The translations under genes and the position numbers were made by a program. A DNA stretch of 64,000 nt, the filler included, from Dirinaria sp. TL-2023a (lineage: Eukaryota): assembly GCA_051941275.1 (NCBI GenBank). It is 14 parts of 14 records of this genome, joined end to end, with 100 filler letters (N's around TTAATTAATTAA, not from the genome) between each part and the next. Parts side by side here need not be neighbours in the genome. Positions count along the whole stretch, not along the records: positions 36,843 to 41,312 come from JAVEBF010001835.1; 13 more parts are not named here. One strand, 5' to 3'. The notes below the pieces were generated by a model that was not told the origin of the DNA, searched no databases, and worked only from the letters and a program-made list of their open reading frames with translations. Below are positions 1 through 64,000 of the stretch, one piece after another (the stretch's first letter is position 1; every line of letters begins with the position of its first letter).

Positions 1-1905
1 GGAAGAGGGAAGGGTCGTGAGCGCTTTGTGGGCTTGAGGAGGGGTTCTTGAAGATTGGAGTGGGCTGACGGATGAAGGGGTTTGGGGCCGATCTAAAAAT
101 GCTACGGAGCGTCGAGGGCGGGCTGTGGGAGTTATTACAGGGGGTTCACAGAAAGACAATTGCTGGAGGAGATGGTGCATAAGGCATCGAGGACGCGAAG
201 TGGTGCTCGAGCGAATTAGCAGCATCTTGGGGAGGTAAAGCATTCGATCTCATGTCGCTCGTGCTCTAGGAGGATACATGGCCCCGCGAGGGATTTTTGT
301 CGTTGCGATTGTACATACATGTGTAGATTATGTACATTGATTCGATTTGTACGAGTACCTCACTCTTCAAAATACTCCTAACTTCATAAAGAAGGAATAC
401 TATACACATTGATAGCATGCGCTAAACGCGAATATATCGGCATTATGGAGGCTAAGCCCGATCAAGACATTCGCCTTCGAACTTGGATCCGAGCCCGTCA
501 AAAAGAATACACGAAGGAATTTCAAGCACGACTTAGAATATGAGATAAAGGAGTAAAGATCGCTTAAGAGATTCAAGATGCAGCACGAGCGGTTTTGAAT
601 GAGAATAGGAGGCTAGAAGTTACTACCGAGGAGATGCGAAAAGAGTGGGGGGATATGGTGGCCGTTGTGGTAGGAGGGGATTTGGATTATAGGAGGGTTG
701 TCGATGAGCTGGAATCGAAGCTCTGGGTGGTTGGATTATGGAATGATACTGCAGCTGGTGGCAAATTGAAGAATAATGCGAGAAAGGGCAAACTGAAAAT
801 CCCAGCAACGACTCTACATCCGGCTTGTCAAAATTTTCCTCTTTGCGCGCCGTTGATACAACCTTCAGGCTCTACGGGACGGAAGAAGCGATATCCAACA
901 AGTTCTACGAGCCCGCCAGTCATTGCAAATGCCTCGAATGAATTCAGACCTTCACATAGCCAAGGTGACATGAGTATATTAAAACGCTCAGAAAATAGGC
1001 AATTCGAGCTTCCAAATCTTCCAACACTGTCGCGAGAAAATCCTATGCAAAGCGAGCCATACACCGACCAGTGGTCCACGTATATGGGCTTCACCAACGC
1101 TGAGAGAAGAGTTCAATTCAACAGACCATTCTTTCTCTTGCGCTTTCGCAGTTGCAATTCTCACCAGTATCAGGGCTGACATTAGCGCAGAAGACATCAA
1201 AGCCGATTTAGGATGCGCTACCGATTTTGAAAAATGCAACATCGATAATAACCGTCTCTTTGGTACTGTGGATAAGTATACAAGGTGAAAAAAAGAATCT
1301 CGTTTGTGCCCAGTCTACTGCAATTATTCGTAAGCGCCGCTGGCTGAATGTCAGAGTTTTTTGTCACTGCTCTCATTTTGCAATCTTTGCAGCAATTGTT
1401 CACTAGTTCAATTGCTTCTAAAGTTTTAACACTGTGACCGCTCGAGCTATATGTCTATTGTTGGCCTCAATAGGGTGTAGCATACCACAGAAAATTCACT
1501 CCATGCCAGTGTCACGCCTAGTGTACGAATAGTTTCAACACCAATTTGTTTCTATTGTTTCCTTTGTTCACTGCAAGTATATTGTCAGCAAACCTTTTCG
1601 CATTGCAGGACCCGCAATTCCTTTTGTCCCTACTATATCTCCTTTGTTACACCAGCTAAATATAGTATTGTATATACTATTTTCTTTACTATATATCGGC
1701 GCTAAGAGGTCGTCGTCGCTGTGTGAATATTAACAATGGCAGCAATGTCGCCGTTAACGGCACTAGCAGCCATGCACAAACATCATTGTCAGAATGTTCG
1801 CACTCTCACCCTTACAAACCTTTCGCAGAAGCATCTTGCTCTCCAGAACTTCAATTCTCCCATCTTTGGCATCTTGATTCAACCAAATACACGATCTCAA
1901 TCGCT

Positions 1906-3859
1906 ATGGCCGCTCAGAAAGCTACCTCAGTGCAGTCGAGCCTACCAGCATCCTCAGGAACCATCGCACGTTTCGTCCAAACGCTTGTCGACGACGTTGA
2001 GAACGTATTTCCTGAAAACGATGCCCAAGTGGGCCCGAGCGAGTATGATACCAGTCTTCCCGGTTGGGATACGAGCGAACTCCCCCCCGGTCAGAGCATC
2101 CGTCCCGTCCTCCTAGAAACGAAAGTTCCTTCGCCTCTTGCTCTCGGCAAGAGCTTTGTCCACCTCAGCGATGCCGAGCACGGGCCCATATCAGACAGAC
2201 TCAGATTGACCTACAATCGCGCTGCCATTGCATGGAAAGATCCACAAAGAAGAGCACATGTCAGAAGCAAAGCAGCAGCGGGCGCTGGCGTCTACTGCTT
2301 GTTATGCTCATCGTCCGAAAGAGAGACCCGAAGCAAGATTCGACCACTACATGCTGAGTTTGGTAGCATCGTTTCGTCGGATGTGATCAAGCTGTGAGTT
2401 TGCAAACATCCATTTACATTGTCAGCGTACTAATTCTGACAGACCATCAATGAATCAAGCACCGGGCGCAGAGGACGATCCATCGGATACCGAACCAGTC
2501 AAGTCTATCCAAGTGTATTCTTTGACAAACCAAGCGACCGGCAACATAGAATATTTTGTCATGAATCCAGATTATTTCTATGATGTTTCGGTGAATGGCG
2601 TTACACTTGCACCTCTCGAGATTGCAGGTCCCCTCCCTAGCTTCGCGGTGGTAGAGGTCGAAGACGATGTGCTTTTCTGGTGGCGGAACCATAAGACACT
2701 CCTTCCTGAAGCTGAGTTCGAAAACGCTGGGAAGAGAAAGCGCAAAGAAAATGCAAGCGGTGATGTTAGCAGCCAACATATACCAAAGAAGCGCAAACGA
2801 GACGATTGTGTCAATAGAGTACGGTCCTGGCTTCTCTCCAAGAAAGAGGAGCTTAACTCTACCTCTTCTGGGACATCTGGGTCTGCTGCTGACAACGCCG
2901 CCACTGGCGCGCTGGGCTCTGCTAAGATGACTACCTCTCTGACAGCCCCCCAAACCCACACTGATGATGCGGGTCATATCGGAGACGATGCATCGAAAAA
3001 GGCGGGAGTATCTCTCGAGCTGAAGATACGGCTTTGCCATCCGAAGCAGCTCGGGCCACTAGCCCTCCAGGAGGATGAAATAGTCCTTGCTATTGGCAGC
3101 GTTTGGGCAGCGCTGCGCCAACACAAGTTGTTCGGCTACGGTAACGAAAGCGTTTTTGGCCAGCAAACTCCGGCCACCTTTTTCGGAGAGACAGCCTGTG
3201 GCCAAGGAAGCAAAAAGTTCATCATCCCCCTGATGTTGCCAAGCGCAGAACAGATCGAAGCCCAGGAGCAGGACCTTCTTCACCATCCGGAAACCGTTGG
3301 ACATTTTATCCTCATGGTTGCTCTCAAATCCGACACCAATCCCAACCACTACTCCCTGCAAAGGTACGACAGCTTCCCTCACATACCTCGAGCAACCATC
3401 CTCGAAGCCGCAACCAACGTCGTCCAATTCTCAAACTGGCTCGGCCTCGCCCCGCAGCTGCTGGAACACAATCCCTTCCTCACTGTCCCCACTCCGCGCC
3501 AGCAGATCCTAGACTCCTGCGGCATCTACACCATCCTCAATGCCTGGGCCGTGATGCTGGATATCGCGATCCACCCGGGCAACGAGCGCCGCGAGACGAA
3601 GTTCAACGAGCAGCAGTTCATCGACCGGGCGAGGGAGGTGATCGATCTCGCGCTCGCGGGGTGCATAGATATGCGCACCATCCGCTGGTTTTTGCACGAG
3701 TACGGGTATTCGGCGGTGCCGCAGCCTGAGCCTGAAGCTGGTCAAGGACCGGAGAGTGTAGATCGGGGTAAGATGATGACTGTGGCGATGCGCGACAGTG
3801 CTCTGGCGGACGCGATTGAGGATCAGAAGTTGCTTGATGATATCAGTGCTTTGTCATAG
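1906..3859 (+). CDS. Ulp1/C48-like cysteine peptidase domain protein with possible degenerate FHA-like N-terminal domain and basic NLS
   Basis: GT-AG intron 2394-2442 (branch site TACTAAT) joins ORFs 1723-2397 and 2450-3859 in frame. The C-terminal part has GHFILMV...YDS...PRQQILDSCGIY, the His-Asp-Gln-Cys order of C48 proteases. KRKRK and KKRKR motifs are present. Confidence 0.7.
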
Positions 3860-4070
3860 AAAAGGGTTTGTGATTGAAAACCTGGGGAGCACAGATATCT
3901 TAGCACCGATGAGCGCCATATCGACAAAGAAACCAGTCGAGATGTAAGATGAAAAGTCCACTCATTCACCAATTACATATCTTCGACACCAATTACAAAT
4001 CTATCAAAACTACCAAACCACGGATCCCCAACCTACATCGAAGTTTATAAAAAAAAAGACCGCCAAATAA

Positions 4071-4500
4071 TCCTTCAACTCACTCTCGAACTCTTCTTTC
4101 TTTCTAGTCTACATATTCTCATCAAAAACCCCGCTTCTATCAGAAAATCCTTCACTTCGACTTCAAATCACTTATCTCTGATCCTTTTTCTCACATATCA
4201 TCATCTGCATTTAAAAAAATCAAACAGATTCTCAGAATATACTTTTCTCTTTTCTCCCCTTCCCTCTGTCGCTGAGCCATCCAATCCCCCTCTCTCTCAA
4301 AAAAAGAGAATCAGAGATTAAACATAAAATTCTTGAACGTCTCTTCTCCCTCTCTATCGAAAACCTGTTTTATAGGGTTTATTCGTGAAAAAAAGAAAAA
4401 AAAATAAAAAAATAAAAAAAGAGGCAAATGATTCTTCAACTCACTCTCGAACTCTTCTTTCTTTCTAGTTTACATATTCTCATCAAAAATTCTTCACTTC
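4071..4500 (+). repeat. Imperfect direct repeat of about 60-80 bp (copies at ~4071-4158 and ~4432-4500)
   Basis: CTTCAACTCACTCTCGAACTCTTCTTTCTTTCTAG...ACATATTCTCATCAAAAA occurs twice. The second copy differs by C->T changes and an internal deletion of about 20 nt. Confidence 0.9.
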
Positions 4501-4533
4501 GTGTTCACAATCACATCGAGTCTCGTGCATCAT

Positions 4534-4633
4534 NNNNNNNNNNNNNNNNNNNNNNNNNNNNNNNNNNNNNNNNNNNNTTAATTAATTAANNNNNNNNNNN
4601 NNNNNNNNNNNNNNNNNNNNNNNNNNNNNNNNN
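4534..4633. other. Artificial contig-joining spacer (N44-TTAATTAATTAA-N44); first of 13
   Basis: Identical 100-nt spacers with stops in all six frames at 4534, 9157, 13775, 18385, 22983, 27572, 32160, 36743, 41313, 45882, 50439, 54995 and 59539. Intervening contig lengths fall monotonically from 4523 to 4444 nt. Confidence 0.99.
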
Positions 4634-5295
4634 GGCGATGTCACTCGGTCTGTCGAGATCAGGCAGAGCCCGAGCGCAGCTCTATCCGTGATGCCTCCAC
4701 CGTCTGGATTCGCACCACGTTTGGCAAGTGGTAGCCCGCATCCACAGAACCTGGGACTCAGCGCCCATACATCAAACCATGCAACCGGTAGTGCTTTTGA
4801 CTCGCGCTTGCGGCAGCCTGGAAAAGGTAAGGGATAGCACACCTTTTGTGCCCGCAAAGATTGTTTCTAACCGAGTCAGATGCTTCCGATGCACTAATCT
4901 CCAATCTTACTGTGTCCACACACCCGGGCCTGAAGCTCGACCAGCATTTTCATTGGGAAATATCTCCATCTCCTACATCCACTCACCAATCCGCAACCAT
5001 CAACCTACCTTCCACTCATTTCTTCCTCCGTCTCTGCCCAACGCTCGCATCGAATCTCAGTCAACGACCTAGCAAAGTTTTCGTCACTGCAGGCATGCAA
5101 AGACTGAATCCCATGCCCCAAAGGCCAGAGGAGACCGATCCACGAAAACCGCAATACGAGACCCGGATCGTTCCTGGGGTCAACCGCATTGAGATTGAGA
5201 TCGTAGCAGGGCCAACGAGAGGCGCACCCAAAATAGGTTCGGGTCCAGACGTGGAAATGGAAAAAATAATCCTCTTGGCCAACCTTGCCAAGTAA
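4634..5295 (+). CDS. 3' fragment of RSC4/polybromo-like chromatin-remodelling subunit (5' truncated by contig edge)
   Basis: Intron 4827-4879. The C-terminal THPGLKLDQHF...SATINLPSTHFFLRL...PGVNRIEIEIVAG resembles the C-terminal domain of fungal RSC bromodomain proteins (recognised by eye). Confidence 0.65.
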
Positions 5296-5820
5296 GTGGA
5301 AGTTTCTGTCTGTTATTCATGGGGACGTTATTGTGTTGGAGTTGAATCTGTAAGATAGGGGGGAGAGGGTTGTTAGGGCATCATGAGGAGCATCAGCTTT
5401 GAGGAAAAACAGATAAGGTAGTACCGTGAACCGTCTCGGCGATGCTCGTAGTAGGGCAACCCCGAGATAAAAGTTAGCCATACAAGTGTGACTCTGCTAC
5501 CCTAAGCCGAGTATGCCTCAACACTATATTAATTTTTGATTTTCATCATTTCTATACTCTATAATGAAGGACCCTGACTGACTGACTTATTGGCTACTGT
5601 ATCTGAGCGTGCCGCTGGGTAAGTAATATACGGAGACACCTCGGTACCTCGGTACTTCCCGGGCCTTTAATCAGCCTGTTCTATAGGGCTTAGCGTGACA
5701 TTGACGGGTCAGAACCGAAGTTTTTGTAGATTCGCTAGGAAGAAAATAAATTTGTGTGCCTCACAGACATCGACACCCTCGATACCACTGCATCTTTTGC
5801 ATTGCAGCAAACAAGCCAAA

Positions 5821-8006
5821 ATGGCGGATGAAGTATACGAAGGAGCTATCGGGATAGATCTTGGTACGGAATTCCTCAGGACCTATGAATGATCAACCTA
5901 CCACTAACATTCTCTAGGAACCACATATTCTTGCGTTGCCAACTATGAAGGCGCCAATGTCGAGATCAGTTCGTGCCCTTACGGATCTATCTTTCCAGAC
6001 AATAGCAAAGTATACTGAGCTAACATTGACTTTTGCAGTCGCCAATGAGCAAGGGAGCTTTACGACGCCCTCCTTCGTCTCCTTTACCGACGAAGAGAGG
6101 CTGATTGGCGAGTCTGCAAAGAATCAGGCTGCTATGAACCCTGCGAACACCATCTTCGATATCAAGTATGTTTGCCACTACAACCCGGTAAATCTTATAC
6201 CCTTGCTAAGGTCTCTCCAGGCGTCTCATTGGACGTCGATTTGATGACCCTACCGTCAAGAAAGATATCGAGTCATGGCCATTCAAGGTGGTTGATCAGG
6301 GTGGAAATCCAATGGTACAGGTGGAGTACCTAAAAGAGACAAAGACGTTCTCCCCACAGGAAATTTCATCCATGGTACTCATGAAGGTGCGCACGAGGAT
6401 TTTAGCGAAGCTTGCCATTTTCTCCTGACATGAGATAGATGAAAGAGGTTGCAGAAACCAAATTGGCCAAGAAGGTCAAGAAGGCCGTCATCACTGTTCC
6501 TGCCTATTTCAATGACAATCAGCGCCAAGCGACGAAAGATGCTGGAGCCATTGCGGATCTCCAGGTGTTGCGTATCATCAACGAGCCTACCGCTGCCGCA
6601 ATTGCTTACGGTCTCGGCTCCGGAAAATCCGAAAAGGAGAGAAACGTTTTGATCTATGATCTCGGTGGTGGTACATTTGATGTCTCGTTGCTGCACATCC
6701 AGGGCGGCGTCTTCACTGTCAAGGCTACAGCTGGTGATACCCATCTTGGTGGTCAGGACTTCGACACCAACCTTCTGGATCACTTCAAGAAAGAGTTCCA
6801 ACGCAAGACGAAGAAAGATCTCTCAGGCGATTCCCGGGCGCTGCGGAGGTTAAGGACGGCCTGCGAGCGTGCCAAGCGTACGCTATCCAATGCTACTCAG
6901 ACTACGGTAGAGATCGATTCTCTTTTCGAGGGCGAGGATTTCAATGCACAAATCACCCGTGCTCGTTTCGAAGACCTGAACCTTAAGGCTTTTAGTGGTA
7001 CTCTTGACCCGGTGCAGCAGGTACTTAAAGACGCTTCACTTGAGAAAGGGAAAGTTGACGAGATTGTCCTCGTCGGCGGTTCTACCCGCATTCCGAAGAT
7101 TCAAAAACTGCTAAGTGACTTCTTCGATGGGAAGAAGTTGGAGAAGAGCATCAATCCTGACGAAGCCGTTGCCTATGGCGCCGCAGTGCAAGCGGGTATC
7201 CTGTCAGGCAAAGCTGCTTCAGCCGATACTTCCGACCTCCTTCTTCTTGACGTTGTACCCCTATCACTTGGCGTTGCCATGGAAGGCAACATCTTTGCTC
7301 CAGTCGTTTCCCGGGGACAAACGGTCCCAACTTTGAAAAAAAGGCATGCCTTCATTCACTTGCCTTGTTCCCTCCTCCAAGAGATACTAATATGTTCGAC
7401 AGAACTTTCACCACCGTGGCAGACAACCAGCAAACGGTGCAATTTCCAGTATTCCAGGGTGAGCGTGTCAACTGCGAGGATAACACATCGCTTGGAGAGT
7501 TCACCCTCGCACCTATCCCACCTATGAAAGCAGGTGATGCAGTGCTCGAAGTTGTGTTCGAGGTCGACGTCAATGGCATCTTAAAGGTCACTGCTACCGA
7601 AAAGACTTCTGGGCGAAGCGCCAACATCACAATCTCCAATTCTGTAGGCAAGCTGTCCTCAACGGAGATTGAGAGCATGATCAATGGTGAGCAGAGATGA
7701 TTGGCACACCAAGGATATATTGCTTACAAAAGGTCAGATGCCGCAAAGTTCAAAAACAGCGATGATGCTTTCAGCAAGAAGTTCGAGGCTAGGCAACAAC
7801 TCGAATCATACATTTCACGCGTCGAGGAGATCGTCTCCGACCCAACCATGTCACTGAAACTAAAGCGTGGCACTAAAGACAAGATCGAAACCGCACTGAG
7901 CGACGCAATGGCTCAATTGGAGATCGAGGACTCGGCGTCGGACGACCTGAAGAAGAAAGAGCTGGCACTGAAGCGACTTGTCACGAAAGCTATGTCGACA
8001 CGGTAG
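5821..8006 (+). CDS. SSB1: Ribosome-associated Hsp70 chaperone SSB
   Basis: [17 protein letters not shown] and [12 protein letters not shown]sp70 signatures. The C-terminus is [11 protein letters not shown] with no EEVD, typical of Ssb. Introns at about 5864-5917, 5969-6038, 6166-6220, 6387-6438, 7344-7402 (GC-AG) and 7687-7737. Confidence 0.97.
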
Positions 8007-8403
8007 ATGACTCACTCAACCTGACTTTCGCAACGATCTAATGCAGCGACTATTCCCTCACATGCACCTTGTGGATCCTCACAAAATATCCTGCTAGCAC
8101 CTTGTGGAAAAGCGATTTTCTTTGCCATACCTACCGGCGATTGTGACGTGTTTTGCGAGCGACATCTACAATTTGTCTTAGGCTGTCCGGGCTGTGACGA
8201 CAGTCATTAGTTTAGATAGAATAACAAAATAAACGCTCTCAATGACCATATGAGAAAGCCATAAACATGACAAAAATGCGATTGACTGGATCTACAGGTG
8301 TCTACTTGAAATGTTATCAGAATTTCCCCTGAATGCCAAGCCACGGTTACCGGTGGATTTTTCTCCAAAGCTTAAGCGTCCACAACCACAATCCCATCCA
8401 TCC

Positions 8404-9156
8404 ATGCCCTTACATCGATTCCCCCCTCCCTCGGTCCTACACGCAATCAACCAGCTCTCCCGTCGTCCCTCGCTGCTATGCAGACGTTGTCTCGCTGCGC
8501 GTCAGCTATCCACCTCTCCACCCTTGCTCGGGAGGGGCGGCGGGGGCAAGAAAGAGCAAAAACGAACCGTCGGGATCAACGCCGATAAAACCAAAGACGA
8601 GGCCCTCGACGACGCCCTCGATTTCTCCGGCTTCCAGCATGCGATCGGGAAGGCAACCAACCACCTCAAAGCCCAGCTGTCAAAGCTTCGGACCGGCGGA
8701 CTGGATTTGGAAGCCATTGAGTCGCTGAATGTGAATATCAATGGCACTGCCAGCGCCGGCGGAGGCGGAGGAGGGGGATCAAAGAGGGATGGGAGGAAGA
8801 AGCGCGAAGATGGTGTTGTCAGATTGGGCGATATAGCGCAGGTGGTGCCCAAGGGTAGGACTGTGGTTATCATTGTTGGAGAGAAGGATGTACGTTCTTC
8901 AGTCGTTTACTCTGGTTCCCCCATTCTTTCCGGCTCAGCCCTTTTTTTTCCCCTCCCTCTTTTGCGCTCCTCTCACCTCCTCTCACTCTCTATCTCTCTC
9001 TCTATGTGTATGTGTGTATGTATATATGTGGCTACACCAGATCTACCACAAATCCGCTTCCCCAAAAATTCGCCAAATTCCTAACAAACCCACGTTTTCT
9101 TAGCACCTCAAACCAACCACCAGCGCCATCCGCTCCTCGCCCCTGGATCTCCAGCT
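8404..9156 (+). CDS. RRF1: Mitochondrial ribosome recycling factor (3' truncated)
   Basis: Arg/Ser/Leu-rich presequence, then LSKLRTGG...IESLNV...LGDIAQVVPKGRTVVIIVGEKD. Intron ~8890-9103 is followed by HLKPTTSAIRSSPLDLQ. Confidence 0.8.
8981..9030. repeat. Compound (TC)n/(TGTA)n microsatellite in RRF intron
   Basis: tctcactctctatctctctctctatgtgtatgtgtgtatgtatatatgtg. Confidence 0.8.
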
Positions 9157-9256
9157 NNNNNNNNNNNNNNNNNNNNNNNNNNNNNNNNNNNNNNNNNNNN
9201 TTAATTAATTAANNNNNNNNNNNNNNNNNNNNNNNNNNNNNNNNNNNNNNNNNNNN

Positions 9257-10300
9257 AGCACCACCACCACCAGCATTACTCTGCAATGCATTTCCATTCC
9301 CACCACCGCCTTGGATTTCAGCCCCCCTCAACCCCTCCCGCTGCCTCGTCGTCTGGCTCAGCCGCCCGCTTTCGATCTCCTCTTTCCCCGCCCGCGCGAC
9401 TTGCTCGTGCGCGGCAACGGCGTCGGGCGGCGCTTTGAAGCGTCGATCCACGGCGCTGTTGACGGTGCCGCGGAGGGTTTCGCCTGCGCCCTATATCGTT
9501 CCCAAACCCACATGGAAGATGTTAATGCTGATTCTAGATTCTAGGTGCGAAGTATAGGTTGGGGGGGGAGAATGCATATATGGATAGAAGAAGAAAGGGA
9601 AAAGACGAACGTGTAATCCCACGGCCGCGGTCTTGAGCCCTTGTAATGTCCCTCCTCCTCCTGATCCTCTTCCTCTGCCTGATTCTGTGGCGATCGTGTT
9701 TTGCCCCTGTGGCGGCGGGGTTCGGCTCGGGTAGGAGAAATTGGCGCCGCCCGTGGGGCTCCGTGGTGGTGGAGGGTTGGGGCTTCGCTCGCGCATGCTG
9801 CTTTTTTGGGGCACCTGCGGCGGCGGCGGTGCTGCTGGATTGTGGTTATTCGTGAATCCCTCGTCACCCCGGCCGTAGCTTGTCCTGTCTGCTTGTGCTG
9901 CTCCTCCTGTATGCGCACCCGCTCCACCTCCATCATTGGTAGTCGATGACGTAGTGCCAGGGTCGTGGCGCGTTTCGCTCTGCTGGGTGCCCCCGCCGGC
10001 GGTGGTTGTTGTTGTGGTGGTAGTAGTGGTCGTCGTCGTCACGACTTGGCCTTGGTCGTTGCGGTAGGTATGTTCTTGTACGCCTGGGGCGATGTTGCGG
10101 CTCGTCTCGCTGCCCGTGAGGCTCGGGGCGAGGTTAGTGCTGGCAGTGGTGCTCGAGGGTTGCTCGCTGCTGTAGGTGCTGTCGTGGGTGGAATTGCGGG
10201 GGGAATCGTTCGATGGGTCTGTTGTGGAGGGGGAGTTCTTGGAGTGGAGGCCTGGCAGGCGCCATTTGGATTTCTTCTCTTTGCCCGGTGAGGAGGGCAT
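9257..10300 (-). CDS. Conserved fungal hypothetical, low-complexity Thr/Gly/Pro-rich protein (3' truncated)
   Basis: Exon 1 ends LQGLKTAAVGLH. After an intron (~9611-9491) it continues GAGETLRGTVNSAVDRRF...EEIESGRL. Contains a poly-Thr tract. Confidence 0.7.
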
Positions 10301-11704
10301 TGTTTTCTTTGCTTTTCTTTTCTCCTTTTTCTCTTTCTTTCTCTCTCTTCTGAGGTCGGAGATTGTTGGAGAAGTTAATAGTATGAGGTGTAGAAGGAGA
10401 GATCGAGGTAGGCAGGTGGCAGCTCAAAACAGGCTTTCAAGACAATTGGGGGAGTGTTAGTGGAAGTCTGGATTTCAAGGTTGGATCGTCAATTCGCAGG
10501 GTGACGTCACTGGGCTTGGAGTAGGAATAGGAGCAGGTAAAGTAAGTGCCAGTAAGATCTTATATTACTGTCCATATATGTACGTATCTAGAGAAGGATC
10601 TTCAGGTACTTCATGAGAGACATCATAACCACGCCCATTAGGTTGATTCCCAGCTTCAGCTATACAGCTACGGATTTCATACAAAACATTCCCAGATGCC
10701 ATGTTACGCATGTATGGGATATGCCAAAATGTCTACGAATGCACATGCGGCAACAGCGCTGATGCGCACGAACAATAACTGTTCTCTATATTATAACGAT
10801 GAAGAGCGGGAGATTATCTGCAATACGAAGTAGAGCTAAGCACAAAGGATATCTCGCTCGATCTCGGCTTGTCGCCTGAGCTGCCATGATCGAGAAGACT
10901 TTCTCGCCAGCCTCTGGCTCTGCCTTGCTTGATTATTGTCGGCATGATCCCAATCAGGCTGAGTCCACAATCCTTGGTAGCTGGATCCTCTCTCTCTCTC
11001 CTGCTCGATTCATCGATTCACGAATTCACGGATTCACGGCTGTTATGGCGGTATTTCGCGGCCGGCAGTGCAATGCTTTGATCATGAAGGCTCTCAACCC
11101 AGAGCCGGAAAACTTGTCACCAGACCGTTCTTATACTACCGTGCCTTCGAAGTACCAAGTTTCAGCCGCAGCCACAGGTATCAATCCATTACCTCACGTC
11201 TGCTATACTTAGACAAGCCACGCGGTACCTAGTGTTGAGACATATCCACTTCGGGCATTACCTTGCCGCAGATATAGCCGCACGAAATGGGACCTTGCTT
11301 TCACTCTATGCCAGCCGTCCACTCCGAAACGACCCTGATTTTAGAGTCTGGAGAAGCAATCCCCAATGGTTCCCCACACTGGGATCTCCGCTACGAAATC
11401 CTATCACACCCACTCCCTGCCGCCCTTCCCCCTGATGTCTTCGCAGTGGTGACGGAGAAGGCAGAAGATCGATGAACGAGTGACCTATCGTTCACCGTCC
11501 CGAAGAGCTCCCTGTCTGCTGATGCAACTAAAGCTATGGATCTCGGCTGCGCCTCGCGTCCCGCTGGGCCTTCCTCATGCCGGTAGCACATTCAACGATC
11601 TTTCAATAAAATAAAATGCATGTACTCGGGTACCTCTTGAAATTCATCCTGGACCGATAGGGAAGCAGCAGCCCTCTGCTGCTTCTCATTTTTCAACAGA
11701 GACC

Positions 11705-13346
11705 ATGCATCTCGACACTTGGGAATGGCTTGCCATGGTCTTTCTCTGGCCTCACATTGTCGCTGCGTCACCTCTGCCAAGTCTGGTCGAGCGGCAGGTG
11801 GACATGGACTGCGACAATCCAGCCGCAATTTACATGTCTGAGTGCTGGGGCGCGCTGAATCTGGGCGATTATCTGGCCCACTGGAACCAGACTACACCGG
11901 TCTGCGCTGACTCCGCACATTGCTGCATCAATGGCGAGGCGTGGTCGACGTGCTTTCTCCGTTTGGCAAGAAACTCGGCGGGGCAGAATTGCCTTACCGT
12001 CGATAGCCCTGATTGTGTCTGGCAGGATAAATCCATCAGCGTGGATCCGAGCATATTTCCTCAAGTCAGATATGTGTTCAAAAGTATTTATGGTGTTTAT
12101 GGCTTCTTCTCCACCTATGCGACGGGTAAGTCTATCAATGTCAATTGTAGCGATGGACCGATTACCGGTACTAACAAGGCCACCACTAGCTCTACGATAT
12201 GCAGCTCAACAGGCCTCACTCATGATCACGCCTTTGACGGCAGCAATCGATCCAAAAGGTCATTCGAACATGGTATTCAACTTGGTCATGATTTTCCTTT
12301 GTCTAGGGCTGTCGTTCCTTACTGTAAGCGAGCCTTGCCCAAGCTTGTAGCTGCTGAGTGCTCACGGGATTCCCCAGGCGCCCACAGCAGGTCTAGAAAT
12401 CATCAACCTCGAAAGTAAGGCAATTGCGCACTCGGCCCAATCATTCGCGCTCAGCCTTCAACAAGCTCCCAATGTCGCAAGGGCAATACTCCCGAGTGAC
12501 GGGAGCGACTGGTCTCGAACTATACAGATCTCCGCGCTGCAAACCCAACTTCAGAATATGACTAGCCTACTCGAAGGGACCTTCGATCGTTCTCTCGGAC
12601 TCGTGATGAGTGACGTGCCCACGTTCATAGGCTTCGCCCAAAGCGGCGCATTCTGCAACAATCAAACCATGGACATCAACAACAGGACGGACTATCTGGA
12701 CCTGGCTCTGCGCACGTACATAACTGGAGCGTCCATGCAGCAAAATGATTGGTACGCCATCCCGGAGAAGATCCTCACCGAAGCTGAATACAAGAACCTT
12801 ACAAACCCGACCTGCGCCAATCCATCCCAACCCCACGGCTGTGTGACCGTCGACATAGTCGGCGAAACTTACTGGTCTCCAGTCACCGGCCGCACATACC
12901 GCCTCCAGAACAAAAGCCACTACACTGTCGCGGCCCCTAGCCTTCTCGACCAGATCCGTAGCCAAAAATGGGCCGATATGGCGACGCTTTTCGATGGCGC
13001 CTACAACTGCACCGCGTCCGGCAGAGCTGGCGACATCAACAGTACAATGCAAATCGATTACGACGGCACTCTGAACACCGCGTGTCTTTCCCAGCTGCCC
13101 ATCTACATCGGTTGCAGTTCCACGTGTCCGGACACTTACCAGGCCGGTGTCTGTCCATTTGGTACGTACGAAGACTGCCGCCCGCAGAACAACGGTAATC
13201 TGGCGGTCCATGGCGGTGTTGGCTCAGAAACACCAGCGACCCCGTTGCCCGCCGCAGTGTCACACTCAACTTCTACGACGCCGCCTGCCATACAACCTGC
13301 CGCTACATCTAAGCCGCAACCTGCTGGTATGGTACAAATTCATTGA
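11705..13346 (+). CDS. Secreted cysteine-rich protein of unknown function
   Basis: Hydrophobic signal peptide ending AASP-LP...ER and many Cys. GT-AG introns at about 12126-12189 and 12323-12376 link to ORF 12558-13346. Pro/Thr-rich tail. Confidence 0.75.
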
Positions 13347-14994
13347 ATTGACGAACCTCTCACGCATCGATGAAAGCATTCAGCGGTTTAGTTTTGCAGC
13401 ATTTGCAGGCGTGAGGTAAAATGATGACCTCGGAAAGGCATCGGGAATTTTATGATACCCACGAGGGTGGTGTTCTTGCGTCTGGATATGCCAGGGGCTG
13501 GTTAGAACAGCATGTATATATATACCCTGGTGTAGCAGAATTCTGGACTTATGATTATTATTGACGAAGCATTTAACAAGGCTAATTGGCTAGGACTGTT
13601 TCTGGGCCACATTATCAAATGGAAGAAAGAGGTCAAGTACTTTTGAAAGCGACAAGGATTCAATTCATCCGCTATCTGGCACCCACTAGGGAACGAGCAT
13701 GGGCACGGATAGACCGCTGTCTACTGAAGAATTAGCCCTGGTCTAATGTATTCCGGCTCCATCGCCTTACGAGCNNNNNNNNNNNNNNNNNNNNNNNNNN
13801 NNNNNNNNNNNNNNNNNNTTAATTAATTAANNNNNNNNNNNNNNNNNNNNNNNNNNNNNNNNNNNNNNNNNNNNTGTATGTATTTGTAATTAGCATCTAT
13901 CGAAAAATAGAGGGTACAGGGGTCGTTACGAATACACGTAGGTATAACTTCGGTCGTCAAAAGAGAAGTAAGCTACAAGTTTAGACACTGATAAGGAATC
14001 GTGTGAGAGAAGGAAGGAGAGGGACGTGTGGGTAGGTGTGCAGAAAGGGGTGAAGTACTCGATTGCACTCCTCTACGCGGTCTCACCTCAAATGATCTAG
14101 GGTTAGGGTTTGAAAAGTCTTGCCAAAGGCCTACCTTAAGGTAAGGGAGCTCGTTCGAAAAAGTGAGCCATACCGTAGTATCACACGCATAAGGTATACA
14201 CTATTCGGATCATTACTCAAGAGTATGTTAGTCTTCTTGACTGAATACAGCATAAGCCAATCTATTTTTGCCGAGGTTATGGAGACCATATATATCTTGT
14301 CGATTAAGCAACCCAGAAGCCCCTTATAGCTCCCGTTGGTGTGATACCTAGAATCTTGATCTCTGCCATTTCTCTTCAGCACGATCCCAGCCTGTTGCAG
14401 ATTTTATCGCTCCCTAGCAAGCTCTGAAAAAAGCAGTCGGAGCACGTTAGGACCGAGATACTCCAGTCGAAAGGATCAGCCAAAAGCAGCTAGTGGCTGG
14501 CCGAGGCAAAACTACCTTAGCCTCGACGCTTTTCTCCGACAGATTCCGCCGCACCTTCGGGCCGATTCCTTCGCAAATTCGACCCTGTCAAAAAACACTA
14601 AGAGACAATGCCGCAGCTGAAATCGAGATTATGGAGTTTAGAAGAAATACCTCCGAAGGGGCCCCGTCTCAATAGCTGGATCTCGTGGACGTTACCTCAA
14701 AGTTGTCTGCTGAGATCAATTGCAAGCAAACTCTTTTCGATTCCTAATTCTGTCACTGACCGCACGTGTTTCATTTGTCTTCTTTTCCGCTATAGGCGAT
14801 AGTAATCATGACTTTGAACCGCATTGACTGAAGAAGACCTCGTGCCGGTCATCACCTACATACACGGCCGCTGAGCGAGGTCCTGATGGCTTGCTCTCTG
14901 ATCAGCGAGCGTGGCTCTTGAAAAGCAAACAGCTTTCGTCAAGCGTGTTCTTCTCATTTGCTCTATATTCTCATACCTCTCGCATCTTGATTGA

Positions 14995-16279
14995 ATGCGT
15001 CTACATGCTTCTATCATGTATTCGGCTTCAAACATTTTCTCCCTTTTAAACATAGACTGCGCTGCATTGTCTACTGCTTCCCCTATCTATGACCGAGTCA
15101 AAAAGACCACAGCATGTGCTGCAAAGAGCAGTACTAAAGCTACCAATGTCATCAGCTCACAGACAAGACCCAAAGTCATATACTTCATGGACAATGACGT
15201 GTCCGGCAATTTTATCATCGCTGTGAAAGTCGCAGCGGACGGCATTCTCGTCAAAGGTTCTACCACTGCCACATGCGACAAAGGCTTGTCTGAGATCAGT
15301 AGCATGAATAACCAGACAGCTGATCCAGACGCATTCTTCTCCCAATCTGCTCTTAAAGTCGAAGATAGCATGATGGTCGTCGTCAACGTCGGCTCAAACA
15401 TCATGACGATGATGATCATCGACAGCGCAGATCCCACAAAGTTGAGCATGGTGGGCCAGCCAGTCGACACGATGGGCGAATTTCTATGACAGCCGTCATC
15501 AGCGCTCAAAACAAAATGGCCTGCGTTGGCAATTCCGGTGCTAAAGCTGGCATCGGGTGCTTCGCCATGGACGTTCAAACGGGGCTGAAGCCGCTGATGC
15601 AGCAGCAAATCGTGTTCTTAATCGGTCAAACCAAGCCACCGGTCGGGTCATTCGACACTGTCTCGCAAGTTCTCTTCAATCAAGACGAATCAATGCTTCT
15701 GATCATCGTCAAGAGCGACTCTACGAAGAACAATATCGACTTTCTGTTCATGCTTCTCATCATGGACGACGGCTGCCCCGCAGCTTAAGATGCACGATCT
15801 TCCCCCACTGGTACCGCAGTGCTCTTCGGCACGGCCCTCATCTCCAATTTCTAAGATATCCTCGCCACCGACGCTTCCTTCGACGCAGCCACCATCTCCA
15901 TTCCCAACACAAACACCAACACCGCACCCAAAAAGTCCTCGCCAAAACCGTCGTTGCACGCCAAGTCGCAACCTGCTGGGCCGCCCTCTCACCCAGCACA
16001 AATACAGTTTTCGTAGCCGATGTCGCCGTCAATCATCTCGTGGAGGTGAACCCGCTCGACGGCAAGATCCTACAGAGCACCAATGTCCCAAGTAACAATC
16101 CTGGCATGATCGATTTGGTCGCGGCGGACAAGATGGTGTATGCACTTAGTCCGGGCAATGGAACTATCAAGGCTGCGGTTGCGGCTCTGGATGTTATTCA
16201 AAGGCCTGCGAAGCTGGTGCAGAATTTCGAGCCGAAGGACGTGGGGAAGAGTTGTCAGGGGTTGACGGCTGGGTTTTGA
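14995..16279 (+). pseudogene. Secreted beta-propeller (3-carboxymuconate cyclase/lactonase-like) pseudogene with RIP-like mutations
   Basis: Three overlapping frames together give one protein (...DAFFSQSALKV...VVNVGSN...DPTKLSMVGQPVDTMGEF...GTAVLFG...ATDASF...VATCWAALS...). Frameshifts near 15485 and 15930, in-frame TAA at 15786 and 15852, many apparent G->D, P->S and T->I changes. Confidence 0.8.
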
Positions 16280-17027
16280 GGGACTGGGTGGTACGACAGA
16301 GAATAAGGGGAGGAGAGGGGGACAATGATGGAGAGAGTCGCTTAGAAAGAAAGCAAGAAGGTATCTGCATCGATGTAGCATTGGAGGCCTACAAAATTCA
16401 ATCTGCCGACGGTGACAATGCCATCAATCTACGTTGTCCCCTTCCGCATTTACATCGAGAGCTCCACTCTGTCGTCATCGTCTTCTTTGTCTCTCTTGGT
16501 CTAGTTCAGTACGATCAAAACCTCTCCTCTCTTCTCTCTCTCACACACATACACATAAAATCAGCAATCGTACTCGGCGCATTGATATCATCTGGGAGAG
16601 ACTGCACAAATCGAACTTAGAATCAGATCAAGTCGGGAGCGAAGAGAAAGACATGACTACCTTAATTTATCGATACTAAGCCGCACTAGGATGCTTCGCT
16701 AAGCTCTAGTCGCACTAGCGTTTTTCATCGTCGCTCGCTACTTTTCATCGTGACAGCGTTAAGATTACCCTCGTACGTTTGCTTTGAGGTAAGATACCTT
16801 GGTACTCTGTACAAAAATCAATTCCACGTACCCTAGGTCCAATAATTGATAAACTACAATCATCTACCTACATGTACTTTTATTTTGTTAAAGCTGTGCT
16901 GACGACGCCTTTCTGGCAAATTATTTGACAAAAGTACGCAATCTGCACTCATTACCGTTGCATTTCCATTTGATCCTTCTGCATACTTGGTCATTTCACG
17001 AATCTTGTGCATCACAGATACGTTGCG

Positions 17028-18346
17028 ATGTCTGTAGGAGCTCACAAGCCTGAGGGTGATTTCCACGGAGATTACGGCAAGCTGTCTATCATTGAATATA
17101 TTTATCTGGCCTGCAAACTGTTATGGATACTTGGTATGCACTTCTCGTACTATGCAAATTTTCCAATTTTACATGATAACCTCTCCCCCAAGTCTTCGAG
17201 CTACCGAGATTCCTTCTAAGCTACCCAACGTTTCCTTCCTACCCCTTGCAACCCTCATTTTCGACGACCCTCAAAAACTTTGCTATTAGAACGTACGTCA
17301 GCTGATTTCTACTTGCTATCTCCTTGAGGCTACGCCTCGCCTCTGACTCACATTATCACAGAACGAACAGGCTCCTCACCTACCGTCAGATCCGCGTCCT
17401 CATCCGTCCCTCATCCTCTATCATCCTCTCTTCCCGCCGCTACAGCCCTACTAGCCAGAATCTCTACAGTCGCATCTCTTGCTCTAGGTTCACCGGCTAT
17501 TGGGTGATCCAATCTTCCTTCACTAATCCCCAACCGCCGCGGCATTCGGATGTCACGATCTGTTTTCTCCATGGAGGGGGGTATTTTGCCTCGCAACCAG
17601 ACACCTACTTGGTGTTTCTACTCCGCCTAGCAGAAGCAATCTTGGAGCAGGATATCAGAGTGTCCATTTTCGCATTGGATTACCACCTCGCGCCTGAGTT
17701 TACTTACCCTACACAATTAGAGGAAACGGTAGCTGCTTATGAGTATCTCCTCCATGAAATGGCCATCCCCCCCGAAAAGATCGTGATCGCAGGTGATTCT
17801 GCGGGAGGGCATTTGGCGCTATCGATGCTCGTGAGTCTCCATCAACGTGCTTCGTTGCCAAAGCCAGGAGGGGCGATGCTGTTCTCGCCATGGTTGTCGC
17901 TGCATCATACACCTGGCACGAATGCAGATGTGGACGTCCTCTCCGCTTCTTTCCTGAGAGCTACAGGACAACGCTTCCTCGGCCCCGCTCGCGCAGGTAG
18001 GGAGGAAACAATGGTAAATCCGTTGCTGGAATTCCTCAATCCGCGCCCAGAGACAGACTGGGATGCTGTACTTCCGTCATGGCTGAGGGTGTCGGGAGGC
18101 ACGAATGAGATCATGTTTGATGATCTCGTGACGTGGACGCAGGCGCTTCAAACAAGGCTGGGGAGGGAGAGGGTGAGCTGCACGTGGGGTGAGGGAGAAG
18201 TACATGACTGGCAGTGGTTGGAGACGATGGATGAGGGGTCGAAGAAGAACTTTCTTCAGAAGGAAGGGAAGTGTGAAGACTTTGCGGCAGTGGCTCGGAT
18301 TGGGATGATTGTTGGGGAGAAAATGAGAGGGAAGGTGCACGTATGA
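17028..18346 (+). CDS. Alpha/beta hydrolase (hormone-sensitive lipase / Say1-like esterase)
   Basis: HGGGY oxyanion motif, DYHLAPE, GDSAGG nucleophile elbow and C-terminal HDW. The 5' exons are interrupted by introns and their boundaries are approximate. Confidence 0.88.
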
Positions 18347-18806
18347 ATTTTCTGGCTACAGAGTCGATTGTGCATCCTCGGGATNNNNNNNNNNNNNNNN
18401 NNNNNNNNNNNNNNNNNNNNNNNNNNNNTTAATTAATTAANNNNNNNNNNNNNNNNNNNNNNNNNNNNNNNNNNNNNNNNNNNNTGTGAAGAGAAGAAGA
18501 TTAGATAGATAGATACCACACCACCAAAATACAGTTACACGCTTTGTCCGGGGGGAAAAAAAAGAAAAGGCAGATGTATTGACTTTTGAATCCGTTTCTT
18601 ATGATTTTTTTTCAACCTCTCTATCTGGCATCTTGTTTGGTAGGAAAAAACCCCCCATTTTCTACCAATGGACGAACCACGCGCTATTGTGCAACACGAC
18701 AAAACAAAAAAAAAAAACCACGCATCCCGCCAGGAAAAAAAAAATTCCCTGGTTCGATTTGGCTTGAAATCAAAATACAAGATCGCGAGGGGGCTGGGCG
18801 CAATAG

Positions 18807-20239
18807 CTAATAGTAATAATTCTCGTCCGGGATCCTTCCCCGCATCCACGCCGGTTCGCTGCCTCGAACGTAGATATCCTCGTACAAGATCTGCGGCGTC
18901 GTCTCCGGCACGGGCATATTCTCGGCCTCGCCGACCTCGCGATCGACGTAGCTCCTGGCGTCTTTGTCGATGCCCTTCAACTCTTCCTCCGTGGTCACCT
19001 CCCAATCCAACAGCTTCTGCTTCAGGCCGGCGATGGGATCGTTCGTGCTCCTCATGCGCTGGATCTCTTCCCGGGTGCGGTACGTCGTGCCCGGATCGGA
19101 CATGGAGTGCCCGCCGTAGCGGTAGGTGACATATTCGAACACGAGGGGGCCGTTGCCGGCCACGGTGTGTTGCTTGCCGTATTCGACGGCCGCTTTCACC
19201 GCGAGCACGTCCATGCCGTTGACTTTGAGGCCGGGGATGTACTGCCCGCGCTTGTAGTATTCCGTCAAGGCGGCGGCACGATTGGCTGCTGTGCCCATAC
19301 CATATTTGTTATCTGGAATCGAACGGTCAGCTCTCCGATGTGCAGACACGGGACGGCGCAAGGTGATAAGGCGGTTCGAACAGATGGGGTTCACATACTT
19401 TCACATCCGAACAGAATCGGCAAATTCCAGAGCTTGGCCATGTTGAAGGCTTCGAACACCTGGCCTTGGTTGCTAGCCCCGTCTCCGTAAAGGCAAATTG
19501 TTGTGTTCTGCTTGTCTGTATACTGGTTTGCGAATGCGATACCCGCACCCACGGGAACTTGAGCGCCGACAATCCCATTGCCTCCGTAGAAGCCTTTGGC
19601 GAACATGTGCATGGAACCTCCTTTGCCGTAAGCAATACCTTCTCGGCGACCAAGAAGTTCGCCGATAATCGACTTGACGGTTCCCCCACGCATGAGAGCG
19701 AAGCCATGGCAGCGGTAGGCGGTGATTACATGGTCCTCTTTGGTAATGGCGTGTTCAATGCCTGCAGCGACGGCTTCCTGGCCCGTGGACAGATGGCAAA
19801 ACCCTCGGATCTTCTTTTCTTTGTAGAGTCGGTCTGCAGCCATTTCCATTCGCCTGAAGGTAACAGTCAATTCTGCTCTTGGCGTTGCTATGAACCATGT
19901 CGAGCGTACCGTATTGAGACCATGTCATAGTACATCTGCTTGAGCTCGGCTTTGGTCGTTTTGAGAGTATATGGGGGCGGGTCGAGTTCGTAGGTTTCGA
20001 AGCTCTCATCGGAGAGCCTCACCTCAAAGGGCTTGTCATCTTCCTTCTCAATCGTTAGCATGGTCGTTGACAAGTCATTGCTTTCAACCTACCGACGGAA
20101 CGTGCTCCTTGTCGGCGTGAGATGATGCTGCATCGGTGGTGACAGTCCGTACAGCTGGTTTAGGGCAGGGCCTGAGTGCCGCCGGCCTGAGCGGCGCTAT
20201 GCACCGTGTTCTCAGAACTGGACGCAGCATGGTGCTCAT
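18807..20239 (-). CDS. PDA1: Pyruvate dehydrogenase E1 alpha subunit, mitochondrial
   Basis: [23 protein letters not shown] (TPP-binding) and [15 protein letters not shown] motifs, three introns and a mitochondrial presequence. Start is 20239 or 20230. Confidence 0.97.
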
Positions 20240-20487
20240 GGCGAGATGATTTGGAAGAGCTTGTATGGTATGGTAAGGTCAGCCATGGCCTCAGGTCGGA
20301 GTCCGGGCCATCGGGCAATTGTTGAACAGTGAGATGAGCCGAGCTAAACGCTTCTCGGGTTAGCGCAGCCCTACGTCTACTCCCAGTACAAAGAAACCCA
20401 AATACTCTGCTCTCCGGCATCGGGAGTATTATTATGCCTTTCAATCGGTATTTACCCCCTCGACCTGATTCAGTGGACTTTCCCTTT

Positions 20488-20886
20488 TCACGCCAGCCAC
20501 GGCAATTTCATCGCTTCCCATAACAGTGCCCCAATAGCTATACTGTGAAAACCTGCGTGCACCCATGCTCCTCCCAAACCTTCCCAGATCCCCGTTCTCT
20601 CTCCGTTCCGGATTTTATATCCAGCTCGTGTAAGCGGGCCCAGGTGGTACAGAGCTAGTGCGCCAGCTACTTGGCATGATGTTTCGCTAGGATGGTCTTG
20701 AAATAGAAAGATGCTGGCAATCAGGTTGGTCGAGGTAAGCAGGAGCGCATACTGGCGAATGACCGCATGGGCGTCCGGCTGTGGGCGGGTCAGAGTGGCA
20801 GAGGGTCGGAGGAAGAAGCCGTAGGATGCAATCAATTCACCGAGGATGTGGATGAGGAACGGGATGTTGGCGTGCGGCACCTTCAT
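20488..20886 (-). CDS. Small fungal membrane protein (about 4 TM), unknown function
   Basis: Intact 132-aa ATG ORF with four hydrophobic segments, including AHAVIRQYALLLTSTNLIA and GALALYHLGP. Confidence 0.7.
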   Translation of the reverse strand: MKVPHANIPFLIHILGELIASYGFFLRPSATLTRPQPDAHAVIRQYALLLTSTNLIASIFLFQDHPSETSCQVAGALALYHLGPLTRAGYKIRNGERTGIWEGLGGAWVHAGFHSIAIGALLWEAMKLPWLA

Positions 20887-23120
20887 AAGCCGGGATTTGG
20901 GAGGTACCGGAAAGTTGAATGCTCGGTGTGTCTGACGTGTACCTCGTACCAGCCAGGCTGATGACAGTCGGATATGTGGTGCTCAAATCCTGAGAAAGTT
21001 CGATTAGTAAGGCACTAGTCATCCTGTACGCCTTCAAAAGTTTAACGACTCATCGCGCATAGCCAGATACAGTGCGCGCCGCCATAAATACACCATAATA
21101 ACAGATTCATCATGCCGTAGTACGAAAGTCGACGATGCATAGACGAAGGCCCTGCCACCTATATATACAAGACGGAACTAGGCCAAAGAAAATAGTGAGT
21201 AGATCTCCCAAGGCTTAGGGTAGAGTTCACATTAGCCACTCGCGATCCGTCTGTCTTCCTGATCCCTCCCGTTCCTTAGAGCGCCATCGTTCGGAAGGAA
21301 GCTATATACAGTACATTTTCACCAAGCTTAGGATCTGCAGTGCGCGGGATTATCAGCCGGACTAAACCATGTCAATGGTAGGCAATAAACCTTCTTGGTA
21401 AACGCTCAGTGAGTAGGATGCAGGAGTATCAAAAGAGCCCGACTCAGAACCGTCGAGGAGTATCATAGAGCTGTCAAACAAACACACCGCGTGGGGTGTT
21501 ATGTGGCGTTTGCATGCCGCAACGAAATTGATCGCTCCTTTAATACCTTAAGACAATATCAGCGAACGCTGTTGCGTCTGATTGATCACATTGCTTTCGT
21601 AAAGGAAACTCGTCGTTGGATCGCTTCAACCTATCAGTGTTATCTAAATTTTCTTACGCATGCGGGGCTACAATTAAGACCTTCCAAAGCCAGAACAACT
21701 TTCCCAACGCCTGGTAAGTATCTCTAACGCACAGCACTCTCTCGCATGATTTGTAAGATGACCCCAGAACAACATGCTATGCCATGTCGGATCGCAAGTT
21801 GCAAGCAGCTTTAACAAGGGGCGGCACGTTGTTTAACGTTTGACTTCATGCAACTACGCAATGGCCGTCTGGCGCCAACGCATTGAGCTTGGGAAACCGT
21901 TCTTCCTTCGAGCGTGGACTGATCGACTGCGTGGCTCGGTTGCTAAAGACCTATGATATGAGGTGGGGACAAGCAATACCGACTTGCCAGGTATTCTGCA
22001 CTGCGCTTCGGGTATAGAGGAGCCTGCATGACTAGCTCTCTTATATCAGTGCAACATAATTGTACTCCGACCGGGGAAAAATGTCGTCGGCAAAGCAAGT
22101 TTGACAGCTGTGAGATCCCGTGCTTCGGTATCCTGCATATGTGACAGGGTTCCGAAGACATCAAGACAAGATTTCATTTTTTTGAATTCGAACCCAAAAG
22201 TGGCTGCGACAGATTTTATGTTCCCTAGAGGAGAACTACCATCTCGGCTTTGAACTCTGCTCCAATGCGTGCATTGAATGCCATCCAATAATTATCCAGT
22301 CGCGCACCGTGTCCACATAGAATGTGGTACATGGAGGTTTCAGAAGCCGTATATTGGGCTTGGTGTAAAGCCATGCTGGAATTAGACCCGGCTGCGATCT
22401 GTAGAGGATCATAGAAAGCGGTCGGACGAGATTCACCTGATGAAGGAATCATGACTGGTGTTTCTCTGTCAGATATCGAACATGACGCAAACGAATACAT
22501 CAGCCCCGTCACACCAAAATGAAGAGTGGCTTTAGAGGGCTTTGGAGGGGCGGGGGGACGGATAGTTGCAGGCTTGGATGTCCCAGCACCACGGTCGTGT
22601 GCAAACTAGGACCAACGACGAGCGAGGCCAAGCGCGCCGCTGTCATCAGAGTTTGGTTAGCTGGGAATCCCGACGTTAGGGTTACGCTCCGTCACCTTGG
22701 CACATGACAAGCGTAGGAAAGGCTAAAGGGCAGGTTGCTGAAAGATCAGAGCGCCGGTGGCCCGGTGATCCTTTACCCGTCTAGGCGAGCCGACCCCAGA
22801 CAAGAGGCTTAGAGGCTTCTGGCGAAAACGATGGCTGGCTGGAGGGAGTGGGCCATTCCGGGTTTTGGATGTGAGAGGTGGCATGCAGGATGATAAAAGC
22901 GACCCGCGCTACTCTTGGTTCAGCTTGACAGCGGGGTCGAGCATTACTTCAGCCTCGTCCAACGCTCGCGACTTTGTTGGGGNNNNNNNNNNNNNNNNNN
23001 NNNNNNNNNNNNNNNNNNNNNNNNNNTTAATTAATTAANNNNNNNNNNNNNNNNNNNNNNNNNNNNNNNNNNNNNNNNNNNNAAGGTTTTCACTATTTGT
23101 TGCTGACTAGATATTGACAG

Positions 23121-23709
23121 AATCCGACTATATGGGTGCCGCAGGCAAATCATCCATGACTCTTAAGAGGAAATTTCAATCCCAGAGCAGCTATGGTCCG
23201 GTTTTTACCAAGGTTCGAATCATAATCGTGGTCGCCTGTTACGAAAGTAGCTACATCGCGCTGCCCCTATACGTATGTATCTGCTGACAATATCCTTCCA
23301 AGCACTTACCGACTCGAAAAGTTTATAATCTCCATTTCGGGTTTGAGCATAAATTTGGATTTAGAATCTCATTTCGCAAAAATGCATGCTAATTCTTCTA
23401 TCTTGATAGACACATAATGGAAACGGACTATCCAACAAGAGCCCCAGCCAGAGACATGAGTACGTCAGCGTACGTGATCATCGACTAGAAGGACCATTTA
23501 CCGCTCAGTCTGATCAAGGGGCTTTGCGAACAGAGTTTCTCAACGACGGTATCTTTATAATCGATCCTGTTTCGACCGTGCATCTCACATATCACCACTC
23601 TCGCAGCTACAACCTTCCCGTCGTCCACCAAGGGCATCTCACAGCGCAGTCCACAGATCGTCTGATAAAGCTATATAATGACTTCGCGCCACAGCAGCCT
23701 CCCCAATAA
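23121..23709 (+). CDS. DUF6590-like / PemK-MazF-fold protein, paralog A (5' truncated by contig edge)
   Basis: Exons 23121-23272 and 23410-23709 (intron GTATGT...GCTAAT...TAG) splice to ...YGPVFTKVRIIIVVACYESSYIALPLYTHNGNGLSNK...EYVSVRDHR...DPVSTVHLTY...QGHL...STDRLIKLY. It aligns along its length with paralog B. Confidence 0.75.
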
Positions 23710-24175
23710 TCTTTTGAAGATTAACCAACCTAGAGTATATTCACTACTTACCTTCGCTACAGACATAATACAAAAATTCAATTGTGGGATGATAGAGCAT
23801 TATATTATAACTGATCGATGGAGTAGGGCACGCAATGTGAAGGTAATTTAAGCTGGTATTTACATTATCGATTCCTGACGCTAATGCTATTACTGGATCG
23901 CAATGACTAAGCAGATCTGTTTTATTATCACCTTCTTTCTATTGTACAAATTCTCATATCGTATGGGTGGCTCGTCTACAAACGAATTGGTTCAATGCGA
24001 GCGCACCGTGTTCTTCTTACTAAGTAACAACCCCAGTGAAAAGGGTTTTTACTTACGCCATTTGACCTTCTGACGGTTTTTGAGCCCGTTTCCCTTTCGC
24101 ACACATGACAATATCAATGACAGTTCTGAGGTCGTGAAAAAAAATTTTGAATAACGACTATGTAGGCGTTAATAT

Positions 24176-25702
24176 TCATCTAGTCTGCGAAATTTCCCCT
24201 GATCCTTCCTCCTCTTTTGCGTCACGAAATGTACTACAGTAGAACCGCCAGCGGTCTATCTGCAACCTATTGCTAAGTTCTTTCTCAACCATGCTGAAGG
24301 TGCTAGATATGCTGACAGACTTTTCATCCCCCCAGAGATCAATCTCCGGCTGAGCTGCGTCCTCTTCTGGCGGAGCTGTGACTTGTTCAACCCACACTGC
24401 AACATGACTGTAATCCTTCATAGCTGTTACGGCTGCCAATTTTTCAGGCTCTGAGCTACAAGCTTCCTCGTCATACTCAGCACAAGACATTATCGACATA
24501 TCGTCCTCAGCCAGAACGCCAAACTCTTTGCAGTCGTCCAGAGCTTCTTGAAACTCGAATTCGGCACTAATAAGTTTCTGAGTGAGCTCTCGATTCCGCT
24601 GAACATGCAGCTCTCTGACCTCACTCTCAGGAAAATCTACTTCGCCGTTGCGCAAAGCTTCGCGGTAGTTTTGAATCTGTTCCTCGCAAACTCGTTCTCT
24701 GTTGTCGAAATGATGCTGGAGCATTTGCAACTGTTCAACGGCAGCTTCGTACCTATCTCTCATTCCCTTATCAGTCAGAAGCCCGCACGAGTGCGGATCT
24801 TCCGGTGAAGGAGGAGTCATATCGAAAGAAGCCGATCGATATGGATCGATGAGACTGTCTTGAGCGGTTGCTCTGTCCAAAGTTTGCCCGCCCACCGATC
24901 GGACGGACGCTCTTCTTTCAACTTCCATTTCGTCTCGCAGCGTGGCGTTGTCTTCAGCCTCTGTCACCTTGTACAGTTGCTTGTCGATTAATATATTCTC
25001 TAATGTTCGTTCCAGGCGCTTGCGTGAATAATCTAGCTCGCGCTTTCGGTCTTTTAGGGTCTCTTCAAGAGTATCCCGACGCTGAAAATCTGCGTGGATC
25101 TGCGGTGTTCGGTCTTCAAACTCTTCTAGGTAGAAGTCGCGCCCTGGGCAGTCTGAGCCTTCCGTTCGTGCTTTCACAAATTCCAGGAATGATTTACCGT
25201 CTTCCGCCTTTTCCATAGCAGATTCGTAAGAGCTTTCGAGGGTTTCGAGTTCTCGGGCGCTCTTAAGCACCTCTGTGATCTGTGCTACAGTATCTTCAGT
25301 CAAAGGGAAGGATCGGCAGCTTGTATCTACACAACTGTCATGGGCAATATCGTGGCTAGCATCCAAAAGATCATTCGTCTGGACTGGATACCCTGACAAG
25401 CTACTCAAAACAGGTCTGCTTTCTGGTTCGAGACTCATCAACTGCGCATCGAGAGCGGATTGAAGAGATGGCTGAATGTAGAGCTGCTCATGGGATGGAG
25501 ACTGATCGAAATCTGATCTAAAAGAAGCTGGCAGACTTGTTTGTGCCGGCTCTATCCTGTCCTTCGAGAGCCTTTGCGGTACACCTTCGTCTTCAATAAG
25601 GCGTGCTTGCGGATTTATGCGTGCCTGCAATCTCCCACTGTTGAAGTGCGAGCCAAATTTGCGAAAGGCCTTCTCCAGGAAGTCTCGCATGCGGTGCTCC
25701 AT
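24176..25702 (-). CDS. Acidic coiled-coil protein of unknown function (508 aa)
   Basis: Uninterrupted ATG ORF, Glu/Asp-rich with heptad-like segments and a Trp-containing C-terminal motif (VAVWVEQV...IDLWG...SVSISSTFS...QIDRWR). Confidence 0.8.
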   Translation of the reverse strand: MEHRMRDFLEKAFRKFGSHFNSGRLQARINPQARLIEDEGVPQRLSKDRIEPAQTSLPASFRSDFDQSPSHEQLYIQPSLQSALDAQLMSLEPESRPVLSSLSGYPVQTNDLLDASHDIAHDSCVDTSCRSFPLTEDTVAQITEVLKSARELETLESSYESAMEKAEDGKSFLEFVKARTEGSDCPGRDFYLEEFEDRTPQIHADFQRRDTLEETLKDRKRELDYSRKRLERTLENILIDKQLYKVTEAEDNATLRDEMEVERRASVRSVGGQTLDRATAQDSLIDPYRSASFDMTPPSPEDPHSCGLLTDKGMRDRYEAAVEQLQMLQHHFDNRERVCEEQIQNYREALRNGEVDFPESEVRELHVQRNRELTQKLISAEFEFQEALDDCKEFGVLAEDDMSIMSCAEYDEEACSSEPEKLAAVTAMKDYSHVAVWVEQVTAPPEEDAAQPEIDLWGDEKSVSISSTFSMVEKELSNRLQIDRWRFYCSTFRDAKEEEGSGEISQTR

Positions 25703-26166
25703 TGATCAAGGATGGAGACGATGAAGCAGGATGATTAGCTAAACTGAATTCTGGCTTCGGGTGGTATAAAACAACTTAGGCTTGAAGTGTACGCGTATTG
25801 ACAGGTGGGCAGAGAGGAGAATATAACTCGTGGTGTGAGCTGTCTCACCTTTGTATTCAAGCTCATTGTCCAGAATTAACAAAGCATAGTGACACCTAAA
25901 ACCCACGAACAAAGAGCAAGGCTCTGTTTAGATCCAAAGATGGCTTTGATGCTGAAGGAGAATTCATTGTCTGACCTAGTAAGTGCTCTCTGTTTCGGAA
26001 TGCAATGTTCTCGAGCTGTATATATCGCCGATATATCGCTGATCTGACCCCAAGCCTATATCGATTATAAACACGCACAGGTGATCGTAAGAAAATTTGG
26101 TGTCACCACTCTAAAATTTATATCCTTCAGAATATCAACGCCAAAGCAGCAATACCTAGCTTTCGC

Positions 26167-27194
26167 ATGGCGGCTCTAAGATCTTCTCGCGATCTGCAAT
26201 TTTCGATGGCAGGTGACCGTTCTAGAGCCAACAGACCAATCCAAACGCTAAAGACACCTGAGCAGGGGCTAAAGCGTTCCACTACGAATCAAATACAAGG
26301 TGATAGCAGAGAAACCAATGAGACATGGACTACTGTACGCCGTAAAGACGCTGCGAGTAAACTTGGGAAATTCGATGTGCACGACCAAGCTCTCGGCAAT
26401 CCTGTGCCCAGCAAGGAAGTTCAAAGTCGAAAAATCCCAGACGCTGACGGTGATATTGGTGACGACAAGCGCTCAACCAGATTACCCCGGCATATGTTCA
26501 AACCAGGTTTGATTGTGAGAGCCCCCCTACATGTAAGTCTTGTTTTTTCTTCGTGTCCTTTGTAGGAGAGGCATATCTGAAAAGAGCTTTCAGGCTGCTC
26601 TCTTAAGACTGGTATACTCGCCACATAACCTACAACGCTTATTGTCAATTTAAATCATATAACGCTGACCAAAGAGCACACTAGGAGCAAGACTACGGTG
26701 GAGCCGGCGCTACAAATCCCACTATGAATACGAATATCACGGAGAGCCGCTTTGGTAGGATCCACACGAAATACAGAAAAATGATTGTAGCTGCCTGCTA
26801 TGCCGATCGTGAGTACTGTTCTAATAATTGTCTTGAAACCCTTAGCTGTTCACATCCGCTTGCTGACAACTGCAATTTCACAGATTACGTCGCCATACCC
26901 GTGTTTACACATAATGGTAACGGTCTTCGGTTCAAGCAAAATCCAAATGAGTATGTTTCCATCTTCGACCATCGGAGCACATCTCCATTCAACGCACTGT
27001 CCAATCACAAAGCCTTGCGGACGAAACATCTTGAATCGAACGTCTACCTATACGATCCTTTATCGGCGGCACATTTGACATATCCTTGCCCTCGCAAATA
27101 TACGCTCAAGGTAGTTTACGAGGGATACTTAGATCCAGACTCGGCTAGCCAACTTGTTGCCTTATGCGGTCGGATCTTCCCTCTGATGCGCTAA
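26167..27194 (+). CDS. DUF6590-like / PemK-MazF-fold protein, paralog B
   Basis: Exons 26167-26532, 26685-26808 and 26884-27194 with canonical GT-AG introns, in frame: FKPGLIVRAPLHEQDY...FGRIHTKYRKMIVAACYADHYVAIPVFTHNGNGL...DPLSAAHLTY...VVYEGYL. Confidence 0.8.
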
Positions 27195-28076
27195 CGAGCT
27201 GTATACAAACCACGACAAGGGCCTTGAGCTAGTCTCAAGGAGTTCGCTAGTAAGTCGCCCTCCGGACAAGCAGTGCTAAAGTAAGGCATATAGCAGCCCT
27301 GCCATTGTTTCCTCTAGTAGCTCTATACGGCTTTGGATGTACCAAGTAATCGGAATGGATCAGGACCAGCTAGGTAATTATTTCCGTAATTAATCCAAAA
27401 GTTTCTTTCTCAACTTGCCGATTTCCATAGAGATTATTACAGTCTGACGAACTTTTTTTGCCGCTGAACAGGTGTCGAGCTACCTCGACGAAAGATCAGT
27501 TCAAGGCTATTAGAATGCTTTCGCATTCTGTTATGAGTCAATGCCACGACATAATGATTATAGAACCAGCTNNNNNNNNNNNNNNNNNNNNNNNNNNNNN
27601 NNNNNNNNNNNNNNNTTAATTAATTAANNNNNNNNNNNNNNNNNNNNNNNNNNNNNNNNNNNNNNNNNNNNTAGCTGGGTGTCACGCCCTTACCTTACCT
27701 TTACTGAAAAAACCCCAACGCAACGCTGCTGCTTGTTCCCAACGACACAGCTTTCAGTAAATAAGGTACCTAACCCAGCCAGCCAAAAAACCATGAACCC
27801 TACTTATATATATGCTACAAGACATTGGAGCGGCGGTTTGACAATGAAAGGATCGGGGCATCGGAACTGAGAAAAAGGAAACAAGAAAAAAAGAGAAAGA
27901 AAAAAATGCTGGCGCATCGGGAATATAAGTGGAAGACGCCAATGGGTATAGATCGGATATAACGCTGCTGTAAAATAAATGGACCTTGCTGAATAGCCGG
28001 GAGGGGGGAGGTTTTTTTTTTTTCCTTCCAGGTTTTGACGCGTAGTAGTGTTACACATCGCCAACATGATTTGACT

Positions 28077-31000
28077 TTATAACGGTGCTTTGGTCTCCGG
28101 AATCTCAATGCCCTTCTCCATTTTCGGAGGGATCCCGCCGCCATATCCTTGCGGTGCTACCGCCACTTTGACACCATACGGATCCGCATTGTTTGTTGGC
28201 TGCAAGGAAGCTTTATCGGGTGGGGATTTCTGCGCGCTGGTAACAACATCCAAGGGCCCTCGTTGCTCCATGTTTGGCGGCCGACTCAGAACACTCGCTG
28301 GCTCCGTGTTCTGTTTGTCACTAGGTGTTCGTGGAGAGACACGCCCATTCTAATAAGAAAACAACATTAGAAACGCTAGCTTGATCAAAAGTTCATGCTG
28401 ATGATGATGAGGGGCTCACCTCCTTGGCGTATCTCAGACCACAGCTGTTACAGAGATCTCTGTTCCCGCTCGGTCCTCTCCTCCATTCTGGAGTGACCCT
28501 GGTGTGGCAGTTCGCGCAGTCTTTCTGCAAATGGCCTGCTCCATTCCTGCGCTTTCTTTTTTTCTTGCTTGATAAAAGACTCTGCAATTCCTCTGCCAGC
28601 AATCGATTTCGTTTCTCCATTTGACGAAGTTCGAACTGCCAGCTGGTGCTGCGAGTAGTCTTGAGTTCATCGAACACGTTCTCTTCTGAAGCTAAGGCTT
28701 CATGTTGTGTACCGATAGCAAGAGCATTCCCCCCTGCTTCGGTAATGACTTGCTCGTTGGGAGGATTCTGGTTTGAATTGGCTGATTTGGGGGTCAAGGG
28801 TCCGCCCGAGACGGCACTTGACGATGTTTCGGGACTTGCAGACTTGGCTTCCGCTTTCGCAGGTGCTCCGCCCGCAGATTGTCGGTTGGCTGTGCTAGAA
28901 TGCCGGGAAAGCTTGAGAAGCCGTGTCTGGGCAACTAAGAACGTTGGTTTTGTGCCTTCCGCCGCGTCGCCAGGATATATGGTGGTCCTGGCTTGCAAAG
29001 TCTGACCGCGCTTGTTTTGAACGTCGTGCTTGAACGTCGCTCTGACACCGGTCCTTGCGAGCTCCAGCATTTTCCCAAATTCGAGTTTCGATTCGGATCT
29101 CATCAAGGCCTGTGCGCTGGTACCTACTAGATCATCTGGTTGACGATCTAGAAGACTTCGTACGTTTGATGATACGAATAGGAACATCCCTGAAGTAGAC
29201 ATCTTCGTCCACAGCTCGCATTCTCCAATGCCGCCAACCGAATCGATGTCTTTTCGAAAGAGTGCATAGACGGGCCGCTCGCGTCCAACCATGATGATGC
29301 ACTTACGCCCTTTGCCTTGCTCTAGATGTAATGATCCGTGGCTCTCGAACCATGTGTAGCCGTTATGTTTTCGCCTGATACGAAAAACCACATTCACGGC
29401 GGAGCCCGTCGAGGTGTCTTTCAGCTCTCGAGTGACCGGGACAATGTCACTGGGATGACACACTGATGAAAGAGCGGTGCCAACAAGCTCACTAGGATCG
29501 TACTCGAGGACCTTTCGACTCGAAGGTGATAGGTACAAAAATAACCCTTTTAGAGAAAGCACGTGCACAACATCGTCAGTGTTCTCGAGAAGGACTTTGT
29601 CCCATATTCGCTTCGAAAGTTCGGATTCGCCGGTACCGATCGTGCTCAGAACTGTCGAGACTTCGTCTCTCCCAACAGTTTGACCTATGTCAGGGTTCGG
29701 CTGGTCATTGTGCTGAGGTATCTGATAATGAGGCAATGGGCCACGTTGGTAATTGATAGTGTAAGTGCCATCTGCGAACCTTTCAGATTTTGTTACAAGA
29801 CTGAGAGAGGGCAGGGTTACGACTGACCTGGATTCTTATTCGTGATCGATGCTGGCTGCTCAACAAGGTCGACTTGAAAACCGACATAGTACTTTATTTC
29901 TTCAGAATCCCAGGTGATTGGAATCATTGTGAGAAGATTCATAAACGGCTGTCCACCTTTCCGGTAGTTGATGATACTGATCTGCATCTCCTGCCGCTGG
30001 TTGATCATGTTCTTAATTCGCAGCACAGAGTTATCATCAACATATTTACGCTTTACGCCTGCCTGGATTTTGCCGTCCGGAGCCTGCAAAAATCGACAGT
30101 TTCTGCCTAGAATCTCGTGTTTAGTGTATCCTGTGAGACGCTCAAAGATGTCCGAACAATACACGATTGGTAGGTCATGCTGAGTAACGTCACAGACGGC
30201 GAATGCACAGGACATATCCACGGCCCCAATGTTGATCAAAGGCTTTGGTCTTGTGGCAACTCGCGTCAAGACACCGAGCATATCAAATCCACTTGAGGAG
30301 TAAGCATTGCGATACTGAGGTACCACGGGTTGAGGCGGTGGTTTCTGCGCACTCTCCCCTTGTGACACTGGCGGTCCGCTTGGAGCCGATATATCAAGGT
30401 TTGCGTTGGACTGCACTTGATCTGGTGGACTCAGTTCCGGAAATCTTCCCAATGAGTTCACCGGAGGTGCTTGTGGGGCGTTTTGCAACGGTATGGGTTG
30501 CTGAGGAAGGTCCTGTGGTGAGACGTTGGATTGGTGGGTTTGAACTCGATCGGACAATTGAAGGGCAGGCATCTTTTCTGTCGGATCCTGCTCAGCATGA
30601 CTTTTATTCATCCCGCCCCCCGGGTCCTCAGTTGGACCTGTTATGGGATTACACATATTCTGCTGCATCGGTGAAGAGGAGAGGTTCGGAGTGAAAGCGG
30701 CCTGTGAGTACATGTTCATTGGCGTCACGTCGCCGTTGTTTTCATGGTTCAACCCGCCGGCCGAGTAGTCCATTCCCATCAACATATTATTCGACATGTA
30801 ATCGCCATGAATGTCGAGAGGCATAGAATTCGAATGATGCAATGACGGATGGTAGGGGGAGGAGGACACCATAGGATTGTAGCCAGATCCAATACCCTGG
30901 AACTGTGTGTCTAGAGCCATTTCCCCAGCAGACTCTCGGCGCCGCGAGTTTTGGCTGTCCATCCTCCGCTGAGCAATATTTCCCGGGCGCTGCGTGAACG

Positions 31001-31379
31001 GAGCGGTATTTGTTGGGGAAGGGTCGAACTGGAAGCCTGCCAGTTCTCCATTACTTCCGGATCCAAACTCCATCATCGAGGGCCTCCCCGGGTCAATACT
31101 TCCTCTGTTGGACCCGTATTGCTGCGACTGCTGGAAACTCCGCCGGCGTTGCATCTCCTTGCTATTCATATTGAGGATGTCGTCCAGCATTTGACCCCCC
31201 ATCACCCCCGAGGTATCCATCCCATTGCCCATCATCATGCCCATCATCGCGTCGTGGTTGTTGAAATCCGTCATGGTCTGCATGTCCTCGGTCGAGTAAG
31301 GTGTCTGGCAGTAGCCACCCATGTTGCTGTAGTTGGACTGATTCATCTTGAGCCAGGAGTCCGCCCGTCCCGAGGACAT
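28077..31379 (-). CDS. wc-1: White collar-1 blue-light photoreceptor / GATA transcription factor
   Basis: LOV domain GRNCRFLQ, two further PAS domains, KKKRKRR NLS and GATA finger CANC-x18-CNSC. Introns 29827-29772 and 28419-28350. Start is 31379 or 31346. Confidence 0.97.
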
Positions 31380-31910
31380 CCGCGGGGTTTGCGCGATATT
31401 ATGCCGATCCTTGCTCTCGAATTCGGTGCTGCTCCCATTCCATGACACTCTGCTTCACATTGCGCCTCCGCAGAACCAAGTTGCGGGGAAATGCGGAGGT
31501 TGCGGAGGTTGCGGTGGCCGTGGAGAGTTGGGCCCAATACGTCAGACAAAGGACGGTTCTACTCCCGGAACACCACAACAGTCAGCAAGCGTGGCGAGTG
31601 AGAGGGCGGTCAGCGGAGAGCTTCGGACAAGGTTTGACAGGATATATGCGCTGAGGCTGGTTGGCGATGTAGGAATGCGACGATAGCGATGTAGCGCAAT
31701 CAGGCCCAATGGCGCTGGAGCATTACGCACTTTCGGCGGGCGAAGGCTCCTTTTTTTCGTTAGGCGACTCAGGGTAACACGAGGGCAGCAAGAAATCGTG
31801 TGTCGGCAATAGACATAATAGCCAACGAAATTGGGTGTCGATGTATTGGGGGGGGAAAGGGTAAGGTATAGGATAGCGCGGCGGTATTTTCAGATTGGTA
31901 GTGGGTAGTG

Positions 31911-32140
31911 GGTAGGTAAGGTAATAGGTAAGGTAGGTAGTAGTAATAATCTTATAATCTTTTTAACTACCTTACCTACCTTACAAAGTACTACTATATC
32001 TGGTTTGGGTGGAGGATTGGAGTCACTTTAAGGGTCCCAGTATTGGTTCGGGAACGCGAGCGACGCAGCGAAGCAGACACACTACGGGAGTAAGGTAGCC
32101 TGGTAGGTAAGGTAGGTAGTTATTACCTTACTTTACCTAC
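31911..32140. repeat. GGTAA/GGTAG low-complexity repeats in both orientations upstream of wc-1
   Basis: GTAAGGTAGGTA (31928-31939) is the perfect reverse complement of TACCTACCTTAC (31973-31984). A similar imperfect pair lies at ~32100-32140. Confidence 0.75.
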
Positions 32141-32259
32141 TTCGTAATCCTCCATAAGGNNNNNNNNNNNNNNNNNNNNNNNNNNNNNNNNNNNNNNNNN
32201 NNNTTAATTAATTAANNNNNNNNNNNNNNNNNNNNNNNNNNNNNNNNNNNNNNNNNNNN

Positions 32260-32484
32260 GGAGTATGACGCAGAAGCGCCTTGGAGATGTAAGTGACCCA
32301 CTGTCAATCTTCTCCATCCTAGCTTTTGGTGCTTGATCTGCCCTTCTGCAATCGATGTGCGCCTCCTCATGTCCCGTTCATTCAGCTCTTCTTCGTCGAA
32401 CTTCTCCTTCTCCGGCTTCCATTCTGGTCCCTGGCCATTGGAGTACGGAGCATACTCGGAATAATCCTCTGTATTGACCGCCAT
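32260..32484 (-). CDS. N-terminus of Mtr-type neutral amino acid permease (3' truncated)
   Basis: MAVNTED...SIAEGQIKHQKLGWRRLT followed by an intron. LGW(K/R)RLT precedes TM1 in this family. Confidence 0.6.
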
Positions 32485-34160
32485 GTTGGGTCGTTGCGGC
32501 TCGGTATGTAGGACGGGTGGAAGCTGCTAAGCCTGCTATATTCTGGCAAGCGGGTGCCGTGGCAGAAGGAGTAAAGAAAAGGGTGAACAATAATATTAGG
32601 ATGAAAGCGCAATCCAAAGCAAATAATAATGGGGGCGGCGACAAGAGCGCACTTGAAGAAGGTAAAAGTGTTGTCTCTCGAAGGCTCCTCGGGAGGGCGT
32701 CCTTTGCAACGAAAAGATCGGAAACCGGTGAGGAGAGGCTTCGGCTCTCGGCTCTCGGCTCAATGTAAAGGCGGAATATGCCACGTGACAGTCCCAACAG
32801 CCAAGCTCTACCGCCAAGACACCACCCTAAGAAGAGACGATAAGGTAAAGTAAATAATCGCGGGCGCCAAGGAGCTTAAATCGAGTTCAGCGGCAGAACC
32901 AAGTGAGACTGTCTCGCTTTGTTGCAAAAAGCAAGCCGTCAGTATTTTATCTCCTTATCTCGCGAGTTCGAAGGTACACGAGCTGTCGGACCGTCATACC
33001 CAACCTCCGTTTGGCGCGAGAGAAGCCACGACGTATCTTATCCATCCTCGCCATCGTAGCAACCGCGCTTGATACAATTACATTAATATTGTTTGGCGCG
33101 GAAATTTCCCGAAAGCCCAGAGGAAGCGTGCCAATGGGCGTGCTGCATTTACTTAATTGAATCTAAGACACCCGAGGTGCAAGGATCACGAGCCGCCATG
33201 TGGTCATCATTGCTCCGAATGTAGATGAACTTCCTGAGCTTCAAGGGAGAATGTGGGCAAGGGATGAGTTCTCGCCAGATCGGACGCCGAGGGTTAAGAA
33301 CTCAAGAAGACAAGGCTGTGAGCATTTCTCTTTTTTTTTTTTTTTTTTTTGTGGGGTCGCAAAATCTCTTCGAGCATCACAGAAGCCACAAGCTCAGATG
33401 AGGGATCATCATGGCTGCTGTCACCTGATTTAATGGAAATGCATTTTCCCCCTAGCATACTGGTTGCAGCTGAAGAATTGTATCCGTCATAATGCTGGTG
33501 GCTTCACAGACTGGTTCACAGATTCCTAGTGCTTTGGGTCTTGGCCGCCCTTTGCGGTTCTCCTCCAATTGTGTGCGCTGCTTAGTCAAACTTGATGATT
33601 GTGTCATCGCCACCAGCGGTCTTCTCACGTTTCACGGAACAAGCAAATGGCATCGTCCCCTCTTATATTTTGCGTTCCGGACATTATCATAGGGGTGTAT
33701 CAGTATTCCGGGTCTCGGATTTGTCTTGAGCAGGGCGAATACCTTTTGCAGAAGTTCATTCTAGGGGTCATACTTGGTGAGGACTGATGCTCCTACTGTC
33801 AGGATGTGACTGGAGATGGTAAGGCAAAATGTCTGGTTTTATTCGCGAGATGGATTTATCACACTGAATTCCCCTGCCCTTCAACTGTCCTGGTGCAATT
33901 TAAAGCGTTTCATGATCTGTTCGAGCTGCTTCAAGCCATTGTATGCTACAAGAACATATAGAATGTTGACAAGTTTTTTACAGGTACGGAAAGTCCGTCT
34001 TACCATGACTAAACCGATCTGCAAGTCGTTTCTGCCTGCCATCTTGACCGTTTGAAAGCCGAGATCCTTTCCTGGCCCTGGGCGCACTACTGAGCGCACA
34101 CAAGATTATAACTGTTCAAGGTTTCGAAATCGTGAAATCCTTGTTACCAGGGTTGGCTGG

Positions 34161-36644
34161 TTAGTTCACGAAAGTCACGCCATCAGGCCAAACAAAGTCA
34201 GGATCACTGAGTGCGTCATGGCATCGTTGCCAAAAAGTGTCGAAGCCCTGCATGCCAGCTGCTTTTGCCCAATCATAGGTTTCGAGCCCAAGAGGGCCTA
34301 CTGCTCTGTAAGCGTCATAGATCGGCAATGAAGTTCTCGAATGGCAACTCACCACATATACATGGAGGATGCGTGGGAGGTTTTTCACGAAGATCGTTTG
34401 TCTTCCCAGTATAGTCCCAGTTCCACGTGGTCCTATTTGACGCAGCTAAATCAGTACAGAGTTTCCGCCAAGGTCATTTCATCCAAATCAAACCGACGTA
34501 CCCCTAAGTTGATGCGTCACATACTGGGAGCGTCCAGCTGCCTGGAAAGCGACCAACAAGCTCGGATAAATCTGTCGAGCTGTTTGCCTGACTTATTGTT
34601 TCTTTCAAGAAACTTCCAGTTCCAAGTGCAGCTGATGAACTAAAGTTGAAAGGATCTCCACGGATCTGCTTCACTGTGCGGTACGTTTTCGCCGAGGCTT
34701 CGGTAACCCACTATATGAGAAAATGTCATTGTCCTGAAGACTATGCTTATCTCGAGAGCTTCACCTTCAAAGACACATTTACTCTGGGCTGCAACTGGTC
34801 CGCGCCCCACGGCCAACCGACGCCTCCTCCTTCCTCGTTGTGCTCTATGAAGTTATAAGTGTAGTAAACACCCCCGTTAGCGCAGTACTTAGAATCCGGG
34901 GGCCCTTTGTTATCTGGAACAAGCGTCAGTCCAGTCAATCAACCACACGAGATCTGGAGAAGAAATCGTTCAGCCGAATGATATCTTGCTCTGCCCATGA
35001 TATTTGCAGACAAGAGCTTTCAACGCACTTTCACGACATAAAATCTCATCAGCATGGGTTGAGATCGCACGACGTACCTGCAGCACATTTGGTTGAATTT
35101 TTATCGTCTTGAAGGTCCGTGAACAGAACCCACATCTTGTTACTCGTAGGTGTTTTCCATAGCGCATCAATAGCTCGTGATAGGATTTCCACCCTTAGCT
35201 TCGCATTCAAATTACTGACATTAGTCAGAGAGCTCGGGCTCACCCAGCTACCGTTAGCCATCATGTCGGAAATGTTGAAGCTTTCAAACCCAAGCTTGGG
35301 ATCGGGTATCCGTTCACCACTGAAGAGCTTCGCTGCTGCATTATCTAGCCCGCTTAAAATTGCACTCCGGAAACTCAAGACTTGGGTTGAAAAGGCTTTT
35401 TGAGCCTCTTGTGGATCGTTCGACGCCACGGAACTTGCAAGAAACGTACCAGCTCCTGAGACAATCGTGCCTGCAGCGGCAATTGCTGGCCCTGCCACTG
35501 GAACAAAGCCCCCTAAGATTGAAAACACAGCACCCAATCCTGCTAGGCTGTTCTGCAGGCCCAAATGCGCGTCTTTCGTGGGAAAGAAATCATCAATTGT
35601 GAAAGTGTCTAAGGCTATGCTTTCCAGCGCGTCTTTCAGCTCATTATATTGATTGACGAGCTGTTGATTGATATTCGTGATTGCCGTTGTGGCTAGCAAA
35701 ACCCAGGGTATCCGCAGTGGCTTCAATGTCCTTCCGAGTTCGATGGCTGTGAAGGACCCCACAGTTGAACAATCCGGAAGATTTAGGCAGGGAGTAGTTA
35801 TTGAGCATCTCCTATTACCGGGCGAGCCCCAAAATTGACGTTCTACCGTCTCGGAAAACGTCTCTCCAGCCCTTCTGCCTTCCCAATAGACTCCATTTTT
35901 ATCTACACCGCCTTGGAGAGCGACTTGCATTTGAGGGTCCACCATCGAATCCATCCAGTTATCTTGTGTTAGATTCCAAATTTGATCACCGCATGGAGTG
36001 TATTGGTATTCGCTGTTTTCTTCATTTTTCGAATACGAAAATAAGTATATGGGACAATTCCACGAAGACCAATCGTAGATACATTGGGTTTCATGGAACG
36101 CCGAAGAAAGACAGTTTCCGAGGCTGGATGCTTCAGAAGTTTCTTTGTATATAGATCTTGAGGGTTCTGAATCCAAAGTCTTCATGATGCAGTAGAATAT
36201 CAAGCTACACATATCGAACGAGGAGCACGTGCTCTCGCCGCATGAAACGAAATTAGAGGGATAACCGTGATAACCAAAGCCTGGCGGTAAGACCGCCGTG
36301 AAGTCACTAAGACTCAGGTAGGCAGAGAAAGCGTCCACTATAAAGTAAAGAACATCTGACTGAGTGGTAGAATTGAAGTGAAACGTAGCATTCCCATTTT
36401 GATATCCGATGTTCTCTGTATAATTCCACAAAATCGTATACTGAATGGTAGAGCTGTTAACCCCATCATTTTCTGCTCTGGGATCGATTCCGTGATAAGG
36501 CACAATATCCTCGTAAGGCGTTCCTAGGCTGACATAGAGCCCATAAGTTCCCTGAGAAATTCCAGCTGTATTGTTATTCGCTGCCAGCGCAGTCTGCTGC
36601 AGATCCAGCAGAAGAAGATAACTCAAAGACCAAAACCAAGACAT
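34161..36644 (-). CDS. Large secreted glycoprotein of unknown function, five exons, with one in-frame TAG (34504-34506)
   Basis: Signal peptide, N-glycosylation sequons and Cys-rich regions. Introns 35077-34914, 34764-34711 and two further ones link exons through WTLPVCDAST*GTTWNWDY...HPPCICGPLGLETYDWAKAAG to TAA at 34161. Confidence 0.75.
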
Positions 36645-39149
36645 CCTTCGACTTTGAGAGCGAACGAAGGAACGTGAAGCTTCTCAGTAAAATCCTAAAC
36701 AATGGTCACGATAAATGTCCTTGCCAAATCTTTGGGGGGGAANNNNNNNNNNNNNNNNNNNNNNNNNNNNNNNNNNNNNNNNNNNNTTAATTAATTAANN
36801 NNNNNNNNNNNNNNNNNNNNNNNNNNNNNNNNNNNNNNNNNNAGCTTGACGACTGCAGTCGACGACGCTTCTTCGAAGATGCGCTACAAGAATCGAGATC
36901 TTCGAGGCTTTGTGAACTCGAATGACGAGGTGAGTGTGAGCTCTCAGAGCGCTGATCGTGGGTTGATGAAGTTGACAATGAAAATGATGATCACCGAGCG
37001 TGCTTGCTTTCAGGCAAAGCGTCGGAATCTATATCTGCAAGCGCTCGTTTGTGAGGCCTCTGAGGCTTTGAATAAAGTACATCAGTGCTCATGACGTTCA
37101 AATGTAGAAATATAAAGAAAAGAAGAAATGGCGTTGAGTGAGCGACAAGTGATTCTTCGGACCCCGTCTCCAGTGAGTTTCACAGCGAGTGACGACTGCG
37201 CGATTAATTGACTGACACGAATTGTTGTCTCAAAGCGCAAAAGCCTTGGCAAGATGCATAATTCTGAATTAGCGCCCATCCTAACCCTGCCGTAAAGGAA
37301 TGGAGTCAGAAATGAGTGTCTGCATTAGTCAATACCCAGAGACATAAAATGCATCGCGGCTTCAACGTAATTTGGTAAAGGACAATTTCTCCTCTTCTCC
37401 GAACGCGTTCTGCTTCTCAACGACAGAGTTAAAGTCTTGCTAAAAAGTTAACAGATAACGAGTAGGATGCATTCTAGAGTTATGCTAACTTATGATCGAT
37501 ACATCATACTGTTACCCACGATTTCTGCTAACGTAGAAGGTCATTGTTCGTGATCCTTCGATCGATATGTATAATATCGTCCGTTTCTGCGGATGATAAG
37601 TGCAACGAGGGCTGACACAATCGTGTCAGCTGATCTACCTCTTTGATTAAATTTAGTTTTCTCCTGATGAACTGTTGCGTCTTTGCTTTTGCTGCGTACT
37701 ACATGCTCTGAATTTGTCTGAACTACGGAAGGATGAAGAATGTTATACTGCTGCTTACCTTCGCGAATCTGAGTGACTTGGCCCTGGCTTATATAGATAA
37801 GCAGAGACCTTCATTTTTAATGTCTTTACAGTCTTGAGAACTCTGGCACCCTTAGAACCATATTCATCTAGAATTAAATCAACAGGTTCAACATCGCAAT
37901 AGTTCAGATGAAGATCGTAATACTTGTTATTTGACACAGTCGCCGAAGGATTGCTAGACTCGCAGAAAGTTAAGTCGATCACTTTCTTTACTCGAACAAT
38001 CGAGCGAGCATCGAAGAAGCTCAGAAATCAGCGAGGGCCAGAAAAGTAAATGTGATCTGAAAAATCTGTCTGCAACTTAGTCGCGATGATAAGATCACTG
38101 AATACATCATTTTATTTAAAGACTGTACTCTACGTGCACTTTAAATGGGAAGGATCTCGATAGCCTCTATGCAAGTAAAATGGATGTTTTTCTGTGCTGA
38201 CGTAGACAGTCACTACAAAGTGGTGTGTAGAGTACTGTATGATGTTAGTTTTCTGCAGCGCTTTTGATTACGGCGGATGAACTTTCCTCACTTTTGAATC
38301 CTGATGACATTTCCGCACGAAGTAATACTGACGATTCGTCAAGTGCTTTTGATTCGTATGCGCAAACGAAACTACGATTCATCGATTAATATTGAAACAA
38401 CAATTCAGTAGGCCTGTCAAAATAGCTGCTCACGTTTTACACTTTGTAGGATTCTGAGCTTTCAGTAAATAATCACAGTTCTGAAGTCTCCTCACCTCTT
38501 TCCGAACAGTCTCAGGATTAAGGAATTTCAGCGTCGGGTGGCAAAGAGTCAGAAATCGTAAAGATTGTTGAGAAGAGACGAACAAGAGGGTTCTGATTTT
38601 AAGATACGTTAGAAGAATACATAGCTGCGCAGAACAGAATTGAGAAATGCACATGACTGCTGCCACAGTCTGAGACCACGTATAAGACGCTGCGAAGAGA
38701 CAAACGAAAGAGAGTTGTATGAGCAGATAAAGGTTGGTAATTGTTTTGATGCAGACTTATCTTCTACGAACATTTATGAGTCAATCAACATCGAATTAAA
38801 CAAGTTTTAAGCTATGTCAGTTGTTTAAGATTCTCTAGCCCAGCTTTGTGCGGAAACATGCTTCAAGTGTGTTCATCTTATCGTTGACAAGATGCTAGGG
38901 TATCAAGTCAAATGATACCGATTTGATGCGACTTTTCCGAAGTCGTTCATGGAATCTTTTGCCTTTTATACCTCTGCATCGCTAGGCTTGACTTGGATTC
39001 CAGATAGAATAGGGAGGAACTTCAGAGTTAGATGCTTTTCAATATCATCTTTCAAAGTATATTAGATCAGTCTCATCGGAAAAGAATTCCTCACGAGACA
39101 ACGCTCTTTATTGATGCTTCAGATTTCTTTGGAAGATGAAGATGCTGAT

Positions 39150-41312
39150 TCAACCATCAGATACTTGTAACTTTTTCAGATTACGTCCGATCATTTTCAT
39201 TTTCGAATGATCTGAATCTCTAAGTCTTATAAAGTTATTCAGTGCTCGCTGATACATCTTCTCCGCCTCGATCAGCTTGCCCTGATCAGCGTAGAGAAGA
39301 CCCAAGTTATTGACGATGTCGAGGGTCGATATGTGCTCCGAACTCAATGCTTTCTTCTTTCCATTCAGTGCTCGCTGATACATCTTCTCCGCCTCGATCA
39401 GCTTGCTCTGATCAGCGTAGAGGCTGCTCAAGTTGTTGACGATGTTGAGAGTCATTTAGTGCTCTGAACCTCATGCTTTCTTCTTTTCATTCAGCGCTCG
39501 CTGATACATCTTCTCCGCCTCGATCAGCGTGCTCTGATCAGCGTAGAGAAGGCCCAAATTATGAAAAGTATCATTACAGTCTTCGTCTTCGATCTCATTC
39601 AGCTCCTCAGTAGTGTGAAGCTGCTGCATGCATCGATTAGCATGCGAGAGCAAGCGTCGCTGCATCACTCAGTATGCTGACTCTGATGACTCAGCCGTAG
39701 CATCTTCAACAGTGATCAGAGCAAGTCTCATCAGATCAAGCTTATCACAACTGATCGACTCGATACATCAGTCATGCACGATCGAGTGCATGAAGTAGCT
39801 TTCGATGTCTTGATGCGACTCGATCAACGAGTAGACGAGCAGTCTCTTCATCACTCTCTTAAATCTCAACTTCTGTCGAATAATATCTTGCAGTCAGTTT
39901 GAGTCTTTCGAGCCCCGACTGTCACGAATCAGCAGCTCAAATCATAGATCTTGATGATCGAGATACGCTCACAGCTGAAAAAGCTTCGTCGCTGCGAGAT
40001 TTACTTGTCTGATACGATCGTATGAGATCGTTCATGTCGTCTGCACGCTGTCATTCGTATAATCACGCATCTCAGATATCTTCGTCTGAAGTGCGAATCA
40101 TGATGTCTCGTACAGTCTAAGATAACTCTGACAGCTCGTCCTCGTCTTCTGCATGTATCGATCGACCTGAACGATGACTAGCGAAAGTTCTCTCAGTCTG
40201 ATCACGAGACTGTTCATCTCTGCGTATTCCTTAGTTCAGATAATTAGAACGAAGATCAAAGCACGTGATTATCTAATGTAGACAAACATGCTCGTACGTT
40301 ATTTCTGACAATCTGACGTTCTTGTTCTTGATCAACACTCGTCATTTTCGTCGCCGACTCATGTTCTTCAAGATGAGGAAGTCTTGTAGTGATCAGAACG
40401 GAGTCATGATCACTGACGAAAAAGAAGAACTCGATGTCATAAACTTGTTGATCTTTCGTCTCCGCCTGATAGTCTCGGTCAACGTTGTCAAAAACTAGAA
40501 GTCATCGATGATTGCCGTCACGCGCGAGTCATCGAAGAACAGCATTCGCCTTCTCTCTCAATTCCTGATCGTGTTCGATCGCGTTGATCGTCGATTTTCG
40601 TGTGTCATCGATCTCTGTATTCTTTGCAAATGCCGCAAGACTCTGCACAAGCGTATCTCGACTGTTGCCGTTTAGTCATAGAATCGCACTATATCTCTTC
40701 TGATATTTGCGAGCATATGCGATGACTAGCTGCGTCTTGTCGATGCCGTCGAGATCGCGAAGAACGTGAATCCGTCGTCGATCTCGCGCATTCGACGAAA
40801 GTAATGATCGTTCGATCGATCTCATCTTCTGATCTCGATCGACAAAGTTATCAGTAATCGACAGATCAGTAAGACGAAACGACACGCGAAAACTATTTTG
40901 TTCAGAGAAACAATGTTCTATAAGACAATACTGTTTAGAAATCGAGTATCGTCTGTTGAGAGAAGTGATTTCATATCTCCCGCACTATCTACCTTGATTT
41001 CGAGTCGTGATGAGGTCTGACGACTGCTCGATCATCTTTTCGATCACCTCGCATATCGTCTGAAAGTTCTTCTTCTTCGATCGTTCGAACTTGTTCATAC
41101 TGAAATGATTCCGCGATAGAGAGTATTTCTTCGTTGACTCGCTCTGATCTAGACAGTCAAAAGTCTCGTCGATCACAAATTTCTTTCTTCTCGATCAGTC
41201 TCGCGCTCTTTTTGAATCTCCCTCACTTATCTGAATTCGGCTCTCGCGAAGAATGGCGCTCACATTGCTCGATTTCTGCTCGAAGAAACAGACTATCTGA
41301 GTCTTGTCTTCG
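39150..41312 (-). pseudogene. Fungal NLR pseudogene (probable SesB-like hydrolase - NB-ARC - TPR), heavily hypermutated
   Basis: Degenerate Walker A DLDGIDKT (GLGGIGKT), LLVFDNVD Walker B, ELSLVI (GLPLAI) and MHSIVHD* (MHPVVHDW). Many TGA at Trp positions. C-terminal NNLGLLYADQGKLIEAEKMYQRAL TPRs. Confidence 0.92.
39241..39560 (-). repeat. 126-bp (42-aa) tandem TPR repeats with high internal identity
   Basis: AG(T/C)GCTCGCTGATACATCTTCTCCGCCTCGATCAGC recurs at 39241, 39367 and 39493. Confidence 0.92.
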
Positions 41313-41412
41313 NNNNNNNNNNNNNNNNNNNNNNNNNNNNNNNNNNNNNNNNNNNNTTAATTAATTAANNNNNNNNNNNNNNNNNNNNNNNNNNNNNNNN
41401 NNNNNNNNNNNN

Positions 41413-42264
41413 CCTCACCTCCCAATCCCTCCCCATCAAGTCATCAACCTCCCTTATCAAACCATATCCTTCAAACCGCGGCTCCGTTCGGAGTGACGCG
41501 GATCTGATCCCTCCGCCCTTGATACCGATCCAATCCCGGACCCAAGGCGCGCGCGCGTGGTTCGGCCACACGAAGCGATACTTGCTGAGCTCATTTGATG
41601 AATAGGAGGAAGAAGACAAGACCTCGACTGGATCGCGCAGAAGCGACACCGTATTGCCCCTACTGATCGGGATCTCCAACGCGATGTTCGTGAGCGAAGG
41701 CATGGCGCTCAGGAGGCGGCACAGCTGCGCGAACGCCGTGCCGTTGAAGGGGATGCGGTCGTGGTAGTGGAGCGTGACGCCGCTGAGGCGATTTCGGGCG
41801 CTCGGCAGCATCCGCGCGAGTTCGAACACGGTCTGGGAGGGGGTGTCGTGGGTGAATTCGAGCCAGGCGTTGCGGAAGAAGGTGCGCGTGGCGAATTAAC
41901 GCAGGAGCTGGTTTGTGTGTGCCAGGGGGGGCATTGCCGGTCCCTGCTGGTGGAACTGGGGCGGCTTGTTGTTGTTGTTGTGCGGAAGGTAATTGCTGTA
42001 CTGATAATAAGGGTGGTCGCTAATGGCGAGGTCGTCGCAGTACCACACGATCCTGTCGAGGATTTCTGCTGGCATACCTGTTAGGTGCGGGGATTTGGGG
42101 GGTTGCGCTGGTTCCGATGGTGTGCTTGTTGGAATTGGTTCGTGAGGGATGCTTATTATCGCGGCGAACAGGAATGCGTTCGCACATAATTCCCATGCGG
42201 CCGCCAGGAGATCCAACCCTTCACGAACAGTGGAAACGAGACGTCCTCGAATGAAACTTGCCAA
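41413..42264 (-). pseudogene. F-box-like hypothetical gene with single in-frame TAA (41896-41898); 3' truncated, start uncertain
   Basis: HLTGMPAEILDRIVWY (F-box-like)...PPLAHTNQLLR*FATRTFFRNAWLEF continues in the same frame into ORF 41365-41829. Confidence 0.55.
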
Positions 42265-42882
42265 ATGTCGACAGAGGCCCGAGATCTTGAAAAGGGTTGC
42301 CGGAAGAATTGTCGCTAGATAGCATTCGCTGAATTAGTAGGAATATGACGACGTTTCTGGTAAAGACGAACCATACAACCGGATCAGTTGGAGAACTAAT
42401 GACATGCTGCATGTGCAGAGACTGGAATGGAGCGAAGCTAGAGTCTCGGATCCGGCCGACGTTTGTATCAATCAGTCTTGAGTTGTAAGTAGGTAAGTGC
42501 ACCTTTACCTGTACATGTCTAGAATACGAAACAGAAAAAAATGCTTCCAGAGAACTATTGAACTTTGAACAGTCTTGCAACCCAAAACTAAGTCGGTTTC
42601 TCGTACTTCCTTATCACACATTTTACAACACTCTACCTTTTTTCAGAGTAACGAAAACATCCCCTAAATCTTGAACATATTCACTTGCGTTATAAAGCCA
42701 TATAACAAGGACAAATTGAGTAAATATTGTCAGATACGACACTTGCAAACACTGGATGAATTGCGTTCAAAAATCAAATCCTATCAAAAGACAGCAGTTT
42801 TGCTGTTAAGCAGACCTGGCTCTATTCCCCATCTGATATAGAGCGAAAGACAATCTGGAAATATATGTTCTTGACTCCTCTT

Positions 42883-43814
42883 TCAATGCTCAACTTTTTG
42901 GAGCGTGCCATGTTCAACGTCGTAAACATATCCGAGGACATTTGGGATGCTCAAGTACGGTGTGGACTTAAGCACATTGATGTCATCTTTGACGCTTTGT
43001 CCCATGCTGTTCATATGATAAGAATCACACGATTAGATTTGGGCCTGGTGGTTTCTGAGACGCTAAAACTTACTCTCTGATCTCCCCAAATTGCATATCT
43101 TTGATCTCGTGCCAGTGTGAGGGCGCCTTTTCGTTGACATGTGCTCGCACTTGTTCGTCGGTCGTGTTTGTCAAGCCGCAGTCTATTCTGATTGTCAGCT
43201 TGTGGAGTACGCGCATACGGTAATGGCTGCCATCTGAGTTGAGGACTATGCCGTCGCCTACGCCGTTAAATGCCTGGGCAACACAGGCTTGTCTAGTACT
43301 CGCTCGCAAGATAAAAACATGCTCGTGTGAAAGCGACGTACCAGTGTGATGGACAACCATCACAGTCTCGATTCCAGCAAGGCTATCGAGCACCATAAGG
43401 TCTTTTATCACAGAGAAGCTCACACGGCCACCACCATTCTGAATGACAACCGCCTCTGAGACCAGATTGAATTAGCGGAAGCTTTTTCTACAGTATCTTG
43501 CCATTCCACAGACATACCGCCTCTGTCCAAGCCGAAGTATTGCCATGGTGTCAATCTCATATCCATACATGAAACTGCATCCTCTCAGGTCCCACACTTT
43601 CATCAAGAAGAGGGAAGATTTTACTTATGGCTATAGCTCTAGGCGGTCGTGGTTCTTGTGCCTTCACCTGGGAAAACAAGAAAGGTGCACCAGGATAGCT
43701 GGAAGCAAAGATCCTGAGAGGGCAGTGGTGAGCACCAGGAAACGAGCATCTTCCGGCAAAGACTTCTTACTTGTTTCGCTCGAGGAGCATTGTCACCCTG
43801 TCATCCTGCGCCAT
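42883..43814 (-). CDS. Beta-class carbonic anhydrase (clade D-like)
   Basis: Multi-exon gene with SCMDMR (C-x-D-x-R), QNGGGRV, VVHHT|DCG (H-x-x-C zinc ligands across an intron) and C-terminal GYVYDVEHGTL. Confidence 0.88.
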
Positions 43815-46800
43815 TCTCTGCATAATCATAGATGACTACCGAATCCGACTTGCTCTAGCGTTTGGGCAGTAGTTGTGAAATAGCGATGATGTTTTGTCTG
43901 CTTGAAGTACTGGTATTCATGTCGCTTTCTGTTCGTGCCCAATGGCTCCTTATATCTTGCCATTTCAACTTCGCTTTGAAATCAGTTTTGAAATCAGTAT
44001 TGGCTCAACGCAGGTGTTGAAGTCGAATAAGTGTGTATGTCGACCAAATGGGCCTCCATGGTCGAAACACACCTGCGATGCCTCGGTTTCTGGGTCTACG
44101 AGGCAAGGCGCGAACTCTGTGCTCGCAGTGTGAAGGATGCTCTCGATATGATGCGCGGCAAGCATGAGGCGGTAACTGCTGTCATAATTATTTGTCCGGC
44201 CAAAGCTCGTAGGATGGTACGAAGGCGGTAAGATCCATGGACTTGGGATGCCTAACCAAGGCTGCCATTGGCAAGATTGGTAAGCACTAAGTCTGCCAGG
44301 GCCACGCGAACAGGCCTATCATGCAAAGCATTTCATGATAATCAAAATCTTCCCAGCGATCTCGATAGTTGAGAATTTTCTGCTCAGCTTAACTGGTAAA
44401 GAGTACTCGCCAGGGACAAAAATTCCCTCGTCGTAGGAGATCACTGGATCTGCGAACTGCGAACATCGGTAATTAGAAGGCTCTGTAGTCTGTAGAATCG
44501 GTGGTAGGTCTTTGAGGCCGAGGGTTGATCCGCCATTGTGGAGGGGCGCTTGTTGAGACCATGTGAGCGGGTCTGACAGGTTGCGCAGCTTACTTTACCT
44601 TTCTCACCTAAGGTAGAGCAGGCTGAACGCTTGCACCAGCCTGCAGGTAGACTTGGAGTTGGAAGTCGGAACACCGACCACACCTCTCCCTGTCTTTTAT
44701 CCCAGTCATCTTCTGAGGCTTGCAAGTTGCCGGTCTTGTGGAAATCGCTGAAAGCCGTAAAATTGCTCATCAGTCGCATGATCAGGGGCTGACCGATTAT
44801 TGCCCATTAGCCTCACGGGCTACGAGTTCTAGTTGGGGCAGCAAATTTTGCATGCATGGGGGTGAACCACTGAACATGCTCAGGAATTATTATTATCGTG
44901 GCTGCCGATCACACCGCTCCATTGAGAACCTGTTTGCCACGCAATATGGAGTTGAGCGTGTTAGCTCTGGCCTTGACGACGGACGTCCCGCAAGTGAGAG
45001 ATCTTCACATATAAACAGAATTATCTACGTCTGAAAGCCACTCTCCAGTCCCGTCTAACAGGTTGCTCACCCACCCCACGGCTTTTTCCCACGTGGAAGC
45101 AGCGAATCACAGAACCAAAGAGGTTGGAGCAGCAGTTGAAGCTAATGTAGGTTGTTTCTGATCGGGGGAATACTTGCCTGACGAGATTCGGGCGAGCAGG
45201 TGGGGTTGGCAGAGAAAACGCAAGTACGGGCGAATGGGATTTCATTGGCCGAGGGTCTGCAAGTCATAGAAAAGATCGACGACGACGATCGCTTCAAAAC
45301 GAGGTCTGGACACACCCTATTGACTCTTGACTTCTTCTAGGGGCCTCGTAGCATCAGACGGAACAAGCCACTGAGCCTCTTTCCTGTCATCCCTCCACTA
45401 CGGATGATCGGCCAACTAATGCTATTTCCAGTTCTGTCTGCAGGGTAGAGTACCTTACCTTGGAGGTATGAATGGAGGTATGATTATTATTGTGAGCGAA
45501 AGAGACTCAGAGACTACCTGTACATACCTTAGACTCTGATTGCATGCGATGTTCCTGCTTCCCTGTAAATTATTGTTTGCTCGGCAAGAGACTGAGCCCC
45601 TTCTAAGGCTCCTACAGGCTCGCATCGCTTACAGTAGATACCTCGCATTGCACATGGGGCTAAACTTACCGTAGGTTCGCGGTTCGCCCTTCGGAGGCAA
45701 AAGAACGAACAAGGCTCGAACCGTGGCGTGGCTTGGCTGGCCCTTGCAGTAAGAGTAAGTAATAATATGTACATGTAGGCAGGCTCAGGTAAGGTACATA
45801 CTGTACACACTTATGTTTGATACTACTCTACAGTAGCAGCCCACGCAGCCTTCCTCCACACCCACACCCACACCCTACACCNNNNNNNNNNNNNNNNNNN
45901 NNNNNNNNNNNNNNNNNNNNNNNNNTTAATTAATTAANNNNNNNNNNNNNNNNNNNNNNNNNNNNNNNNNNNNNNNNNNNNGCCTTACCGAGCTCCTGGC
46001 CATCGGCGTCTCCTACCCTATCCCATGGCTTGACTTTCTTTTCCACCACTCACCGCTCCTCCTCACCCTTTACTTGCGCTGCCATCACTCGTTATTCATT
46101 GCGTGAGTTCCTGGTCGACGAGTGGAATTCCTACGGCCAATTGGGAGCGTGCTGACACGCATTCGTTGTACGCCCAACAAAGCGCGCATCACCTACCTTA
46201 CCTCAGCTCAATAATAATCTCGCTCTTTCAACTGTCGCCTCTTTCGTTCCCACTACAGTCAGCCAATAGAAAAAGTAATAGCTCGTATCAAGATTAAGTG
46301 AGACGTCGCCGGTGGATCATTAGGCGAGCATTCCTCACGGTAGCCGCGTTGGCAGTCAACATCACCGAACATTCGCTTATTACTCCGGTACTGCGTGAGT
46401 ACGTCTGCGCAACGCTTCACAGCCTGTTGCACCAAGGACATTGGAAGCGTTCAACCATTTCCCACGTGCCATCACTGCTGCTACCGACATTCTCCCCCGC
46501 AATCCTATCATTGAGCCAATCTCGCAAGTGGGTAAACGGCGTTCTGGCAAGTGTGTTGGAATAGTCGCGAAGGCCGGCGTGTGAAAATCAGCCCTAGGAT
46601 GCAGTAAAGACGCAGCTCTCCTCACTCTTCTACACATCTCATCTTGGCAGCGCTCCTGAGTGTTTGTGCTCTTGGTCCTCCTGCAGGCGAAAGCGACTTT
46701 GGGGCCCATCACCTGGCGTACGAAGGATATGAAGTAAAGCTCCTCATTTGATCAGCCCTCTCAGCTCTCGTGGAAACATTGCTGGAATCGGTTCGGATTT

Positions 46801-46915
46801 ACCACTGAGGACGTTACCTTACAACCAGTTCGGCGCCATCTGCGATACAAACTGCGAGGGTTCAAAGGAGCCTGTCAGCATTCGGACGCTTTAGGAGGGA
46901 TTACGACTCGACAAG

Positions 46916-49488
46916 ATGACTGTTGCGCAAGAGTACCCGACAAGGACGTCCTCTCACACACCGGTGTCAGTATGTTTGGAAGACAAGTTCGAGATACTCA
47001 AGGAGATCGGTGATGGCAGTTTCGGCAGCGTGGCATTAGCCCGCGTCCGAACTGCCGGTGCGTATGTTGCAAGGCGAGGTAGTTTGGTGAGTATCCCATG
47101 TCTCCAGCATGGACACAGCTAAGTATATCAGATTGCTGTGAAAACAATGAAGAAGACTTTCGACTCATTCGCTCCCTGCCTCGAACTACGCGAAGTCATT
47201 TTCTTGCGATCCCTTCCAACTCACGCACACCTCGTCCCAGCGCTGGACATATTTCTCGACCCCGTGAGCCGAAAGCTGCATATCTGTATGGAGTATATGG
47301 ATGGCAACCTGTATCAGCTTATGAAAGCAAGAGACCACAAATGTTTAGACGGCAGCAGTGTGAAAAGCATTCTATATCAGATACTCGGTGGGCTTGAGCA
47401 CATTCATGCCCATAACTTCTTTCATCGCGATATCAAACCGGAAAATATACTGGTCTCGACTTCGGCGCTTGCCGAGCCTAACAACACCTTTCGTCGATAT
47501 TCGTCACTTGTGACTCCGCCTAGTACACCACCACTGTACACTATCAAGATCGCCGACTTCGGACTAGCTCGGGAAACATACTCGCAACATCCTTACACAA
47601 CGTACGTTTCTACAAGATGGTATCGAGCACCAGAGGTTCTTCTCCGCGCGGGCGAGTACTCTGCACCTGTTGATATGTGGGCTATCGGAGCGATGGCTGT
47701 CGAGATAGCCAATCTTAAGCCCTTATTTCCAGGTGGAAATGAGGTCGATCAAGTGTGGAGAGTCTGCGAGATTATGGGCAGTCCTGGGAATTGGTACGAT
47801 AAGTCAGGCAACAGAGTTGGTGGAGGCGATTGGAGGGAGGGTCAGAGGCTGGCTTCAAAGCTAGGCTTCTCTTTTCCAAAGGTACGGACTTTCCATCATC
47901 AATCACTGACATCGTCACTTATCAATTCTAGATGGCTCCACATTCGATGGAAACAATCTTACGTCCTCCACAATGGCCTGTGGGCTTGAGCAATTTCGTG
48001 ACATGGTGTTTGATGTGGGATCCACGAAATCGGCCCACGTCCGCTCAGGCTTTGAACCATGAATACTTCGCGGATGCCGTCGACCCCTTGCGACCGAAAT
48101 CATCAACTTCGCGGCTGCTTGGTCGAAAACATTCCACCATCGACTCAAAGGTACAACGAGATTCTAGCGAAATCCCGGCCCTATCGACTAAGTCTTCGTG
48201 GTTCCGGAAGTCCTTTGTTGGCAAAGAGAATTCTCCAGGCGTCCCTCCTCACAATCCGAAAACCCAGACCGTACCAACGCGGCCACAACCAGTTCACGCA
48301 ACAACCGTACATACCAATACACCCTCCGAGCCACCTCCAAGTCATAAGAACCGCCACGTTGCTAATAAAAGAGCCACTTGGACTAATGGTACGACCACTA
48401 ACATTGGAGCTCCGATGCCTATTTTACCATCGATACGACCGATCTCACCATTCTCTGCAACCGTGAATGCTCAAGCTCACACTGGGGCTGCGGACCCAAA
48501 TCACTCCAATATCCAGCATAATCCCCCTGCAGAAACAAGGGTTTCGAAGAAGATCGGTAGGCAACTGTCGGTCAATTCGCATGGCAATCATTACGGTGAC
48601 ATCCATCGTCAGGAAGCTGAACGAGCGTTAAACGGTAACGGAGAAGTTACCTCACCTAATGGTGCGCAAAAAGAAGGATTCTTCTCTCACCTACGCAAGC
48701 GTGCTAGGAGACTATCAGGGCGCCCTCAAGCACCCATGTCCCCGACACCAGATGACATCGAGGCCAATGCTGGCTGTGGGCCTTGGCAGAGCAATCGGTC
48801 ATCGCTGGCCGTGGACCCGAATCTCATGGAAATGGTCATGAAGAGGAACGATTATGAGGTTGACAGGGCGTTGCAGTCAGTCCGTCATAGTGCTGAAGCC
48901 TCGTCACCTCCTCCGAGCGTGCAGCCGTCATATAACACCAGCCAAGGTTATCCGACGCCAGGCTCTACTCCCGGCTTAGAGCGCCATACTTCTGCCACAT
49001 CCCAGACGCCTGGTGTAGCAAGTGCCGCTGGTGGTGGTCCCATATCCACACGGACAAGGAGAGCTCTTCAGCTCTCGACGCATCCTAGCAATCGATATGA
49101 AACGCCAGACGAAGAGGATGAGTTACTCCATGAGGCGCTGCACAGTGCGCAGAAAGCAGTGCGAGATGTTGATACTTGGAAAGGCTCACAAACCGCCACG
49201 CCACCTCCAGCCGCCAGTGATAAGAACACTCCAAGCAAATCATTACACCGCCCACCGGAAAAATCGATAAATCCCAATCCATATCCTACGCCGTCTCCTT
49301 CCGCGAAGAGAGAAGGCATCTTGTTCAATCAGAAACCCATCAATGAGCCGGCTTCGCCCCTAAACATCCAAAAGACCAGGTCTCAGGAAGAGGTACATCC
49401 GAAATGGCCCACACCACCGTATGATGAGAACGAATGGGCTGCATCCGCGGCAGCGAGTATATTTGCTGCCGGTTCTCTGTACCGCTGA
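46916..49488 (+). CDS. IME2: Ime2/ImeB/Crk1-family Ser/Thr protein kinase
   Basis: GDGSFG, AVK, HRDIKPEN, DFG and activation loop YTTYVSTRWYRAPE. Introns 47087-47131 and 47882-47931. Long C-terminal tail. Confidence 0.95.
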
Positions 49489-50538
49489 CGGCCTTATTCT
49501 GTTGAGCCGCTCCCCTACCCAAAAGTCATTTGTACATTATCAACACTCCTTCTCCGGACCAAAAGCCCTCGCCATGATATCAGCTTACAGTCCGGCATGG
49601 CGTCAGCACGCCCTGCAGGACGAATCACCTGCGAACATCCGCCAGCCGTCTTAGGGTCTGGTACCTCTTGTGTTCATTTACTATTCTAATACCCCCATGG
49701 CCTTTATAGACTTCACCCGGCCCAGCATTTGCTATTTATCTATTTTTATCTCAATTAATACCTTGCATCTATGCTCGCGAGCCAGAGCGCGCGCCAGAAA
49801 ACTACAACAACTATTACCCAAACATTTATTCCACCACCATCTGAATGTCACGGTAGCCGGAGTTGAAAAAAACCGGTCGGCCATACTACCACCGATCTTT
49901 ATATGTCGAGATCAATCAAAGTCCACTCATTTGCTACATAGCTTTCGCACCCCAAATCTTTTCCTTTTTTTTTATCTCATCAGCCCACCCAGAGTGAGTG
50001 GATGGAGGAGAGCGGGGAAGTGTGTATAATATTCGTACGGTCATTGTACGGGAATTTCAACTTGAAAAAGGGCGCGGGAAAAGCGGAGACCTCCTTACCC
50101 TTTACTTGAGAGAGAAAAAGTGTGCATGGAGCGGAGTGGAGTGGAGAGAAGCAACCTCGAGGCTTTGTACATAGAGAGAGTGGAGAGGAGAGAGGTGGGA
50201 GGAATAGCAGCAAGCAAGCTTTGCTTTCGTCTCATCAATTCCCCACCGCTCCCCCGGCGTAGTTAATGCTGATGTGATGGTTGAGACTATGCATGCCACG
50301 CCTGGCCAACCTGATTATCTTACCCTTTTCTTCCGTGCCACACTTGGTATCACGCCAGAGTATACTTGCCGAAGCAAGTCATCCCTCACTTCCTCCCTCT
50401 CCAATCTTACTAAGGGGACTCTTTACAAAGTCCGTATGNNNNNNNNNNNNNNNNNNNNNNNNNNNNNNNNNNNNNNNNNNNNTTAATTAATTAANNNNNN
50501 NNNNNNNNNNNNNNNNNNNNNNNNNNNNNNNNNNNNNN

Positions 50539-52180
50539 TATTGTTCATTGATGACTTAACCCAAAAAAAACTTCGTTTTTGATCAAACCACTGACTTTCT
50601 GATAGGAAATGTAATTGAGATAGACAAGTTTGGGGATATTTTTTCCCCTTCTTCGATTTCCTTTCCAAAAGGCACGCGGATTTCAAAATATCCCCTTTTA
50701 CCGAGAGAAACGAATTCGATTGAATCTTTGATTGCCTTTTCGTGCTTCTTACGAATAATCTGTGCTTTGACTTTTAAAGATCCATATAAAAGTCGAACGA
50801 GGTCCTTCCGGGTAATCAGGCTAGGAAAAGTATCTGAACTTTGGGATAGAAGAGTAGATAACGATTGTGCTTTTTTTTTTGTGTACACCGGAGGGGGGCG
50901 GTTTATGGGGGGGAAATTGTACTGAGGAATCGTTTGCTATGTATGTATGGTGGAATTGAGATCTGATAAGTAAAGCAGAAGAATAATGTGATGATATGAT
51001 TCCTTCAGTCGAGACCTCTTTTGAATGACTAAGATATCCCTCTCTGTGGATTCTCAGCTTCAAGATACCTCTTATCTCCCTCTCACTACTGTCAGAGCCG
51101 CTTTTATTGATTTTCTTGACGTGAGAGAAGTTCCTTTTCGTTGGATAATATAGAAGATAAATCTCTCTCTCTTTGCTCTCAATTCTGTGGTTCAAGATTC
51201 ATGGCTTGATCATTTCTTTTCTTATCCTTATCGAATGCTTGGCTCTTGCTTAGTACTAGTACTCAGTACTTAGAAAGTGATCGGATTTGTATTGCGGACG
51301 GTGATGCTTGCGCTTCGCTGCAACCGAGATTGCGAATATTGCTTGTGAGTGTATCTGAAATCCATGCTCAAGCTGTAAGGTAGAGTGAGGATGTTTATGT
51401 TTGTGGAAATTGCTCGATTTTGTAGACGCGAGGTGTTGGCGCTAAGAGGCGGACATCGCTAGCGTTTGTGTGAGTGTGATCTAGACTTGTTTTTCGAATG
51501 CTGGGGATTGATTTTTAAGTGACCAGTTATTTTTTTGTGTAAAATTCCGTGGGATTTAGCTTATTTTTCGTGGTTTTGGCTGGTGGAGGAGACCTAAAAT
51601 TGACAAATGGATTTGAATCGTGAAAGCGAAGTCTTAATAATCTTAAAACCCTTATAGTTATACTAAGCCAATCTAAAATCTCAAATAACACGATCGAGTC
51701 ATAAATGATATCAGGTTCTTGATCATGATAATTGAAGTATTTGGCAATTTCAAGGAAATGCGAGCTCACTTTTAAGTTGATGATGACTCCATTGACTCGT
51801 GTAAAGTTGGCGTATCAGCATCAAAGTGAATGGCGTAGGTATAGCCCAAAACCATGGACAGAGAGTGACCTAGAGTCCATTTGGGGTGCTGGAAAATACC
51901 TTATGAGACCCTCAACGATCATCGAAGTAAAGTCACTAGTGAACTAGGTGATCTTTTTCAGCGCTTTGGTCTTTTTTGCATACGCTCCAGGTACCTAAAT
52001 CTTTCTTCTTCTCCCTTTGATGTTACCTCCACTAGGTTCCTGCAAATGCGAAGACAGCTGTGGAGGTCGAAAAGGGAGGGAAGGAAGCGCGAGGTGGAAG
52101 GTTAGATTTTGGGAAAGAAGAGGAGGGGGGAGAAAAAGAGATAAGAGGCGAGTTTGCAAAGTAGGTAGATCAAGAGACAT
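50539..52180 (-). pseudogene. AT-rich degenerate coding remnant(s), family not recognised
   Basis: Fragmented ORFs (50583-50888, 50821-51195, 51527-51769, 51995-52180), several K/I/S/F-rich, with interrupting stops, in AT-rich DNA. Confidence 0.35.
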
Positions 52181-52767
52181 ATTTCAGCAAAAAAAATATA
52201 GAGCTGATCCTGCCTATGGTGAATTTCTCTCTGTGCGTGGCATGTGGTGTATCTGGAGCGGTCGCCTCGGTCGGTTAGATAAGGGTTTTAGGCTAGTGTT
52301 GAGTATAGAAGCAAGGAGAGGTTTTTTACTGTGTCCCTGTGGAGTACATGTTCGGCTGGCTGAATGGGAAAATATGGGAACATGAATTGGCTGATCGATT
52401 GATTGTGTACTGTAGTAGTGATAGGATGATCTGAGCTGATCGCTTGGAAAACAATGCTTTTATGTGAGAAAGTGAGACACTTGAATGTCCCGAGGAGTGA
52501 CCTTGGTAGATGGGAGCGGAAGATAGGAACTTTAGTACTAGGCTTTTGCTTTGTTGCGTGCGAATCCAAGACCGGGATTTGCAGTGCTCGCGCAAAGTTT
52601 TGGCCTCGATTCCTAGATACCACTGTTCCGTAAGATTTACGATCCATTGAACACATACTAAGCCGGATATCGTTCCCAGAATATGGACCAGTGAAGACTG
52701 ACTTATAGGGTGCTCCATATCGTGAAACGCATTTTCCAGACATAGCGCAACTCCTCAAAGTCAAGTC

Positions 52768-54543
52768 TCAGTCCACCGTACCTCCAAAAATAGTCTTTAA
52801 TAATGTGTAACAGGAATCCCGTTCTTCAGACAGCGCAAATGCCCTTCTTTTACCACCATGAGAACTGCTTATCTCAACATCCATGGGGATCTCGCCAAAG
52901 TAAATCCATGTCAATTTAGGCATGGCATTCACGTACTTCTTTGCTAAACGTAGCATGCGCCGACAATGTCGGCTCTCGCCTCTCGTTCCCAGGCGCTCCA
53001 CTTCCTCGTAGTACGACTCTGTTGATGACAAGGCTAAGCGACTGGTACTATAGGTGTCGCGACTGAAAGCTATCCTCTCCAGTAGAGGTAAGGTACGAAG
53101 GTGACGGCGTAGTGCATTGTGGTTGATCAGCCAGGTCTGCTTCCATTCAAACTGGTCGCCAGCACTCAGGTGAATCTGTTTGAGTGTCTTTAGAGAACTT
53201 ATTTCCTGCAGTGCCGAGTCTGGGATTTCGGCTTCTTCCCAGGTCAGGTGCAGAGAGGTTAGATTCCGGAAGCGCTGTACCAATGATGGAATGATCTTCA
53301 GTTCCAGTATAGCTCCCGGACTGGGCAACGGTAAGGCAAGCACCGCTATCTGTGGGTTCACCTGCAGAAACTGAAAAGGAGGTGAAGCTGAATTACCATC
53401 ATTCCACCCGCTCCACACGAATTTCTCTAAAGACGGAATAGTCCCACGTCGTTCGAAGAAATCGATATGCATTTGAGTCCAAGACCAGCCAATATCCAAA
53501 GAGCGCAGACCATCGTGAAGAAACGCTTCGAGCATTGACGAGTCCTTGAATTGAACAGACCCAATACTGAGACGACGAAGGTTTGGGAATTGGGGTATTG
53601 TGTCTGTAACAGCGTTCTTGAATGTATAACGGTCTCGATCTCGAGCAAAGTTTTTCATAACTAATTCTTCCAACGTTGGAGAGCAGAGGCGCAAGATACT
53701 TGCGCTTAGTGAAGAAGTACTTATTTTTCCAATCAAGTCGAAGCGTGGTTTCAGCTCCAAATGCAGTGTGCGCAGGGGCCAGGTACATGTTGCCAGCGGT
53801 TCCGGAAGTGGAATGCTAAATGTATCGTTGACATTTACGCGGAACAATTTAAGGTACTTGATTGGCGACAGAGCTAGGGTTTCGAAAAAGGAAGGAGAAA
53901 GGGAGACCATGTCTTCCCAGTCTAATAGCTCTAGGTGTGGCAGTGCGACAGAGTTAAGGATCGCCTGTATGCTTGGTATATATCGCCCAAAGAAAGAGCT
54001 GCACGCATTTACCATCCGCGCTGTCTGTTCGTCTTCGGGCAGATCTCCAAACTCGTCGCGATCTAGGCTAACGCCGTGGAGATGCGCAATCCAGCCTGGA
54101 TGTGTGGCGACTGTGATACGTCGAATACAGGGTCCCAGTTTTGGCAAAGTTGAGATCTCACTCGGACTGAAATGCTGAGGTGACGCCTCCACTGCGATCT
54201 TCCTGAGAAGCTTCATACTCGAAAAGCTGTAATTTAGCTCGACACTCGCAAATCGACGTGAACGTGCCAATTGAAGACAGTCACGGTTGACCAGCGCAAG
54301 CGAAGTGACAGATTCGGGCTCAAAATGTTGCAGGATTGCACCTAGAATTTCGAACGGTAGTCTGAACAATGGAGCAGTTGACCGTGGAGGTTGTCCATCA
54401 TTCACTCGGTCAAAGGAAAGCGGTAACGGAGGCACTTACTCTTTTCCAAAGTCATCCTTTTGGCCCGAAAACATCGGCATCAGGAGACTTAGAATGTCGA
54501 CGCCAGGTCTCGCGGCCGGTCTGGCGTCCGCGCTGTCGGTCAT
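52768..54543 (-). CDS. F-box/LRR-like protein with in-frame TAA at 54436-54438
   Basis: ATG 54543 opens MTDSADARP...DDFGKE* and the same frame continues VPPLPLSFDRV...LFRLPFEILGAIL (F-box) plus leucine-rich repeats for 555 codons. Confidence 0.75.
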
Positions 54544-55725
54544 TGTGCATGAAGATTGAGGGTACGAGTACAATAGCGAAACTATTCTATGGAGGCACCA
54601 CGTTTGAACGCCGTGATGTTTTCTAGGGTCTGCTTGACCCCACATACAATAATTTCCTTGACCTCCTAAAAACGGGTCGCCAATAGATACCTTACCTAGT
54701 ATCTGACCACTTACCTGACTAATACTAAATAGGTTAGGTGCATGGAGCGATACTTTCCAACACAGGATCCGTGAGCCGGGTAAACGTCGGAGGTATATTC
54801 GGGAAGGCTGTCGGGCCGAGGTCTCTCTATCCCCCTGCTCAGCCGAAATGCAAAGATCTCTTCCCTACGATGCTGTAGCTGCCCTCGAGATTGGCTGTGA
54901 TGAAGGCGAGAAAAGAAGAGTCGGCTTATCCATGCCTAGTCTGGCTTGCGTTCAAGCTCCCTTGATTTTCACGCCGACGTTGAAATGTTTAGTCNNNNNN
55001 NNNNNNNNNNNNNNNNNNNNNNNNNNNNNNNNNNNNNNTTAATTAATTAANNNNNNNNNNNNNNNNNNNNNNNNNNNNNNNNNNNNNNNNNNNNAGTCAA
55101 GAGTCTGCTATAGCAATGAGAAAGTACTGGGATGAGGAGAGGTTGTGAAAAGGTAGAAGAGATTCAGCTTTAAGGCTGAGGGGGATCGTTGGTATTGAAG
55201 AAAGCGGATGAGGGACTGGAGAGAGGAGTCAGTTAAAACCTTTGCATGCTACTGCTCTCCGGATGGACGATGAAGTACTCCGGGTAGTTGAAGAATAGCT
55301 TCATGGTCAATCCGTCCACGCCCATCCTCGCCATACATGAGGGAATTAGTCCGCGTGGAATTTCAGTTTGAAAATTGATCCTTGCGAGCAATTAAGGTAA
55401 AATCCTGTATGGACAGACCCGAGAAACACAGGCCTACATACACATAGCCTAATGGCAAAGATTGCAAAATCTGTACCTAGTGCGTAAGAGTGGCTTGATT
55501 TTCGAGAGGCTTGGGCAATGATACATTATGCTACTTTGTAGAGTTCTGTTCTGGCTAGCGCCACAGCGACCTGACGAGTCCAAAAGTTGTGCTTGGCAGC
55601 ATAATGTCCGCTTAGCCAGCCGATACGTCGAGGAGTCGGCAGAAACCCTGCATGTCGTTCGCCGTATACGGTAGAGAAAGATGCTGTGTGGTCCTTGCGA
55701 GGGCATTGACTGAAAGCATCCTCGA

Positions 55726-57449
55726 TCAACCGCACACCATACTCTCTTTTGGTATCTCTGGTTTTGGCACTCCATCCGCCTGATCTACCTTCTCCCTCAA
55801 CGACTCGACTTTCGGCTTCACCACGTTTGCGTCCACGGTCGCCATGCCTTTCAGCTTTTTCATATCTTTCTTACTAATCCTCATACTACCCTTCTCCAAT
55901 GCTTCCTTCGGTAAAGGTCGGACATATGGCTGGCAAACCCACCAAGGTCGCTTGCAAGCCTTTGCAGTGGCCAAAGAGGTCTGGTCTCCGTTCTGCTCGC
56001 CTGTCTCATGTTCCTCGCCACGCGGGTCTGGAGGAGAGTCATCTTCATACTGTGCGGGATTCGACGCGTAATCGATGAGACCTGCTTTGACTACTCGTTC
56101 AACCATAATCAGGACGTCCTCGAAAGCAGCCATGTTTCCACCACGAGACCGAGCTAGGGCGTCTCGAATATCGGTGTGCTTAGACACAAGCGGACGGAGG
56201 AGGTGGAATAGATGTGGCTGCATTGCGAGCAGACTTGGTGAAGTGCTTTTCTCATCCTTTTTGCTCTGCTTTTGCCGTTTTGCGGGTGGTTCGTCAGCAG
56301 TCTGTCCATCGAGCTCCTCAGCCACGTCTCCGACGAGACCATCTTCCTTGGGGTCTGATGGTAAGAACAGCGGCTTCCGCTTCGGTGGAGTAGTTTCGAG
56401 AACATATGTGTAGAGGATATCCATATAGCGTCGGAACACAGCATCCATTCTATATCCGCCTTTTCCGTCCCGGCCTCGCCAGTACTCACGGCCTTCGTTC
56501 CCCACTGCTGGGGGCTCCGCGAAGATGCCAGGATCACACAGATTGCCTTCAGCGCTCATGACTCCGTCCGCGCCTGTCTCTTCCAAGCATCTGCTGATGT
56601 CTTCATGCTTCAGGATGTTTCCATTCGCAAATATTACTGTTTCAGGGGGAAGGTGGTCCCTTAGATAGCGCAGAACAGACCAGTCCGCCAAGCCAGTATT
56701 GTGTCCCTTCTGCTCTCGTTGTCTCCCATGAACAGTAATGATAGAAGCTCCGGCAGACAAGATGACCTTTGCATATTCTAAAGTCTTCTCCTTCGTTTCC
56801 AGTATACGCATCTTCGCTGTGACGGGTATATCAAGCTTGTGGTGCAGCTTATTGATCAGGTTGTATATCAGGTTCCAATCCTCTTGCAAGAATGCGCCAT
56901 AGTGCCCCTTCCTCGCTATACCTTGCGGACAGCCCAAGTTGAGATCCACAGCATCACAGAACGGCTGTACGTATAGCGCAGCTTCGAGGAATTCGTCAGG
57001 CGAATTCGCGCAGAACTGGACAAAGAGCGGCCGATCGTGAGTAGGATGGCCATCGAGATGCAGATTTTGTGGCGCGCAATCGTCTGGGCCAGGGACAGTA
57101 GCAAGTCCACTTCGGACAGGTTGGAAGTGGTGGTTACGAAATTTGGCGGTCTCGGTGAACAATCGTCCATGCAACATGGGCGTGTAGGCTAAAAGGTCTT
57201 TTGACGATTCAGGGGACAGGTATGAACGTGTGAGCATGCGCCATGCCTGCGGAGTCATTCAGTCCGGTTGATACAGACTCCAAGTAAAGAAAAGCATACG
57301 AACTCTGACTGATCTACCATGGGCGCAAGAATAATCTTTGGGCTCCCAAGCCTCTCATAAAACGCCCGACCTGTCAGTTTTTCTCTGGTGGGTTGACGCT
57401 CTCCCCATGGTGCAGTGGGAATTGTATGTAAAGGGAATGGTAGGGCCAT
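55726..57449 (-). CDS. DUS1: tRNA-dihydrouridine(16/17) synthase
   Basis: LAPMVDQSEF|AWR (intron 57299-57247), YTPM, DRPLFVQFCAN, DLNLGCPQGIARKGHYGAFL, HGR, ANGNI and DGVMSAEG motifs. Confidence 0.95.
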
Positions 57450-60400
57450 GGTGGCGAGCGAATTTCTTGTTCGTTCGGTGAAGTGGAATAGAGAGCGGGC
57501 ATACCGCAATTGCAGGGCTCGAATGGAATCCACTACGGCGGTGATGCTCTGTGAATGGACTTTTGAGCGGTTTCGAGGGCAATCATGAATATCGAGGTGC
57601 ACTCGAATCTCAAGAAGCTCAATAGTGCAAACGGGATCACGCAGCCAATCATATGGGAGCGAGCTTGAGTGCTTGAATGTCTGGTCAATACCTTACCTGC
57701 ATACGAGCAGAAGTAGTCAGGCACTTTCTTGGCAAGAAAAGAGGACAGAAACCTGCCACAGCTTAGTTAAAAGCTTTGTCGGGGGTGGCCGCATTTAGCG
57801 AGCCAGCTAAGGTTTCAGGGGGGAGCAAGGGTGACTACGGGTGAGTTAACACCCGAGACCCTCCCCCTAATTGGTGATCGGCACCTCAGCCCGAGTGAGC
57901 AAGCAAGCTTCTTGTTCACCTTTCCAATCCTACAACGCCCGAGCAGCCCAAAAAAAAAAAAGGAAAGAAGAAAAAAAAAAAAAGCTGTGCGCATGCCCAC
58001 ACCCTTTGGCATAGTCTCATTCATGTGGGCTTGAAATTGGATATCGTGATCTAGACAAGAGAAGGCGATGCGCCGTCGATCCTCATTCCTCCAAATCGAG
58101 AAATCGCCATCGTCCTTTCCATTTTAGTTCTTCCCGACGTTCCCGTCCATTCTATGCGAGCATGAGCCGAAGATAAATCTCGCCTCAGAAGCTGCTAAAG
58201 AGAGCTAAAGCCAATAATTACAAGCAAGGTGCCCATCAGACAGAGAATAGCATCAAGAATAATAACAGGTATGTGAAGAAGACTCTGAAGACTCAAAATT
58301 GAACATCGAGACGGTATGAGAAGTGAGTACAAACGTGGACTTGTTTCGCCGCACAATTTATTGACAGTGATAACAGTAATAATGACAACAACGATGATGA
58401 CGATGATGAAAGTCTGCACTCGCTAACGGTGAATCCAGCTGATGTATGCCTCTTCCCAGAGGAGAACCCTTACAAGAAAGATTACATCGATCTGAAAATC
58501 GCTTTCGTCAGCGCAAAGAAACCTCGCATCATACTTTGTATGGCACAATCCAAATCAGAAGTCAGATCAAAAATGTCACCGCGGTTGAGCCAACCAAAGC
58601 GGGCTCAAGATCGAAAGCCTCTTCGTAGAAAGCCGAATGGCAACCGTCCTAGGGATCACGTATCTACAGTAGAGGATGCTTTGTTCTAATAATATTGGTT
58701 TAGACTTGTTTGGGGGTGTTTTGTTTTCTATGGGTTACTTAGTTGTGGGTTCTTTACTTATTTATTCTTCATAGCTGTATACTCTCTGGCTTGGTCTCGT
58801 CAGCCTCTGGCGAAGAGAAGGAAATTCACTTCTTAGGTTTTTTTTTTTAATATTCGGTTTTTGATCCTTTAAGTTCTCCGTCTTTACAGTTGTAGTATCA
58901 GCCGGCCAGCTTGGGTCATAGTACCCTAGGCTATTCTCAGTCCTTCAGGCATAAATACCGTCATATTGCAGAATCACACCCAACGTGATCAATTTTCAGC
59001 TTTCTCACGTGTAGTTTCAATTGTGGTGCCTGCTGTTTCCGATATGGGCCCTGCCGCCGCTGTTGGGTGGCCTTTTCAGATATCTGCCCTCCCCCTTCCA
59101 ATTCAACCCGTCCCCTCCGCCACCCTCATCGCTACCTTCACTTCCTTTTTCTCTTCTTGCTTAATCTGGCCCAGGTTCAGAGCCCTGCGCTATTTTTAGC
59201 CAAATTCATCTTTACATGGCCCGTTAGCAGTTGGGATGCCCAGTCAAGGGGCTCCAGGCTGTGAGCGGGCTATATCTTGAGACCGACCCAAGAGTGGCGT
59301 GTCAAGGACCTATCCATTTTGAGGCTTTGAAGATGTGAGGAGGCATTATGTCATTTGACTGGAAGCCTAGCAATTGCAGTGATTATCTCATAGACTGGGG
59401 GATTCTTAAGCGCCTCATGTTTAGAAATAGTTACCAGATGATGTCTGAAGGCTTCAGCTCATACATAGGAAGTAGGTTTGTAGGCACAAGATTTACTCGG
59501 ATGTTTCATATTCTTGAAACCTTGAGAAGAGAACGAAGNNNNNNNNNNNNNNNNNNNNNNNNNNNNNNNNNNNNNNNNNNNNTTAATTAATTAANNNNNN
59601 NNNNNNNNNNNNNNNNNNNNNNNNNNNNNNNNNNNNNNTAGTGAGAAAGCAGCTTCAGAGGGGATAATTCTACTTCATGCAACAGGCCGAGAACGTTCCG
59701 ACGTGCATCTCAGGCTAGCCCAAGTAGAGTGTTCCATGCGATGGCTCGAAAAGATGCATCTGATCTTGGCGACCGGATGGATCCCGAAATAAATGGACTG
59801 TGTCAGCGCATGAGAGACTGCTCTGATATCTACGGATATCTCGTAGTCATGACAATGTTCGACGGATAAATGGACAGTCTTCTTCTCGACAAGTTGAAGA
59901 ATCAACTTTTCTTGGAGCTAAGATGAAGCATAACTTCGTGAAAACATCATTTCGCGAAAGGCAACGACTTTTCGATATCCCATACAGTAGCATAAATTGG
60001 CGCATCTTGGCCAAGCAATCAGATGCATTTTGAGATAGATCAATCGTGTAATAAATTCACAGCCTTGGTAGGGCAACTCCTAAGGCTATTACCGTAGGTG
60101 TATCATGACACAACCTTGTCGACTCTTCGCGGGCCGCTTTAGTTGATTGACTAGTTTATCGACATGTTGATGAACATTGTCAGAGCTCATTGTTTTGTAG
60201 ATTTAGGTTCTGTATTCTGTAATGGGTCGATAGGAAGCAAAGGCTACTTTCAGAAATTCTACCATATGCAATGGGTAATAACAATCCCCTGAAGCCAATA
60301 CCCGACGATAGGCTTTTTGCTATTGGATGTGCTGAATGTCAGAATTCATTGAATGATGATGGACCGATCGGACATAATCGAAGACATGTGACTTGAAAGG

Positions 60401-61149
60401 TAAGTTAGCAGCGAATAATCCTTCCCTGCCACAGTGGGGAAGGTGTGATACCCCACGAAGAACAAGCAACTAAACTAATATCCGCCAATTGCAAAATCAA
60501 GATAGGAGATGCCAATCTCGTTAGCATCACTCGGAAGAGCCGAAGTCGCTTTGCTCGCCGGGAAGAGTGCCTTGCCAGGAGAGCTGAAGCCTTGGTCTTC
60601 ATTATATATAGGCGATAGCAGAGTAATATAACTCCCTAGGCTCAACCTAGTGTAGCTTCTTGTGAAACCTCTTTATACAAATTCCCTAGCATTGATTCTT
60701 TGGACCGCTCTCCTGCCGCCAAGGCTGTTTTAGTGCATCGACATCAGTATCTGCTGCACCTTTGCAGATCCAGACAGCCACAATGCAATGCTAAAGGTTG
60801 ACATGAGAAGGCTGCATATTGTTGTCACGTTTTCACGGCAAGTGAGAGGGGATGATGCTCTACCAGCATGAAGTGCGCGTGGGAACTTGTGACTCTACAG
60901 GCCTCCAATTCCATAGGACGTGCTACATTTCTTGTGGCCATGCAGGCGTACCTAACGGGTAGAACAGTCGTATCGCTGCGGTGGTTAGCTCGTGCAACGT
61001 GAGATCTGATTGACAATCAGCGCTGTTTATATAAGAACAAGCAAGTCAAAGCAAAGGCTTGCCTTAACCTAGTTCACTCGTCCTCCGGTACCCACACAAA
61101 TAATTATCTTTTCCACAATTGTAGTACCAGCCTGAAAATACTTGAAAAT

Positions 61150-63270
61150 ATGCCATTGCTAGTTGTGCTTCAGCCTCCAATACATGGAATTTCCATGCCT
61201 TCAAACATCTTATTCTTAGCCACGCTTATTGGCTTATATGGAGTTGTCTTCATCGTAGTGAAAGTACTAATAGTAAGTAGACCCTCAAAAGTACTGCTCA
61301 AAAAGCATGATGACTAAAATTCACGAAAGGAGGGGAAAATTGCGTGGATAGAGATGCTACCACCATACTTGAAAGACAAAGGTTTTATGATAGCTTACCT
61401 AGGCAACGGCCCAGATTTGCTCCAACACCATTACCGCAAGGTATTTCATCATCAATATTGCTCCCTTCAAACCATAGAGAAAGCTTATTAGATGTAGTAC
61501 AAGGGCCGAATATTCAGTATCAAAACACCTGGGAAGCAACTATTTGTGGTAACCTCGCGCAAGCACATTAAAGAGCTCAACCAAGCATCTCCTGCCACCC
61601 TTTCAATGCATGCTGTAGCCAAGGAGGTCAGCCTTCTCGCTGTCTGGTACAATCATTGTCGCCTAGTACTTATCTTGTCTCCAGCTACTGCAACCCTTCC
61701 ATACAATGCAGGGCTGGGATATGCATGACCACCGGGGTGCTGATGGACTTCGATCTTTGCAAGCGATTCGAAGCCACTTCACCTCGATGCTACCTGAGTT
61801 GTTCTCCATGCTGGAGTATTCCATCATCGATGAGTTTTCTAGAGCACTCTCTGAATGCGAAATTACGGATGGTAAGCCAAACATAAACCCTTTCAGACCA
61901 CCTCCAGATTAATATGGAGAAGGGAACCATCAAGTACGGCTGTTTCCACTGGCGAGAAGAGTGATGGCAAGAGCGAACTGCGCGGCTTGTTTCGGGGCAG
62001 ACCTTGGTAGGGTCGTCTATGAGAACAAGATTTGGCAGACTGACCAGCAACAGCTTCAAAGCCGGAACTCGTTGCTGCGGCAACACAATTTGTGATGGAT
62101 GCGTACATATCGGGAGAAATCATACGACTGGGGCCCAACTTCATCACAGTGTAAGGCCATGATAGCTGTGATAATAGTAGAACTCACTCCTCTTCCAGAC
62201 CCCTGGCAAGGATCGTGACCAAGCGCCATGAGGCTTCGAGAGTTCTCTTTGGATACCTCTGCACAGCAGTGGAGCAACGCCGTTGTGTCTCGGACGTCGA
62301 CTGCGGAATAGATAAACCGGTATGTCTAAGCTCTCTGCTGATGTATAACGCTCACTGGTGGAACGATTAGACGGATGGACTGCAGAAAATTATGGATGCA
62401 CTTCCTGAGCGTCCCGCCGCCAATATTGCGCACGAATGCCTAGGAATCTTTTTCTTTTCTGTACTAGGACTTACCAATGTAAGCCAGCTGCTTAGCTGTA
62501 CACGAAAGCTGGAAAAAGCTGACTGAAACAGGCAGTGACATTCGCACTAGCAGATCTCTGCATGCACGCGGAATATACTGCACCAATACGACAAGAATTA
62601 GCACAAGGCTGGAGCGACTTTGAACGCGATGCTGAGGGTCTGCCGCTGCTTGATAGCTTTGTCAAAGAGTCGACTCGTCTGCATGGTACTGAAGCTGGTA
62701 CTTCCCCCGTCTTTCTCAATGGTCATATCACCCCGCAACCTCGACAATAGCTATTGGCCCAGATTGTGTGCTAATTACTCATAGTCTCCGGTCGTCGCAA
62801 AGCATTGGCACCCTTTACCTTCTCCGATGGCCCGAGCGTGCCCCGGGGCTCATGGATTTATGTTCCAACGGCTAGTATCAATCGTGACTCCGAGTTCTTT
62901 GAGAACCCTTTGCAGTTCGACGGTTTTCGATTCGTTCCTGATGAATCATCACGCCTTACCGAAGTTTCCGCAAAGTGGCTGTTGTGGGGCACTGGACGCG
63001 TAATTTGGTGAGTGGCTTCCTTTTAAAAAACTTCCTCCTTTTCGTCGTTGTCGACCAGATGTGTATTCTTGAAAGCTAACGAGTTGATTTGCCAGTCCCG
63101 GGAGATTTTATTCCAGCATGATTATCAAGATAATCCTCGCGCATGTCCTGCGCCGATATGATATGAAGTTGCAGAACCCTGACAAGCCACGGTCTTATAT
63201 GTGGAGGTCGTCCATAATGCCAAGGAGCGACTTCACAGTGCTTTTGAGGCCCAGGGTAGAGATTGAATGA
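61150..63270 (+). CDS. Cytochrome P450 (multi-intron, secondary-metabolism type)
   Basis: N-terminal TM anchor, LDSFVKESTRL (ExxR), FDGFRF and heme motif WGTGRVIC|PGRF with the Cys codon split by an intron. Confidence 0.9.
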
Positions 63271-63722
63271 TCATATAGGGCTAGTATAAGTCCGCGTTGT
63301 CAGACACCGATCCACGGTAATCTTTTGCAATGCTCAGGATTTGCCAATCTTTGGAGCTCAGTAGACATAGTACACAAATTGAAGCTGAAGACTGATGTAG
63401 AATTTTCTAACTTGGTGTTGTTGAAGCAAAAGCAGGAGCAAGTTGCTTCGAGCGCCAACAAATAATCCACTAACTAATTCTGCAATAGTGAGCACCTACT
63501 GAGTCCCTTGGCGCCAAGCCCCCGGCCAAACCTCCACGCACTTATCGATAAGCCAACTGCTAGCCCTCGATCAAACAACGTCATAACCACCCCACTTCAA
63601 TTCTCCCAAGTAAATACTCAGCTTCACCTTCTGCTCTATCACAAACCTCCCAATACTTCTCTAAACCTATAGAAAGCTGCAACCCAGAGTCCTGACAAAC
63701 CTCCGACAAGCACTCCTCCAAC

Positions 63723-64000
63723 ATGTCCGACGATCCCACCAACAACCCATCCATGCTGCGCGGACACGCAACCTACGCTGCGGGAGCCGCTAAAGTATGT
63801 CCCCCCTCTCCTATGTCTTCCTCCTTCAAGCCTTCATCCTGCTAAAACAAAACCTGACTAGGAGGCACTAGGGATCCAATCTGGGACCTCGGATAAAGAA
63901 TACGGCGTAAGTGAGATGCGGGCCGCGAAAGAGCAACAAGAAGGAGGCGTGGGAAAGAATGAGACGGTCGGGAAGGCGGAGGAGAAATTAGGGGCTGTGA
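63723..64000 (+). CDS. Small hydrophilic stress/LEA- or CsbD-like protein (runs off window)
   Basis: MSDDPTNNPSMLRGHATYAAGAAK, then intron ~63795-63860, then EALGIQSGTSDKEYGVSEMRAAKE...GKAEEKLGAV. Confidence 0.6.

Follow-up and report, generated by a model that had tools for sequence, protein, structure and literature searches.

A fungal DUF6590 gene with a predicted MazF-type fold and a conserved, divergently transcribed partner: a possible eukaryotic toxin-antidote locus

Could a short fungal contig, on which two diverged paralogs flank an acidic gene, carry a eukaryotic relative of the bacterial modules built around MazF/PemK toxins? To our knowledge, these toxins are treated as prokaryotic. 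A literature search retrieved no paper linking MazF-like proteins to Ascomycota, and nothing on eukaryotic MazF homologs stands among the matches listed in the available portions of broader literature listings. A search on DUF6590, PF20233 and IPR046497, the designations of the family to which the paralogs are assigned below, also found no paper.

The window, by which we mean the whole stretch of 64,000 nucleotides analysed, consists of 14 contigs joined by N44-TTAATTAATTAA-N44 spacers, and the locus under study is exactly one of these (23083-27571; 4,489 bp), encoding gene A (+), gene C (-) and gene B (+), with the following features:

23122/3..23272, plus strand: first on-contig exon of A (internal), with CTGAC branch site, acceptor CAG at 23121 and donor GTATGT at 23273
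23410..23709, plus strand: last exon of A (THNGNGL...DHR...HLTY...), stop codon 23707-23709, 45% identical to B exon 3
24176..25702, minus strand: C, intronless ORF, 508 aa, pI 4.63, 21% D+E
25703..26166, no strand: C-B intergenic region, 464 bp, divergent, presumed bidirectional promoter
26167..26532, plus strand: B exon 1, disordered basic N-terminus and strand beta-1 (RHMFKPGLIVRAPLH), 23.6 bits against the family profile
26685..26808, plus strand: B exon 2 (EQDYGG...TESRFGRIHTKYRKMIVAACYAD), carrying the conserved Arg R153
26884..27194, plus strand: B exon 3 (HYVAIPVFTHNGNGL...DHR...HLTY...), stop codon 27192-27194, carrying T172, H173, D192, H193, R194 and R234

The first-pass annotation had described A and B as spliced, diverged paralogs on the plus strand, with an intronless acidic gene of 508 aa between them and head-to-head with B, and this description agrees with our analysis in each respect, the spacing between C and B being 464 bp. 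The last exon of A (its exon 2) and B exon 3 are identical at 42 of 94 positions (E=7e-26), the alignment of the spliced proteins spans approximately 144 aa, and all five motifs originally listed as shared are found in A as well as in B. The two short upstream exons of A and B, when used alone in BLASTP, gave no match, and the intron positions are unlike, A being split after ...PLY (before THNG) and B after ...ACYAD (before HY). Gene B is composed of three exons encoding 266 aa (pI 9.72), separated by introns of 152 and 75 nt with donors GTAAGT and GTGAGT and CTGAC branch sites, and its exon 1 is collinear with an intronless homolog from a metagenome locus, L001. In A, the first on-contig exon codes for ...TKVRIIIVVACYESSYIALPLY and is followed by an intron of 137 nt beginning with GTATGT. 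As the homology to B starts at the first on-contig codons of A, matching the start of B exon 2, and as the acceptor at 23121 (CTGAC...CAG) is positioned 39 nt from the contig edge, the upstream exon of A, which would encode strand beta-1, is probably off the contig.

As to the family, the B ORF at 26685-27191 (exons 2 and 3, with the in-frame 75-nt intron read through) scores 32.3 bits (E=1.2e-7) with Pfam DUF6590 (PF20233), for which the gathering cut-off is 27 bits, and the DUF6590 label initially proposed is thus confirmed for B. Scanned singly, the exons of A fall short of this cut-off with the same Pfam model (12.6 bits for one, no match for the other); with a profile built from 108 family members the scores are 57 bits (first on-contig exon) and 147 bits (last exon). 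Family-conserved positions are kept at 32 of 32 sites in B and at 27 of the 28 that are on the contig in A. By these sequence comparisons, B and the truncated A are members of the fungal DUF6590 family, which is represented by 262 representative clusters, mostly from Ascomycota (per Atlas); all 108 aligned homologs match DUF6590, and B possesses no trait setting it apart from the family.

The fold of the domain was approached through an AlphaFold2 model not of B but of P0006, its closest spliced homolog, which shares 59% identity with B across 162 aa; the model was built with 108 homologs and has a domain pLDDT mostly of 94-99 (blocks of 60 and 86 occur in the beta1-beta2 loop) and pTM of 0.71. 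When this model was compared by VIA-align to 48,161 chains, ranks 1 to 11 were all occupied by MazF/Kid/CcdB-type toxins (Z 10.6-7.7), the best match being 7ewi_C (Z 10.6, rmsd 2.4, 102/111 residues), with S. aureus MazF at 9.9, Kid at 9.6 and CcdB at 8.5, and the superposition covers about 90% of each toxin among these top chains. The type III toxins CptN (7.2), ToxN (5.1) and AbiQ (5.0) come after the top 11, and unrelated Tudor/SH3-like rows begin at about Z 5. Foldseek returned MazF-type toxins in every row listed (probability 0.84-1.00, best E=3.9e-3). Both searches bear out the MazF/PemK fold suggested earlier for the paralogs, and on the strength of the model we consider it nearly certain that the DUF6590 domain adopts the MazF/PemK(Kid)/CcdB fold. 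In A and B, this domain of approximately 155 residues, a beta-barrel with a C-terminal helix, would form the C-terminal part of the protein, preceded by a long N-terminus that is basic and disordered. No likeness was recognized at the sequence level: Pfam PemK_toxin (PF02452) matched 0 of the 108 homologs at E<=10 and neither A nor B, hhalign gave probabilities of 0.4% with E. coli MazF, 0.4% with an alignment of 15 MazF/PemK sequences and 0.45% once the DUF6590 profile was trimmed to the domain, and a sequence search of the PDB produced 0 matches.

Against the toxins of the MazF/Kid (PemK)/ChpBK group, with which the domain shares the same fold (Z 9.1-10.6, rmsd 2.3-3.1 Å, 95-107 residues aligned of chains 104-118 residues long), both likenesses and differences are apparent. 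In common are the Gly-led first strand, the C-terminal helix and an acidic protein encoded adjacently; the near-invariant Arg starting the second core strand and the conserved Thr/Ser after a Pro-containing third strand are candidate shared features. The DUF6590 proteins differ in being devoid of detectable sequence or profile similarity, in loops enlarged by some 50 residues, in an N-terminal extension, disordered and 70-250 residues long, and in being encoded by eukaryotic, spliced genes; their partners in the C family, of 450-550 aa, are unrelated to the MazE/AbrB/RHH antitoxins. CcdB, CptN, ToxN and AbiQ share the superfold with the DUF6590 domain at Z scores lower than those of the MazF-type chains. 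CcdB is a gyrase poison, not an RNase, and RNA repeats serve as the antitoxins of the type III group.

MazF-type endoribonucleases cleave RNA and are homodimeric. In E. coli MazF, the catalytic residues are R29, at the start of strand beta-2, and T52, after strand beta-3; the former is invariant among the 15 MazF sequences compared. Conservation among the 108 DUF6590 homologs is highest for T/S137 (B T172), G142 and D157 (108 each) and for G78 and R118 (B R153; 107 each), followed by P134 (105), R159 (103), K116 (92) and H138 (89), and a candidate catalytic set in B would include R153 (start of beta-2) and T172 (after beta-3), along with H173, D192, R194, K151 and R234. The motif-by-motif mapping onto MazF initially proposed holds in part. 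The N-terminal Gly strand (FKPG-IIRA versus G-D-I-W/V) fits the first structurally aligned residues. The match of K-x-R-K-M-I-V to R-P-x-x-V is reproduced only in a collinear but statistically insignificant hhalign alignment, which places R118 on MazF R29 and also sets the beta-1 Gly onto the MazF G-D motif, and the correspondence of R118 to R29 is therefore tentative. The match of P-x-x-T-H to P-x-T-T is tentative as well, being one residue off without gaps (the family spacing is P-x-x-T versus P-x-T in MazF), with the hhalign strand register different again. The likeliest function of the DUF6590 domain, in our view, would be to bind RNA and cleave it as MazF does, although the chances that it is an RNase appear only about even.

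The conserved start of C is probably Met5 (MRDFLEK, 25690). In an AlphaFold2 model of C, residues 136-240 and 311-393 form long helical hairpins, and the remainder is disordered. A Pfam scan detected no domain in C, a structure search produced no fold match apart from generic coiled coils, and neither a DNA-binding domain nor likeness to MazE or other antitoxins was found, C being about six times as long as typical antitoxins. Homologs of C are 58, 40 and 34% identical, with conserved N- and C-terminal motifs, and the family is apparently small, with 14 clusters from a profile search and P0001-P0003, versus 262 for DUF6590.

Recurrent linkage of the two families, which the first-pass annotation had proposed as a check, was indeed observed: a scan with the C family identified three metagenome loci (L001, L002 and L003), all three with a DUF6590 ORF head-to-head just upstream, in the same divergent layout as C and B. 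L001 and L002 each encode a further, diverged DUF6590 gene, which stands head-to-head with another C paralog (25% identity to the first C), and their gene order and orientation equal those of B-C-A in the window. L003 lacks this second pair at the corresponding position, synteny ending directly after the first C gene, and compared to L001 its paired DUF6590 copy contains +1 and +2 indels. At 88-97% nucleotide identity the three loci represent a single lineage, so that no more than two lineages show the genes directly adjacent. Two further lineages appear to carry DUF6590 and C homologs on shared contigs: the three proteins most closely related to B (P0005, P0006 and P0007) are from contigs identical in size to those of the C homologs P0003, P0004 and P0155/P0159, while the other 10 of the 13 DUF6590 proteins checked showed no contig size match with any C-family cluster. 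Between L001 and L003 both genes are under purifying selection, with dN/dS of 0.07 in the DUF6590 domain versus 0.28 in C, which evolves at about four times the rate of its partner. Taken together, B and C very probably make up a two-gene module that is conserved and transcribed divergently. Fungal genomes commonly contain divergent gene pairs, and physical interaction is not implied by them.

What may such a module do? The explanation we favor, at a probability of about 40%, is that B would be a MazF-like, RNA-cleaving protein restrained or regulated by a co-expressed C. B and C would be co-expressed from the 464-bp region between them, and C, acting in an antidote-like manner, may bind B physically; that C is a direct inhibitor of B nevertheless seems doubtful. 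The charges of the two proteins are opposite (pI 9.72 for B versus 4.63 for C). Because the pairing of a toxin-fold gene with an acidic gene recurs in other fungi, the locus may be a eukaryotic toxin-antidote pair, and such a reading of B and C is plausible. Its most elaborate form, a eukaryotic counterpart of type II toxin-antitoxin systems in which a MazF-fold endoribonuclease and a fast-evolving acidic coiled-coil antidote, sharing a bidirectional promoter, tandem-duplicated and variably present, would act in fungal genetic conflict, we regard as unlikely. The kinds of conflict that come into question there are spore killing or meiotic drive, allorecognition and an abortive response to mycoviruses.

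An ordinary cellular role free of toxin-antidote logic is quite possible as well, with the DUF6590 protein serving the host as an RNA-binding or processing factor or as a stress-response nuclease, and with C as a co-regulated scaffold or pathway partner or as a mere neighbor that has not moved away; harm and neutralisation would then be foreign to both proteins. The low dN/dS of the domain (0.07), a mark of strong purifying selection, the breadth of the family, with its 262 mostly ascomycete clusters, the lack of any sign of a C-family neighbor for 10 of the 13 DUF6590 genes checked, as judged from contig sizes, and the lack of antitoxin-like features in C all agree with such a role. Less easily accommodated by it are the persistence of head-to-head pairing in two paralogous pairs, with just 25% identity between their C proteins, and across species with C orthologs 30-34% identical, the complementary charges of basic B and acidic C, the roughly fourfold faster change of C relative to its partner, and the absence of the second pair at the syntenic place of a close relative.

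The fold itself admits a non-catalytic protein that works by binding its target, be it protein or nucleic acid, rather than by cleaving RNA, much as CcdB acts on gyrase and SH3/Tudor-like barrels on their ligands. CcdB does rank among the top matches (Z 8.5), the MazF catalytic motifs are without a sequence-level match, the Thr register is one off and the loops contain about 50 extra residues; however, nine RNase toxins outrank CcdB (Z 9.1-10.6 versus 8.5), and as most of the invariant residues carry charged or polar side chains (R118, D157, R159, K116, H138, T/S137), an active site is favored over a binding surface, leaving the non-catalytic alternative rather improbable. It is most improbable that the locus is an artefact or dead, a small repeat-derived contig with functionless pseudogenes, even if the contig is just 4.5 kb, A is truncated at its edge and the related copy in L003 contains frame-shifting indels: the reading frames of B and C are intact, the splice sites are canonical, B retains 32 of 32 conserved positions, and the orthologs are under purifying selection.

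With respect to known two-gene systems, the putative MazF-like protein and its partner depart from the bacterial type II arrangement in two ways. B and C are adjacent but divergent, 464 bp apart, and do not make up an operon; and while a type II antitoxin is small and possesses a DNA-binding domain of the AbrB/RHH type along with an acidic tail that binds the toxin, C is an acidic, largely disordered protein of 508 aa. Among eukaryotes, the toxin-antidote elements, such as fission-yeast wtf and tdk1, C. elegans sept-1/zina-1 and peel-1/zeel-1 and Podospora Spok, resemble our locus in outline, in having two tightly linked genes, one of them fast-evolving, and duplicated copies whose presence varies between close relatives. 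Killer meiotic drivers are further marked by transmission distortion. A, B and C have no homology to such elements, and the likeness is one of gene arrangement, copy number and rate of evolution.

In conclusion, a MazF-fold fungal gene family with a conserved partner gene is real and apparently undescribed. A fold and a candidate active site can now be assigned to the widespread fungal DUF6590 family, along with, for one subclade, a conserved partner gene, turning DUF6590 into a testable hypothesis as to whether these proteins are RNases and whether the partner inhibits them. Even if the pair is not of the toxin-antidote type, the family has been given a structural home and a list of targets for mutagenesis. 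If it is, the locus would represent a class of eukaryotic conflict element that is new and makes use of an effector fold of the bacterial type, and if it is a true counterpart of the type II systems, the whole DUF6590 family would constitute, across Ascomycota, a store of MazF-like effectors.

The genes in question lie at 23083-27571 of the window, 4,489 bp that make up exactly one of the 14 contigs, each of about 4.5 kb, delimited by the spacers (TTAATTAATTAA flanked by N, with 26 runs of 44 N in all). The locus being a single contig, all context outside these 4,489 bp is absent, and since contigs are joined through N44-TTAATTAATTAA-N44, genes across a spacer are not genomic neighbours. Two paralogous genes of the DUF6590 family (Pfam PF20233), here named A and B, flank an acidic gene, C:

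23122/3-23272 and 23410-23709, plus strand: exons of A, which is cut by the contig start and visible from 23122, with a 137-nt intron between them
24176-25702, minus strand: C, an uninterrupted ORF of 508 aa
26167-26532, 26685-26808 and 26884-27194, plus strand: exons of B, predicted splice model

The remaining 13 contigs contain no further DUF6590-family member. The next contig carries a 480-aa ORF (28393-29835, minus strand) that combines PAS domains with a GATA zinc finger at its C-terminus (Pfam GATA, 56 bits; PAS_3, 53 bits), an architecture that recalls fungal White Collar-type light regulators, and this ORF is unrelated to the A/B/C locus.

The introns of B measure 152 and 75 nt, with donors GTAAGT and GTGAGT and branch sites CTGAC, and the splice model finds support in homologs that span both junctions uninterrupted, one of them an intron-free copy at a related locus. 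The product would be a basic protein of 266 aa (pI 9.72). As the similarity of A to B begins exactly at the start of B exon 2, and as a branch site with its CAG acceptor is seen 39 nt from the contig edge, the first exon of A, expected to carry the first beta strand, almost certainly lies beyond that edge. The last exons of the two genes are identical at 42 of 94 positions (45%, E=7e-26) and the spliced proteins can be aligned over approximately 144 residues, while the short upstream exons alone returned no BLASTP match. By these comparisons A and B are true paralogs, as the first-pass annotation had proposed, and all five motifs that it had listed as shared were found in both. The intron sites differ, A being cut after PLY|THNG (23273-23409) and B after ACYAD|HY, with the other B intron at 26533-26684. 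The second B intron (26809-26883; 75 nt) is in frame and free of stops, and its retention would lengthen the link between core strands 2 and 3 by 25 residues; P0005, the best relative in the databases, is likewise one ORF and seems to continue through an in-frame intron at this very position.

Single exons of A and B score under the Pfam DUF6590 cut-off, and the ORF covering exons 2 and 3 of B, read through the 75-nt intron, scores 32.3 bits (cut-off 27); on such sequence grounds we place the A/B locus in DUF6590, which is matched by 108 of 108 aligned homologs. Exon 3 of B as a query retrieved no homolog among longer proteins, and it took an exhaustive HMMER search, run over 1.84 billion representatives, to find the family: 262 proteins match at E<=1e-3, of which 137 reach E<=1e-10 and 4 reach E<=1e-30. 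The homologs are mostly 200-400 aa long and carry the domain C-terminally, and the nearest Atlas clusters fall in Ascomycota. Our literature search found no paper on DUF6590, PF20233 or IPR046497.

The fold of the domain was predicted with AlphaFold2 for P0006, the closest spliced homolog (233 aa; 59% identical to B over 162 residues), as a stand-in for B, with 108 homologs. Confidence is high over most of the domain (pLDDT 94-99, with blocks of 60 and 86 in the beta1-beta2 loop; pTM 0.71), and the N-terminal 70 residues are predicted to be disordered. The model was compared by VIA-align with 48,161 representative chains.

VIA-align matches of the P0006 model
Ranks 1-11: all of the CcdB/MazF/PemK superfamily, Z 10.6-7.7
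Rank 1: S. aureus toxin 7ewi_C, Z 10.6, rmsd 2.4 A, 102 of 111 aligned
Within ranks 2-9: S. aureus MazF, Z 9.9; Kid, Z 9.6; M. tuberculosis MazF-mt1 and MazF-mt3, Z 9.6 and 9.5; D. radiodurans MazF, Z 9.1
Rank 10: CcdB, Z 8.5
Next: type III toxin CptN, Z 7.2; type III toxins ToxN and AbiQ, Z about 5
Further down: unrelated Tudor/SH3-like barrels, Z about 5 and below

In the whole PDB, Foldseek found nothing at E<=1e-3, and the matches listed, the MazF-RNA complexes 5HJZ and 5HK0 among them, were MazF-type toxins without exception (best E=3.9e-3, probability 0.84-1.00). With the eleven top-ranking chains and the listed Foldseek matches all belonging to one toxin superfamily, the MazF/PemK fold that had been proposed for A and B is supported at the level of the model.

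Sequence comparison did not recover this relationship. None of the 108 DUF6590 members matched Pfam PemK_toxin (PF02452) at E<=10, a search of PDB sequences with the family profile gave no matches, and hhalign of the family returned a probability of 0.4% both with E. coli MazF and with a 15-member MazF/PemK/ChpB profile (E. coli K-12 and plasmid proteins); by every sequence test, the A/B family falls outside PemK_toxin. A bacterial Atlas cluster with PemK_toxin on 13% of its members ranked 11th, with a score of 0.80, below the counting level. With a profile cut back to the domain, the top local alignment was still insignificant (probability 0.45%) and was collinear over 107 columns, placing R118 (P0006 numbering) on MazF R29 and the first-strand Gly on the G-D motif, and pairing the C-terminal helices, a weak pointer to R118 as the possible equivalent of R29. 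The motif mapping of the first-pass annotation is retained in part: its Arg recurs only in this insignificant alignment, its first-strand Gly also fits the start of the structural alignments, and the third strand is set by hhalign in a register other than the one proposed. The spacing of the Thr motif is P-x-x-T in the DUF6590 family versus P-x-T in MazF, so T/S137 is a tentative equivalent of the MazF Thr.

Conservation of residues in 108 DUF6590 homologs (P0006 numbering)
G78: kept in 107/108
K116: kept in 92/108
R118: kept in 107/108
P134: kept in 105/108
T/S137: kept in 108/108
H138: kept in 89/108
G142: kept in 108/108
D157: kept in 108/108
R159: kept in 103/108
R199: kept in 98/108

B retains 32 of 32 family-conserved positions, including R153, T172, H173, D192, R194 and R234 (B numbering), and of the 28 such positions that the contig covers in A, 27 are retained. 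Such a pattern of invariance looks like that of an active site, and we consider the odds that the DUF6590 domain is an RNase to be about even.

C likewise answers to its earlier description as an intronless acidic gene of 508 aa, head-to-head with B: the predicted protein has a pI of 4.63 and 21% Asp+Glu, and 464 bp separate the two start codons. No Pfam domain was found in C or its homologs, and the low-scoring Pfam matches seen with C and with P0002, one of these homologs (Phage_tail_APC, E=0.09; Prok-TraM, E=0.089), were discounted as noise. An AlphaFold2 model built on 15 homologs shows a confident helical hairpin (136-240) and helices at 311-393, with low confidence outside these two modules (mean pLDDT 55.7), and Foldseek matched it to generic coiled coils only (best E=0.064). 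The family is conserved at its ends, with MRDFLEK... at the N-terminus and ...SSTFSM...IDRWR.YC at the C-terminus, and these motifs are candidate functional or interaction sites. In the family alignment, at 21-34% overall identity, they take the forms M-R-D/G-F-L-E/G-K and ...W.D..S...S....S...R..IDRWR..C. The first search found three homologs (58, 40 and 34% identity), and a profile search of 5.8 billion proteins found 14 clusters in two subfamilies, all unnamed or 'hypothetical'. The family looks small; a lead to a wider presence in Ascomycota is that 27 of the 30 Atlas neighbours of C are unnamed clusters from that phylum (scores 0.93-0.94).

As to linkage, a scan of metagenome contigs with C-family patterns yielded three loci, L001-L003, and the DUF6590 profile was run on their six-frame ORFs. 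At all three, a DUF6590 gene lies directly upstream of the C homolog, on the opposite strand:

L001, 9284-8187, minus strand: DUF6590 gene; 9698-11092, plus strand: C homolog
L002, 1013-3, minus strand: DUF6590 gene, truncated by the contig end
L003, 9089-8176, minus strand: DUF6590 gene

L001 and L002 possess a second, multi-exon DUF6590 copy (in L001, 15792-14306, minus strand). Facing it head-to-head is another C-family gene (L001 16368-17816), which shares only 25% identity with the first. This arrangement, when flipped, has the order and orientation of B-C-A in the window, suggesting that A has a C-type partner of its own beyond the contig. Recurrent linkage, for which a test had been proposed, is observed, and as L001-L003 are 88-97% identical in nucleotide sequence and represent one lineage, the lineages with direct adjacency number two, as do the old paralogous pairs that show it. 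Indirect evidence comes from contig sizes, the three proteins closest to B residing on contigs exactly equal in size to those of C homologs: P0005 and P0003 each on a 21,966-bp contig, P0006 and P0004 each on a 23,122-bp contig, and the P0007 cluster having six contig sizes in common with the P0155/P0159/P0160 clusters. No contig size is shared between any C cluster and the other 10 DUF6590 proteins examined, and so the pairing may be confined to the subclade of B, or the partners elsewhere may have diverged past recognition.

Between L001 and L003, the DUF6590 domain has a dN/dS of 0.07 and C one of 0.28; both genes are under constraint, with C the faster-evolving. The first L001 copy (8187-9284) is intronless and the second (14306-15792) is in at least 5 pieces; identities of 44-59% are insufficient to assign A and B one-to-one to these copies. 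Synteny stops straight after the first C gene (L001 from 11338, L003 from 11341), and L003 at this place is without the second pair and the 328-aa ORF of L001/L002 (in L001, 12384-13367, plus strand, between the pairs; no Pfam match). L001 also encodes a NAD-dependent epimerase fragment upstream (5569-6228) and, past the second pair, a DUF3632 gene (18106-19212, minus strand; 38.5 bits). In L003, the C-paired DUF6590 copy (8176-9089, minus strand) differs from that of L001 by indels of +1 and +2, which shift the segment of the first beta strand into another frame than the remainder, although dN/dS is still 0.07-0.14 in each segment. Misassembly, unusual splicing or recent pseudogene formation could account for these indels.

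We thus have a domain that is modelled with a MazF fold and bears an invariant polar constellation, and a conserved divergent gene pair whose partner is oppositely charged and largely disordered, with purifying selection on both. In the reading that we favor, at a probability of roughly 0.4, the domain would cut RNA in the manner of MazF, B and C would be co-expressed from their common 464-bp region, and C would bind B and hold it in check. A complex prediction with two copies of the L001 DUF6590 domain and the neighboring C homolog, in which the fold of the partner itself was uncertain, weighs on neither side. In the main rival reading, which we consider only slightly less probable, the domain would bind or process RNA for the cell, alongside a co-regulated partner and without any toxin logic. 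CcdB is among the structural neighbors, and a non-catalytic, CcdB-like binder is improbable. The frame-disrupting indels of L003 speak for a dead locus and the low dN/dS against it, and we judge this reading very improbable.

The likeness of the locus to MazF/PemK toxins is in the fold of the A/B domain and in the acidic protein encoded alongside. In contrast to type II TA operons, the genes are divergently transcribed and possess introns, and C has 508 aa and no DNA-binding domain; the locus is not such an operon. A genuine toxin-antidote module of eukaryotes, with a MazF-fold effector at its core, is a bolder reading and an unlikely one. Our literature search, confined in part to titles and abstract openings, found no paper tying DUF6590 or fungi to the MazF fold, and, as far as these sources reach, the new element would be a MazF fold for the DUF6590 family.

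Follow-up and report, generated by a model that had tools for sequence, protein, structure and literature searches.

CpC-directed C-to-T hypermutation of an NLR pseudogene and related loci of lichen-associated fungi

An NLR gene copy on the minus strand at positions 39150–41312 of the window, by which we mean the whole 64-kb stretch of DNA analysed here, carries a dense load of C-to-T changes that fall predominantly on cytosines followed by a second cytosine, on both strands. This CpC-specific hypermutation is confirmed as real and lies far beyond chance, and three loci of different assemblies show it. We regard it as RIP-like hypermutation with a new context, recorded so far at three or more loci of fungi associated with lichens.

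The window is made up of 14 separate contigs, each ~4.4–4.5 kb long and arranged in order of falling length, with a non-biological linker (N44-TTAATTAATTAA-N44) between one contig and the next; the linker at 41313–41412 ends the contig that holds the NLR gene. This small contig (36843–41312, 4470 nt) is the only one of the 14 that is depleted of CC and GG, with observed/expected ratios of 0.44 and 0.35 as against 0.81–1.03 and 0.84–1.03 in the other 13, and the deficit is accompanied by a surplus of TC and GA over its full length. The imbalance is strongest at 39500–41312, where every 500 nt holds 6–12 CC and GG versus 103–126 TC and GA, and moderate to the left of 39500. The 3′ flank of the gene (36843–39149) shows the same moderate deficit and has related copies in a lichen metagenome run; no recognisable gene was found in it, and its read-through frames contained no Pfam family.

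Within 39150–41312, dinucleotide counts bear out the original prediction, made from the sequence alone, that CC and GG are scarce there and that CA/TG and CG are still abundant. CC occurs 42 times (observed/expected 0.33; 0.94 in the rest of the window) and GG 10 times (0.11; 0.95), TC and GA are raised to 286 (1.76; 1.15) and 190 (1.77; 1.12), and CA (137; 1.06 and 1.07), TG (138; 1.03 and 1.09) and CG (156; 1.48 and 0.91) are retained. The combined CC and GG count of 52 compares with 214.5 ± 11.8 in 2000 mononucleotide shuffles and with a median of 245 in 281 stretches of equal size taken from the other 13 contigs, the minimum being 177 in both controls. Each trinucleotide containing CC is reduced to 0.03–0.34 of the level seen in those contigs, CCA/TGG being almost absent (2 remaining), and TCG, ATC, TCA and TCT are 1.8–2.4 times more frequent, with TCG at 2.4 times, whereas CTN trinucleotides are not raised. 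The loss of CC trinucleotides, the gain of TCN-type products and the flat CTN together suggest that it is the 5′ C of CC that has been lost. Elsewhere in the window, mildly CC/GG-poor spots at 3751–4500, 16501–17000 and 51001–51500 were rejected as tracts, since they reflect a CT- or GA-rich composition of one strand. No AT-rich block was found in the window, in which the lowest GC content of any 300-nt stretch is 0.33, and self-comparison revealed no paralogue of the NLR gene within it, only the internal TPR repeats and a short repeat at 4051/4414.

The gene, whose 5′ part is lost at the contig end, consists of the end of an N-terminal esterase-like domain, an NB-ARC region, DUF7779 and TPR repeats. 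Pfam models recover the C-terminal half of an NLR, with TPR_10 (E = 6.6e-21), TPR_12 (E = 1.3e-20) and the DUF7779 linker (28.0 bits, cut-off 27), and the repeats include three TPR units of 126 nt each that are 89–93% alike (39237–39560, minus strand). A phmmer search with the window copy returned 1041 relatives, with E-values from 2e-61 (best) to 2e-44 for the matches cited and a Lepraria neglecta protein among them. Three of the four relatives scanned (P0004, P0009 and P0022) pass the Pfam cut-off for NB-ARC and the fourth, P0003, is just under it. In the window copy itself, the putative NB-ARC half scores below the Pfam threshold.

The P-loop and Walker B positions of the window copy align with the relatives. 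The Walker-B-like motif LLVFDNVD (40478–40501, minus strand) is intact, and the P-loop (40733–40756, minus strand) reads DLDGIDKT in place of the GLGGIGKT of the relatives, three glycine codons having turned into aspartate. The other damaged motifs that had been noted are likewise present, ELSLVIVQVD as well as SYFMHSIVHD with a stop directly behind it. A 53-nt intron that is kept in the relatives lies at 40220–40272 on the minus strand, and its donor GT has become AT, a G>A change after G. A change of reading frame near 40250, considered as a frameshift mutation, is accounted for by this conserved intron; apart from the intron the frame is unbroken, and there are no indels.

Stop codons in the two reading frames of the gene are TGA in 15 of 17 cases. 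Comparison of 16 stops with the relatives showed that 11 are TGA opposite TGG in the related loci L004, L010 and L001, so that tryptophan codons have become TGA, and not TAG, at 11 of 11 positions, as predicted. These codons span 39471–40678 on the minus strand, with low coordinates at 40676, 40529, 40502, 40098, 40032, 39969, 39942, 39894, 39768, 39669 and 39471. Two of the 16 stops fall inside the intron. The stops at 41195 and 40985 are common to the window copy, L004 and L010, and are thus older or intronic, and a TAA at 39456, opposite ACA or ACG in the relatives, is not accounted for by CpC changes.

At the DNA level, six intact relatives were aligned and used to scan metagenome contigs, which gave 80 loci, two of which, L004 (81% identity) and L010 (78%), are colinear with the window copy over ~1.95 kb. 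Polarised against the 1674 sites at which L004 and L010 agree, the window copy shows 192 C>T/G>A changes (117 G>A and 75 C>T), compared with 25 reverse transitions and 35 transversions. With strands merged, cytosines were converted at a rate of 0.64 before C (109/170), but at only 0.08 before A (16/190), 0.06 before G (12/202) and 0.09 before T (20/228), and the comparison of CpC with the other contexts (109/170 versus 48/620) yields a Fisher odds ratio of 21. Conversion is flat with respect to the 5′ neighbour (0.18–0.23). Where an outgroup majority backs the ancestral state, 53 of 79 CpC sites are changed versus 15 of 317 in other contexts, and the same treatment of L004 and L010 as control lineages gave balanced transitions and no CpC excess. 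A protein-level comparison gave a similar picture: against P0010, an ORF from ENA that runs colinear with the window copy for 283 codons, 67 C>T/G>A changes were inferred, 52 of them in CpC/GpG context. Related loci thus confirm the predicted placement of C>T at the 5′ C of CpC and of G>A at the 3′ G of GpG, with CpC dominant and CpA a minor target.

The second 3′ base modulates the rate, which is 0.88 at CCA, 0.73 at CCG, 0.60 at CCT and 0.19 at CCC; the low CCC figure is what one would see if the middle C mutated first, since the C before it would then have lost its context. A 5′ pyrimidine is not needed, as ACC is converted at 24 of 31 sites. C>T and G>A changes are interleaved along both strands (runs test, z = 0.85 and -0.88).

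The signature is replicated outside the window. We looked among the 80 loci for 500-nt stretches in which (CC+GG)/(TC+GA) fell below 0.3, and five loci were flagged, L002, L003, L027, L011 and L018, all in one series of metagenome assemblies, with L011 (ratio 0.30) and L018 (0.27) borderline. In L003, a tract at ~1500–4300 spans a whole DUF676-NB-ARC-TPR gene and contains 207 C>T/G>A changes versus 9 reverse transitions and 8 transversions. Conversion there reaches 60% at CpC (141/234), with 12/349 at CpA, 29/290 at CpG and 10/305 at CpT (odds ratio 27). Other changes than C>T in the L003 lineage number 17 in 2493 within the tract, not above the flank, and the flank itself (1–1150) is ~97% identical to L011, with 16 differences in its first 1000 nt and no bias. 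In L027, positions 1–1000 differ from L023 by 90 C/G>T/A changes, 4 reverse transitions and 3 transversions, and CpC is converted at 85 of 138 sites (62%) versus 0.02–0.04 in other contexts (odds ratio 53). This tract stops at ~1000–1200, upstream of the NLR gene. Both L003 and L027 have sharp tract edges, within a few hundred nt, and in RIPCAL terms CpC dominance amounts to 2.3 in the window copy, 2.8 in L003 and 5.3 in L027. The TPR arrays of L027, with 126-nt units that are 82–90% alike, show no CpC conversion, which indicates that not every repeat triggers mutation. L002 contains something different, a classical AT-rich block at 1–1000 with a GC content of 8–12% and 54–63 TA per 300 nt, which adjoins a related NLR gene.

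Additionally, the NLR contig has many relatives in the lichen metagenome run, where 88 contigs that are at least 80% identical match 36843–41312, as many as 10 to a site; the run contains 0.06 of the words, and depth in it does not equal copy number. Counted by kind, the places of change in this family comprise 510 transitions and 98 transversions and run both ways, a pattern that independent mutation of several copies would give. Context, taken for 40 of the 608 differences, gives a weak signal, with 14 of 33 transitions in CpC/GpG. The multicopy family and the sharply bounded tracts lend indirect support to repeat-directed triggering.

Several features of RIP are found in these sequences. 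A one-way C:G>T:A excess is seen in the window copy, L003 and L027, together with the use of both strands, bounded tracts and no indels. Canonical RIP prefers CpA and raises TpA, and this form, with CpA preference, TpA enrichment and positive indices, is not seen in the window copy. At 39150–41312, TpA/ApT is 0.45, (CpA+TpG)/(ApC+GpT) is 1.23 and the composite index is -0.78, values outside the range usually taken to mark RIP, and standard TpA/ApT-type indices consequently miss the locus, as had been anticipated.

We consider it probable that the NLR paralogue was killed by burst-like deamination at CpC through a RIP-like pathway, triggered by homology or repeats and using an enzyme of the C5-methyltransferase type. 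According to this model, the contig would hold a paralogue of a fungal NB-ARC/TPR NLR gene in a lichen-forming Lecanoromycete, and cytosines in its double-stranded DNA would have been deaminated in a burst that put the gene out of action. An ORF on another contig of the window (55729–57258, minus strand) is 100% identical to an NCBI protein from a metagenome-assembled genome of Dirinaria sp., and all of the next named relatives are Lecanoromycetes. The contig likely belongs to the mycobiont, a lichen-forming ascomycete, an assignment made uncertain by the assembly being a metagenome bin. The burst would have changed C to T almost only before C, at ~60–65% of CpC within a bounded tract, on both strands and without indels, and its products would be the TGG>TGA stops, the Gly>Asp/Glu and Pro>Ser/Phe replacements and the lost splice donor. 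A duplication may have been the trigger, with premeiotic timing, and the candidate enzyme would be a relative of RID/Masc1 or DIM-2 that reads a 3′ C instead of A. Enzymes of the C5-methyltransferase type read the 3′ neighbour (CpG, CpA, CCGG, GGCC), and the 3′-neighbour specificity, the burst tempo, the multicopy family and the use of both strands fit a homology-triggered, RIP-like process with a new context. Counting against this explanation, CpA is hit at only 3–8% and the RIP indices are negative; no paralogue was found in the window; the TPR arrays of L027 are spared; the tract of L027 is situated before its NLR gene, in sequence that may or may not be multicopy; and the context signal among the differences in the metagenome run is weak (14 of 33).

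The same pure C>T/G>A hypermutation in tracts might instead come from a deaminase that is not a methyltransferase, AID/APOBEC-like or of the toxin type acting on double-stranded DNA, recruited by heterochromatin or transcription and not by homology. The original prediction had also left this option open, and the enzyme is only a candidate either way; we nevertheless judge such an agent unlikely. Specificity in the window copy and L003 resides wholly in the 3′ neighbour and is flat on the 5′ side, whereas the characterised AID/APOBEC and DddA-type deaminases, to our knowledge, read the 5′ neighbour. In APOBEC3G editing of retroviral cDNA, which is single-stranded, it is the 3′ C of CC that is deaminated, on one strand, giving GG>AG and TGG>TAG. 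The window copy resembles the products of such editing in being hypermutated at CC/GG with tryptophan codons turned into stops, but it is hit at the 5′ C, with GG>GA and TGG>TGA (11 of 11), on both strands and without strand-coordinated runs; the APOBEC3G-type pattern of GG>AG and TGG>TAG on one strand is not found in it. The retained 53-nt intron also rules out an edited retro-copy or cDNA as the origin of the window copy. With both strands interleaved and the intron kept, a double-strand, RIP-like process of the methyltransferase type fits better than an APOBEC-type one.

Passive decay, in which silenced tracts methylated at CpC would lose 5-methylcytosine by slow spontaneous deamination with no mutator burst, seems to us a little less likely again. 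It would likewise account for C>T in both strands, for tracts with limits and for an effect of the 3′ neighbour; in L003, CpG ranks second among the contexts at 29/290. Its tempo is difficult to reconcile with that locus, where conversion of 60% of CpC beside 17 other changes in 2493 implies a rate ratio above 100, far more than the ~10–15-fold mutational excess of methylated CpG. The first 1000 nt of L027 similarly hold only 7 differences from L023 other than C>T beside the 90 C/G>T/A changes. Also, we know of no CpC-specific methylation in fungi, and passive decay would thus need a specificity just as new.

Assembly or sequencing error, damaged DNA, UV lesions or a CC-poor contaminant are very improbable and were rejected: the contig is short, unplaced and metagenome-binned, and lichens are strongly UV-exposed, but the signature appears in three loci of different assemblies with sharp edges beside ~97% identical unmutated flanks, its direction is set by outgroups and by ruined conserved motifs, and UV mutates mostly the second (3′) base of a dipyrimidine and produces CC>TT, whereas ACC was converted (24/31) with no requirement for a 5′ pyrimidine.

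The RIP-like, homology-triggered pathway that we favour shares with the RID/DIM-2-dependent RIP of Neurospora crassa a near-exclusive C:G>T:A direction on both strands without indels, dense bounded tracts, stop codons in genes that are duplicated in N. crassa and would be so here, and an affected multicopy family. It differs from the CpA-directed process of N. crassa in that the window, L003 and L027 tracts are converted at 60–64% of CpC and 3–8% of CpA, and in that the locus has no TpA enrichment, a GC content of ~43% and negative standard indices. NLR paralogues are known as RIP substrates in Podospora, where nwd/HNWD genes are mutated into pseudogenes much as here, but by RIP of the canonical CpA type.

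Preferred 3′ neighbours are known to differ between fungal lineages, and the CpC loci are similar in this respect to the variants reported for Aspergillus nidulans MATE elements (CpG and CpA) and for copia-like elements of Microbotryum violaceum (TpCpG), as given in the relevant part of the RIPCAL description (PMC2621366). The TpCpG target of M. violaceum is unlike the window tract, in which TCG is a product. CpC>TpC is one of the four formal classes of RIPCAL, for which the index (CpC+GpG)/(TpC+GpA) is defined, and the cases given in that part of the paper are CpA, CpG and TpCpG, with no CpC-dominant species named among them (PMC2621366). Within the same fungal class, AT-rich and heavily RIP-affected regions found with standard tools are described in portions of reports on Cladonia rangiformis (PMC12542154) and Xanthoria (10.1101/2025.11.25.690456). 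The block in L002 beside a related NLR gene is similar to these regions, whereas the CpC tracts, with ~40–44% GC and CpA, TpG and CpG kept, are unlike them, as far as the ~16% GC and the standard indices in those portions describe them. In the part of a 2025 kingdom-wide survey of 1,239 fungal genomes that was available, RIP-like defences share a CpA preference and CpC goes unmentioned (PMC12543289). We found no CpC-dominant RIP in the open full-text literature, and it may have been described in subscription-journal surveys, for example of filamentous ascomycetes.

Tentatively, and with rather less confidence than we attach to the history of the window copy, we suggest that Lecanoromycetes might carry an undescribed mutator that recognises duplications and deaminates only C before C, distinct from the canonical RIP of AT-rich blocks, its enzyme being either a CC-reading C5-methyltransferase-like protein or a new deaminase of double-stranded DNA. 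If so, the ~20–50-fold preference for CpC would represent a natural specificity variant, set against the CpA preference shared by RIP-like defences, and CpC loci together with the canonical AT-rich block of L002 would make the target-recognition parts of RID/DIM-2-like enzymes directly comparable. Because GC stays at ~43% and TpA is unchanged, surveys based on AT-richness or TpA would miss such a mutator across the whole class, and standard detection by TpA/ApT or a drop in GC would leave part of the hypermutated DNA and of the dead paralogues of Lecanoromycetes uncounted. The finding would also bear on how the NLR repertoire is pruned in lichen fungi.

The window (positions 1–64000) consists of 14 contigs chained longest first, from 4533 down to 4362 nt, with N44-TTAATTAATTAA-N44 linkers at the joints, so adjacent pieces are not neighbours in the genome. 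Elsewhere in it, we observed by eye a long ORF at 28393–31454 on the minus strand that resembles a photoreceptor of the white-collar-1 type ending in a GATA zinc finger, and another at 6439–7527 on the plus strand that resembles an Hsp70.

In the N-terminal part of the hypermutated NLR pseudogene, two minus-strand stops, TGA at window position 41195 and TAG at 40985, are common to its colinear metagenome relatives L004 and L010, which would mean either that a further intron is present here or that the whole subfamily was inactive beforehand.

Less mutated relatives also carry changes. A few hits of the CpC type, with C-to-T at the 5' C of CC, are present at positions 3000–3600 of the mostly intact locus L011, where the P-loop reads GLDDIGKT and TGA stands at two Trp codons. 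Comparison of P0010, a less mutated ENA ORF, with window positions 39770–40600 shows five CGA>CAA and two TCG>TTG differences, which are CpG-type changes on P0010's own lineage. The predicted ORF of P0010 continues straight across the intron, and is then out of frame.

Around the hypermutated tract of locus L003, approximately 250 nt (L003:1133–1428) absent from both L011 and the related locus L001 coincide precisely with the tract's left edge, where the affected unit may have a structural breakpoint. Downstream of the NLR gene, a second CC/GG-depleted stretch (L003:4801–6000) is separated from the first by 300 CC-rich nucleotides (L003:4501–4800); its depletion is unpolarised, since L011 and L001 both lack a corresponding segment.

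Another CpC-hypermutated locus, L027, contains a TPR array at 4300–5850, built of 126-nt units that are 82–90% alike, in which GG counts are normal (30–36 per 300 nt). The short tandem repeats of this array are not targets.

At the related locus L002, positions 1–1000 form a classical AT-rich block with a GC content of 8–12%, 54–63 TA per 300 nt and no CC/GG, directly adjoining a related NLR gene. A canonical-looking heavy RIP signature is thus also found on one locus, within the same NLR family and metagenome assembly series as the loci bearing CpC tracts.
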